Source of the DNA: Eledone cirrhosa
Lineage: Eukaryota
Length of the DNA stretch: 64,000 bases
Assembly (NCBI GenBank): GCA_964016885.1
Contig: OZ024759.1
Span: forward strand, 18,414,001 to 18,478,000
Direction: 5' to 3'
The position numbers and the translations under genes are program-made. The notes under the pieces are model-generated. The model worked only from the letters and a program-made list of their open reading frames with translations, ran no database searches and was not told the DNA's origin. This document shows, one piece after another, positions 1-64,000 of the stretch. Position 1 is the stretch's first letter; each line of letters begins with the position of its first letter.

Positions 1-179
1 CATGCTCACACTTATGTGTATAAAAATATACACACACATATATATGTATATAAATATACACACACTTGCACAAATAAACACTTACACACACAAAAACACG
101 TACTGGCACGCATATTCATACACACACACACATGCAAACTCTCATACATATACATTCACACATCTAAATACTTACACCC

Positions 180-210
<31 letters not shown>

Positions 211-302
211 CATGCATGCACTTTCATATACATGTACATACACATTCACATGCACACACACTCCAACATAGACATATACGCACTCTGTCTCTCACACACA
301 TG

Positions 303-337
<35 letters not shown>

Positions 338-388
338 GTTCAACCCCTTGCTAGCAGGGATAACAAACATTAAATGTTGATGATGACA

Positions 389-456
<68 letters not shown>

Positions 457-540
457 CACACATATACACACACAAAATATAGATATTGCGTATGAGAATG
501 TATACCATAAATATATGAAAACATAAAACACATAAGCATG

Positions 541-576
<36 letters not shown>

Positions 577-623
577 GTGTGTGTGTGTGTATGTATTTAT
601 ATATATGTGTGTGTGTGTGTATG

Positions 624-654
<31 letters not shown>

Positions 655-787
655 ATGTATTTATATATATATATATATATGTATGTAGTTATGTACATAT
701 ATATGTATGTGTATATATATATATATATATGTGTATGTATTTATGTATATATATACAGACATACGTATATATATATATATGTATTTA

Positions 788-818
<31 letters not shown>

Positions 819-893
819 TTAAGTATATATATATATATATGTATGTATTTAAGTATATGTATATATATATATATATATATGTATGTATTTAAG

Positions 894-924
<31 letters not shown>

Positions 925-932
925 GTATTTAA

Positions 933-968
<36 letters not shown>

Positions 969-1141
969 TTAAGTATATATATATATATATATATATGTAT
1001 TTAAGTATATATATATATATATGTATGTATTTAAGTATATGTATATATATATATATATATATATGTATTTAAGTATATATATATATATATATATATGTAT
1101 TTAAGTATATATATATATATATATGTATGTATTTAAGTATA

Positions 1142-1199
<58 letters not shown>

Positions 1200-1277
1200 C
1201 ATACATACATGTATATATGTACACATATATATGTCCACATATACATGTACACATATATATATGTACATATACATACA
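1..1277. repeat. Compound (TA)n/(CA)n/(TG)n microsatellite with recurring 'tgtatttaag' spacers
   Basis: Read directly; the ORFs here are YI/HT dipeptide artefacts. Confidence 0.95.
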
Positions 1278-1576
1278 CGCACTGTATTTTTCAGTAACTG
1301 TGATAATTAATTATTTTGTTAGATGTTTTATTCTAGATTATAATCAATTTTACTATGCTAGGTTGATTTCTTTTAGGTTTCCGACCATGAAATATCTAGA
1401 ATTTTCCACAATTTTCCACAATATTCTCCAAGGAATATATATATTGCATTTATTAATAAAAACAATTGCAAATAAATATTGAAAACTTTGTATTTATTTC
1501 TTCCTTCCACAGAAAATGTTATCAACATTGAAATATAATTAATGTTAACTAAACTAAGATGACTCCGTTGGAAAGA

Positions 1577-1750
1577 TCATCATCATCATCATCATTTCAT
1601 TTTACGTCCACTTTTCCCTGCTTGCAAGGGTGGGACGGGAACTGATTCTGGCTTGATTTCTACAGCTGGATGCCCTTCCTAACACCAACCTCATTTACAG
1701 TGAGTGCTGGGTGCTTTTTTTACCGTGGCACCTACACGACCACTTTGCAG
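1577..1750 (-). mobile_element. 3' part of an RTE-tailed SINE or short retroposon with (ATG)n tail
   Basis: Reverse complement ends ...gcagggaaaagtggacgtaaaatgaaatgatgatg, nearly the same as the RTE tail at 62884-62943; related copies at 8277, 9830, 15930 and 17495. Confidence 0.7.
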
Positions 1751-1779
1751 TGGAATGATAGGGACCCCAGTCCCTATCA

Positions 1780-1922
1780 TCTCATTTCTACAGCTGAGTA
1801 AACTGGAGCAATGTGAAATAAAGTGTCTTGCTCAAGGAAACAACACATCACCCGTCTGAGAATTGAACTCACAACCTTTCGATTGCAAGGCCAATGCTCT
1901 AACCACTAAGCCATGTGCCTCC
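1780..1922 (-). mobile_element. tRNA-derived SINE head (family B, CORE-like body)
   Basis: Reverse complement has A box TGGCTTAGTGG, B box GAGTTCAATTCT, then ccttgagcaagacactttatttcac; further copies near 3135, 7258, 27075, 45700, 52008 and 62465. Confidence 0.75.
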
Positions 1923-1949
1923 AAAGATACCTTGTTTAATTGTGTGACA

Positions 1950-2062
1950 GTTATCATAAGTATTGTCATAACTGCGGTCGTCCTCGTCATTAGAGTCATC
2001 ACCATCACCATCAACATCATAATCATTGTCAGCATCGTCGTAATCATCATAATAATCATCAT

Positions 2063-2093
<31 letters not shown>

Positions 2094-2348
2094 GTCGTCG
2101 TTGTTGTTCTCATTGCCATAATCATCATCATCATCATAATCATCACCATCACCATCACCATCATCATCATCATCATCATCATCATCGTCGTCATTGTTCT
2201 CATTGCCATAATCATCATCATTATAGTCATCACAATCATCATAATCATCATAATAATAGTCATCATAATAATAATCATAATAATCATCATCAGCATCATC
2301 ATCATCATTGTTCTCATTGTTATAATCATCATCATTGTAGTCATCACC

Positions 2349-2399
<51 letters not shown>

Positions 2400-3092
2400 G
2401 TCATTATTCTCATTGCCATAATCATCATCATTATAGTCATCACAATCATTATCATAATCATCCTCAGCATCAACATCAACATCATCCTCATCATCATCAT
2501 CAGCATCATCATCAACATCATCATCATCATCATCATCCTTATCATCATTATCATAATCATCATCATCATTGTAGTCATCATCATCATCACAATCATGATC
2601 ATTGTCATCATCATTCACAATTATCATCAGAATCATTTGTCATCACCATTGTTATCACCATCCCCATCATTGGCAAACATCACCACCATCATCATCATCA
2701 TCATCATCATTATTGTCATTGTCATCAACATCACAATCAATATCATCATCGTCACTTTTATTGTCACCACAGTCATCATCTCCATCATCATCATCACCAT
2801 CATTATTATTATCATTGTCATCAACATCACAATCATTATCATCATCATCATGAACATCATCATCATCATCATGAACATCATCATCATCATCATCATTTTT
2901 ATTGTCACCACAGTCATCATCTCCGTCATCATCATCATCATCATCATTATTATCATCATTATTATTGCCATCAACATCACAATCATTATCATCATCATCA
3001 TTTTTATTGTTATCGGCACCACAGCCATTATCATAATGTTATTATTGTCATCATCATCATCATCATCATCATTGTCATAATCATCACCACCA
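1950..3092. repeat. Degenerate (ATC)n trinucleotide tract
   Basis: Read directly; produces the poly-I, poly-M and poly-D ORFs. Confidence 0.95.
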
Positions 3093-3272
3093 CCCTTATA
3101 TTTCTCTGTGAGAGAGAGAGGGTGAGCTGTACCATGTAGTGCTCAAGAACACAACACACATCCCAGTCCAGCTATCGAACCCATGACATTATGATCATAA
3201 GTCCAAAATCCTTACCACTAGGCCACCCATCTTCACATCACTTTGTGTGTACCATTTATATTTCTTCTTTAT

Positions 3273-3390
3273 TTGAGTTCAAATCCCACCGAGGTTAACT
3301 TTGCCTTTCATCCTTTACGGGGTCGATAAAATAAAGTACCAGTAATACACTGGATAATTGCTGGCCTTGTGCCAAAAGTAGAAGCAATTA
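3273..3390 (+). mobile_element. SINE family A fragment (B box plus conserved core)
   Basis: gagttcaaatcccaccgaggttaactttgcctttcatcc...gtcgataaaataaagtaccag; more than 10 copies in the window. Confidence 0.8.
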
Positions 3391-3454
3391 ATATTTCTTC
3401 TTTATATTTTGTGTTTTTTTTAAAATGCTTTTTTCTTTTTTACTATATTTTCAG

Positions 3455-4616
3455 AATAAAGTTGAAGCTGCACCCTTCTGTGGTCGACATTGGGAAACAG
3501 TTGCAAGAAACATCTCTTGCCGCCATCAATCTTCCCAGAAATATATCAGCATCAAGTCTCAGTGAAACCAATTCTGAAGAGAAATCTATAAAACAACCTC
3601 CTACCCAGCAAAATTTCAGTTTATTCCAGTCACCCAAACATCTTTTAGATTCTGAAGGTAGAAACATAAGCAAGGCTGAACTCTCTCTTAAGATTGGCCT
3701 TCCTCTCAAAGGAACATCCCTTCAACTACCCAAGCTGAACTTAAATAATTTAAATCCTATGAAAAATGTAAATCTAAAAAGTTTGCGACTACCAACTGTA
3801 TTCTATAGCAATAAGGATTCTAAGTTGAGCACGGAGCGTCTGACCATTGGCACAAACAATTCTAGTGATGAAGGTTCTGATTCTGGTCACTCCCTGAATC
3901 TGTCTCGTGATGGACCTGCAGATAGGCTGCAGTCAGTAGATACAGCAGATGCTATGAATAAACAAAAGCTTCTGAATATGTCACAGGATGAGAACACTGA
4001 TGTGATGTTCCGAAGTTGTGGTATTTTAGCTACCAACCCTAAACAGCTGCTTGTAACCTCTTTGAGCCTTTCTTCTGATGTCGATCCTGACGAACTACCT
4101 CAAGAGATTTCAGCTGCCATTGATGATATATCTGATGTATCAAGGGAGCCTATAGATAAAAGTCTATCTGGCTTAGACCTCCATTCTTCTGATATAGAAA
4201 ACACAAGAATGACCCTTAGTAATAAATCAGAACAAGAGATTTTTCCTGAGAATCCTACCAATCCTTATTCCTATGACTATGATTATGACTATGATAGTGG
4301 CAGAGACCACTTTGACGAAACTTCATCTGATCTTGCAGAACCTTCTAGAGATAATACAAAGCAACGGAGAAGGCCTTTACCATTGAAACCTTCATTTAGC
4401 GATGGAGCAATTAGCTCTCATCCTGACATGAATACATATGCTGACCTCCAAAAACCAGTGCTGATGTTGGAAAACAATCCATTTACCAAAATTGGGCAGA
4501 AGATTCAATCAAGCATGTCTCGCAGTTCTTCAAAAGCAACAGTTGATCTATTGAAAGAACAGGTTTTAGAAAAATTGAAGGATCGGGAATGTGAAACTCA
4601 AATTATATTTATATGA
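3455..4616 (+). CDS. INPP5F: Terminal coding exon of a probable INPP5F/Sac2 phosphoinositide phosphatase (upstream exons not found in window)
   Basis: Polypyrimidine tract and AG acceptor at 3453-3454; stop-free frame to TGA at 4614-4616. Motifs SCGILAT, NPFTKI..SSM and C-terminal CETQIIFI match my recollection of human INPP5F (SCGIIAS, SPFAKIRSSM, CQTRIIQI); not verified by a search. Confidence 0.75.
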
Positions 4617-4680
4617 TTGCCCACCACCAACACTACTACTGACAATTTAAGCTTCATTTTTTTTTTTTTTTTCATTTTGA

Positions 4681-4903
4681 CCCTTTAGCATTTACATTAT
4701 TCTATATTTACTATTGTATTTTCATGGTAAAGTGTCTTTATTTCACATAATTATCTCTCATAATGTCAAATCTATGAGATTTTGATATTATTTATTTTGA
4801 GAACAATACCTTAACATCAGTATGAGTGGCCAGTTATGGCCGGTTTGAACAGAAAGATGTGAGAGAATACTGGCCAGATATGGCCAGTTTAAATGCTAAA
4901 GGG
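4681..4903. mobile_element. piggyBac-like MITE
   Basis: TIRs CCCTTTAGCATTTA / TAAATGCTAAAGGG flanked by ttga and TTAA; homologues at 30231 and 55324. Confidence 0.7.
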
Positions 4904-5169
4904 TTAATTCTAATCAATGTTTTTTTAATCGTTTTTCATAATTTTACAATTTATTTTTAATAAGATTCATAAATATTAGTGTTAAAAGATGACTTGGGTT
5001 GATCCTAAGTCTAACCAATGAGACAGAATCACTGAGTTCTTCCACAGAATTCTAACAAACATAAAAAAGTAAATTTTTTCAAGTTTCTTCCTTTTCTTTC
5101 CACTATTTGTTAAACAGAGTGTCTTACATGAGCTATATTTTCATTAATCAAATCCATTTATTCTTTCTC

Positions 5170-5198
5170 ACACTCTCTCTCTATCTATCTATCACCTG

Positions 5199-5231
<33 letters not shown>

Positions 5232-5926
5232 ACCTGCTATCTATCTATCTTTCTGTCCCTAGTCTGTCTACCATCTTCTCTTATCTATCTATTTAATTGT
5301 CCCTGGTCTGTCTACCTATCTATTTATCTTTCTATCCCCTATCTATCTACCTATTCACTCTCTAATTATCTAGCCCTATTTATTGCCCCTAGTCTGTCTA
5401 CCACCTTCTCTATCCCCTATCTATCTATCAACCTAGTCCTTCTCTAGCTATCTAGCCCTATCTATTTATCTATCTAACCCCTATTTATCAACCTAGTCCC
5501 TCTCTAGCTATCTAGCCCTATCTATTTATCTACCTAGCCCCTATCTATCAACCTACTCCCTCTCTAGCTATCTAGCCCTATCTATTTATCTACCTAACCC
5601 CTATCTATCAACCTAGTCCTTCTCTAGCTATCTAGCCCTATCTATTTATCTATCTAACCCCTATCTATCAACCTAGTCCCTCTCTAGCTATCTAGCCCTA
5701 TCTATTTATCTACCTAACCCCTATCTATCAACCTAGTCCCTCTCTAGCTATCTAGCCCTATCTATGTATCTACCTAACCCCTATCTATCAACTTACTCCC
5801 TCTCTAGCTATCTAGCCCTATCTATTTATCTACCTAACTCTCTGCCCCTATCTATGTAACAATGTACTGCTATCTATCTATATCTAGCCCTATTTATCTA
5901 ACCCCTATCTATGTAACAATATACTG

Positions 5927-6010
<84 letters not shown>
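5170..6010. repeat. (CTAT)n-derived tract containing a 60-bp minisatellite (~7 copies, 5420-5840), followed by (CT)n
   Basis: Unit ctatctatcaacctagtccctctctagctatctagccctatctatttatctacctaaccc repeats in register every 60 nt. Confidence 0.9.
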
Positions 6011-6012
<2 letters not shown>

Positions 6013-6215
6013 CCCTCACCTCTACCTATCTGCCACCTCTCTCTACGGAAAAAAAAACTAACAAACAAAATAAATTAAAACACAAAAAAAAAAACCTGCA
6101 ACTGGCCTTGAACATAAAATACCTTGATAGAACTTACTAACAGCTTTAATACTTAAAATAAAAACTGTGTTAATTTTACAACTGTTTCATATATATATAT
6201 ATATATATGTAAGTA

Positions 6216-6275
<60 letters not shown>

Positions 6276-6429
6276 AAAATACATGCTGTACCAAATTTTT
6301 TATTTTCAAAAGTCATATCTCACTTGTTATGATTCTGATATCCCCTTCATTAAATAATTATTGTTTAAAATATGTGAAAATATCTGAAACGGAATAAATA
6401 ATATTTCTGTTTTTATTTAAGACACCATC

Positions 6430-6910
6430 ACAAACAACAACAACAACAGCAGCAACAACCTCTCACAGAACACCAACCTCTCACAGAACACCAAATCCAC
6501 ACAGAGCACCACCACCACCACCACCACCACCACTAAAAACAATAAAAAAACACCCACCAGTATTACACAAACAAAGCCCTAACACCACCAACAGCACCAC
6601 CGATAACAAATCCCACCAGCACCACCACCACCAACAATACCTAGCACCAATAACAACAACAACAACAACAACCAGCACTACCCAAAGCACCAACACTACC
6701 ACCAATAACAAACTCACACAGAACACTAATACCATAACCCAACACCATAACCCACCACCACCAACAACACAGAACACTAATACCAACACCCACTAACACC
6801 AACTCCACACAGAACAACACCACCACCCCCACCAACTAAAACAACCCCTCACAGAACACCAACAACAACAATGCTAACAACACCCACCCCACCCCACCAC
6901 CAACAACTAA
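6430..6910. repeat. CAA/CCA low-complexity tract
   Basis: Read directly. Confidence 0.85.
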
Positions 6911-7257
6911 GCTGTGTGAAACAATATATTATTTTAGTCAGGGACAATAGAATGTTTGTGATAATGTTGTAATTTGAAACTATAAGCCACACACTGCAGA
7001 CAAATTACATTGTAACTATTAAAGGAAATAAACTTTGTTTAGGGACACAACACTATGGTAAAGGACATGCGTCTACACGTGAGAACACAGATACCTAAAT
7101 ATGGAATGTTACGCAATGGCCCCAATGTTGATGGTGATAAGATATCTAACTCACACATCCTAATGTCCTAATCACATCCTAATCAAACCTTCAATACTGA
7201 TGATTTTCCATGGTTTTCTGTCACTAATTAGATGAAGTAATTCCACCTTACATTGAT

Positions 7258-7528
7258 GAAGGTACGTGACCAGGTGTTTAGGGCATTGACCTTATCATCA
7301 TAGTGTTACAGGTTTGATTATTTGACTAGGTGGTTGTGTTTTGTGTTCTTGAGCAAAACACTTCATTTCAGCTTGCTCCAGTTTACTCAGGTGAAAATGA
7401 GTACTAGCAGTAGCTTGGGGTTAATCTTGCAATGGACTGGCATCTTGTACTCTTAGTTACTTCATGCTGATGAAACCAGGATAAGCTCTGACCTGATGAG
7501 GCTCTGGGGCTTGAGGCAGACTTTTTTT
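7258..7528 (+). mobile_element. Near full-length diverged SINE family B
   Basis: Decayed tRNA-like head, gttcttgagcaaaacacttc core, gatggactggc-type body and T-rich end. Confidence 0.6.
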
Positions 7529-8233
7529 TACCACAAGTCTATCTCAAGTAATAATTCAATGTGTTCTAATCACAACTATATGGACTGGGCCATTTGAGAA
7601 TTAAGGGACAAAGTACAATGTTCTATCTATACAGGGTTGCCTAAGCATGTTCCTTCACAACCTACACAGTACACTTTATCACCCAACATCACGTGTTGAT
7701 ACCAAGGCAGTCATCACCTTTTACACATCTGCCAACCCATTTAATTCTTATTTCATTTCGTTTTCATTCTTTTATTTTCTATTATTCTCATAAGTGAAGA
7801 GTAAACATGAAGGATTGGTGTAGTTAAAACAGCCTCTGGTTATTTGAGATGTCTACATGGAGAGCAAAAGAGAAAACTGAACTCCAGATTCGACCATAAA
7901 GCATGGAAAATTGCTGGAAGGTGAAATAGTGTTGGAATCTGCTGAAATAGTCAAGATCTCAAGTTACCAACTGATGAAAATAATGGCCTGCTGTGAATGT
8001 AGTATATTAGATTATTATTCCAACTAATCAAATATATTAACTTGTTACTTACTAATACTTTTAGAACAAGGACTCCTAACCTTTTGTGCATCATCACTCA
8101 CTTTCACATGGAAAAATGTTCCACCATATATAGTTTATGTTCAAAAGCATACCAAAAATGTTTGTTATGGTTCATTATTCCCATTTAGCTTCCTGTTTTA
8201 TATATATATTCTATATATATGTATATATATATA

Positions 8234-8276
<43 letters not shown>

Positions 8277-8280
<4 letters not shown>

Positions 8281-8545
8281 TCATCATCACCATTTTACAT
8301 CAATGTTTCCACGCTAGCATGGGTTAGGCGGGTTGTCCTGTTGTGGGCAATGCCAGGTCAAGTGACCATGTCTTGCTCATACAGGACTGATTTTGGCTCG
8401 GTTTCTACAGCTGGAGGCCTTTCCTAACGCCAACCTCATTTACAATGAGTACTGGGTGATTTTTTACCGTGGCGCCTACATGACTACTCTACAGTGTGGA
8501 CTAGCTGCTTTTTGTCATGACACCTACATGACCACTTTACAGTGA
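8277..8545 (-). mobile_element. RTE-tailed SINE 3' part with a few copies of the ~48-bp internal unit
   Basis: Homologous to 1577-1750 and 17495-17750. Confidence 0.65.
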
Positions 8546-8776
8546 GAGGGGCATGGGGGCATATTGTCTATATGCTTCAGCTTTGGCTTATCTCTGTGTG
8601 AACTCAGGTCTTCTGTATTACTGCATAACGCCAGAGGTCTCGATCCTGTAGTATATACATATATATAGGGTTTTTTCCATATCTACTTTGAATATTGTTT
8701 TCCTATACTCTACCAATGTATTGAGTACCTTTTCTAACTGTGGTTACCCCCCGATACAGTTTGGGAACCTACATAT

Positions 8777-8811
<35 letters not shown>

Positions 8812-8847
8812 CAGCATAGAAAAATGGATGTTAAATGATTATATATA

Positions 8848-9740
8848 GGCCTTAAAGTTAACTTGTCTAAGACTAAAGTTCTAGTATGTAAGAAGGAAAA
8901 TAGGGCACCGGTTCCATCCGGGAAATGGCCATGCTTAGTGTGTAGGAAAGGAGTAGGCAGAAATTCCATTTTATGTCCCAAATGCAAAGTATGGGTGCAT
9001 AAAAAAATGTAGTGGGATCACAGGTAAGCTAACTAAGAACATAGATTTTATATGTGGCCGGTGCTCAGGTGCAATAAGTAGCAAGTGCCCACAGGATACT
9101 AGCTCTTTCTATTGCCCAGATGGTTTTATAGAAATAGTGGACACCTTCTGTTACCTGGGTGACAAAATCAGCAGTGGTGGAGGGTGCTCTGAAAGTACAG
9201 TAGCCAGAGTCAGAACGGGATGGAAAAAGTTCAGAGAGCTTATACCACTATTGGGTTTCTCTCTAAAAATGAAAGGCAGACTGTATGATGCCTGCATACG
9301 AACAGCAATGCTACATGGCAGTGAGACATGGGTATTGTGTGCAGAGGATCTGCGCAGACTGGAGAAGAATGAAGCATGCATGCTCTATTGGATGTGTAAT
9401 AGTAATATAAGTGAACAGAAAAGCATAAATGAACTAAGTGAGAAATTAGGAATAAGAGGGATCAGATGCTGTTTACTTGAGAGAAGACTATGTTTGTATG
9501 GTGACGTGGTGCACATTAAAGACCACAGCTGTATAAAAAAGTGCAGGGCGATCAAAATTGATGGAAGTTACGGAGTAGGCAGACCCAGAAAAACCTGGGA
9601 CGATTTGATAAAGTCCGACCTTACACACTTACACCTCTCTAAGACAATGTCACTGGACCGAGATCTTTGGCGCTACGCAGTAATACAGAAGACCCACCTT
9701 GCCTATGTACAAAGCGAAACCTACAGTCAGTAGGCACCTC
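8848..9740 (+). mobile_element. 5'-truncated, frameshifted RTE-clade LINE (RT C-terminus with Cys-rich PHD-like finger)
   Basis: GLKVNLSKTKV, CLVC..CPKC..H..C..CGRC, FCYLG, MLHGSETW, GRPRKTW; frameshift at the A-run near 9001. Confidence 0.85.
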
Positions 9741-9829
9741 TTAACCAAATATACACCCCCATCCCACTACCCCTATTCCACCCCCCACCCCCATCAACAC
9801 CACCCTTTCTCTGTAAAGTTGTGTTGGTA

Positions 9830-10108
9830 CCACAACATCCAGTCCAAAATAAATGAGGTCGTGTAGGTGTCATGACAAAAAAAAACACATAGTCCACGCT
9901 GTAATGTGGCTGTGTAGGTAACACGGTAAAAACCTCCCAGTCCACACTGTAAACGTGGTTGGTGTTAGGAAGGGCATCCAGCTGTAGAAAACCTGCCAGA
10001 CAGTCCTATACGAGCAAGATGACCAATCTTGCCTCAAGTGGGACAATTCCCGTCTAAACCCATGCTAGCGTGGAAGATAGACATTAAACAATGATGATGA
10101 TGATGATA
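9830..10108 (+). mobile_element. RTE-tailed SINE 3' part ending in (TGA)n
   Basis: Reverse complement of the 8277 and 17495 elements. Confidence 0.65.
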
Positions 10109-13029
10109 CATACACATACACACATATATATATATATATACACAAATAAAATACAGTTACTAACTCATATTGATACCCTGCAATTAACATTTATATCTTA
10201 TGAAAAAATTTTTATATCTTACGTATGATTCAGATTAAACATATAAAACAATTGTGGTATTCTCTACCCTCGTAATTTTAGACTCGGAATTCTCTGTGTT
10301 TATTTCTACATATATTATTATATATATCTCTCTCTATATGTATATTGATTGATAGATAGATAAATAGATTGATCTAACTAGCTAGTTAGCTATGAGATCT
10401 ATAGCTCTCAGCATTCTTTTCTAGTTATGCAACTAGGAAGCTACAGAGATAGATATCTTTAAGATCTTGTGTCTAACTAGCTAGTTAGGTAGAATGATAG
10501 ATTCATAATTTTGCCACTCATTAGATAGCTTCTTACCTGGCTTAGCTAGCTATATAAACATACAGTATATTTCACTATTGAGGATATCATTCAGAATATT
10601 ATACTTTATAATAAAGAATTATTGATACAAATTGCTCTATAATTTGGTAAGAACATATGTAATTGAGAGTTTCAGATAGCAGGATGACCTAGAAAATAGT
10701 CATTGATTTATTTTCTGTTACTAGCATTGTGGTTAAGGAACTTTAGCCCAGTCCAGTAATGGATGGATTGTCCCATAACTTCCGAGGGAGTCATATGGAC
10801 GCTGTATTGACATACAGCATTTCTAGGGCATTTTTAACCTGGTAGAACCCATCTCCTCTCCAGTCATGAACACATCAGATTTCTTACAGAGAAGGATTGA
10901 AAGTGAGAGAATGGAAGTGTAAAAGAGATATAGTGAAAGAATCGGCTCCAGTACTTGGCTGGTACTTTTTTTTATTAACCTTGAATGGATGAAAGGCAAA
11001 GTTGACCTCAACAGGATTTGAACTCAGAGAGCAGATAGTCAAAACAAATACTACAAAGTATTCTATCTAACATTCTAATGACCCTGTGAATTCACCACCA
11101 TCAGTCCACTAATACTTGTATGTAAATAGGTATCAGAAGGTGGGTTACTATACTGTTATTAGCTGTAGTAAAATTGTGTAATCTACAACCCAGGGTGGAA
11201 ATCTTTATGTGGTACCAGGAACAGCTAGAAATAGCAGCCATATTTTCTTGCCTTTTGTTGTTATTTAACCACAGATCAGCCATTGAACAGACCTATAATG
11301 AAAGGCATTACAGACACACACATCTATCTGTTTTATTCTGGAATATTCAACACAGGACTACATTATCCATTATGCTCTTCCTTTTAAGGGGCTGTGGGGA
11401 GAAGGGCCTGTTGTAAATTTCATCTCCAAAGCTGTTATCTAGTTAAGATCAGACAGTAGGAGAATATGCAAGGACATTTGCTATAGGTATTCTGGTTTTC
11501 AGAAGAGGTACACTATAACCCTGCATGTAGTAAGAAGCTATTAAATGAGCTGACATCAGGAAGGGCATCGGGTTGTAAAATGATGTTTCAAAATAACCTG
11601 TTCAACCCTTCCCAGAATAGTAAGTATGGTCCCGTAACTCCTGATAAAGTCGTAGGGGTGCCGTATTGACACACAGCATTTCTTGGGCATTTTAAGCCCG
11701 GCAGAGCCCATCTCTCTCCAGCCCTGAGTACTGCAGATTTCTACAAAAGAGAGGAAGAATCGACCCAGTACATTACTGGTACTTTTTTTAATCAATCTCG
11801 AAAGGATGAAAGGCAAAGTTAACCTCGGCAGGATTTGAACTGAAAGCCGGAATGAATACCATAAATCATTCTATCCGACATTCTAACAATTCTGCCAATT
11901 CACTGCCAGAATGGAGAGTGGATGTAAAAATGATGATGACAACATATACCTTAGGAAGAATACTCATCTACAGTAATATCATGGTTCAGAGATTTAGCCT
12001 GTGAATCTAGATCTAAGTACTTGCAGTTTGATATTGTGGTCTTTTAGTACTCAATATCAGGACCACAGTTAGTTAAGGTTTTATATTCTGTACATGTTTG
12101 TCACATACATCTATATGCTAGATCTAATTATGTATTCCTACAATATTCTGGTTTGCTTCGGTGAAAAAAAGAACAGTACAGAAACATATTATCTATCTGA
12201 CATCTCAGTAGGATCATTTGTAATGCTGATGTGTGTGTGACCTGATTGGCTTATATACCCTAGAGCTACAGAAGCCTAGATTTCCTAACCATTATATTGA
12301 TTTATACCACAATGGCAGTGTAGCTTTCTCTCAGCATTGTCATGACTAAATATTAGCCTCTTTCCATAGAGAAATAATACCTATCTTCCATAACTGAAGT
12401 CTTAAGATAACAATAGTTTCTAATGTACCCAAAGTGGATTTCCTAAACCTAACACTTAACTTTACAAAAATTACCTACAAGTCCTGCTACAAACCAAATG
12501 AGGAACTTAGATATATAAAGAGAAAAATATCCTGCTACCTTAATTTTTAGGAATCCTACCTCCAATGTTAACCATACAATATAAATCTATCTTCCTCTTA
12601 AGTCATATTTGAAACCATCCAATGAATTTAGAGCATTAGAAATAAATAAATGATATTTACACCATGTCTTTATTTTATGAAGTATCTGCTTGCATATTGG
12701 AAAGAAATCAACCTCCAAACTATCTCCTTTCATATGATGGGCCAACTGTTATGGATACTTCTCAACTCATTCAACTATACACATGATTTCCTAAAATACC
12801 TAAACTATCATCTAAGATACATACTTCTTACTGTGTGAAGTGGTTGGCAACTCACTAATAGAGAATGGTTGGGTTGTATGTCACTTTCTTCTCTCAAAGA
12901 TACTTAATACTAATAGTTTTTAACCACATTGTATGTTAACACGATTCAACGGCTGAACTTTTAGTGAAGTCAGGATGTAATCCAAACAAAGATTGTTTAA
13001 TGCATAAAGTAACAAAGATTAATAAAGTA

Positions 13030-15410
<2,381 letters not shown>

Positions 15411-15412
15411 TA

Positions 15413-15599
15413 ATTGTTTCTACTTTAGGCACAAGGCCAGCAATTACCCAGTGCATTACTGGTACTTTATTTTATCGACCCCGTAAGGATGAAAGGCAAA
15501 GTCAACCTCGGCGGGATTTGAACTCAGATCGAGGTTGACTTTGCCTTTCATCCTTACGGGGTCGATAAAATAAAGTACCAGTAATGCACTGGGTAATTG
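15413..15599. mobile_element. SINE family A insertion with a perfect 70-bp fold-back duplication
   Basis: 15441-15510 is the exact reverse complement of 15530-15599. Confidence 0.85.
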
Positions 15600-17494
15600 T
15601 ATCTATAATATAATAACTCAGATTTTATGTTGTTACTCAAAGATTTAACATTTACTGTTAATAGTTTTGTTATAAACTTAAAGCTTTTCTCAGTATTTTT
15701 CTGTGTGGTTAGACTGAAGCCTATAAACACTGAGATTCCACCATTTAAATGCTTATAATGTACAGTTGTCATGATTGATTCATTCAGGTTATCTTCATGA
15801 AAAGATGCAAAGAATACAGAGTATATTTATCGATATTTTAGGTTATGTGAATTTATGATCAATACTTTAATAACTGTAATTATTGATATTGAAAATTCTT
15901 TATGATAAAATCTTAATTGTCAATGTTAAAAAAAGCACCCAGTCCATCTTTTACGTTGGGTGTGTTGGTGTCACAATGAAAAGCACCCAGTATGTCCTGT
16001 AAGGTGGTAGTGCTGATATGACAACAAGGAAAGGTGGTAATGTTGGTACAACCAGAAGAAAACCACCCCAGCTATTTGGTAGCACTGGTACTATGACAAA
16101 AAGCATTCTGTATGCCCTTTGAGGTAGTAGTGCTGGTGCCACAATATAAAAAAGTACTCACTTTACCCTGTAAGGTTGTAATGCTGGTGTTATGACAAAT
16201 ATAATACACCTAGTCCACCTGGTCAGGTGGTAGTGTCAAAGCTACGATAAAATACTCCCAGTACATGCTGTAAGCTGGTTGACATTAGGAAGTGTATACA
16301 AGCATAGAAACCAAACCCAAAACAGAGGCTACAAGCAAGTTGTGGTGACTTGATCAGTCTAATCGCGATGGATAATAGACATTAAATGGTGACAATTTTT
16401 ATCTTATGATTCATCAGTACGATGTAAAAGTGTTTGCTTTCATTGTCATTTCTTCTTTAATGTTTTGTTTGGAAAAAAAATCTCTAAAAATTCTTTTAGT
16501 TCAGAGAAAAGGACAAATAAAGAAAGAGCAATTTAACAATTGTATACACACTCTCACATGTGTATTGAAGTATGCACTTTCAAATATTTAACACATACAA
16601 ACATATATATATATAGATACACACACTTATACATACATAGCTGTATATATATATTATTCATGGATGTAAGGTTTGTATATTGAATAATATAAAATATGTT
16701 TACGAATAAATATTTGAAAGCCCTTAGCTATGAATTTTAAAGGTGGTGGCCGTCACCAACAACCTTGTTCCAGCAGAAGCCTGGGTGGAGCAACTGACAG
16801 CTGTTTCTAGCTATGTGGTCAATGTCAAGGTTGCACACTCCTTTCCTTGCCTCATACTGGAACTCACATAAGCCACAAACATATAGCTTTAACACTTATG
16901 TATATGGGCTGACTAGCCTCATTTGTATATGGAGCATTAGGTTGGCTTGGCCTGAACAAGAAATAGAAATAGGGTGTCCGCTCCAACATAGCTGTATACA
17001 TTCATGTATGCAATGTTTGTATATTGAATTATATGTGATATGTTTACAAATAAACATTTGAAAGCCTTTGGCTACGAATTTTATATATACATGCTCATAC
17101 ATATGTGTGTGTAGTGTATATGTATATATATTTATATGCTCTGTTTCTATGAAAAAAACCCAACCATTTTAAAATCTTCCAATATAATTTTCTAGAATAA
17201 TTATCTGTTATGACATTATTATTAAGTTTAATAAATCTCTCAAAATTGTTAATAAATTAATTTAGATGGAATCATTCCTTTAGTAATATGATTATGAAAG
17301 GGTTAAAGTAGTATAGTTGAAAAGGCATTGAGATGTAAAAAAAAAAAGAAATTTTATCAAAAGAAAATAAGGCTTTTTTTCTTTCTCCTCCCACTTGTAC
17401 AATTACTGGTAAAGTTATACCAGTATAAATACAGTGTGTATATAAATATACATACTTTTAATATATAAACATGCCAGAAATAAGAATTTTTCTT

Positions 17495-17750
17495 ATCATC
17501 ATCAGCATCACTGTTTTACGTCTATTTTTCTATGCTAGCATGGGTTAAATGAGTTATCCTGTTGTGGGCAATGCAAGGTCAGATGACCATGTCTTGATCA
17601 CACAGAACTGATTTTGGCTTGGTTTCTAAAGCTGGATCCCCTTCCTAACACCAACCTCATTTACAGTGAAGACTGGGTGTTTTTTTTTTGTCAGGACACC
17701 TACATAACTACTTTACAGTGAGGACTGGGTGCTTTTTGTCGTGATCCCTA
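17495..17750 (-). mobile_element. RTE-tailed SINE 3' part leading into the 48-bp array
   Basis: Homologous to 8277-8545. Confidence 0.7.
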
Positions 17751-18782
17751 CATGACCACTTTACAGTGTGGGCTGGACACTGCTTACCATGTCACTATCA
17801 TGACCACTTTACAGTGTGGGCTGGACACTGCTTACCATGTCACTATCATGACCACTTTACAGTGTGGGCTGGGTGCTGCTTACCATGTCACTATCATGAC
17901 CCCTTTACAGTGTGGGCTGGGTGCTGCTTACCATGTCACTATCATGACCACTTTACAGTGTGGGCTGGGTGTTGCTTACCATGTCACTATCATGACCACT
18001 TTACAGTGTGGGCTGGGTGCTGCTTACCATGTCACTATCATGACCACTTTACAGTGTGGGCTGGGTGTTGCTTACCATGTCACTATCATGACCACTTTAC
18101 AGTGTGGGCTGGGTGTTGCTTACCATGTCACTATCATGACCACTTTACAGTGTGGGCTGGGTGTTGCTTACCATGTCACTATCATGAGCACTTTACAGTG
18201 TGGGCTGAGTGCTGCTTACCATATCACTATCATGAGCACTTTACAGTGTGGGCTGGGTGCTGCTTTCCATGTCACTATCATGACCCCTTTACAGTGTGGG
18301 CTGAGTGCTGCTTACCATGTAACTATCATGACCCCTTTACAGTGTGGGCTGGGTGCTGCTTACCATGTCACTATCATGACCCCTTTACAGTGTGGGCTGG
18401 GTGTTGCTTACCATGTCACTATCATGACCCCTTTACAGTGTGGGCTGGGTGCTGCTTACCATATCACTATCATGACCACTTTACAGTGTGGGCTGAGCGC
18501 TGCTTACCATGTCACTATCATGACCCCTTTACAGTGTGGGCTGGGTGCTGCTTACCATGTCACTATCATGACCACTTTACAGTGTGGGCTGGGTGTTGCT
18601 TACCATGTCACTATCATGACCACTTTACAGTGTGGGCTGGGTGCTGCTTACCATGTCACTATCATGACCACTTTACAGTGTGGGCTGGGTGCTGCTTACC
18701 ATGTCACTATCATGACCACTTTACAGTGTGGGTTGGGTGCCGTTTACATGTTACTATCACAACAAATTTACAGTGTGGGCTA
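17750..18782. repeat. 48-bp minisatellite, ~21 copies
   Basis: Unit catgaccactttacagtgtgggctgggtgctgcttaccatgtcactat. Confidence 0.95.
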
Positions 18783-19064
18783 GGTAGGGGCTGCATATAA
18801 CAATTACTGTAATAAAATCATTTTTTTTTTACCCTTTTATCCAAAAACATAGTCATCTTTAAAATATCAAATATTTGAAATATATTAATTTTACATTAAA
18901 ATCTTAGATATAACCTTTATAAGCAAATTATTTATAGTGAAACAATTACTCTTATTCAAAAGAATGAAAAGAAAACTTTAGTAAACGGATTTGGAAAATC
19001 TGTAATTGTTTTGATTGCTGTTATTATTAATTCTACTCTCTGTATAGAGTACATCTACATTGTT

Positions 19065-19067
19065 TGA

Positions 19068-19105
<38 letters not shown>

Positions 19106-19558
19106 ATACATATAATATATATGCATATACATACATAATTAGCCTTTTTTATACACACTTGTATATATATATATATATATATATGAATGTAAATATATAT
19201 ATATGTGTATATATATATATGTATGCATATATATATATATATATGTGTATATGTATACATATATGTATACATATATATATGTATATGTATACATATATGT
19301 ATATATATATATATATGTATATATATACATATATATATATGTATATATATACATATATATATATAAGTGTATATACATATATGTATATGTATATATATAC
19401 ATATATATATCTATATATATACATATATATATATATGTGTATATACATATATGTATATATATATATGTATAATACATATATATATATAATACATATATTT
19501 ATGTGTGTATATATACATATATATATATATACATATATATACATATATATATATATAC

Positions 19559-19655
<97 letters not shown>

Positions 19656-19689
19656 TATACATATATATATATATATAATACAGGCATAC

Positions 19690-19722
<33 letters not shown>

Positions 19723-19734
19723 ATACAGGCATAC

Positions 19735-19765
<31 letters not shown>

Positions 19766-19790
19766 CATATATATATAATACAGGCATACA
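19065..19790. repeat. (TG)n/(TA)n microsatellite
   Basis: Read directly. Confidence 0.95.
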
Positions 19791-20278
19791 GAAGAGTGTG
19801 GGTGTATTCATTTCCTTGTGACTGTTATTGAATGACAGAAAGAAAGTAAGATTTAAATTGTATTTTCTCTTTTCCTATTGATTACAAAACATTTCCACCA
19901 AAGAGCCTTGTTTTTGCTGTGACCTTCAAAACTTCAGTAGCTTTCATATGAACTCCATTCAATGGATTTGAGTTGCATTGAATTATCTCTACCCTGAGGC
20001 TTATGGGGTATTTTATGCAAAAAAAATAAATATATATATCTGTGTGTCTATATATATATATATACATGCCCATATATATATGCCCATACACATATATATA
20101 TGTACATAAGGATACAAACAAATATATATATATATCTGTGTGTCTATATATATATATATATATACAAGCCCATACACATATATATATGTACATAAGGATA
20201 CATATATATATATATGTAATTTTTCTTCTTCCCATTTACTTCTTGCATGCATACATTCACGCACAAATGTATACATGC

Positions 20279-20311
<33 letters not shown>

Positions 20312-20411
20312 ATAAGGGGTTAACGGGACTAGCATAAGGTTTTCCATACTAGTACCGGTTGCATCTCAGCATATATATATACAAATATATGAATATACCT
20401 ATCTATACATA

Positions 20412-20441
<30 letters not shown>

Positions 20442-20442
<1 letters not shown>

Positions 20443-20630
20443 TTTAATATAGATGAGATTCTACAGGACTAGAACTGTTTCATTCTTTAGAAATCATCAG
20501 GAATCTGATGATTTCTAAAGAATGAAACAGTTCTAGTCCTGTAGAATCTCATCTATATTAAAACTTTTATACTCTGCAATGTATTGAGTACCTTACTTAC
20601 TGTGGTTACCTCCGATTCAACCCGGAATAA
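20442..20630 (+). mobile_element. Palindromic Penelope-like pLTR fragment with hammerhead-like core
   Basis: ~59-bp perfect inverted arms around a 4-nt loop; CTGATGA...GAAAC...GTC motif; downstream sequence shared with 52660-52720 and 8703-8770. Confidence 0.5.
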
Positions 20631-20661
20631 CGTATATATATATATATACATTATATACATA

Positions 20662-20692
<31 letters not shown>

Positions 20693-20714
20693 GTGCATGT
20701 GTATATATATATTT

Positions 20715-20774
<60 letters not shown>

Positions 20775-20800
20775 CTATGTGTGTATATATATATTTAAAC

Positions 20801-20832
<32 letters not shown>

Positions 20833-21216
20833 ATATATTTATACATACACACGTACATACATATATATATAGATATATAAGAATAGAGCAAAGAAATTAA
20901 ACAACAAAAACAACTGTGAGTTCTCCCTACCAAATTGTTCATGATGTTGTTTAATGATCAAATGTTACCCTTCATTGTTTATATATTTATTGTTTTTCCC
21001 TGTACTTGATTTGGCATGGTTTTGTTCTTACTCCATTGTATTATCAGTAAAGACATGTCTTCAATAAATATTTGAATTCTTATTTTGATTCTCATTGAAT
21101 GAATCCAAGAATTCAAATGGATACATACCTTCAGTTATGTTGTGTACATATGTGTGTGTATATGTAAGTGTGTGTATTTATATATATATGTGTGTTTATA
21201 AAAATACATATGTAAC

Positions 21217-21249
<33 letters not shown>

Positions 21250-21389
21250 TATATATATATATATTTATACATATGTATATATTTATACATATATATATAT
21301 ATATAAATATATATATATGTATAAATATATATATATGTATATATATATATGTATAAATATATATATGTGTGTGTGTGTGTATATATATA

Positions 21390-22281
21390 CAGAGTGTGGA
21401 CGATATTTGTTCGCAATTTTCAACTGCCAATTTTATGCAATTTTTTTTTACTTCCGTTGTCACTCTTGTCTTCATAAAAACAGTGACTATATTTCTATTA
21501 TTTATTTTCAGAATAATTGATTATGAATAATTTTGAAGCTCCAAATATGTGGAAGAGACACAGAGTCCTTCTTGGAATCCGCGCCGGGAGGACAAATAAG
21601 ACCAGAAGATCAACTCCCAGAATAACAGGTGGCTCGCTGTCTCATCCAAAGACGTGTCCAGAGTCATGCAGACAAAGTTTCCAGCGACAATATTTGTCTT
21701 AGGTGTCGTCAGCAGTCAAGGTGGTGTCATGCCGCCTCCCTTCTTCCCTGAGGGCCACAAGCTGAACACGGATGTCTACATCCGCATTCTGAGTGAGGTA
21801 GTAAAGCCCTGGATTGACCAGGAAGCTGCAGGTAGGCTGTACGTGTGGCAGCAAGACTCAGCGCACTGCTATACCAGCCGAAAGACCCAAGCCTGGCTCT
21901 CAGAGAACTTCATCGACCACACTTCACCTGACATCTGGCCTCCCATCTCACCTGACTGCAACCCACTCGACTACTTTGTGTGGGGCGCAGTGGAACGAGA
22001 CACCAACAGATCTAGCTGCAATATGAAAGACGATCTGAAGGGCAGGATCACAAGTGTATTTAGGGGCCCAGGTTGGGAGATAGTGACGAAGGCCTGTAGC
22101 CGGTTTCGAGGCCGCCTTGAGGCCATCATCAAAGCCAATGGCGGGTTTATCGAGTGTGATCGAAAGAACAAGTCATGAAGACAAACTGACCCAAGTTTGA
22201 TAAATATATCTTAAAAAATAAAACTACTGTGTGATTTTTTCCTAGACAGTAATCTTGCGAACAAATACCGTCCACCCCCTG
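21390..22281 (+). mobile_element. Internally deleted Tc1/mariner element, DD37D (maT) family
   Basis: TIRs cagagtgtggacgatatttgttcgcaa / ttgcgaacaaataccgtccaccccctg with TA flanks; ORF 21654-22178 has QQD-(37 aa)-D with WPPISPDCNPLD. Confidence 0.9.
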
Positions 22282-22499
22282 TATATATATACATATATGC
22301 ATATATATATATCTTCATAAATATATATATAAATATATGTATAAATATATATATAAATATATGTATAAATATATATTTATATATGTATAAATATAAATAT
22401 AAATATATATATATAAAAATATATATATAAAAATATATATATAAATATATATATATTTATATATATATAAATATATATTTATACATATATTTATATATA

Positions 22500-23035
22500 C
22501 AGGGTGTGGACGATATTTGTTCGCAATTTTCAACTGCTAGTTTTATGCAATTTTTTTTTACTTCCGTTGTCACTCTTGTCTTCATAAAAACAGTGACTAT
22601 ATTTCCATTATTTAGTTTCAGAATAATTGATTATGAATAATTTTGAACCTCCAAATTTGTGGAAGAGACACGGAGTTCTTCTTGGAATCCGCACCAGGGG
22701 GGACAAATAAGGCCAGAAGATCAACTCCCAGAACAACAGGTGGCTCGCTGTCTCATCCAAAGACGTGCCCAGAGTCATGCAGACAAAGTTTCCAGCGACA
22801 ACATTGGTCTTAGGTGTCGTCAGCAGTCAAGGTGACGTCATGCCACCTCACTTCTTCCCCGAGGGCCTCAAGCTGAACACCAATAGATCTAGCTGCAATA
22901 TAAAAGACAATCTGAAGGCCAGGATCACAAGTGCCTTTAGGGGCCTAAGTCGGGGGACAGTGACGAAGGCGTGTAGCCGGTTCCGAGGCCGTCATCAAAG
23001 CCAATGGCGGGTTTATCGAGTGCTTGTAGAAGAAC
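22500..23035 (+). mobile_element. Second, further deleted and 3'-truncated maT copy
   Basis: Same 5' TIR and 5' region as 21390; the catalytic segment is missing. Confidence 0.85.
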
Positions 23036-24064
23036 ATGGAAATGTGGTGGATTCCTATGATTGCATGAAATAATTATTTCAAAATTATTCTTTAATGATG
23101 AAAAACAAAGGAAAGTAGCCAATTGTCAGATTAGATGAAGGAAACAATGCCTCCATTGGTTTTTCCATTGCTGACAATATCTGCTAGTTGCATCTCTTGG
23201 CTGAAAGAGGTGGAAGTTGTTTGCAAAATTGCACACAACCAGATCAGATATCATAACATCCTGTCTAACTCATTAAAAATACCTCTAATCTGTTGACCCC
23301 TCAGGGCAATTGAACCTGGCTGAAGCCATTACCATCCAGGTCCAACCATAACTGATTTCTTCAATTGAGGATTAAGTCAGGAAGAACATAAGAGAGAAAT
23401 TGAAATAATTTGTATTAGTACTGGACTGTTAGTTTATCTATTGACCTTGAAAGGATGAAAAGCAATCTTGACCTTGGTCAAATTTGGCGTCAGAGCGAAC
23501 ACAGAGGCAGGAAAAACACAGCAAAGCTTTCTAATAACTCTACCAATTCAATACCTCAATGTACCCATAATGTGTGTGAAGTATACATGCACACTATCTT
23601 TCTGCCATAAAGAGACATGTACATAAAACTAAGCCTAAAGTTATAGTGAACAACCATATTGGAAAATAAAGTCGAACACGGAACTTCGAGAAGAATTGTG
23701 ATGGCTTTCTCTGCCATAAAACGATTCAATAAATATGGTGGTGCGAAGAGGTGAGAGAATGTGAAGAACCTTCTTCTGCACGTTATTATCAATTTTAGTT
23801 TAAACATAATATTAATGGAGAAAAAGACACCCGCCCAATCCAGTCCTTTTATATTCTGATGATTGGCACTCAGTGATGATTTGCCTCCAAAAAATAGAAT
23901 TTCATATGCTGATATTAAATTATTTCAGAGTCTTGAAGAATCTTGAAGCCATAAAATGGCAATATAAATGTTTCTGTTCAATTAATTTTTTGGATTCTAG
24001 CAATTCAAATAAAAGTATGATGAATGTTTTCAATTAATTCTTTTTAGAACAATATGTTCAAATA

Positions 24065-25295
24065 CATACACACACAGGCACCATAATATATTTATACACA
24101 CAAGCAACATAATATATATATATACACAGGCAACAAAAATATACACACACAGGCAACATAATACATATATACACAGGCACCATTATATACACACACACTC
24201 ACCATTATATACATACACACTCACTATTATATACATACATAGTCAACATTATATACATACACACTCACCATTATATACATACATAGTCAACATTATATAC
24301 ATACATACTCACCATTATATACACACACAGTCAACATTATATACATACACACTCACCATTATATACATACACACCACTCATCATTATATACATACACACT
24401 CACCATTATATACATACATAGTCAACATTATATACATACATACTCACCATTATATACATACATACTCACCATTATATACATACATACTCACCATTATATA
24501 CACACACAGTCAACATTATATACATACACACTCACCATTATATACATACTCACCATTATATACACACACAGTCAACATTATATACATACATACTCACCAT
24601 TATATACACACACAGTCAACATTATATACATACACACTCACCATTATATACATGCACACTCACCATTATATACATACACACTCACTATTATATACATACA
24701 TAGTCAACATTATATACATACACACTCACCATTATATACATACATAGTCAACATTATATATAATACATACTCACCATTATATACATACATAGTCAACATT
24801 ATATACATACACACTCACCATTATATACATACATAGTCAACATTATATACATACATAGTCAACATTATATACATACATAGTCAACATTATATACATACAC
24901 ACTCACCATTATATACATACATAGTCAACATTATATACATACACACTCACCATTATATACATACACACTCACCATTATATACATACATAGTCACCATTAT
25001 ATACATACATACTCACCATTATATACACACCACTCATCATTATATACATACACAGTCACCATTATATACATACATACTCACCATTATATACACACACAGT
25101 CAACAATATATACATACATACTCACCATTATATACATACACACTCACCATTATATACATACATACCATTATATACATACACACTCACCATTATATACATA
25201 CACACTCACCATTATATACATACATACTCACCATTATATACATACACACTCACCATTATATACATACATACTCACCATTATATACATACACACTC
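24065..25295. repeat. ~22-bp minisatellite (cattatatacatacacactcac / cattatatacatacatagtcaa)
   Basis: Read directly; two alternating variants. Confidence 0.9.
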
Positions 25296-25457
25296 GCCAA
25301 AACTACACCTGATGTCCCCCTTCCATACACATGCACACATGCGTATATCATAACTCATGCACTGTTCATTTTCCTGACGTTTGTGCGTTACCCTATGTAC
25401 TATACATACACTTTTGATGAATTGTAGTGCACCTGAGCACTGTACACAATATTTTCA

Positions 25458-25645
25458 TTGGATTGGCAGTATCGGTAGAGAGTCGGACACCATGCTTTGA
25501 AGCATAGAGTTACGGCCCTTTATGATCTGAGTTCAAATGCCGCCGAGGTTAACTTTGCCTTTCATCCTTACGGAGTCGATAAAATAAAGTACCAGTAATA
25601 CACTGAGCAATTGCTGGCCTTGTGCCAAAAGTAGAAACAATTATT
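25458..25645 (+). mobile_element. Near full-length SINE family A
   Basis: A-box-like tggcagtatcgg, B box gagttcaaatgc, conserved core, tail gtagaaacaattatta. Confidence 0.8.
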
Positions 25646-26199
25646 ACTATTTTAAATGCATTTACATGGTACCCATGTACGAATATTGGAAGTGGTCCAT
25701 AAAAATGCCTATAAATGTTAAAATATAATTTAAAAAAGAGGGAAAGTCCAATATGGTATATTGTTATTAATAATTTAACATTAAAAAATATATATTGTCA
25801 CGAAAAAATCGCGGAAGATATTTACGATTCCGCTAAACTGCGATGGTTTCCACGGACAATTATTAGTTAGGTTCTGAGGAAGATTCCGCGAATGTCGGGG
25901 GTACACTGTATTCATATATCATCTCTCAAAAATGTAAACACGTGCAGCATACAAATATATTGTCTTACACATATATATTCATATAGTGTTTCACAAAAAA
26001 CGTGTGGACACACACATACTCACACTCCCGAAAATGCTCACACATCAACTTATTTAATCATGAAAACAAATACTCCAATATAGACATAAATAAATGTATA
26101 TATACAGATATGTGTGATAACGGACTGGAGTAAAAAAGTAAGCACGAACGTATATGTGTAATATTGAAGAATCTGTGGAGGGGAGTTGAGTCCATTAGG

Positions 26200-26432
26200 G
26201 AAACAAGACCCAAGGTGGAAAATCAGACTCTGTTCAGTCCTGGTGCGCAAGACCTGTGATGTAAAAGCACACCAACGACTGAGACATGTAGGGAAGAGTG
26301 ACATGGGGAATGGAAATAACAGGCGAAGCCATACCGAGTCGTTTGTCCCTTAAATGTTCAGCAAAACGGCGTCCTGTTTGTCCAATGTATAAGGGACCGC
26401 CAAGAGAAGACCGGAGGGCATAGACTACGTGG
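26200..26432 (-). mobile_element. Penelope-like element fragment (GIY-YIG endonuclease)
   Basis: HVVYAL...PLYIGQTGRRFAEH resembles the PLE GIY-YIG signature. Confidence 0.7.
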
Positions 26433-29400
26433 AAGGTGGACGTTAAACGAAGATGATGATTATCATGATATATATATATGTATATATGTGTGTGTGTACA
26501 GGGCCTGTGAGAGGTGGGTCCAGCTGGTACATTGTTCCGGTGCCCAAGAGCTAAGAAAGTCACATGCAACATCCATTTCGAGAATAATCTTTGCCTGCTT
26601 TGGGAGTCTTGTACCACCTTGCTAAATTTCTCTTGGAGGCTCTGTGTATGCATATATGCATGCGAAAATATATATATAAATGTATACTTTCTTTTAAACT
26701 AAAAAAAAAACCCTACAAATAGAAATACCGTTACCTCTTCTAAAAAACTAAACTAAGCCATCTCGACACTATATACATACTTTCTAAGAAATATAACTCA
26801 AATTTCTCTCTATAAACCTCATTCTGCAGATCTTTCTTTATTGAATACATTCTAAACCTTGTCAACAATAACAGCTATTCTAGAGACACAAAAATACGTT
26901 TTACTATCTTCTCTTTTTAGAGACATACATATAAAGCTATACACTTTCTACTAAGAAAAATATATAAACCTTCTTCTTTATACAGGAATATACCTTTCCT
27001 TTTTTCTTCAAACAAAACGAAACCTCTCTATACAGCTACATTTTTATTATCACTGATGCTGTCCAACTAATTTCTATTGCTGAGTGATTTGGAGCAACGT
27101 GAAATAAAGTGTCTTGTTCAAGAACACAACGCCCTCCATAATGTCAGAAAAAATGATTTAAACGTTAGTTTTGTTTAGGGTGTACATGTCCCATAGGATC
27201 TCCTACGGCCAACTAAGCTCTGGTCACCATAAGCGTAGAGGGCGAAAGAAGCAGTTTTAGGCATATACTTTACACAACATCTCCTACGGCCACCTAAAAC
27301 TCTTGTTAATGTCCCATAGTATCTCCCACGCTTGCATGGGTCGTCTTGCTTATATATGTGTGCTAAGAGTGCGAAAGGAACAGATTAAGGACATACTTCT
27401 CGTACAAGCTTCATATACATAATATCAAAGAAGCAGTTTTATAGCGTATCCGTCCTATGGCCAACTAAACGCTGGTCAGTGAGCGAAAGAAGCACTTCAT
27501 TGAAAACGTAATTTTAATTAAGATTTTTCAAATACATCTATATCATATAGATTCGTTTTCGACACTTTCAAAAACACACATTTCATATACATTTCTTTTC
27601 AACACTTACAAAAACACCCGTTTCATATAAAATTTTTGTTTGGCTTTTCAGAAAACACACATTTCATATAGAATTTTTTTCGGCACTTTCACAAACATTC
27701 TTAGTTTCTTTCTTTAGACACTTCATCTATATTCTTAGTTTCTTTCTTAAGAAACTTAATCTACAACAGGGTTTCCCAACCTTTTTTCAGCCAGCGCTCC
27801 CTTTGGAGGAAAACTTTTTTGTCAACGCCCCCCTATCAAATTAAATTTCACATAAGATACTGAATTCATTTTACATCAAATGGGTGTTTTGTTTTTATTT
27901 TTGGTGTTCCACTTTAGCAACACAAGTTACTCATGAATGAATGTGGTGCTAGGAATTCGCTTGGTGTCGCTAAAGTGGAAAAAAATACTTATATGCCGTA
28001 AAGCATATTGTCCGACGCTCTACAGACAATGCCAATACACAGCTGTGAAGGAATTTAATAATAAAACCACTTGGCTATCGTTTACCTTGTTGCGTGTAGG
28101 TCACTTAATCTGCCTTTGTCGTTCTTTCTCGACCAGATCCAGCTGGAAAAACTCTCCGCCTCCTCTGCTATTGTCTTTAGTACTTTGGTCCTGTTCCAGC
28201 CAGTTACTCAGAGATATTTCATGAGATTGTAGGCAGATATTTCCACCAACCCTCTCACTCCAGCCTGTGGGGTGAGAACTTTGACCTGGAAACCTACTTT
28301 GTAAAGAACTTTCTCTCCCCTGTATGTCTGTCCTTCTTGTAATCATAGCTGAAGTATTGATCAGTGTTAACAGGTCGATATCGATTAAATTTTCACCACG
28401 TGAGTTCTCAATCATTAGGAGAGAGTGACATCTTGGGTGTCATCATAACGTCCAATTCACCCATTTCCGGTGATCGGCCACTCCTTGATATGTTTGTGAT
28501 TGAGAGTAAAGTGACTCCCCACTAGACGGGACGCCAGTCCATCACATGGTTAAATCCCCATCTACTGCTGGTGCTCATTTTCAGCTGAGTATAACTGGGA
28601 GAAGGGGAAGACGACTCACCTAGAGGGACTAACCCCAGTGCACAAGCCAGGTAAACATACAGTAACGCACTCGGGTCGATTTAATTGACTTTCCCCTCCC
28701 CCAAAATGGTTGGCCTTGAGCCCAAAGCAGAAACAAGCAGGACCTTTCAACTGTACTAAATACATGACAACCACCCTAGTGTTGGTATCACTTAGTAAAC
28801 TCAGTAAAGGGGTTTTCGTAAAGGCATCCTTCGGGTCAAGAGGACTCTCCTACTGTATAAAACAGGACAACCTCATTATTGCTGGTGTCCTGATAAAAAT
28901 GCACTCAGTAATAGTGCTGTAGTTTAGATGGCGCTGCAGCATGGCCTGGCTGTTTAGATGGTGCTGCAGCATAGCCAGGTTTGTTAGTTAGTCGGTGATT
29001 GCCTTGAATCTCCAAAGTATGTGTAGAAGGGGGTGCGACAGCGTGTTGGCTCTGGGTATCCTTTGGGGAAAAGAACTTAATAAATTTGTTTGATTTATAT
29101 TAAAATCGAATAAAGCGTTTATATCATGTTTCATCTGTGTTTATATATATTCAAAATGTTTTCCTTTCTCATAATATTTCTCAGTATATTAGACCTTATA
29201 CTTCAGTTTTTGGGGCATACAATCAAGATTGCCCCGGGTATCTGTGATAGAGTGGCGTTCTGTCCAGATGAGTTCCTGTATTTTCAGCCGACTAACTGAC
29301 ACGGATAAGTAACGATCTAATGAGCCTCCGGATTTGAGACAGACTTTAATCTTGCAATCGACTGGCGTCCTATCCAGGTCCACAGTGCAGTTATTCTACA

Positions 29401-29574
29401 CACATATGTTTGGTAAGTCCGTAATTGAAGTTACAGGCGGTGTGAACGTATTTTTGCTCATAAAGCTCGCATATCTGATGAGATATTGATACAGAGCCGG
29501 ACTCCGGTCATTATGATTGTACTCTAAGATGATCGATATTGATATTGGAAGTGATATGCAGCAAGACTCTTTTT

Positions 29575-30122
29575 CTGTGATAAAAGAATGGGCCTGCTTT
29601 TTAACGTCCCTGATATACAGTGGAATCTGTCTTTCGATACGATCCACAGTTACATGTAATTAAAAAATGGGTCTGTCTTTTAACGTCCCTGATATACAGT
29701 ATAGTTTTGAAGCTGTCTCTCGAAACGGCCCACTGTCAAATCAAATCTAAGGTTGTGTTTTTCTTTTAACGTCCCTGATATAGAGTATATTTTGGTAGCT
29801 GTTTCTCGATACGAAGAGGTGTCACATCTGATATAAAGTGAGGTCTGTCTGTCCCTCCATACGGCCCTTTGTTACATCTAACATAATGTTGGGTCTGTCT
29901 GTCTCTCCATACGACCGACAATTACATCTAACTAATATAAGCGTGGGCCTGTCTTTTAACGTCCCTGATATACAGTATATTGTGGTAGCTGTCATACCAT
30001 ATAGCCCACAGTTAAATCTAAGGATGGGTCTGTCTTTTAACGCCCTCATATACAGTATATTGTGGTAGCTGCAACCCCACATGGCAGCTGTTACATTTAA
30101 GGATTGGTCCGTCTTTTAACGT
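29575..30122 (-). repeat. Diverged monomers of the 81-bp satellite
   Basis: gggtctgtcttttaacgtccctgatatacagtatattgtggtagctgtcataccatatagcccacag is the reverse complement of the 45850 unit; more monomers at 31935-32550, 36015-36270 and 42720-42965. Confidence 0.85.
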
Positions 30123-30230
30123 TAAGTTAATTCTAGTGCTCATTTCTTTTTTTGAGGTGTTGATCCATGAACCAAGATACCTAAAACCTTCAAATGTAAC
30201 GGATTTTGTATTGAGCAGACACTATATTAA

Positions 30231-30362
30231 CCCTTTAGCATTTACATTGCTCTATATATACTATTGTATTTTCATGGTTAAATTTTTTTCCTCCCATAGT
30301 ATGGAATCTATGAGAACAATACCTTAACATCAGTATGAGCAGCCGGTTTAAATGCTAAAGGA
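30231..30362. mobile_element. piggyBac-like MITE (short copy)
   Basis: TTAA-CCCTTTAGCATTTA ... TAAATGCTAAAGGA-TTAA. Confidence 0.7.
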
Positions 30363-31669
30363 TTAACATATATGTTACCATCTTAGTAAGTATATTTACT
30401 TACATATTAATTGTTCTGTATATATGTTCGCAATACTAGTAATTTCGAATTTAATATATATATAGAGTGAGGTAACACTCGGAATATATCGTGTTATCTC
30501 GCTTTCTTTCCGTTTCTATATTAAAAAAAAAAAAAAAAATGTTACCTCTAAGTATGACTAATTTACTTAGCAGAATTGCGGCGATGCGCGTAGCGGTTCC
30601 GACTTCGTCGTCTACCTATGTATGGCGTGACCATACTATGTGTCTGAAGTTCCAATCGTTACAAGGTCTTCGTGGCTTTTGCAGGGAGAAGGGGTAGAGG
30701 ACTCACCTGGAGGGGCTAACCCCAGTGCACAAGCCAGGTAAACATACAGTAATGCATTGGGGTCGATTTAATTGACTTTCCCTTGAGCCAAAGTAAAAAC
30801 AAGGAGGACCCTCCAACTGTACCAAATACATGACAACCACCCTGGTGTTGGTATCACTTAGTAAACTCAGTAAAGTGGTTTTCGTAAGGGCATCCCTCCA
30901 AATAAAGGGTCAGGAGGACACTCCTGCTGTATCAAAGATATGACAACCTCATTAGTGCTGGTGTCCTGATAAAAATGCATTCAGTAATAGCGCCTGGCTG
31001 TTTAGTCGCTTTCGTATGATATACTATTTACACCTACCTAGTTGTTCTTTTGTCTACGTATTCTTAATGAAATACACATCCACTTGTTTCAATATATAGC
31101 GAATATAACAACATTTAACATATTTTTTATTAATAAATATGTATCTAGTATAGTTTAAAAATTGTTTCTACTTCTTCCTGGGGTAGATCCTTTGTCTTTA
31201 TTAAATCCTTCTGCCGACTATTTCTCCCCATCACTGTGTGGTTGTCTTCCTCTCCCTCTCCAGATCTAACTCATTCCCAATTAGCAATCGAACGTGGTGG
31301 TTTCGATTATTCGAAGTTGCCTACCTCTTGCGATCTTTCCGAGGTACACACAATAAGTCCAGCTGTTCACCATCTATGTTTTAAGCCCTTTTTCTCCCAT
31401 TTGATTTTACCGTGCGAAACTTCAGTATTTCTTCGCATAGTGGTTAATGTCATAAGTTCGATTCCTTGATCGTGTTGTGTTCTTGAGCAAAACACTTCAT
31501 TTCACATGGCTCCAGTATACTTAGCTGAAAATGAGATAGACTGGCGTTCTGTCCAGGTTCCTGTATTTTCAGCCGACTAACTGACTCGGATAAGCACCGG
31601 TCTAATGAGCCTCCGGGTTTGAGACAGACCTTGCAATCGACTGGCGTGTCATTCCAATGTTTGTGAGCA

Positions 31670-31870
31670 TTCTCCATACTGATTGAGCCGTACTGCTCAC
31701 CTTTGCCAGTCTTGCTGATTTCCCTGTCAATCTTGGCATCCGATGTGAAGATGCATCCCAGGTAGCTGATATGATGGTCTGTTTTCAGTTCAGTCTCGCC
31801 AATGGGGAGGGTGGTACTCTTCCTGAGGTGCAGGCTGGTGGAATACCTCCATCTTCTTTAAGCTTACTTA
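31670..31870 (-). mobile_element. RTE LINE fragment
   Basis: Translates IGETELK...SYLGCIFTSDAKIDREI, the post-RT YLG motif of RTE elements. Confidence 0.6.
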
Positions 31871-33363
31871 CAGTCCAGAGAGCTGGGCAGCCTATGCGAA
31901 ACTGGGAGTGATACGCATCAAGATTCTTTCTCTGTGATAACAGAATGGGCCTGTCTTTTAACGTCCCTGATATACAGTAGTAGCTGTCTACCCCCCCCCC
32001 CCACACACACACACAGACACACAGACACACACGGCAGCTGTTATATCAAAGGATGGGTCTGTCTTTTAACTGATATACAGTATATTGTGGAAGCTGTCCC
32101 TCCATACGGCCTACAGTTACATCTAAGGATGGGCCTGTCTTTTGACGTCCCTTATATAGAGTATATTATGGCAACAGTACATCCATGCGGCCAATAGTTA
32201 CATCTAACGTTGTTTGTCCTTCCATGTTGCTTCTAATATAAGGCTGGGTATGTTTTTTAACGTCCCTTACATAGAGTTTATTGTGGTAGCTGTCCCCCAC
32301 TCGGCAGCTGTTACATCTAAGGTTGTGTTTGTCTTTTAACGTCCCTGATATAGAGTATATTTAGGTAGCTGACACTCGATACGGCCCACTGTCAAATCTA
32401 ATATAAGGTTGGGCCTGTCTTTTAACAGTATATTGTGGTAGCCGTCCCTCCATATGGAGAGGTGTCACATCTGATATAAGGTGAGGTCTGCTGTCTCTCC
32501 ATACGGCCCACATTTGCAGCTTATAAAAGGTTGATCTGTCTTTTAACATCCCAAGAACTGGGGTCATATGTCAATCGCACACCGTCACTCTTAAACCTGG
32601 AATCCATCAAGGTATGTATTAGTCACATTTGTATCGATTTTTTAAAATTATTCGTTGATAAAATGATATATGTAAACGGCATAAATGGAAGTAATCCAGG
32701 GGTGAATATATTTTTCATTTCAAGATTGTTAATGCGTTGCTGGTCATGTGGTGATATATGTGTATTGTTACGGGGTGCACTTATGGTTGTCGATCGAATA
32801 CCGATGGTGACTGTCTTATTCTTCAATTGTGGATCATTTGGTGACTGGTAACTGTACAGGCAGTACATATTTCAGTGGAAGTGTTGTATGTCACACCTCA
32901 GTTTCCTTCCCTCTCGGCTTCTAAGACTTTCTCCGTGCCCAACGCTTGGTTAGAGGGCCAAAGGCTGTGCATAATAAGGTCGCCAAAAAAATGGTTAAAA
33001 GAGACATGTCTAAGCTGTATAATCTTCTATGGCTATCGCTTGACTGTAAACATGTTTAAACTCTCTCGCTGGAGGGTAAACAAAGCGGTTTAAAGATGTC
33101 TAACTTCCTTCTCCATCGTAGATCTTTCAGTCATCAAAGGGTCAGTATCGAACTTCGATAAACCACCACAATTAAACTCCCTAAACACTCCGTTGGCAGA
33201 CATCGAATACCCCATCTTCACAGCACCACCAATGCGTTAATAATTGTCTTATGAAAAAAATATTTAAATCCAAAATCACTTCCCTTTGTTCCGTTTGCAT
33301 ATATTAATTTATTTTTCAACAAAATCTTTCAAAAGTACCCATAAGTACCACTATTTAACTCAC

Positions 33364-33456
33364 TAGAATTGTGGCCTTCGCGGTGGCGTGCGACTGCTAA
33401 CTGGACCGGCGCATCGATGCAAGGCCCGACCCTGACCACCGTGAAGAACTTTTTTT
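33364..33456 (+). ncRNA. Candidate Pol III structured RNA, module Y (short form)
   Basis: Terminal stem cttcgcggtgg/ccaccgtgaag followed by T7. Confidence 0.3.
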
Positions 33457-34937
33457 CGAAATTTCTCTTAATATATTTTTGAAGTTTCTAGATTCTTAAA
33501 ACCCTTGAAGGTTATTAACATTCTTGGAAGACAGTTAGATTCGAACCTTTCTAACTTAGAATCTAACCCTTGATACTTCTTACCTAGATTCGAACCTTTG
33601 ATACTTTCTTTACATACTTCAAGGTTCTTATTACATTCTTACCCTTGATACTTCTTACATTTTTGACTTACTTAGATTCGAACCTTTGATACTTCAAGGT
33701 TCGTTCTTGGAAGACAGTTTGATTCGAACCTTCGATGCTTTCTTTACATACTTAAAGGTTCTTGATACTTGGAACCTTGATGGGTACTCCATTCTTGGAC
33801 GACTGTTGGATTCGAACCCTTAATGACACTTTTGGACGAATGTTACATTGGTAATACTATCTATACATTTTTTTTTTTTTTTGTCAAAATAAACGGAACA
33901 CAATTCGTATGTAATATGTAAACTTTATTCATTTTTGTCAAATAAACTGAACACGATTCGTATAAGATGTTCGACATTTTTTACGGCAACACAGCATATG
34001 ACCTCGAAGGCTGGACATCTGTAAAAGAAAATAAAAAGAACATTAAATTTCATAAAATTCTTCAAATTTTGTTCTTTTATTATATATACATTTAAAAAGA
34101 GGAAACCTTTTCCTACATCAAAGTTACGTAGATTAAAACCTAGGGTGTAATATTCACCCTGACCTAAGACGACAGATCTCAAAAGGTTATTCATAATAAC
34201 CAGAATTTACAATACACGAGGATATCATGAAGGGAACTAGAAATAATATTGTTGGATGGAAACTAAGAGTGTTGTAAATGAAGTATCAAAGAATGTAGCA
34301 AGAAGTATCTCATCCAACTGTCTTCCAAGAATGTAAAGAAAGTATCTAAGGTTCTAATCCAAGGTTTAAGGGGACACGTGTGCGAGAAATCAAGATTCAT
34401 TGGGTGAATATTTCTTCGAAAGCATGTATACAGTGTCGAGATGGCTTAATTTAGTTTCTTAGAAGAGGTAACACTATTTGTGTGTGTATTTTGTTTTAAA
34501 TTTCAAAGAAAGCCACAGAAAATAAAATATGAACACAATAACCAAAGTGTGTATCTAATGAAATGTATGTTTTCTGAAGAGTAGAAAAAAAATCTATATG
34601 AAACTAGTGATTTTGAAATGTCGAGAAAAATTCTATATGAAACGTATGTTTTCTGAAAAGTCGAAAAAGGAAATCTACATTTAATTGGTGTTTTGTGAAA
34701 GGTGTATATCTAATAGAATGTATGTATATAGAAAACAATATCCAAAATGTGAGCGTTATTGACATAAAGTGTATATATTAGTCCTAGTATAGAGCAAAGC
34801 AAACATTACATACCTCTCTACATGAAAGTAATATCCAAAATGGTTCTCTTCCAAAGAACCGGAAGTTACTTGAAAAAAGTCACTTCAAAAAAAGAAGAGT
34901 TTAAAAAAGGGGAGATAATTCTAATAAAATTTTGAGC

Positions 34938-35118
34938 AAAAATCGATTGTTCGCGAGGCCCGGGACGCAGGTCAGACAAGTAGCCAGCCTGCGAAATAGT
35001 CCCAGCTGCATAAACCACGAAGACCTCGTAACGATTCGAACTTCAGACACATAGAATGGTCACGCCATACATAGGTAGACGACAAAGTTAGAACCGCTAC
35101 CCGCAAAGCTGCAATTCT
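34938..35118 (-). ncRNA. Candidate Pol III RNA, module X
   Basis: A-box-like GTAGCGG, B box GTTCGAATC (35033-35041) and T5 end on the minus strand. Confidence 0.3.
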
Positions 35119-37024
35119 TATAAGTAAAATTAGTATACTTATAGGTAAAATTTTAGTATTTTGTACATTTATGCAGAACAATTATTATGGAGATAAATAT
35201 ATGTATTTCTCTCTATAAACCTCATTCTGTAGATCTTTCCTTAGAGACATACATATAAAACTATATACTCTCAACTAAGAAAAATATATAAACCTTCTTC
35301 TCTATACCTTTCCTTTTTTCTTCTAATAAACCTCTATACACAGCTACATTTTATTATCTTCTCTATTTCTTTCACACGTGTCCTCTTCTATGTAGAGAGA
35401 AACCTTTGTGAGAATCGAACTCACGATTGTAAAGTCCGACAACTTTACATAAATACTTTGCGCATTGATGTCCAATTATATCGGCGCATGCGTACTTTAG
35501 TGAAAATTAAATGGCCGCATGAAGAACTACATGTTTTACAACGTGAATTAAAAAAACGTTAAAAACTTGGATTTTACTAATTTTACGGAGGTAAACTAAA
35601 GCTTTATTTTATGTTGATCAGTTTTATTGAAACATTTTCTGTTTATTTCCCTCCATAATGTCAGAAATAATTATTTAAACATTAGTTTTGTTTAGCCACA
35701 TCTTACATTCTAATGTAATACAACACCCCCTCATACATATTTCTTGCTCATACGAAATAGTGTATTTTGTTAATTATTATGTAAGCTGGTAAATAATATA
35801 TTTCTATTTCCCTTCATCATATCCTCGTATTTTGTAATCAGAGGTTAACTGTTGATTCGTGTTAACTAGATCGATATCGCTTTAACTTTTAACCTACAAT
35901 CATTTATATTCTTAGTTTCTTTCGTTAGAAACTTTATTTATATTTTTAGTTTCTTATTTTCCCACCAACAATATTATGTAGACAATAGTTTTGTTTAAGC
36001 TACTGCCACATTTCTACTGTTACATCTAAGGTTGTGTTTGTCTTTTAACGTCCCTGATATTAGGTATATTAGTATATTTAGGTAGCTGCCCCTCGATACG
36101 GCCCACTGTCAAATCTAATATAAGGTTGGGCCTGTCTTTTAACAGTATATTGTGATAGCGATTCCTCCATACTGAGAGGTGTCACATCTGATATAAGGTG
36201 AGGTCTGCTGTCCCTCCATACGGCCCACATTTGCAGCTTATAAAAGGTTGACCTGTCTTTTAACATCCCAAGAACATGTGTCAATCGCACACCCTTAAAC
36301 CTGGAATCTATCAAGGTACGTATTAGTCACATCGATTTTTTTAATTATTCGTTGATAAAATGATATATGTAAACGGCATAAATGGAAGTAATCCAGGTGT
36401 GAATATATTTTTCATTTCAAAATTGTTAATGCGTTGCTGGTCATGTGGTGATATATGTGTATTGTTACGGGTGCACTTATGGTTGTCGATCGAAAACCGA
36501 TGGTGACTGTCTTGTTCTTCAATTGTGGATCATTTGGTGATTGTACATATGTCAGTCTATACCTCCTCCCCCTCGAAAGCTCAGTGCCCTGTCTGGCTTC
36601 TAAAACTTTCGCTGTGGCCAACGCTTGGTTAGAGGGCCAAAGGCATGTACATAATGTCGACAAAAAAAAGAAAACGGTTAAAAGAGACATGTCTAAGCTG
36701 TATAATCTTCTATGAGTATCGCTTGACTGTAAACATGTTTAAACCCTCTCGCGGGAGGGTAAACAAAGCGGTTTAAAGACATTCTAACTTCCTTCTCCAT
36801 CGTAGACATCGAACTTAGATAAACCACCACAATTAAACTCCCTAAACACTCCGTTGGCAGACATCGAAAACCCCATCTTCATAGCACCACCAATGCGTTA
36901 ATAATTGTCTTATGAAAAAAATATTTAAATCCAAAATTACTTCCCTTTGTTCCGTTTGCATATATTAATTTTTTTTTCAACAAAATCTTTCAAAAGTACG
37001 TATAAGTACCACTATCTAACTCAG

Positions 37025-37188
37025 TAGAATTGCGGCCTTCGCGGTGGCGTGCGAACTGCGTCTCGGACTACCAGTCTCCCTGGCTGGCGTTCTATTCGTG
37101 GTGGCGTGCGACTGCATCGGCCTGGGACTATTCTGGGCCGGCACATAGATGCAAGGCCCGTCCCTGACCACCGTGAAGCCTTTTTTTT
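37025..37188 (+). ncRNA. Candidate Pol III structured RNA, module Y (long form)
   Basis: Upstream TATAAG at 37001, 11-bp terminal stem (37037-37047 with 37168-37178), T8 at 37181-37188. Confidence 0.35.
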
Positions 37189-37365
37189 GAAATTTTTTTA
37201 ATATGCAAATTAGATAAAAAAAAAAAGAAGAAAAAAATCTTTGACATAGTAAATATATATATATATATTTACTATGTCGACATAGTATATATATATATAT
37301 GTCGACATATATATATATATATAGTGAGACTTGTCGAAGATTTAATCTAATATGCTAATTTCGAA

Positions 37366-37630
37366 AATCTAATATGCTAATTTGGAAATTATATTAGAAG
37401 AAATTTCTTTTAATATAATTTCTAATTTGCATATCTAATATGCTAATTTGGAAATTATATTAGAAGAAATTTATTTTAATACAATTTCTAATTTGCATAT
37501 CTAATATGCTAATTTGGAAATTATATTAGAAGAAATTTCTTTTAATACAATTTCTAATTTGCATATCTAATATGGAAATTATATTAGAAGAAATTTCTTT
37601 TAATATAATTTCTAATTTGCATATTAGAAA
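37366..37630. repeat. Tandem ~66-bp imperfect palindromes (~4 copies)
   Basis: atatgctaatttggaaattatattagaagaaatttcttttaatataatttctaatttgcatat is nearly self-complementary about GAAATTTC. Confidence 0.85.
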
Positions 37631-37699
37631 TTTTTTCTAATATGATATTTTTGAAGTTTCTAGATTCTTAAAACCCTTGAAGGTTATCAACACTCTTTG

Positions 37700-38350
37700 A
37701 AGACAGTTAGATTCGAACCTTTTTAACCAAACTTGGATTCTTAGATTCTAACCCTTGATACTTCTTACTACATTCTTGACTGAGATTCGAACCTTTGATA
37801 CTTTCTTTACATGGTTCAAGGTTCTTATTTCATTCTAACCCTTGATATTTCTTACTACATTCTTGACTTAGATTCGAACCTTTGATACTTTCTTTACATA
37901 GTTCAAAGTTCTTATTACATTCTAACCCTTGATACTTCTTACTACATTCTTGACTGAGATTCGAACCTTTGATACTTTCTTTACATGGTTCAAATTTCAT
38001 TCTAACCCTTGATACTTCTTACTACATTCTTGACTTAGATTCGAACCTTTGATACTTTCTTTACATGGTTCAAGGTTCTTATTACATTCTTACCCTTGAT
38101 ACTTCTTACCACATTTTTGACTTACTTAGATTCGAACCTTTGATACTTTCTTTACATACTTCAAGGTTCTTATTACATTCTTACCCTTGATACTTCTTAC
38201 CACATTTTTGACTTACTTAAATTCGAACCTTTGATACTTCAAGGTTCATTCTTGGAAGACAGTTTGATTCGAACCTTCGATGCTTTCTTTACATACTTAA
38301 AGGTTCTTGATGGTGACTCCATTCTTGGACGACTGTTGGATTCGAACCCT
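37700..38350. repeat. ~88-bp tandem repeat carrying GGTTCGAATC (minus strand) in each unit
   Basis: About 9 (g)attcgaacc motifs; a shorter version with 5 motifs lies at 33535-33820. Confidence 0.8.
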
Positions 38351-39496
38351 TAATGACACTTTTGGACGACTGTTACATTGGTAATACTGTCTATACATTT
38401 TTTTTTTTTGTCAAAATAAACTGAACACAATTCGTATATAATATGTAAACTTTATTCATTTTTGTCAAATAAACTGAACACGATTCGTATAAGATGTTCG
38501 ACATTTTTTACGGCAACACAGCATATGACCTCGAAGGCTGGACATCTGTAAAAGGAAATAAAAAGAACATTAAACTTTATAAAATTCTTCCAATTTTGTT
38601 CTTTTATTATATATACATTTAAAAAGAGGAAACCTTTTCCTACATCAAAGTTACGTAGATTAAAACCTAGGGTATAATATTCACCCTGACCTAAGACGAC
38701 AGATCTCAAAAGGTTATTAGTAATAACCAGAATTTACAATAGACGAAGGGAACTAGAAATAATATTGTTGGATGGAAACTAAGAGTGTTGAAAAAAGAAA
38801 CGAAAATTGTAAATGAAGTTTCTAACGAAAGAAACTAAGAGTATCAAAGAATGTAGCAAGAAGTATCTCATCCAACTGTCTTCCAAGAATGTAAAGAAAG
38901 TATCTAAGGTTCTAATCCAAGGTTTAAGGGGACACGTGTGCGAGAAATCAAGATTCATTGGGTGAATATTTCTTCGAAAGCATGTATACAGTGTCGAGAT
39001 GGCTTAATTTAGTTTCTTAGAAGAGGTAACACTATTTGTGTGTGTATTTTGTTTTAAATTTCAAAGAAAGCCACAGAAAATAAAATATGAACACAATAAC
39101 CAAAGTGTGTATCTAATGAAATGTATGTTTTCTGAAGAGTAGAAAAAAAATCTATATGAAACTAGTGATTTTGAAATGTCGAGAAAAATTCTATATGAAA
39201 CGTATGTTTTCTGAAAAGTCGAAAAAGGAAATCTACATGAAATTGGTGTTTTGTGAAAGGTGTATATCTAATAGAATGTATGTATATAGAAAACAATATC
39301 CAAAATGTGAGCGTTATTGACATGAAGTGTATATATTAGTCCTAGTATAGAGCAAAGCAAACATTACATACCTCTCTACATGAAAGTAATATCCAAAATG
39401 GTTCTCTTCCAAAGAACCGGAAGTTACTTGAAAAAAAGTCACTTCAAAAAAAGAAGAGTTTAAAAAAGGGGAAATAATTCTAATAAAATTTTAAGC

Positions 39497-39678
39497 AAAA
39501 ATCGATTGTTCGCGAGGTCCGGGACAAGTAGCCAGCCTGCGAGATAGTCCCAGCTGCATAAGCCACGAAGACCTCATAGCGATTCGAACTTCAGACACAT
39601 AGAATGGTCACGCCATACATAAGTAGACGACAAAGTCGGAACCGCTACGCGCATCACCATGCAAAGCCGCAATTCTAC
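39497..39678 (-). ncRNA. Candidate Pol III RNA, module X
   Basis: Upstream TATAAGTA, start TAGAATTGCGGC shared with module Y, A-box-like GCGTAGCGG, B box GTTCGAATC (39581-39589), T5 end. Confidence 0.35.
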
Positions 39679-39769
39679 TAAGTAGAATTAGTATACTTAT
39701 AGGTAAAATTTTATAAAGTTTAACTTTCTTTTTATTGACAACGTCTGTATATATATATATTTATTGACA

Positions 39770-41060
39770 ACGTCTTTTATTTCTTTTACAGATGTCCAAT
39801 CATCGAGGTCATATGCTGTGTTGTTTGCCGTAACAAGTAGGAATGTCGTAGTTTTTGTTAATAAAGAAAGTTTACATCTTATATACGAATTGTGTTCAGT
39901 TTATTTTGCAAAAAATGAATAAAGAAATCAAGAGTCTACAAGAAACTGAGTAAGACGCGCTATAAAGAACGTAAGTGTATATGAAGTTTCTAAATAAAGA
40001 AACTAAGAGGTAGATAAAGTTTCTTGAAAGAAACTAAGAATGATGAAGTTACTAAATCAAGAAACTAAGAGGTAGATAAAGTTTCTTGAAAGAAACTGAG
40101 AATGATGAAGTTACTAAATAAAGAAACTAAGAATGTTTTTGAAATTATCGAAAAAAAAAAATCTATGTAATGAGTCCCCCTTTTTTTTTTTTTTTTTTTT
40201 ATTAAAGGGAGGTAACTCTGTAATATTTTTGAGAGAACACCTTCGTCACCGTCGTTACCACCGTCGGCACCTTCGTAACCGTCGTCACCATTACCGCCGC
40301 CACCTGGTGGCGGAGGTAAAGATACCGACGACGACGAAGTTGCACCGTCGTCTTCGTCGGTACCTTTGCCGCCGCCACCTGGTGGCGGAGGTGAAGACAC
40401 CGACGAAGACGACGGTGCAACTTCGTCGTCGTCGGTACCTTTGCCGCCGCCACCTGGTGGCGGAGGTGAAGACACCGACGAAGACGACGGTGCAACTTCG
40501 TCGTCGTCGGTATCTTTACCTCCGCCACCAGGTGGCGGCGGTAATGGTGACGACGGTTACGAAGGTGCCGACGGTGGTAACGACGGTGACGAAGGTGTTC
40601 TCTCAAAAATATTACAGAGTTACCTCCCTTTAATAAAAAAAAAATAAAAAAAGGGGGTACTCATTACATAGATTTTTTTTTTTCGATAATTTCAAAAACA
40701 TTCTTAGTTTCTTTATTTAGAAACTTTATCATTCTTAGTTTCTTTCAAGAAACTTTATCTACCTCTTAGTTTCTTGATTTAGTAACTTCATCATTCTTAG
40801 TTTCTTTCAAGAAACTTTATCTACCTCTTAGTTTCTCTATTTAGAAACTTCATATACACTTACGTTCTTTATAGCGCGTCTTACTCAGTTTCTTGTAGAC
40901 TCTTGATTTCTTTATTCATTTTTTGCAAAATAAACTGAACACAATTCGTATATAAGATGTAAACTTTCTTTATTAACAAAAACTACGACATTCCTACTTG
41001 TTACGGCAAACAACACAGCATATGACCTCGATGATTGGACATCTGTAAAAGAAATAAAAG
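39770..41060. repeat. Near-perfect long palindrome with GC-rich multi-hairpin centre
   Basis: Arms ~39770-40361 and 40474-41060 are reverse complements apart from homopolymer lengths and a few substitutions. Confidence 0.92.
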
Positions 41061-44000
41061 TCATTTACAGACGTTGTCAATAAAAAGAATGTTAAACTTT
41101 ATAAAATTCATCCAATTTTGTCTTTTATTATAAAAATCATTTAAATAGAGGAAACTAAGAATCTATATGAAGTTTCTTAAAGAAAGGAAATAAGAAGGTA
41201 GATGAAGTGTATAAAGAAAGAAACTAGGAATGTACATAAAATGCATAAAGAAGATTGTAAACGGTTACTTGTTACGTAAATTAAAAGTTAAAGCGGTATC
41301 GATCTGGTTAATAATATCGATCTGATTACGATGTCTAAAAAAAAAAACAACTAAATTTCTTTCTTTAGAAACTTCATCTACATTCTTAGTTGTTTTCAAT
41401 GACGAAAAAAGAAACTAAGAAAGTAAATGAAGTGTTGAAAGGGAACAAAGAAAGTAAATGAAGTGTTGAAAGGGAACAAAGAAAGTAAATAAAGTTTCGT
41501 GAGGAGAAACTAAGAATGTAAAGGGTTAAAGTGATATCGATCTAGTTAACACTGACCGACAGTTAATCTTTGAATACGATCATGATATCTAAATTAATCA
41601 ACAGTTAATCTTTGATTACGATCATGATATCTAAAAAAAAAAAATGGGTACAAAACTTAAGTTTTATGGCCAAAACGTGACGGGTGTAATATTCATCCTG
41701 ACCAAAGACAACAGATCTCAAAAGATTCTGGTTAATATTAATAACCAGAATATATAGCAACCAACATCATGTGTGACAGGAGCAAGTCCTCCAAAACAAA
41801 TTTACAACAAAACACGAGGATATCATGAAGGGAATTAGAAATATATTATTTAAATAATAAAGAAAATAAGCTAAATTCTATTTCATATGACCTAGAAATG
41901 TGGCAGTAGCTTAAACAAAACTATCGTCTACATAATATTGTTGGTGGGAAAATAAGAAACTGAAAATGTAAATAAAGTTTCTAACGAAAGAAACTAAGAA
42001 TATAAATGATTGTAGGTTAAAAGTTAAAGCGATATCGATCTAGTTAACACGGATCAACAGTTCACCTCTTTTTTCATAAGACAATTATTAACGCATTGGT
42101 GGTGCTATGAAGATGGGGTTTTCGATGTCTGCCAACGGAGTGTTTAGGGAGTTTAATTGTGGTGGTTTATCTAAGTTCGATGTCTACGATGGAGAAGGAA
42201 GTTAGACATGTCTTTAAACCGCTTTGTTTACCCTCCCGCGAGAGGGTTTAAACATGTTTACAGTCAAGCGATACTCATAGAAGATTATACAGCTTAGACA
42301 TGTCTCTTTTAACCGTTTTCTTTTTTTTGTCGACATTATGTACATGCCTTTGGCCCTCTAACCAAGCGTTGGCCACAGCGAAAGTCTTAGAAGCCAGACA
42401 GGGCACTGAGCTTTCGAGGGGGAGGAGGTATAGACTGACATATGCACAATCACCAAATGATCCACAATTGAAGAACAAGACAGTCACCATCGGTTTTCGA
42501 TTGACAACCATAAGTGCACCCCGTAACAATACACATATATCACCACATGACCAGCAACGCATTAACAATTTTGAAATGAAAAATATATTCACACCTGGAT
42601 TACTTCCATTTATGCCGTTTACATATATCATTTTATCAACGAATAATTAAAAAAATCGATGTTACTAATACGTACCTTGATGGATTCCAGGTTTAAGGGT
42701 GTGCGATTGACACATGTTCTTGGGATGTTAAAAGACAGGTCAACCTTTTATAAGCTGCAAATGTGGGCCGTATGGAGGGACAGCAGACCTCACCTTATAT
42801 CAGATGTGACACCTCTCAGTATGGAGGGATCGCTATCACAATATACTGTTAAAAGACAAGCCCAACCTTATATTAGATTTGACAGTGGGCCGTATCGAGG
42901 GGCAGCTACCTAAATATACTCAATATCAGGTACGTTAAAAGACAAACACAACCTTAGATGTAACAGTAGAAATGTGGCAGTAGCTTAAACAAAACTATTG
43001 TCTACATAATATTGTTGGTGGGAAAATAAGAAACTAAAAATGTAAATAAAGTTTCTAACGAAAGAAACTAAGAATATAAATGATTGTAGGTTAAAAGTTA
43101 AAGCGATATCGATGTAGTTATAGAAATATATTAACCTCTGATTACAAAATACGAGGATATCATGAAGGGAAATAGAAATATATTATTTACCAGCTTACAT
43201 AATAATTAACAAAATACACTATTTCGTATGAGCAAGAAATATGTATGAGGGGGGTGTTGTATTACATTAGAATGTAAGATGTGGCTAAACAAAACTAATG
43301 TTTAAATAATTATTTCTGACATTATGGAGGGAAATAAACAGAAAATGTTTCAATAAAACTGATCAACATAAAATAAAGCTTTAGTTTACCTCCGTAAAAT
43401 TAGTAAAATCCAAGTTTTTAACGTTTTTTTAATTCACGTTGTAAAACATGTAGTTCTTCATGCGGCCATTTAATTTTCACTAAAGTACGCATGCGCCGAA
43501 ATAATTGGACATCGATGCGCAAAGTATTTATGTAAAGTTGTCGGACTTTACAATCGTGAGTTCGATTCTCACAAAGGTTTCTCTCTACACAGAAGAGGAC
43601 ACGTGTGAAAGATATAGAGAAGATAATAAAATGTAGCTGTGTATAGAGGTTTATTAGAAGAAAAAAGGAAAGGTATAGAGAAGAAGGTTTATATATTTTT
43701 CTTAGTTGAGAGTATATAGTTTTATATGTATGTCTCTAAAGAGAGATCTACAGAGTGAGGTTTATAGAGAGAAATTTGAGTTAGAAAGTATGTATATAGT
43801 GTCGAGATGGTTTAGTTTAGTTTCTTAGAAGGGCTAACACTATTTGTATGTGTATTATGTTTTAATTTCAAAGAAAGCATGTTGAGTGAGTGACGATGTG
43901 CCAGAAAGCCACATGAACACAAGATCCAAAGTGTGAGAGTTGTTGACATAAAGTATGTATCTAATAACATGTATGTGTATAGGGCAAAGAAAACATTACA

Positions 44001-45021
44001 TACCTCTATAGTTTGGATTTGTGACAGGTAAAAGTACTACGGAGGCCATCTACCTTTTGGGGCAACTGGTAAACCTCTACTTGATTTCTTTATTCATTTT
44101 TGTCAAAATAAACTGAACATGATTTGTATATAAAATGTAACCTTTTTTATTTACAGAAACTTCGCCGTTCCCACTTGTTACGACAAATAACACAGCATAT
44201 GACCTTGAAGGCTGGACATCTGTAAAAGGAAATGAATGTCATTTACATACGTTATCAATAAAAAGAATATTAAACTGTATTAAATTCTTTCTATTTCGTC
44301 TTTTATTATATATAGATTTAAATAGAGGAAACAAGAAAACCCTTCCTACATCGAAGGAGGTAACTAAACTAAGAATGTAAATGAAGTGTTGAAAACGAAC
44401 AAAGAAAGTAAATGAAGTTTCGTAAGAAGAATCTAAATGGTTCTATGCTACCTAGGTTAAAATGATATCGATCTAGTTAATACTGACCAACAGTTAATCT
44501 TTGATTATGATGATGATGATGATGATATCTAAAAAAAAAAAATTTCGTTCAAAACTAGACAGGTATAATATTGACTATGATCAAAGATGACAGATCCAAA
44601 AGATTCTGGTTAATATTAAGATGTGCCAGAAAGCCACATAAAAAGCCCCTTCACATAAACACAATATCCAAAATGCATGTGAGGTTTATTGACATAAAAT
44701 GTATGTGTATGGTTGTTCGCGAGGTCCGGGAACGCAGGCCAGCAAGTAGCCATCCTGCAAACAGTCCCAGCTGCATAAGCCACGAAGACCTCGTAACGAT
44801 TCGAACTTCAGACACATAGAATGGTCACGCCATGCATAAGTAGACGACGAAGTCCGAACCGCTGCTTTTAGGTAAAACTTTATTCATTAAAATATATATA
44901 TATATAGAAATGGAGAGGAAAGTAACACGTCTCAAAATAGATTTCGTGTGTTATCTCACATTCCGTTTCTATATTTAAATTAATTTAGAATCTACTAGTA
45001 TTTTGTACATATATGCAGAAC

Positions 45022-45213
45022 AAGGCGGTGGATTGGCAGTATCGATAGAGGGTCGGACGCCATGCTTTGCAGCACAGTTAGTCCCTTTACGGACTGAGTT
45101 CAAATCCCGCCGAGGTGAACTTTGCCTTTCATCCTTACGGAGGTCGATAAAATAAAGTACCAGTAATACACTGGAGTAATTGCTGGCCTTGTGCCAAATG
45201 TAGAAACAATTAT
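45022..45213 (+). mobile_element. Full-length SINE family A
   Basis: aaggcggtggattggcagtatcg head, B box gagttcaaatcc, conserved core and tail. Confidence 0.8.
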
Positions 45214-45699
45214 TATGGAGATAAATATATATACACATATGTGTGGGTGTATATACGTTAATAATTGTCTTACGTATAAGAAAATTATTAACGCATTGGT
45301 GGTGTTGTGAAGATGGGGTTGTTGTACATATATACAGAACAATTGTTATGGAGATAAATATATGTGTGGGTGTATATGTATATATGCCGAGGAGAGAGAA
45401 GAAGAGGGAGCACGTCAGCTCTGATAAAGAAGATCAGAAGTGTGGAGAGAGCGGTTGACAGGTCTAGGTGTAAGGAGAGCTGGATGATCATAGGGAGGAA
45501 GAGAAGGGGTTCGAGTCAGATCCAGGGAACAGGACCCGAGGATAGGAAGAGGAAATGGCTGGACCATTTTAGGACCCTCCGCAGTTGTATGATCAACTGG
45601 ATATGGAGACACGACCCTTCACCAGAGAGGAGCTTCCGAGACCCCAAAAGAAGATCAAAGAGGGCTAGGCTCATGGAGTGGCATCAGAAGTGTGATTTT

Positions 45700-45818
45700 G
45701 GTTAGAGCATTGTGCTTGCAATCGAAAGGTTGTGAGTTGGATTCTCGGACCGGGTGATGTCTTGTGTCCTTGAGCAAGACACTTTATTTCACGTTGCTCT
45801 AGTTTACTCAGCTGTAGA
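45700..45818 (+). mobile_element. SINE family B head abutting the 81-bp satellite
   Basis: Reverse complement of 1780-1905. Confidence 0.7.
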
Positions 45819-45849
45819 AGGGGGAGGGGGCAGCTACGACATATATACT

Positions 45850-48800
45850 ATATATTAAAAGACAGACCCATCCTCAGATGTAACTCTGGGCTATATGGTA
45901 TGACAGCTACCACAATATACTGTATATAAAGGATGTTAAAAGACAGACCCTTCCTCAGATGTAACTGTGGGCTATATGGTATGACAGCTACCACAATATA
46001 CTGTATATAAAGTATATTAAAAGACAGACCCACTCTCAGATGTAACTGTGGGCTATATGGTATGACAGCTACCACAATATACTGTATATAAAGGATGTTA
46101 AAAGACAGACCCATCCTCAGATGTAACTGTGGGCTATATGGTATGACAGCTACCACAATATACTGTATATAAAGGATGTTAAAAGACAGACCTATCCTCA
46201 GATGTAACTGTGGGCTATATGGTATGACAGCTACCACAATATACTGTATATAAAGGATGTTAAAAGACAGACCCATCCTCAGATGTAACTGTGGGCTATA
46301 TGGTATGACAGCAACCACAATATACTGTATATAAAGGATGTTAAAAGACAGACCCATCCTCAGATGTAACTGTGGGCTATATGGTATGACAGCTACCACA
46401 ATATACTGTATATAAAGGATGTTAAAAGACAGACCTATCCTCAGATGTAACTGTGGGCTATATGGTATGACAGCTACCACAATATACTGTATATAAAGGA
46501 TGTTAAAAGACAGACCCACCCTCAGATGTAACTGTGGGCTATATGGTATGACAGCTACCACAGATGTAACTATGGGCTATATGGTATGACAGCTACCACA
46601 ATATACTGTATATAAAGGATGTTAAAAGACAGACCCACCCTCAGATGTAACTGTGGGCTATATGGTATGACAGCTACCACAATATACTGTATATAAAGGA
46701 TGTTAAAAGACAGACCCACCCTCAGATGTAACTGTGGGCTATATGGTATGACAGCAACCACAATATACTGTATATAAAGAATGTTAAAAGACAGATCCAT
46801 CCTCAGATGTAACTGTGGGCTATATGGTATGACAGCTACCACAATATACTGTATATAAAGGATGTTAAAAGACAGACCCACCCTCAGATGTAACTGTGGG
46901 CTATATGGTATGACAGCTACCACAGATGTAACTGTGGGCTATATGGTATGACAGCTACCACAATATACTGTATATAAAGGATGTTAAAAGACAGACCCAT
47001 CCTCAGATGTAACTGTGGGCTATATGGTATGACAGCTACCACAGATGTAACTGTGGGCTATATGGTATGACAGCTACCACAATATACTGTATATAAAGGA
47101 TGTTAAAAGACAGACCCTTCCTCAGATGTAACTGTGGGCTATATGGTATGACAGCAACCACAATATACTGTATATAAAGTATGTTAAAAGACAGACCCAG
47201 CCTCAGATGTAACTGTGGGCTATATGGTATGACAGCTACCACAATATACTGTATATAAAGGACGTTAAAAGACAGACCCACCCTCAGATGTAACTGTGGG
47301 CTATATGGTATGACAGCTACCACAATATACTGTATATAAAGGATGTTAAAAGACAGACCCATCCTCAGATGTAACTGTGGGCTATATGGTATGACAGCTA
47401 CCACAGATGTAACTGTGGGCTATATGGTATGACAGCTACCACAATATACTGTATATAAAGGATGTTAAAAGACAGACCCTTCCTCAGATGTAACTGTGGG
47501 CTATATGGTATGACAGCTACCACAATATACTGTATATAAAGGATGTTAAAGGACAGACCCATCCTCAGATGTAACTGTGGGCTATATGGTATGACAGCTA
47601 CCACAATATACTGTATATAAAGGATGTTAAAAGACAGACCCATCCTCAGATGTAACTGTGGGCTATATGGTATGACAGCAACCACAATATACTGTATATA
47701 AAGTATGTTAAAAGACAGACCCAGCCTCAGATGTAACTGTGGGCTATATGGTATGACAGCTACCACAATATACTGTATATAAAGGATGTTAAAAGACAGA
47801 CCCACCCTCAGATGTAACTGTGGGCTATATGGTATGACAGCTACCACAGATGTAACTGTGGGCTATATGGTATGACAGCTACCACAATATACTGTATATA
47901 AAGGATGTTAAAAGACAGACCCATCCTCAGATGTAACTGTGGGCTATATGGTATGACAGCTACCACAATATACTGTATATAAAGGATGTTAAAAGACAGA
48001 CCCATACTCAGATGTAACTGTGGGCTATATGGTATGACAGCTACCACAATATACTGTATATAAAGGATGTTAAAAGACAGACCCATCCTCAGATGTAACT
48101 GTGGGCTATATGGTATGACAGCAACCACAATATACTGTATATAAAGTATGTTAAAAGACAGACCCATCCTCAGATGTAACTGTGGGCTATATGGTATGAC
48201 AGCTACCACAATATACTGTATATAAAGGATGTTAAAAGACAGACCCATCCTCAGATGTAACTGTGGGCTATATGGTATGACAGCAACCACAATATACTGT
48301 ATATAAAGTATGTTAAAAGACAGACCCAGCCTCAGATGTAACTGTGGGCTATATGGTATGACAGCTACCACAATATACTGTATATAAAGGATGTTAAAAG
48401 ACAGACCCACCCTCAGATGTAACTGTGGGCTATATGGTATGACAGCTACCACAGATGTAACTGTGAGCTATATGGTATGACAGCTACCACAATATACTGT
48501 ATATAAAGGATGTTAAAAGACAGACCCATCCTCAGATGTAACTGTGGGCTATATGGTATGACAGCTACCACAGATGTAACTGTGGGCTATATGGTATGAC
48601 AGCTACCACAATATACTGTATATAAAGGATGTTAAAAGACAGACCCATACTCAGATGTAACTGGGGGCTATATGGTATGACAGCTACCACAATATACTGT
48701 ATATAAAGGATGTTAAAAGACAGACCCATACTCAGATGTAACTGTAGGCTATATGGTATGACAGCTACCACAATATACTGTATATAAAGGATGTTAAAAG

Positions 48801-48858
48801 ACAGACCCAGCCTCAGATGTAACTGTGGGCTATATGGTATGACAGATACCACAATATA
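45850..48858. repeat. 81-bp satellite (~34 units) with seven interspersed 38-bp half units
   Basis: Unit gttaaaagacagacccatcctcagatgtaactgtgggctatatggtatgacagctaccacaatatactgtatataaaggat. Confidence 0.95.
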
Positions 48859-49035
48859 CCATCAGGGTTGCAAGTGTTATATCAGAGTTTTCCTCCTCCT
48901 AGAATTCTGCCTTGACAAAGGCTAGGGGGGGGGGTCATCTTTCCCGGTGATTTTGGATGGCCATTGACTCTTAAGAGCTCCTTTGCCCTATGACAGGTTT
49001 TGTTTTTAGTCCTGCAGGATGTCCAAAGTCACCCT
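48858..49035. repeat. Dispersed repeat, probably a LINE 3' region
   Basis: Inverted copy at 53705-53880; related copies at ~49670-49880 and ~51070-51175. Confidence 0.6.
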
Positions 49036-49285
49036 GTGGTGGTCTCGAGTGCTGGTGTGGGTGACCCTGGCTCTGAAAACGATGCAGCCAGGTCAAGCCG
49101 TCCCACAATATTCTCTGCCATCACTAAAAAAAAAAAATTTTTCTTTTGCTCTGTATCTCGTCGGCGTGCCTTCTTCTTGGAGCAGCACGCGCGACATCAG
49201 CATACTTTTCTGTGCCAGAGTCCTCAGAAAGCCATGGTTCTTCAGGGCCTCCGCAATCTTTTTGCTTGGTGGTGACCCATATAAA

Positions 49286-49320
<35 letters not shown>

Positions 49321-49347
49321 GCATATATATATATATATATATACACA

Positions 49348-49400
<53 letters not shown>

Positions 49401-49984
49401 GCATATATATAGATATATAAACATATATATATATGATGGATGCTCCCTCGTTATCGAGTATGGCCATTGAACGATATACCATTATTAATAATTATTAATT
49501 AATTCTATCGTGCAATGCCTGTACGTAAAGATATCTTTTAAAGTGAGGAAAGACTGTGCACTGAACCAATCCCACTCTCTGAGGGACAATAGCTATAAAC
49601 CGAAAAGAAGAAAAGATCAACATCATAGGTAACTACTGAGCCGCAGGCTTTATACCGGAGTTACCCCAGTTTCCTGAGTTGCCTTCTCCTAGAAGAATGC
49701 CCTGACAAAGGCTAGGGGGTCCTTCACTCCCAGTGGTTTAACCGGGCGGTTCATGTGTTTATACATATTTACACACTTTTGGATGGCCGTTGACCTTTAT
49801 GAGTTCTTCCGCCCTTTGTTAGGTTTTGTTTTTTGTCCTGCAAGGTGTCCAAAATCACCCTCCTCACCAAGTAAACTTGGTGTGGTTGCCGGTTTAGTCG
49901 CCGACGACCCGACCATGCGATGGGTTGTACTGGGTTACATGTTACCAGTAGCACTCAAGAATGACCCGACAAAGATATATACAT

Positions 49985-50018
<34 letters not shown>

Positions 50019-50021
50019 GTA

Positions 50022-50168
50022 TTTACCTGTAGATATGTGCGCGCGTTATATACGTATTTATGTGTGTATATTTATATACGCTTATATAATTATATGCATA
50101 CGCACACACATTTTTGTGTGTGGAGGTACGTATACTTTCTTGCACGTATATATGCTTGTATTTATCTG

Positions 50169-50231
<63 letters not shown>

Positions 50232-50377
50232 TTACCTGTAGATATGTGCGCGCGTTATATACGTATTTATGTGTGTATATTTATATACGCTTATATAATT
50301 ATATGCATACGCACACACATTTTTGTGTGTGGAGGTACGTATACTTTCTTGCACGTATATATGCTTGTATTTATCTG

Positions 50378-50430
<53 letters not shown>

Positions 50431-50576
50431 TTACCTGTAGATATGTGCGCGCGTTATATACGTATTTATGTGTGTATATTTATATACGCTTATATAATTA
50501 TATGCATACGCACACACATTTTTGTGTGTGGAGGTACGTATACTTTCTTGCACGTATATATGCTTGTATTTATCTG

Positions 50577-50633
<57 letters not shown>

Positions 50634-50793
50634 ATATATATATATATTTACCTGTAGATATGTGCGCGCGTTATATACGTATTTATGTGTGTATATTTAT
50701 ATACGCTTATATAATTATATGCAAACGCACACACATTTTTGTGTGTGGAGGTACGTATACTTTCTTGCACGTATATATGCTTGTATTTATCTG

Positions 50794-50838
<45 letters not shown>
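50022..50838. repeat. Four tandem ~200-bp units with microsatellite-variable junctions
   Basis: tttacctgtagatatgtgcgcgcg starts at 50022, 50231, 50430 and 50647. Confidence 0.9.
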
Positions 50839-50842
<4 letters not shown>

Positions 50843-51194
50843 GCTGCAGACTCTGCTAAGAGTATTGCAATAGCTTGCAACAGATCCTGAGCAGGCAATG
50901 CCTGTGCTTTGAAGGTTTTTTTTAAGTGGGAAAGGCTTTGCACTCGACCAATCCCACTCTCTGAGCATGGAAAACACTACCGGAAAAGCAGAACTTGTCA
51001 ACATCATCGGATGCTTCCGAAGCCGCAGGTTATTTCATAGAAAGGTGTTGCTGGAAAAAAAAGGGTACTATTTGGGTGGTCGTTGACCCTGTTGAGTTCC
51101 TCCGCCATTTGTCGGGTCTTGTATTTCATCCAGCAGGGTGTCCAAATATCACCATCCTCACCAAGAAAGCTTGGTGAAGGCGGTGTGTGTGTGT

Positions 51195-51465
51195 GTAGAC
51201 GTCTGCCAAGAGGTCGCCGAACAAGTCTGGCATGTACGCATAAAGCTCGTAGGGCAGATCATCCAAATCTGGTGATTTACCCCTCGTGCAGTCAGACATC
51301 GCTTCTCGTATTTCACCCATCGCCGGCTTTTTGCAATACTGCGCTGCGGTCGTCGAGAACTGCGACAGTTCCTCGAGGTATGCACTAAAGTTCATACTCT
51401 GATCTGGCCCACCGCCGCTCCCAAACAGTTCAGCAAAGAGCTGCTGAAAAGCCTCACACATCTCT
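51195..51465 (-). mobile_element. L1/Tx1-type LINE ORF2 fragment (pre-RT region)
   Basis: EIREAMSDCTRGKSPDLDDLPYELY matches the KSPG.DG.P.EFY motif. Confidence 0.7.
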
Positions 51466-51591
51466 ATTTTCCCCTATCTTTACTCCTTTGCTAAACCTTA
51501 TCGATTCTACTCTAATTGCCCTTTTCAGGTTAAACCACCACCTGTTGTTGACGATCGCACCTTAACTAATTCGCTTATCCGGTCTCTGTAA

Positions 51592-51783
51592 TAATTGTTT
51601 CTACGTTAGGCACAAGGCCAGCAATTACCCAGTGCATTACTGGTACTTTATTTTATCGACCCCGTAAGGATGAAAGGCAAAGTTAACCTCGGCGGGATTT
51701 GAACTCAGAATGGCAAGGGCCGTAACTCTATACGTCAAAGCATGGCGTCCGACCCTCTACCGATACTGCCAATCAACCGCCTT
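51592..51783 (-). mobile_element. Full-length SINE family A
   Basis: Reverse complement of the 45022 and 25458 copies. Confidence 0.8.
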
Positions 51784-52566
51784 CGGTCTCTGTAATAATA
51801 CAAATAATTTGACGTCCAATAGGCTGGCAAATACGGTATATTGTTGTTAATAATTTAGCGTTGAAAAATATATATATTGCCACGAAAAAAGCCATCGGGG
51901 GACTAAGCGGGCAGTAGAGATATTAAACATCAAATGGTACATATATATAAATATAGTAAAATAAAAATATATAATATTTATTTATACATAGTATATATTA
52001 TATGTGTAGGCGCGTGATTAGAGAATTGGATTCGAAATCGTGAGTTTGATTCATGGACCGTGCGATGCGTTATGACCTTGAACAAGACACTTTATTTTAC
52101 GTTGGTCCTTCTACCTGGAGCCACGAGCGATAGACAGTATTAGCAATTGGAAAGACCAATGGAAACATTGTTTCCTCGGTCCGATTTGACGAAAATCAAT
52201 CGACTGTCGATATATTTTATATTATTTACAATTTGCGTGTAGGCAACCCACCACGGAACCTCAACCCTATTTCTCTGGAAAACATTTGAGAACTTCTGTG
52301 CTCGACTATCGTATGATAGCCATATCATTCTACACGGTACCAACGATTATAAAAGTCATCTCAGCCACGTAATGAATACATTGTAAACCTTGCCAGATAT
52401 TCTTGAGACACAAAAATACGTTTTACTATCTCTTAGAGACATACATAAATATATAAACCTTCTTCTCTATACAGCAAAATAACTGTTGATATCTGAACTA
52501 CAATAAAGGGAGGAGTGCGGTACAGAATCCAGAATATATTTTTTTCCACTTGTATATATATATATA

Positions 52567-52722
52567 TTTAATATAGAAAGTCTTCTACAGGAAGCCCTGA
52601 TGATTTCTCCGGAATGAAACAGTTCTAGTCCTGTAGAAGCCTTTCTATATTAAATATTTATACTCTGCTTTGTATTGAGTACCTTACTTACTGTGGTTAC
52701 CCCAATTGAACCTGGGATTAAC
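52567..52722 (+). mobile_element. Second Penelope-like pLTR fragment with hammerhead-like core
   Basis: ctgatgatttctccggaatgaaacagttctagtcctgtagaag enclosed by an imperfect inverted repeat; homologous to 20500-20630. Confidence 0.5.
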
Positions 52723-53551
52723 TTATATATCTAAACTATAATAAAGGAAGGTCTGCGGGATTGCGTACGGTTTATTTTTTTTATCCCATTTGTAAAATAA
52801 GTTGAATTACTTTGAATAAATGATTAATGAATATTACATAACTTATCTACTAAATTTCGTTATTCTTCATTAAATATAAATAATTTTGTCGCTTATTTTA
52901 AGATTCACGTCTTTAAAATTTTCAAATGTCAACACTTCCGGTTAGAGATCGCTTAAATAAACAGTCATATATTTCCGTCAATGGATTACGTTAGTGATTA
53001 CATAACACAGTGTAACGCAGTCTTCGTTCAATTTCTGTGTATATTGTCAATTACGATTTTATTTGATGTATCATATCTACATGTATATATACTTGCGTAT
53101 ATTATCAATATACACACTACACATGCTAGCAGAAAATTACCCGAGGGTAGTTTTTCTGTTAGTACTTTTTAATTATTATGTATTATTTACAATTTGCGTG
53201 TAGGCAACCGACCACGCAGCTATTTCTCTGGAAAACATTTGAGAACTTCTGTATTAGACTATTGTATGGTAGCCATATCATACTACACGGTACCAACGAT
53301 TATAAAGGTCCTCTCTACCAAGTAATACGCATATACAGCCTAATGCCAACTGCCATACAAAACATGTTCCTGATATGAGTATTCTGTCATAATTCAAAAC
53401 ATATCGCTATTATTTTTGTTTGAATTATAATGTAAACATGAGACACATTTTTGATTTCATAGTGTACGTTTTACACACACAATTATATATATATATATAT
53501 ATATATATGCTTATGCAGATAAATATATATACATATGCACACATACAGAGT

Positions 53552-53628
<77 letters not shown>

Positions 53629-53672
53629 GTGTGTGTGTATATACATATATATGTATATTTACCTGCGTATGC

Positions 53673-53709
<37 letters not shown>

Positions 53710-54424
53710 GACTTTGGACATCCTGCAGGACTAAAAACAAGACCTGTCAAAGGGAAAAGGAGCTCTTAAGAGTCAATGGCCATCCAAAATCACCGGGAGA
53801 GATGACCCTTTAGCCTTTGTCAAGGCAGAATTCTAGGAGAAGGAAAACTCTGATATAACACCTGCAACTCTGATGGTATCCAATGATGTTGACTTGTTCT
53901 TCTTTTTGGTAAATATCATCTTGGTTAAGAGAGTGGGACTGGCTTTGTGCAGTGCCTTTGCTCACTATAAAAGCTTCACGGCACAGGCATTGCTTTATAT
54001 CTGGAGATCTCTCTGCACTTGTCGTCACAGGGTACCATGGGCCCAGCACTATGTGTCAATATTTGTCACAAGTGTAGTGTTTGTACCAGAGTTTTCAAGT
54101 CGCTGGCTGGACTAAAAAGTCACACTCGTTCAGCGCATCGGTAGGGGTTCTCCTATATGGATATAAAGTAGTGGCCGTACTCGAAAACGAGTTGGCAGCC
54201 ACCATATATATATATATATATAAGCGTGTGATAGTGTTGTTGGTGTCTTCCTTGTTGAAGAAGCCAAGAGCAAGATGGGGGAATATGCGTGAATGGCTTT
54301 CTATCTAATTAGAAAAAGTGTTATTGAAGTACCATAATTGAATTTTCCTGAAAAGAGAGGTGAAGAGACAGCCCCGAGTTCAGTGTAGGGATCTTAACTT
54401 TCTCAGGGTAAATTAGCTAAATAT

Positions 54425-54439
54425 TACACACGCACACAC

Positions 54440-54487
<48 letters not shown>

Positions 54488-54535
54488 GATTGTAGTTATA
54501 TATGAATATATATATATATATATACATATACATAC

Positions 54536-54566
<31 letters not shown>

Positions 54567-54593
54567 TATATACAAATATATACATATACATAC

Positions 54594-54624
<31 letters not shown>

Positions 54625-54647
54625 CAAATATATATACATATACATAC

Positions 54648-54680
<33 letters not shown>

Positions 54681-54691
54681 CAAATATATAT

Positions 54692-54740
<49 letters not shown>

Positions 54741-55017
54741 CATACATATATATATATGTATATATATATATACATATATATACATATATATATATATATA
54801 CATATATACATATATATACATATATATACATATATATACATATATACATATATATACATATATATACATATATATATACATATATACACATATATATACA
54901 TATATATATATACATATATATACATAGATACATATATATATGTATATATATATACATATATTGATCCATATGTATATATATATATACATACATATATTGA
55001 TCTATATGTACACACAG

Positions 55018-55054
<37 letters not shown>

Positions 55055-55065
55055 CACACTCTCTC
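54425..55065. repeat. (TA)n/(CA)n microsatellite
   Basis: Read directly. Confidence 0.95.
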
Positions 55066-55323
55066 ACGCAATGTAATTGTAATGCATATACTTGTATATG
55101 TGGTGTAGATACGCACACACATATAGGAACTATAAGGTATGTTAAGGAAAGGGGATTTAATGTTAATTTACACAATAATACACGTTTTATGAATAGTTTG
55201 ATATTACGACATTACATTGGAATAATTAGTTTAACACTTACGTGGCTCTTCATCTATTGAGGCTGCATACCCTTTATTCCATATATATACCATCTATACA
55301 CTTTTTACGCGAATTCGCTTTAA

Positions 55324-55519
55324 CCCTTTAATGTTCAAACCGGCCAGAATTCTCACCTTTTTCTCTTGAAACTGGCTGAAACTGGCCACTCAAACTGATG
55401 TTAGGGTATTGTTCTCAAAATAAATACTTTCAAAATCTCATAGATTCGATATTATGTGAGATAAAGCATTTACCATAAAAATATAATAGTATATATAGAG
55501 TAATGTGAATGCTAAAGGG
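55324..55519. mobile_element. piggyBac-like MITE, opposite orientation to 4681
   Basis: TTAA-CCCTTTA ... AATGCTAAAGGG-TTAA; interior is the reverse complement of 4681-4903. Confidence 0.7.
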
Positions 55520-55706
55520 TTAACGCCTCTTGAAAAAATATCAAATATTCACTTGGCGCGAATAACGCGCTGTAACGCGTGTGGTTTTTAATTATTTCAT
55601 TTATCAGAAATATAATATTGAATAACGCGAATTTGATTTACGCGCCGCGTTCACGAACGCATCTTCGTGTAAAAAGCGAACAGACTATATGTTTGTGTGT
55701 GTATAT

Positions 55707-55764
<58 letters not shown>

Positions 55765-55769
55765 CTTCC

Positions 55770-56032
55770 CGAGGCCCACGGCACAAAAGCTACCTCCCCA
55801 AGGCCCTCGTTACACAAACTACCTTCCCATGGCCCGCAGCACATAACCTATCTTCTCATGACCCTCGTTACACAAACTATCTTCCCATGGCCCGCAGCAC
55901 ATAACCTATCTTCTCATGACCCTCGTCACACAAACTACCTTCCCATGACCCGCAGCACATAAACTATCTTCTCATGACCCTCGTCACACAAAGTACCTTC
56001 CCATGACCCTCGTTACATAAACTATCTTCCCA
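55770..56032. repeat. 29-bp minisatellite organised as 58-bp dimers
   Basis: ccctcgttacacaaactaccttcccatgg alternating with cccgcagcacataacctatcttctcatga. Confidence 0.85.
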
Positions 56033-56959
56033 TCTCTCTCCTAATCTGGAAAAAGTCTGCTGTATTCAAATCTGGAAAGGAGATGGCTCTCCGCCTGGTT
56101 TAAAAGAAAAATGCCCTAGAAACGTCGTTTATCAATACAGCGCACTTACGATGCCCTAAGGGGTTACGGGACCATGCATACAATATATTTTCAACGCAGC
56201 ATCGTCGAGTGGTTAAGCGTTGTTCCGGGTTTGAACCCGCTGTGAGACTTCTCGGTCACAAACGTTTTGTTTGTTTTTTTAACATAGTTTCGGATGGACC
56301 CAAGTCTTTAAAGTGAAATTATGTAGAGAGAAACTGTTAGGAAGTGCTTTGGGCGATCTATATCTATAAATAAAAGAGTCAGTCTCGTCACACAATGTGT
56401 TAAGCTGATTCTCCATAAGATTTACGTTATGGATCCACGTGTCTGTGAAATTAGTCAGACACTCACACGTTAATTTCATGAGCAGGCCGTTCCCTTGATC
56501 GAACAAATGAAATACGCATCATCGAAGCTACTAGATGTTCATTTACTTTAATAATATAGCATACAATTTGATATTCGTAGGATATGTTATTATTTTTCGG
56601 AGCCTAGATATGTACCGCTAGTATTGTCTAATTTTCTTTTGTAATATTCTGAATGAAAGAGTCCGTCCCATGTGTCTCTTCTTTGTAGTGGTTTGAATGA
56701 TAGTGTCTGTGGTTAAATTGATTTGCAGTCATTATAGTCATAATGCATTTTAGTTATAGTAATATCATATGTGATGGTGGATGCATGTATAACTTATTTT
56801 CCAAAGCAATTACTACTGACTGGGCATATGTTTTGAAAATGGCAATTAAACAACATTGCTTGTCTTTTGTTGTTGCTGTCTGGGTTCCGATGTTCGAATT
56901 ATTGATGGCAGAATCGTGAGAACGTCGGTCAAGTTGCTTTTCGGCATTCAATCATATTT

Positions 56960-57755
56960 TCAAATCACGCTGAGGTCAACTTTGCCTGTCATCCTTCCAG
57001 GGTAGATGAATTTAAAGCATCAGTTATGTACTGGGATCGATATAATCAACTTTCCATTCTCCCCCAAATTGCTGGGGGCGGATGTGCCATAAAAAGTAAG
57101 GGCGATGGACTGGCGGTATCGATAGAGCGTTGGACAAAATATTTTGCGTATTTGGTCATAATTTCCTATGTTTCCAGTTCAAATCCCGCCGAGGTCAACT
57201 TTGTCTTTTATCCTTTCAGTGCCGATAAAATATAGTATAAGTCGAGTATCTAAGCGAGTATAAGTCGAGTATCTAAGCGAGTATAAGTCGAGTATCTAAG
57301 CGAGTATAAGTCGAGTATCTAAGCGAGTATAAGTCGAGTATCTAAGCGAGTATAAGTCGAGTATCTAAGCGAGTATAAGTCGTGTCTAAATTAGAAGCCA
57401 TGGATTGATAGAGCGTTAGACATCATGCTTTGCAGCATAGAGCTGACACCTTTACGTTCTCAGTTCAAATCACGCCGAGGTTTACTTTGCCTTTCATCCT
57501 TGCGGGGTCGATAAAATAGTGTACCAGTAATGCACTGGGTAATTTCTAGCATTGTGCCAAAAGTAGAAACAATTATTAATAGATGCTAGAATGGATATGA
57601 CTAATACTGGAATGACAGTATCGGTAGAGCGTCGGACAACACGCTTTGCGGCATATAGTTACGTTCTGAGTTCAAATCCCGCCGAGGTTAGCTTAGTCTT
57701 TAATCTTTACGGGGTCGATAAAATAAAGTACCAGCAACACACTGGGTCGATTTAG
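56960..57755 (+). mobile_element. Cluster of four same-orientation SINE family A copies
   Basis: Cores near 56960, 57180, 57465 and 57670. Confidence 0.75.
57234..57381. repeat. 23-bp perfect minisatellite (~6 copies) at a SINE 3' end
   Basis: Unit agtataagtcgagtatctaagcg. Confidence 0.9.
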
Positions 57756-57854
57756 TCCTTATACTCTCCAGGTTGTTATGCTAACGTAACTCACAGCAGA
57801 GCCCATCCCCTCTCCAGGTCAATTTCTTTTCTTCAGAGAAATAAAGAAGGCGCA

Positions 57855-59915
57855 GCTACTTCTCCGAATTGAGAGATCACAGCTCCGATACTATGGACAT
57901 GTGGTTAGAACGTCTCAGGTAAGAATCACTGGAGAGTCACTCCAGGTAGAGCCACTACTTCTCCGAATTGAGAGATCACAGCTCCGATACTATGGACATG
58001 TGGTTAGAATGTCTCAGCTAAGAATCACTGGAGAGTCACTCCAGGTAGAGCCACTACTTCTCCGAATTGAGAGATCACAGCTCCGATACTATGGGCATGG
58101 GGTTAGAATGTCTCAGGTAAGAATCACTGGAGAGTCACTCCAGGTAGAGCCATTACTTCTCCGAATTGAGAGATCACAGCTCCGATACTATGGGCATGGG
58201 GTTAGAATGTCTCAGGTAAGAATCACTGGAGAGTCACTCCAGGTAGAGCCATTACTTCTCCGAATTGAGAGATCACAGCTCCGATACTATGAGCATGTGG
58301 TTAGAACGTCTCAGGTAAGAATCACTGGAGAGTCACTCCAGGTAGAGCCATTACTTCTCCGAATTGAGAGATCACAGCTCCGATACTATGAGCATGTAGT
58401 TAGAACGTCTCAGGTAAGAATCACTGGAGAGTCACTCCAGGTAGAGCCATTACTTCTCCGAATTGAGAGATCACAGCTCCGATACTATGAGCATGTAGTT
58501 AGAACGTCTCAGGTAAGAATCACTGGAGAGTCACTCCAGGTAGAGCCATTACTTCTCCGAATTGAGAGATCACAGCTCCGATACTATGAGCATGTAGTTA
58601 GAACGTCTCAGGTAAGAATCACTGGAGAGTCACTCCAGGTAGAGCCACTACTTCTCCGAATTGAGAGATCACAGCTCCGATACTATGGACATGTAGTTAG
58701 AACGTCTCAGGTAAGAATCACTGGAGAGTCACTCCAGGTAGAGCCATTACTTCTCCGAATTGAGAGATCACAGCTCCGATACTATGGGCATGGGGTTAGA
58801 ATGTCTCAGGTAAGAATCACTGGAGAGTCACTCCAGGTAGAGCCACTACTTCTCCGAATCGAGAGATCACAGCTCCGATACTATGAGCATGTGGTTAGAA
58901 TGTCTCAGGTAAGAATCACTGGAGAGTCACTCCAGGTAGAGCCACTACTTCTCCGAATTGAGAGATCACAGCTCCGATACTATGAGCATGTGGTTAGAAC
59001 GTCTCAGGTAAGAATCACTGGAGAGTCACTCCAGGTAGAGCCACTACTTCTCCGAATTGAGAGATCACAGCTCCGATACTATGAGCATGTGGTTAGAACG
59101 TCTCAGGTAAGAATCACTGGAGAGTCACTCCAGGTAGAGCCACTACTTCTCCGAATTGAGAGATCACAGCTCCGATACTATGAGCATGTGGTTAGAACGT
59201 CTCAGGTAAGAATCACTGGAGAGTCACTCCAGGTAGAGCCACTACTTCTCCGAATTGAGAGATCACAGCTCCGATACTATGAGCATGTGGTTAGAACGTC
59301 TCAGGTAAGAATCACTGGAGAGTCACTCCAGGTAGAGCCACTACTTCTCCGAATTGAGAGATCACAGCTCCGATACTATGAGCATGTGGTTAGAACGTCT
59401 CAGGTAAGAATCACTGGAGAGTCACTCCAGGTAGAGCCATTACTTCTCCGAATTGAGAGATCACAGCTCCGATACTATGGGCATGTGGTTAGAACGTCTC
59501 AGGTAAGAATCACTGGAGAGTCACTCCAGGTAGAGCCACTACTTCTCCGAATTGAGAGATCACAGCTCCGATACTATGGGCATGTGGTTAGAACGTCTCA
59601 GGTAAGAATCACTGGAGAGTCACTCCAGGTAGAGCCATTACTTCTCCGAATTGAGAGATCACAGCTCCGATACTATGGGCATGTGGTTAGAACGTCTCAG
59701 GTAAGAATCACTGGAGAGTCACTCCAGGTAGAGCCATTACTTCTCCGAATTGAGAGATCACAGCTCCGATACTATGGGCATGTGGTTAGAACGTCTCAGG
59801 TAAGAATCACTGGAGAGTCACTCCAGGTAGAGCCACTACTTCTCCGAATTGAGAGATCACACACAGCTCCGATACTATGGGCATGGGGTTAGAATGTCTC
59901 GGGTAAGAATCACTG
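57855..59915 (+). repeat. 96-bp in-frame tandem array (~21 copies) derived from an RTE LINE coding segment
   Basis: Each unit encodes ESLQVEPLLLRIERSQLRYYGHVVRTSQVRITG. Confidence 0.95.
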
Positions 59916-60130
59916 GACAGGTTTTACAGAGGAAACCAACAGGCAGGAGACCCAGGGATAGACCCGGAGCAAAATGGTTGGATAACATCCATGAGCTTGG
60001 TTGGTCTCGCTTGAGTATCCAGCTGGATTAGTTGGAGATAGTTGCTTCTGACAGGACTTGCTGGAAGGAGTGTTTGAGGACTCTGCCTCCACGACCTTTT
60101 CAGGAATAAGAGGGCGAAGAAGAAGTAGAA
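59865..60130 (+). mobile_element. RTE (Expander-like) LINE 3' end continuing from the array
   Basis: QVLQRKPTGRRPRDRPGAKWLDNI...LPPRP, then a gaagaagaag-type tail. Confidence 0.8.
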
Positions 60131-60719
60131 AAGCGATATGGAGGAAGAATTGATCTCAGTACTCGACTAGTACTAGCACTGTTTTTTTTTTAACGATCTT
60201 GATGGCTTTGAACTTTGTGAGCAGAGAGCCGGAACGAATACCACAAAGCATTCAATCCAACGTTCTAACGACTCTGCCATTTCACCGCCTATATGCTACA
60301 ATATAAATTGCATAGAATATGCAATTTATAGAAGTTCTCCTAGTAGGGAACCAGTACATTGATTTATTTATATTTATAGATTATTTTACTCTTATTTTTT
60401 AATTTGTAATTACTGTTTTTGCTGTTCGTGCACTTTCTGTACTTATAGTACACCTTCTTCAATATTAATGCACTTTTTCTATTTAAATGCATTGCTTCAA
60501 TCTTAGTGCATTAGCCTTAAGCATAGTGCGTCATCTACCTTAGAGAATCTTCTTTTAATTTTAATACGTTTCTTGCAAGTACGGAGAAGGGGAGCAGTAC
60601 GGAGTTTTTATTTATTTATTCTTTAGTGAAAGTCTCTTCCACACTCTGAATGTTGGTGAAATGTATTAAATTTACACTAACAATGAAGAAATATTCAGTA
60701 AAATGTATCCAAGTTTATC

Positions 60720-62015
60720 TTTAGCTACTGCACTGATACACTGGCTGAAATACCCATTAAAATATCCCCAAGACTCTCCTTAGCTACTTGGGTACTGCAC
60801 TGATACACTGGCTGAAATATCCATTAAAATATACCCAAGACTCTCCTTAGCTACTTGGGTACTGCACTGATATACTGGCTGAAATATCCATTAAAATATA
60901 CCCAAGACTCTCCTTAGCTACTTGGGTACTGCACTGATACACTGGCTGAAATATCCATTAAAATATCCCCAAGACTCTCCTTAGCTACTTGGGTACTGCA
61001 CTGATATACTGGCTGAAATATCCATTAAAATATACCCAAGACTCTCCTTAGCTACTTGGGTACTGCACTGATATAATGGCTGAAATATTCATTAAAATAT
61101 CCCCAAGACTCTCCTTAGCTACTTGGGTACTGCACTGATATAATGGCTGAAATATTCATTAAAATATCCCCAAGACTCTCCTTAGCTACTTGGGTACTGC
61201 ACTGATATACTGGCTGAAATATCCATTAAAATATACCCAAGATCTCCTTAGCTACTTGGGTACTGCACTGATATAATGGCTGAAATATTCATTAAAATAT
61301 ACCCAAGATCTCCTTAGCTACTTGGGTACTGCACTGATATACTGGCTGAAATATTCATTAAAATATACCCAAGATCTCCTTAGCTACTTGGGTACTGCAC
61401 TGATATACTGGCTGAAATATTCATTAAAATATACCCAAGATCTCCTTAGCTACTTGGGTACTGCACTGATATAATGGCTGAAATATTCATTAAAATATAC
61501 CCAAGATCTCCTTAGCTACTTGGGTACTGCACTGATATAATGGCTGAAATATTCATTAAAATATACCCAAGACTCTCCTTAGCTACTTGGGTACTGCACT
61601 GATATAATGGCTGAAATATTCATTAAAATATACCCAAGATCTCCTTAGCTACTTGGGTACTGCGCTGATATAATGGCTGAAATATTCATTAAAATATACC
61701 CAAGACTCTCCTTAGCTACTTGGGTACTGCACTGATATACTGGCTGAAATATTCATTAAAATATCCCCAAGACTCTCCTTAGCTACTTGGATACTGCACT
61801 GATATACTGGCTGAAATATTCATTAAAATATACCCAAGACTCTCCTTAGCTACTTGGGTACTGCACTGATATAATGGCTGAAATATTCATTAAAATATAC
61901 CCAAGATCTCCTTAGCTACTTGGGTACTGCACTGATATAATGGCTGAAATATTCATTAAAATATACCCAAGATCTCCTTAGCTACTTGGGTACTGCACTG
62001 ATATGCTGGCTGAAA
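60720..62015. repeat. 66/67-bp minisatellite (~19 copies) with an internal inverted repeat
   Basis: tacccaaga(c)tctccttagctacttgggtactgcactgatatactggctgaaatattcattaaaata. Confidence 0.95.
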
Positions 62016-62057
62016 TTTATCCTCTTATAGATGTGTTACTATAGACCGAGATGTGTG

Positions 62058-62170
62058 GTTCAAATCCCGCCGAGGTTAACTTTGCTTTTCATCCTTACGG
62101 GGTCGATAAAATAAAGTACCAGTAATGTACTGGGTAATTGCTGGCCTTTTGCCTAAAGTAGAAACAATTA
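62058..62170 (+). mobile_element. SINE family A 3' half
   Basis: B box, conserved core and tail. Confidence 0.8.
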
Positions 62171-62543
62171 TGTACGTACTACGCTTTCTACACACAATGA
62201 AGTCTACACAAGTACTAATTCCTGCGATATGGTGTTCAGACTAAACCTTCTACATACTACATACCATTGCGACCTGTCATAGCTGTAATATAACGTAAGG
62301 ACTAACGACTTTACACGTCATGTGTATATATATATATTTATATATATATATTTATATATATATAGGAACGATCGACTTTCGTCAAATCGGACCGAGGGAA
62401 CAATGTTTCCGTCGGTCTTTCCAATTGCTAATACTACCTATCGGTCGCAACTCCAGGTAGAAGGAGCAACGTGAAATAAAGTGTCTTGCTCAAGGACATA
62501 ACGCATCACCTGGTCCAGGAATCAAACTCACATATATCGAACT

Positions 62544-62594
<51 letters not shown>

Positions 62595-62943
62595 AAATGT
62601 GCGTGAACGACCCAGCATAAATGTGTTGAGACAGAAACTGTGTCTGAGAGGGATAGAATGTAGTGTACGGGAGAGGAGACTGAGGTGGTATGGACATGTG
62701 ATGCACATGGAGGATGACCGATGGGTGAAGAAGTGCCAGGAAATGCCAGTTGAAGGAAGACGTGGTAGAGGTAGACCACGAAAAACATGGGCGGAGGTGG
62801 TGAGAACAGACCTCAGATCGTTGAAGCTCACGGTGGAGATGACGAAGGACCATGACGAGTGGAGAGATGCTGTGCTGAATAAGACCCGTCCTACCTTTTC
62901 AAGCAGGGAAAAGCGGACGTAAAATGATGATGATGATGATGAT
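62595..62943 (+). mobile_element. 5'-truncated RTE LINE 3' end with (ATG)n tail
   Basis: RRLRWYGHVMHM...GRGRPRKTW; same family as 8848-9740. Confidence 0.85.
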
Positions 62944-62972
62944 ATATATATATGTGTGATTGCGTGTGTATA

Positions 62973-63033
<61 letters not shown>

Positions 63034-63764
63034 TAAAACATGTCTATAGAATCACAAGATCAAATATATACTATTTCCTCTCCCAATTAGCATAATTAAC
63101 TATATAAAAAATCGAATAGACCAGGCTATAAGAATGAGGCTTCTATGAAGAAATCTCCGACAAATAACCGAAACCAGCCCTTCGCGTCGGCCGTAGCGGA
63201 ATATTTATTGAATATTTCGACAGCGTAATCACCCAGATATAGTCAACTAAACAGAATTAGGTGTAAAATAAACTAGGAGAAAATAGAATACATTTAAATA
63301 CCTCTACCATGGTTTCGTCCGTATTTTGAGTTTTCCAATAATTATGTAATAATTATATAAACTCGAGCATATATGTATGTATGTGTGTGTAAGTAGATAT
63401 ATGTGAGAATGTGTGTGTGTATATATATATATATGTGAAAAGTAAATGGATAAACAAGATTGGGAAACGATACAGTACAATGCTTGATATAATCAGAAAT
63501 GATTTTTAACGTTTCATCGGAAGCTAAATCCGATATAAAAGAAATAGATAGAGAGTAATAATAATAATAATAACTATATATATATATATGTGTGTGTGTG
63601 TATATATATATATATAATGTGAGTGTATATAAGTAAATATATAAATGCATATAGAAGTGTGTGTATGTATATACATATGAACACAAGCAATTTCTTCCAG
63701 AGAATGAGAGAGAGAAAAAGAGAGTGATAGAGAGGAAGTGTGAAAGAGACATAAACAATCAACC

Positions 63765-63903
63765 CCCCAATACTCCTTTTATCGGCCTCAAAATTTTGGA
63801 AGAGAAAGTTGACCTCAGCAGGATTTGAACTCAGATACCTGGAACAAATGCCACAAAGCATTCTATCCGATGTTCTGATAACTTTGCCAATTCATTCGCC
63901 ACC
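63765..63903 (-). mobile_element. Diverged SINE family A
   Basis: aaagttgacctcagcaggatttgaactcag. Confidence 0.65.
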
Positions 63904-64000
63904 TAATGTTTGTATGCCTTGAGTCAACAATGTGTTAGCATTTCATGCAGGGTGGTTCTTCTGAAAACAACAACAATCTCTGAAGATGAAATCAGTTCCA

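Follow-up and report, generated by a model that had tools for sequence, protein, structure and literature searches.

The ~18-kb repeat block that lies in a 64,000-nucleotide stretch of Eledone cirrhosa DNA (GCA_964016885.1, contig OZ024759.1, positions 18,414,001 to 18,478,000; hereafter the window) is made of several pieces and is not one element. We consider it reasonably probable that at least five partial copies of one modular repeat, apparently non-coding and ~2 to 4 kb long, are clustered here; the repeat likely exists at low to moderate copy number elsewhere in the genome, and the cluster has likely been reshuffled in place by template switching, over several rounds, in replication or repair. 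The modules could be mapped in both orientations, with graded divergences, microhomologies at the junctions, a hairpin at the palindrome centre, and no detectable coding. We take the repeat unit most likely to be a non-autonomous derivative of a transposon, with sub-repeats inside it, and the block is probably not the remnant of a virus. If this explanation holds, the locus preserves a clear natural record of how DNA was repeatedly folded back and copied in tandem.

Module map and ages of the copies

Self-BLAST and global alignments confirmed the anatomy of repeats, inversions, and palindrome described in the initial annotation, including modules that recur in both orientations. In the dense core (32,040-45,370), 95% of the bases had a second copy in the block and only 2% matched window sequence outside it, the 81-bp satellite excluded. 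The share with a second in-block copy was 59% for 26,684-27,767 and just 46% for 27,768-32,039, where older copies and common repeats are intermixed. The single unclassified 18-kb block originally proposed is narrowed to a 13-kb core that did not resolve into common repeats; much of the left 5 kb did, in part as would be expected if the modules were unrelated known transposable element families. The loss of (TA)n tracts was borne out (4.8 bases/kb in the block versus 87 and 50 in the flanks), but not as a unique trait, for 45,001-49,000 and 55,800-62,000 outside the block have none at all. The pieces of the block and its surroundings are as follows.

31,903-35,204, plus strand: unit copy 1, with degenerate 81-bp units (A), B, C, GC-rich D, a B-box-like array (E), F, G, H-L with 39-bp repeats, GC-rich M, and N
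36,017-39,713, plus strand: unit copy 2, a direct duplicate of copy 1 with 0.8-7% substitutions by module and local expansions
35,205-36,920, plus strand: left arm of the inverted repeat (O, P, Q, R, S, A, B), beginning at the N/O junction
42,069-43,775, minus strand: right arm of the inverted repeat, beginning at the S/B junction
39,707-41,108, no strand: 1.4-kb palindrome, with arms of F, 31/62-bp repeats, and a GC-rich tail
40,902-42,069, plus strand: diverged unit copy with F, 31-34-bp repeats, the gatatcgatctagttaac motif, G, R, and S; the highest-copy part of the core (bin depth, 1,140-1,261)
43,776-45,365, plus strand: diverged unit copy with I, K, F, the motif, G, K, M, hairpin, and N
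45,024-45,220: SINE inserted in N of the 43,776-45,365 copy
45,256-45,293: fold-back with a 16-bp stem, in the same copy
45,276-45,320: 45-bp copy of the B end, in the same copy
26,684-27,765, minus strand: older, deleted module copy with I, O, Q, 39-bp repeats (J), and 31-34-bp repeats, 75-94% identical to core modules
27,064-27,130: SINE piece within the older copy
27,180-27,520: segment W within the older copy, unique in the window
27,767-30,366, no strand: intervening sequence that contains common repeats (bin depth up to 2e5)
28,597-28,917: SINE-like tail
29,546-30,122: degenerate 81-bp units
30,227-30,366: inverted-repeat MITE bounded by TTAA
30,383-30,684, minus strand: inverted copy of the M-hairpin-N end module, mirror of 44,713-45,365 (83-92% identity)
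31,717-31,900, minus strand: LINE reverse transcriptase remnant, C-terminal and frameshifted, with 77% and 58% identity to P0004 (tblastn E, 5e-17)
45,831-48,859, minus strand: homogenized 81-bp satellite adjoining the block

The left part of the block, which is the older one, also holds very high-copy repeats and likely received insertions of common SINEs, LINEs, and MITEs. A hAT-like end, putative by its motif, lies at 27,767, and no partner end for it was found. The LINE remnant, presumably RTE-like by its motifs, limits the earlier statement that the block has no transposase or reverse transcriptase (RT) of its own to the core, where it holds.

The ~3-kb direct duplication had been correctly recognized. 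It extends over 32,308-35,155/36,017-39,713, with 4.5% substitutions in its first part (32,308-33,397/36,017-37,059) and 2.2% over 33,700-35,155 of the part in which it continues (33,579-35,155/38,121-39,713). Substitution distances were graded, being 0.9-1.3% for the palindrome and the inverted repeat and 0.8-7% for the direct duplication, and older paralogs in the block had BLAST identities of 69-90%. Since paralogous segments thus diverge by ~1% to ~30%, the block was built in several rounds and not as one concatemer. Nothing positive was found for the first suggestion, a concatemer, since rearranged, of a hairpin-ended, rolling-circle, or viral element: the block shows this spread of divergence, which a single insertion would not produce, and neither a coding remnant nor end repeats nor a target-site duplication was found.

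The M-hairpin-N ends face outward at 30,383 and 45,365, ~15 kb apart, and the sub-repeat arrays E and H are opposed in direction around F/G (72-75% identity), as sub-repeat arrays are in foldback arms. Together with the 83-92% identity of the inverted end modules, this arrangement would suit the gutted husk of one large TIR element (Polinton/Maverick-like or foldback) of ~15 kb bounded by them, which we regard as quite unlikely: M(-N) occurs twice more internally, modules lie beyond the supposed ends (26,684-27,765 and 52,370-52,470), and no (AG)n/(AGT)n motif or target-site duplication, which in Polintons is of 6 bp, was seen at any candidate end examined. The block ends themselves (26,684/45,365) shared neither a terminal repeat nor a target-site duplication, with a longest end-to-end match of 8 bp, and no pPolB, integrase, ATPase, protease, or capsid gene was found in the block open reading frames (ORFs) or in 24 read-through frames. 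Polinton/Maverick, adintovirus, densovirus, and nimavirus insertions resemble the block in size range, inverted end modules, hairpins, and iterated motifs, but their defining genes were undetected in it, as were terminal (AG)n/(AGT)n and a target-site duplication. Foldback transposons (FB, Galileo, Tetris, and Phantom) have long arms of short opposed sub-repeats, are prone to rearrangement, and make a 7-9-bp target-site duplication; the block also has opposed sub-repeat arrays, but not matched termini, a 7-9-bp target-site duplication, or a transposase.

The outward-facing M-hairpin-N ends, the right one giving way to TA-like sequence, could also belong to non-autonomous Penelope-like (PLE) insertions, in which 5′-truncated copies form partial tandems on one strand while the opposite strand carries an inverted copy, a reading that is improbable. 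Passages of PMC8557442 describe PLEs as making partial tandems with an adjoining inverted copy and as favoring microsatellites, and Naiads as lacking hammerheads and occurring in Octopus; the likeness lies in tandem partial copies with an inverted copy, outward-facing shared ends, and a microsatellite-rich genome. However, the core has neither RT nor GIY-YIG, and its copies are of unequal age, being 1-30% and not ~0% apart. A canonical hammerhead, which PLEs other than Naiads have in the pLTR, was likewise absent, with two in-block pattern matches falling in 39-bp repeats and none in Rfam. Just to the left of the block (within 26,237-26,458) is a weak GIY-YIG remnant (E, 0.031, below the cut-off), which would favor PLE insertions, but it is matched by no block module.

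Inverted repeat, palindrome, and junctions

The 1.7-kb inverted repeat (35,205-36,920/43,775-42,069), as previously described, has 22 substitutions in 1,703 aligned bases (1.3%; 98.7% identity by substitutions). The palindrome described as central is real, but its centre lies at ~40,410 and that of the block at ~35,850. Its arms are ~99% alike (5 substitutions in 570 aligned arm bases, and 0 in 147 in the GC-rich inner arms), and in its middle (40,215-40,620) two imperfect hairpins, P and U, alternate in an array. Hairpin P lies forward at 40,294, 40,369, and 40,444 and reversed at 40,519, and hairpin U reversed at 40,325 and forward at 40,400 and 40,475. The flip point is the 36-bp imperfect hairpin U, present twice forward and once reversed; any fold-back yields such flip and flop orientations. 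The left arm is joined to M/N by a 7-bp microhomology at 39,707, and the five junctions that we read by eye share ~7, 1, 2 to 3, 1, and 1 bp.

Near-identical inverted arms on a short inverted repeat, with microhomology at the rejoining junction, are the marks of template switching, and both are present. The 1- to 7-bp junction microhomology and the flip at a short imperfect hairpin are as template switching predicts, and with the ~1% diverged inverted duplicates they support amplification driven by the palindrome, which the initial annotation had offered as its other possibility, or by template switching. The 45-bp copy of the B end, read as a templated insert, and the fold-back with a 16-bp stem, both at the right end of the block, are in keeping with this. 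According to passages of PMC10766186, inverted duplications arise by template switching at short inverted repeats (ODIRA, MMBIR, and FoSTeS). The block resembles these in its near-identical inverted arms, short imperfect spacer, second junction by microhomology, and adjoining direct and inverted copies, and differs in its scale (0.7-4 kb), its repeat-cluster substrate, and its recurrence over long times.

By such template switching, older rounds (70-90% identity) would have produced copies in head-to-tail and inverted order, after which a tandem duplication would have given unit copies 1 and 2; the latest rounds (~1%) would have yielded the 1.7-kb inverted repeat and the palindrome. In the last case, a strand may have annealed to the complementary half of the short imperfect hairpin and copied back ~650 bases, ending by rejoining at the 7-bp microhomology. 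Slippage would account for the local 31-, 39-, 66-, 75-, 81-, and 87-bp arrays. Undoing one inversion did not restore native adjacencies at both junctions, so that more than one order of events may fit; nor were both junctions restored when an inversion in one step, with a staggered break, was tried by hand. Four of the five junctions have only 1 to 3 shared letters, as end joining also gives.

That the block is an assembly artefact of fold-back reads or false duplication is extremely unlikely. No read contig spans the palindrome, and two deep runs may come from the assembly's own sample, both of which would agree with an artefact. Against it, the arms differ by substitutions and a 19-bp indel, a contig of the inverted repeat at 42,199-42,479 has a depth of 31-38 versus a single-locus depth of 8.3-9.2 (~4-fold), the left boundary is bridged by an exact contig (26,504-26,774), and two restriction-site (RAD) runs of other samples fall on the core (122 and 196 read starts at 43,515, and 28 and 33 at 35,490, in the two runs). 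The sequencing data fit a real inverted repeat.

Motifs, hairpin arrays, and GC-rich modules

The motifs named in the initial annotation are specific to the block, with all 13 window matches to gaaactaagaa (0.01 expected) and all 4 to gatatcgatctagttaac, 3 of them exact (0.00 expected), lying within it. The B-box arrays were also found, 15 of the 17 window matches to the pattern being in the block, although they are B-box-like only. Of the in-block matches, 14 read GGTTCGAAT(C/T), all on the minus strand and grouped into two arrays, and the array of unit copy 1 has 5 of these sites at 33,547-33,818. The corresponding part of unit copy 2 contains the following.

37,015-37,200, plus strand: GC-rich module D, with a predicted closed stem and then a T run (fold z, -2.5) and no Rfam match
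37,241-37,644, no strand: AT-rich hairpin array, absent from copy 1, made up of palindromes centred on (TA) and a 66-bp two-hairpin unit in 4.4 copies
37,719-38,348, minus strand: B-box-like array, expanded, of 87-91-bp units with 9 GGTTCGAAT(C/T) sites

Hairpin arrays had been noted in the block. The core does hold 32 hairpins, compared with 2 to 8 in 8 Markov resamples; however, two local arrays account for 21 of them, and per kb the TA-rich left flank scores higher than the core. The modules called Pol III-like did not stand and are simply GC-rich segments of 150-200 nt. ARAGORN found no tRNA, Rfam gave nothing at gathering score, and for D and M no relevant match appeared up to an E of 10; matches by E-value were generic hairpin miRNA models below threshold and were rejected. 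A likeness of D and M to 7SL and 5S RNA was unsupported by the Rfam searches. Compensatory change was seen in 0 of 45 pairs in the 4 M copies, which are too alike for a strong test. The block showed no tRNA-, 5S-, or 7SL-derived head with A and B boxes (as in a Pol III small-RNA gene, SINE, or TRIMp3), and the core no ribozyme or Rfam RNA.

The two alternating imperfect-hairpin arrays, one of them GC-rich with both flip orientations, the iterated motifs in both orientations, a CpG o/e of 0.98 in the core, and a module D that is predicted to be able to fold like a small Pol III RNA (z, -2.5) could all belong to a hairpin-ended DNA virus whose non-coding termini or replication origins were retained as concatemer junctions. 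We regard this as very unlikely, as no viral coding remnant was found in the core, the CpG o/e is as high (1.01) at 49-58 kb outside the block, and the graded divergence speaks against one integration. Exact-match scans for the block motifs, which are insensitive to diverged viruses, gave 1, 0, 0, and 0 matches in viral contigs and 0 and 0 in metagenome contigs, the single match (L001) being rejected as chance with only 17-19 bp in common. Another doubtful possibility is that an undescribed mobile element or DNA virus with hairpin termini, from this animal lineage, supplied the modules as its non-coding ends. The hairpin arrays, iterated binding motifs, and small structured-RNA-like modules would then be working replication signals, and the element would amplify by fold-back replication, with an autonomous partner elsewhere in the genome.

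Passages of PMC4067079 and PMC7492417 describe HINEs as elements without coding that have central tandem repeats and seed satellites in molluscs. A non-autonomous Helitron/Helentron of this type, piled up by rolling-circle transposition, is very improbable as the origin of the block, which resembles the HINE/DINE-1-like Helentrons of molluscs in its lack of coding, its short hairpins, and internal tandem repeats tied to a satellite, the degenerate 81-bp units of module A being ~70% like the adjoining 3-kb satellite. In two copies, a hairpin is followed after ~20 bases by CTAG, but the same module and not a variable target comes after CTAG in both. A strict scan of the whole window found 0 GC-rich hairpins with a CTRR-T end, and no subTIR/IR/microsatellite 5′ end was recognized, by eye only. 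The block also appears to differ from these Helentrons in that no subTIR pair, microsatellite box, TT target, or fixed ends were recognized by eye, and it differs in its longer unit, several kinds of sub-repeats, and inverted copies.

Coding searches and copy number

Pfam and word-based searches may overlook viral genes that are old, frameshifted, or unknown; in the former, none of 127 ORFs in the block or its flanks scored above the cut-off, the 128th ORF being a satellite translation. None of the 24 read-through frames, covering the core and parts of 26,684-32,039, had a match at an E of ≤0.1. No viral, Polinton, Helitron, transposase, or RT coding remnant was found in the core, and the block gave no NS1/Rep or VP remnant (parvovirus/densovirus) and no dense long ORFs or core genes of a nimavirus or large dsDNA virus. 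Its longest stop-to-stop frame (171 aa) lies inside the GC array. A Pro/Gly/Asp-rich frame at 40,279-40,647 reads alike on both strands because the GC array is palindromic, and it was rejected as coding, since its apparent synonymous changes stem from the flipped palindrome and 0 of 436 candidates scored. The B-module ORFs had homologues in 0 of 128 candidates, with a best Atlas score of 0.86, low recognition, and no match. An M-module peptide gave three phmmer matches (E, 5e-5 to 7e-4), all to repetitive bacterial Ig-like secretion-tail proteins and summed over several stretches; as tblastn back to the window gave an E of ≥0.15, these matches are due to chance.

In the literature searched, which left out most subscription papers and repeat databases, we found no description of this repeat family. 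Passages of PMC13282606 indicate that a curated octopus annotation still lists a class of unknown repeat families. The block marks one unclassified family worth curating and may serve as a test case for assemblers; it would gain importance only if an autonomous partner, carrying viral genes or a replication enzyme of an unusual kind, were traced through its 10-100 other copies. This copy number is suggested by the exact-match read contigs, whose depth is 8.3-9.2, and by the 19 core bins, whose summed depths are 40-1,261, and it is a rough figure (~10-100 further module copies in the genome), summed contig depth not being equal to copy number. Bins with common repeats reach depths of 1e4-1e6. 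None of the sequencing runs listed as containing sequence of the block was an RNA run. Variant letters in several core modules were carried by 5 to 19 distinct contigs, and those in the older copy at 26,684-27,765 by up to 19; a variant letter at 44,452 had a depth of 1,449-1,777.

Structure of the repeat block

A comparison of the window with itself bore out the three large repeats named in the initial annotation. The direct duplication pairs 32,308-35,155 with 36,017-39,713, its substitutions differing among the lettered repeat modules (0.8% in H-K, 2.7% in F, 4.1% in A, 4.5% in B, and 6.9% in M). The 1.7-kb inverted repeat (35,205-36,920 / 43,775-42,069) carries 22 substitutions in 1,703 aligned bases, and the arms of the 1.4-kb palindrome (39,707-41,108) differ at 5 of 570 aligned bases, with 0 of 147 in the GC-rich inner arms. 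The block has two parts, a core (32,040-45,370), 95% of whose bases have a second in-block copy, and a left part (26,684-32,039). The repeat block is a genuine feature.

The same modules recur, their order loosely maintained: F, 31-bp repeats, gatatc motif, G, R/S, (Q, P, O), I, J, K, L, M, hairpin, N. There are four plus-strand copies of F and one mirrored copy. The unit itself contains older fold-backs, E being 72-75% like H, and part of B 71-72% like the end of B together with C. Module A consists of degenerate 81-bp units about 70% like the adjoining 3-kb satellite (45,831-48,859). By eye, module P (43,540-43,575 and 35,405-35,440) has a tRNA-like T-arm similar to the head of the SINE at 45,699-45,819 (Rfam tmRNA fragment, E 0.04). 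Module O and its neighbor have a 75% copy at 52,370-52,470, 7 kb to the right of the block, near which (51,830-51,890) a 60-bp segment lying to the left of the block (25,750-25,808) is repeated. The left part holds older minus-strand module copies (75-94%) interspersed with common repeats.

Features of the left part
26,684-32,039 (within): SINE pieces
27,767: what we take, by motif, to be a hAT-like end; a search for its partner found none
28,100-28,340 (-): broken frames, presumably similar to the C-terminus of Hero/R2-group LINEs by motif; no Pfam match
30,227-30,366: MITE with inverted repeats, bounded by TTAA
31,717-31,900: LINE RT remnant

Two motifs are confined to the block, with 13 of 13 matches in the window to gaaactaagaa and 4 of 4 to gatatcgatctagttaac inside it, where none was expected. 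The 14 GGTTCGAAT(C/T) sites are on the minus strand, grouped in two arrays. The core has 32 hairpins, compared with 2-8 across 8 resamples, and two arrays hold 21 of the 32. Inside the block, (TA)n tracts are indeed scarce, at 4.8 bases/kb compared with 87 and 50 in the two flanks. This scarcity is not a distinguishing mark, as 4- and 6-kb stretches elsewhere have none.

Coding content, RNA motifs, and identity of the unit

We scanned all 128 stop-to-stop frames of at least 48 aa in 26,500-45,900 against Pfam and found none above the cut-off in the block and four weak matches below it; the sole match above the cut-off was a translated satellite outside the block. Frames read through stops gave no match at E 0.1, either in the core (0 of 24) or in the left part (0 of 9). 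Homologue searches with a frame from the GC array at the palindrome center and with a B frame had no match, and Atlas gave no usable one. Three phmmer matches to an M peptide were judged to be chance. Immediately to the left of the block is a short GIY-YIG endonuclease remnant (26,170-26,458, minus strand; Pfam E 0.031, below the cut-off), which we take from its motifs to be of the Penelope/Neptune type.

In the block, no tRNA was found and no Rfam family reached gathering score; D and M had no relevant match up to E 10. D folded somewhat better than its shuffles (z -2.5), M did not clearly do so (z -1.6), and the four M copies showed no compensatory change. Hammerhead-like motifs of convincing form were found only outside the block. 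One of them, CTGATGA...GAAAC, lies in a 138-bp palindrome at 20,434-20,571 beside (TA)n (regions 20,434-20,642 and 52,559-52,733), and a copy related to it is found at 52,597. This has the look of an inverted pseudo-LTR junction of Penelope type.

In our reading, the block is most likely a cluster of low-copy, non-coding repeats from one unclassified family that was rearranged locally. Its architecture works like that of known inverted duplications, and its unit is similar to non-autonomous elements with internal repeats. The initial annotation had suggested the remnant of a large DNA element or virus; a viral or a large-TIR unit is improbable, each to about the same degree. Polinton, parvovirus, and nimavirus membership failed each gene test, and six scans of viral and metagenome collections for motifs of the block yielded a single chance match, these being weak tests that need exact matches. 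A PLE, equally doubtful, would share the tandem-plus-inverted layout of the block (as described in PMC8557442), and the M-hairpin-N end modules at 30,383 (inverted) and 45,365 point outward; however, no RT, endonuclease, or hammerhead was found for it, and the copy ages are unequal. A Helentron has a similarly slim chance: HINEs, as presented in PMC4067079 and PMC7492417, resemble the unit in having no coding sequence and a link to a satellite, but neither a subTIR nor a Helitron end was found. TRIMp3 elements have promoters derived from small RNAs (PMC10886601), whereas no such promoter head was found in the block. Our literature search found no account of this element, which does not show its absence from repeat databases.

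Copy number and sequencing depth

Three sequencing runs from one sample contained 44-48% of the sampled words. Reads of two of them, deep runs that may be from the assembly's own sample, and of two RAD runs from other samples were aligned to the window at 85% likeness. Contigs identical to the window had a depth of 8.3-9.2, one of them bridging the left block boundary. A contig in the inverted repeat had a depth of 31-38, about 4x the single-locus value, the expectation for two copies on both haplotypes; the palindrome was spanned by none among the contigs listed. Summed depth was 40-1,261 in the 19 core bins and 1e4-1e6 in bins holding common repeats. Of 828 variant rows, the 40 listed show W, J, K, F, O, R, N, and the motif region to have variant letters, each occurring in 5-19 distinct contigs; one such letter, at 44,452, has a depth of 1,449-1,777. 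This points to further copies of the modules, roughly ten to a hundred depending on the module, summed depth not being equal to copy number. Module P was present in the other samples (RAD runs), and the 15 of 2,154 joints listed were SINE-related.

Possible origin and genomic setting

The palindrome center can be parsed as tail', P, U', P, U, P, U, P', tail, where P is an imperfect hairpin of 23 bases and U one of 36. On the simplest path, a strand ending in U would have annealed to the complementary half of a U and copied back about 650 bases, after which the M/N boundary would have been rejoined via 7 shared bases. In the inverted repeat, each copy has a native junction on one side and a new one on the other: O natively joins I on the right (recurring at 26,684-26,850), and B natively joins C on the left (recurring in unit copy 1, 31,903-35,204). 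At the right end, duplicated N segments flank two short pieces, a 45-bp copy of the B end and a fold-back of 16 bp. These junctions, the hairpin center, and the templated insert are consistent with microhomology-assisted template switching at short inverted repeats, a route to inverted duplication described in PMC10766186. The graded divergence implies several rounds. If the octopus calibration in PMC13282606 applies, in which a distance of 0.09 from the consensus corresponds to 25 million years, the latest rounds may date to 1-2 million years and the oldest paralogy to tens of millions.

The window as a whole is AT-rich animal DNA with abundant microsatellites, satellites, SINEs, and LINE remnants. 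Its SINE sequences presumably resemble octopus ones. Arrays often expand locally in this region, as further young satellites show (those with units of 48, 22, about 209, and 67 bp).

Satellites elsewhere in the window
17,703-18,785: 48-bp units
24,165-25,299: 22-bp units
49,975-50,839: about 209-bp units
60,726-62,016: 67-bp units
57,856-59,917 (+): 99-bp units, 20.8 copies, 98%, with a 700-aa open frame kept

The 99-bp repeat, which we take to be similar to a LINE C-terminal motif, is probably derived from a LINE fragment. A duplicated Tc1/mariner-like DDE remnant lies at 21,171-23,073 (Pfam DDE_3 at 21,600-22,178, E 0.01, below the cut-off). An open frame at 3,330-4,616 (+), encoding 428 aa rich in Ser/Asp, is probably a large host exon; the surrounding 3-19 kb are CpG-depleted (o/e 0.24).

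Follow-up and report, generated by a model that had tools for sequence, protein, structure and literature searches.

The 64-kb stretch of Eledone cirrhosa DNA analysed here (the window) carries two GC-rich modules, Y and X, which probably, at a rough probability of 0.58, represent multi-copy small structured genes remodelled from tRNA-Arg(TCG), predicted to yield Pol III RNAs of 150–190 nt and carried in palindromic blocks. The modules are paralogous and numerous, share a three-way-junction fold with compensatory changes, and lie in non-coding palindromic blocks. Both had been picked out in a first-pass annotation and proved real, with refined bounds (Table 1). The GC content was 65% in module Y versus 28% in the spacer. 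The terminal stem of Y (11 bp, one G-U pair) and its T8 run were confirmed, and the predicted fold of the module had an energy of -69.4 kcal/mol (z -2.8). Module X taken alone had a weak predicted fold (z -0.9), with 7 of 10 terminal-stem pairs and 7 of 16 P3 pairs kept. The leaders of the two modules are related, but their earlier description as near-identical was too strong, with 27 of 36 positions matching ungapped.

Table 1. Features of the modules and their surroundings in the window (. = no strand).
Feature	Position	Strand	Details
Carrier block (approximate limits)	26680..48860	.	non-coding, rearranged mosaic common to other loci; 81-bp satellite at end
X copy, truncated 3' end	30543..30684	+	B box mutated
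Short Y copy	33340..33458	+	leader, P1 and T7 retained; P2 and B box deleted
Duplicated-spacer B boxes	33538..33817	-	five consensus; motif matches
Second X copy with leader	34939..35143	-	5' stem strand short of 11 nt (deletion)
Y leader	37001..37036	+	TATA-like TATAAGTA at -31 relative to G37032 (putative start site)
Module Y	37032..37188	+	P1 37037-37047/37168-37178; arm P2 37048-37110; arm P3 37122-37166; T8 37181-37188
Y B-box position	37089..37097	+	mutated in window copy (GTTCTATTC); GTTCGATTC in 14/29 Y copies
Octamer-like cluster (ATGCWAAT)	37203..37622	.	9 sites, 8 within 66-bp tandem, palindromic repeat
B-box array	37710..38347	-	8 consensus (GGTTCGAATC) and one variant, mostly in 87-bp tandem repeat
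Module X (Y paralogue, partly decayed)	39497..39670	-	B box 39581-39589; T5 39497-39501
X leader	39666..39701	-	TATA-like box 39701-39694
1.4-kb palindrome (94%)	39707..41108	.	abuts X leader
X copy lacking leader and 5' end	44713..44863	-	B box 44798-44806

The further copies reported at 33364, 35118, 30570 and 44712 were all present. The pair at 33364/35118 exists as described, but it lies in a stretch where the whole block has been duplicated locally (33579-35155 versus 38121-39713, 92% identity) and is therefore not independent evidence for the pairing of X with Y. The short Y copy keeps its stem and T run, as had been pointed out; however, its deletion, which removed arm P2 including the B box, spans a direct repeat, GTGGCGTGCGA, found at 37044 and 37101 in full-length Y, so that retention of the stem requires no selection.

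Across the genome, no fewer than 176 modules of the family were counted, grouped into about 127 clusters; this lower bound could miss a distant single-copy progenitor. Only two of these modules fell on the six largest chromosomes. Subfamilies were confined to particular chromosomes. Judged from sequence, X and Y are whole-length paralogues, that is, two diverged classes of one family and not two RNA types with a common leader. The notion of a fixed two-RNA cassette is not supported, since besides this paralogy some pairs converge as X-X, others diverge, and Y may stand alone. The carriers were non-coding, palindrome-forming blocks of 5–40 kb, with palindromes of 15 kb, up to 99% identical, and colinear duplications over 20 kb. 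These palindrome-forming blocks likely explain the convergent pairs, and the family has probably spread by DNA duplication, as in RNA gene families of the snaR and 4.5SH type. No Pfam match was obtained for 17 ORFs of the carrier block, and a signal-peptide-like ORF at 42300-42650 was rejected as a gene, stops and frameshifts interrupting it in copies other than the C20 ones. A look-up of RNA data listed no holder of the sequence, a blank that bears on expression neither way; it rested on two runs of one study, of a kind not on record. Contigs from these two runs covered 30/30 bins of 34750-37245, in modules and flanks alike, as genomic copies of the family would.

Both X and Y were predicted to fold as a three-way junction, and the fold predicted from window Y alone was kept in 94% of cells across 22 Y copies. 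The covariation check across genomic copies that had been proposed at first pass revealed four same-branch double (compensatory) changes on the Y tree, against 0.41–0.46 expected in re-paired nulls (1–2/2000), and 56% of Y stem changes preserved pairing versus 41% in the null. Covariation in X was marginal (three double changes versus 0.7–0.85 expected, 56–90/1500), and P1 had decayed in many X copies. The strand reading from leader to T run folded better than its complement in 57/57 copies, a bias not seen in the flanks and retained after shuffling correction in 14/14 Y and 9/14 X. G-U changes did not outnumber A-C changes by more than the null predicts, and this comparison therefore does not tell a fold of the RNA from one of single-stranded DNA. 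Flanking sequence was about as conserved as the module body. The leader motif AGTAGAA could pair with the T run, in which case the proposed RNA ends would blur.

The X B box fits GWTCRANNC in 38/40 copies, varying mainly at the T/A position, and ranks by conservation within the top 7 of 176 nine-base windows. The Y copies with a consensus B box (14/29) do not include the window Y, and this position is no more conserved than average in Y. TATAAG occurs at -31 in 33/40 X and 7/29 Y, the other 22 Y mostly having CATAAG instead; the host U6 TATA at -30 and the -31/-24 box of rodent 4.5S RNA genes (PMC10137851) both match the family TATA-like box. A T4+ run follows the stem in 18/19 Y and 27/30 X (45 of the 49 copies listed). 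The annotated consensus B box and T5 of X stand. The A box of the family (∼11 nt from the start) is weak, its best matches being mostly 8–9/11, near chance level for GC-rich DNA. The Pol III-type structured RNA reading gains support from covariation, X B-box conservation, the TATA-like box at -31 and the T4+ run after the stem, although the A box is weak and Y often lacks the B box or TATAAG.

Consensus B boxes also occur downstream of Y, at a density of 3.6 per kb versus 0 in 97 kb of background, and these spacer B boxes are retained across differing sequence contexts; the octamer-like cluster beside them holds nine of the ten such sites in the window. The highest-ranked alternative, itself unlikely, is that the block acts as DNA, providing a chromatin boundary or a landing pad for TFIIIC in the manner of the B-box inverted repeats of fission yeast, with little or no stable RNA. 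Clustering of consensus B boxes outside genes (as motifs only), the inverted-repeat layout and the weak A box are in its favor, and for IR-L and IR-R of S. pombe, PMC7474672 describes TFIIIC, but not Pol III, on their five B boxes. However, it leaves the compensatory changes, the strand-specific folding and the T run after the stem unexplained, and the young Y subfamily is the only one with the array next to it.

Regarding ancestry, host tRNA-Arg(TCG), a lead chosen only after sequence inspection, compared with 22 X copies at a mean z of 2.8–3.8, the top value among 29 host tRNA sequences in a panel with few tRNA types; two tRNA-Thr sequences of the same panel reached 2.4–2.7, and Y mostly scored below 2. 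The alignment forms colinear blocks with an insertion at the anticodon loop, and the 5' half aligns best. From these similarities, the family likely derives from tRNA-Arg(TCG). ARAGORN reported no tRNA in the window nor in five module loci. Rfam, a check suggested at first pass, gave no match in the window at gathering level, and at relaxed thresholds only chance miRNA-like matches, all outside the modules. Vault RNA was rejected (no RF00006 match, and no sense-strand sequence similarity to the host vault array on C3), as was an RNA derived from 7SL/Alu, similarity to host SRP RNA being no better than shuffles and the host having its own 7SL elsewhere. The earlier comparison with vault, VA and EBER RNAs holds for architecture alone. 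An ordinary SINE insertion was also rejected, there being no target duplications and no tail, with flanks common to the copies on both sides. No description of the family was found in the literature searched, including by module sequence words; an unclassified entry in Repbase, Dfam or SINEBase may exist.

An explanation ranked next, and likewise improbable, is that a non-autonomous foldback or Helitron-like DNA element long ago captured an RNA gene or the head of a tRNA-derived SINE; the copies would now be passengers, and their fold either a leftover or an aid to replication as single-stranded DNA. This would fit the host SINE and LINE fragments in the blocks, the lack of fixed ends, the many deleted copies, the long AT-rich DNA palindromes that lie upstream in X as well as in Y and the abundance of Helitrons in the genome (Rep-helicase search, 150 of 3704 candidates), as well as weak colinearity with the head of a common host SINE, hinted at in a few of 40 pairwise comparisons. 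Nevertheless, a SINE profile test was essentially negative (3/22 marginal scores, 0/47 in reverse), the blocks examined had no Helitron-type termini or coding remnants, and the Y compensatory changes arose after the Y family began diverging.

On the preferred reading of the modules as Pol III genes derived from tRNA-Arg, TFIIIC would bind the internal B box and TFIIIB the TATA-like box at -31, with Pol III initiating at the G of GCGGC and terminating at the T run. The family would spread as DNA, through duplication of the carrier block, both local and inverted, and this would produce convergent Y-X and X-X pairs together with many decaying copies. In the young Y subfamily, with its weak internal promoter, the adjacent B-box array and octamer cluster may attract Pol III factors and hold the block in an open state. 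As a guess, the most likely role of the RNA would be that of a stable, structured decoy to which RNA-binding proteins attach; such a role has been suggested for other Pol III RNAs specific to one lineage. A bolder and doubtful version regards the blocks as a selfish, protein-free palindromic replicon on small chromosomes, which would draw in the host's Pol III machinery with tRNA-derived genes of its own and with B-box arrays and octamer clusters, evade silencing by this recruitment, amplify through hairpins and deploy VA/EBER-like decoys against dsRNA sensing or editing.

Very improbable is the view that the blocks are what is left, without coding sequence, of a DNA virus or Polinton-like replicon, in which two VA/EBER-type RNAs adjoin an origin built of tandem repeats and palindromes. 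Two paralogous structured units of 150–190 nt do adjoin tandem repeats, octamer sites and dyad symmetry, and the giant palindromes are compatible with hairpin-ended replication, but no viral or transposase ORFs were seen in the blocks examined (part of the copies), the sole protein-primed polymerase match was on C2, which has no listed module, and no Polinton polymerase lay near the modules. The leader pattern gave two viral-contig matches, both failing the RNA model, and none in metagenomes. The alternative raised at first pass, that the common leaders are TIRs of a 1.8–2.7 kb DNA transposon, can be practically dismissed: the leaders point inward in many pairs, but homology extends hundreds of bases beyond them on both sides, spacing ranges from 1.8 to 13 kb, divergent pairs occur, and no direct repeat flanks either window pair.

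If transcribed, the modules would constitute a lineage-specific invertebrate Pol III RNA family, comparable to 4.5S, snaR or VA RNAs, with well over 100 copies in two structural classes; if not, they are a curious but ordinary unclassified repeat. The consensus B-box arrays beside them would allow the use of TFIIIC by repeats, for protection or spread, to be tested directly, and the near absence of the family from the six largest chromosomes (more than half of the genome) gives a handle on what sets small chromosomes apart.

Among known systems, adenovirus VA RNAs and EBV EBER1/2 are two paralogous units of 150–190 nt with a terminal stem and an internal B box. They are classed as type 2 Pol III genes in PMC10137851. 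The Eledone modules differ in being multi-copy and chromosomal, with no viral genes nearby in the blocks examined and no Rfam match. Vault RNA (RF00006; PMC8824774) is alike in its internal boxes, stem-joined ends and T run; the Eledone modules differ by an extra arm, P3, and by having no Rfam match. Tail and target duplications are missing from the modules and their flanks are conserved on both sides, so that, in contrast to tRNA-derived SINEs, they were not spread by retrotransposition. The octopus SINE OR2 originated from tRNA-Arg. It is named in PMC4758252. Such SINEs share with the modules a B box and, probably, a tRNA-like head, OR2 being set beside the modules by description only. IR-L/IR-R and the extra-TFIIIC sites of S. 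pombe, as presented in PMC7474672, resemble the Eledone blocks in having B-box clusters in inverted repeats, but the Eledone array, known here as motif clusters, adjoins gene-like modules in a multi-copy repeat. Primate snaRs are structured Pol III RNAs of SINE-like ancestry spread mostly via segmental duplication; they are Alu/7SL-derived, proven transcripts (PMC3045588), while the Eledone family has no 7SL similarity and many more copies. In rodents, the type 2 Pol III genes 4.5SI and 4.5SH are restricted to their lineage and have a T run and, at -31/-24, a TATA-like box; 4.5SI is tRNA-related, and 4.5SH occurs in hundreds of copies, each within a 4–5 kb repeat (PMC10137851). The Eledone family would likewise be lineage-specific and is multi-copy, with TATA-like box and T run predicted from sequence; the 4.5S RNAs of that account are shorter, proven transcripts, with 4.5SH repeats in tandem, whereas the Eledone modules, with their poor A box, are scattered in palindromic blocks that also contain B-box and octamer arrays.

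The X and Y modules form a genuine multi-copy family of structured, Pol III-like units that sits within an unusual carrier. The animal genome, probably that of an octopus, is microsatellite-rich and divides into a handful of very large chromosomes and numerous small ones; the X/Y block lacked the usual long microsatellites and was a patchwork of duplicated and inverted segments. Both modules, their leaders, stem and T runs, and four additional copies were present in the window, where the first-pass annotation had placed them. The leaders were related, but at 27 of 36 matching positions not near-identical, and the second X/Y pair existed but fell within a local duplication. The shorter Y paralogue was real, with the whole P2 arm of the predicted fold deleted across an internal direct repeat. 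Two of the six window copies were full-length, and both look partly decayed.

Location of the modules and of other features in the window and genome (L-numbers denote stretches of genomic DNA examined; G000 is this genome)
Feature	Location	Remarks
Window	C20:18,414,001-18,478,000	3.0-Gb genome
X/Y block	window ~26.7-48.9 kb	
Y, full-length	window 37032-37188 (+)	B box mutated
X, full-length	window 39670-39497 (-)	stems decayed
Octamer cluster	window 37203-37622	
Nested GC-rich palindromes	window 40207-40630	75-bp unit; centre of 1.4-kb palindrome
81-bp satellite	window 45831-48859	higher-order periods; exceeds 20 kb in a further copy on C20
Open frame, 285 aa	window 3759-4616	resembles host exon; Pfam gave nothing above cut-off
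99-bp in-frame tandem repeat	window 57856-59917	21 copies, 98%; encodes 627-aa frame, by eye like a LINE reverse-transcriptase fragment
AT-rich hairpin	L043:1735-1985	250 nt, near-perfect, directly 5' of leader; also in other deep Y copies
X copy with altered P3	L150, near 9430	P3 arm replaced by inverted copy of own P2 region
Vault RNA genes	G000:C3:221.18-221.25 Mb (L105-L110)	canonical; tandem array of at least 11, two variants
Host Pol III arrays	C12:42.1 Mb (L111-L114); C19:31.8 Mb (L143-L145); C6:63.12-63.17 Mb	tandem; ~20 SRP, ~30 U6, ~40 tRNA-Arg(TCG)
U6 upstream element	three loci (L141-L145)	common ATGC(A/T)AAT(T/G)AG, near TATA box
tRNA-like groups	L164-L179	one body, several anticodons: Ala/Val/Asp/Thr; Thr/Ile
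Helitron Rep matches	G000:C20:3.5-5.2 Mb; C27:13-15.5 Mb	among matches listed: very similar, ~100-kb spacing, one strand

Genome searches with Y and X (best 40 of 87 and best 40 of 286 candidates scored, respectively) and pattern searches (50 and 96 exact matches) were merged into at least 176 modules, at least 127 X and at least 49 Y, in at least about 127 clusters. The six largest chromosomes (C1-C6), together at least 1.7 Gb from match coordinates, carried two of these. Each subfamily was restricted to a single chromosome, so that copies were not independent. X and Y were homologous end to end, with eight of nine alignments exceeding all 200 shuffles and the ninth equalling the best shuffle, and an RNA model made from Y detected X copies down to E 1e-6. 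As a fixed unit, the two-RNA cassette proposed earlier gave way to a family with X-X, divergent and lone-Y arrangements. Among the modules listed, and hence as undercounts, a convergent X lay within 15 kb of at least 13 of 49 Y, while at least 27 of 127 X faced another X, at least 19 faced Y and 11 had a divergent partner alone; no X was found within 30 kb of one Y on C25.

Promoter marks were scored with box consensus and positions from PMC10137851. The B box GWTCRANNC was found in 38/40 X copies, alternating between GTTCG and GATCG, and in 14/29 Y copies, and the A box matched poorly. TATAAG stood at -31 in 33/40 X and 7/29 Y, and T4 or longer followed the stem in 45/49 copies among those listed. 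In host U6 genes the TATA box lay at -30, and an octamer-like motif, unusually proximal, stood at about -77. In the spacer, 9 of the window's 10 ATGCWAAT sites, a chance-level total notable for its clustering, were followed by eight consensus B boxes on the opposite strand. Across loci, strict B boxes reached 3.6 per kb downstream of Y vs 0 in 97 kb of background, and octamers 2.2 vs 0.12 per kb, counts inflated by tandem amplification. Both were found only in the young Y subfamily, and the spacer B box was intact across several differing flanking contexts.

The fold predicted from the window's Y alone was a three-way junction of the terminal stem P1, a long P2 bearing the B box, and P3. Across 22 full-length or nearly full-length Y copies (truncated copies left out), 94% of cells paired, and both sides had changed in 5 of 49 pairs. 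With kinship kept, four same-branch double changes were observed vs 0.41–0.46 expected (1–2 of 2000 re-pairings), and pairing-preserving changes made up 56% vs 41% in the null (35–64 of 2000). One additional Y pair switched between C-G and U-A via U-G five times. Compensatory change was weaker than in Y in 22 X copies (3 double changes vs 0.7–0.85 expected); there P2 retained 20–22 of 22 pairs in 21/22 copies and P1 decayed. The leader-to-T-run strand folded better in 57/57 modules, a preference absent from their flanks, and after composition correction in 14/14 Y and 9/14 X. The fold may instead be that of single-stranded DNA, because G-U changes in Y were not in excess of the null. That the modules are RNA genes has a probability of a little under 60%.

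Most copies shared about 250 nt upstream, where a long AT-rich palindrome precedes the leader, and about 150 nt downstream. Further out, the copies had no end in common and turned into variable mosaics that contained captured fragments of SINEs and LINEs. This ruled out both a SINE-type insertion and the suggested alternative that the leaders are TIRs of a 1.8–2.7-kb transposon. Long frames in the blocks examined were host LINE fragments or not conserved. Copies on C20 were colinear for >20 kb, and those on C12 and C23 formed palindromes of about 15 kb at 95–99% identity. Shared flanks, colinearity and palindromes point to spread by DNA-level duplication, often inverted, which would also yield the convergent orientation. 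A shorter homologue of the Y hairpin stood before X; TTAYCTCCC occurred in both hairpins and in the downstream flank, and degenerate 81-bp satellite units reappeared within the carrier block. Separately, the P3 replacement at L150 is a sign of template switching, and the spacing of the Helitron Rep matches suggests giant tandem duplications.

As to ancestry, host tRNA-Arg(TCG) aligned with the first 110 nt of X in two parts, its 5' half and its 3' half, between which X carried an insertion at the position of the anticodon loop. Six tRNA-Arg(TCG) variants topped a narrow panel of 29 host tRNA sequences (mean z 2.8–3.8), followed by two tRNA-Thr (z 2.4–2.7). Although this lead was chosen post hoc, derivation of the family from tRNA-Arg appears quite probable. 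The multi-anticodon groups are probably tRNA-derived repeats. Vault or SRP ancestry was rejected, sense-strand similarity being no better than shuffles; host vault, SRP and U6 genes occupied their own arrays, separate from X/Y.

Rfam and ARAGORN searches of the modules gave no match, so the Rfam check proposed earlier yielded no family. The literature search, with repeat libraries and supplements outside its scope, found no description of the family; octopus OR2 is named in PMC4758252. The modules are not members of the vault family (PMC8824774). In way of working, X/Y would be most like the 4.5SH/4.5SI genes (PMC10137851) and snaR genes (PMC3045588), and the spacer recalls fission yeast, where inverted repeats are rich in B boxes (PMC7474672).
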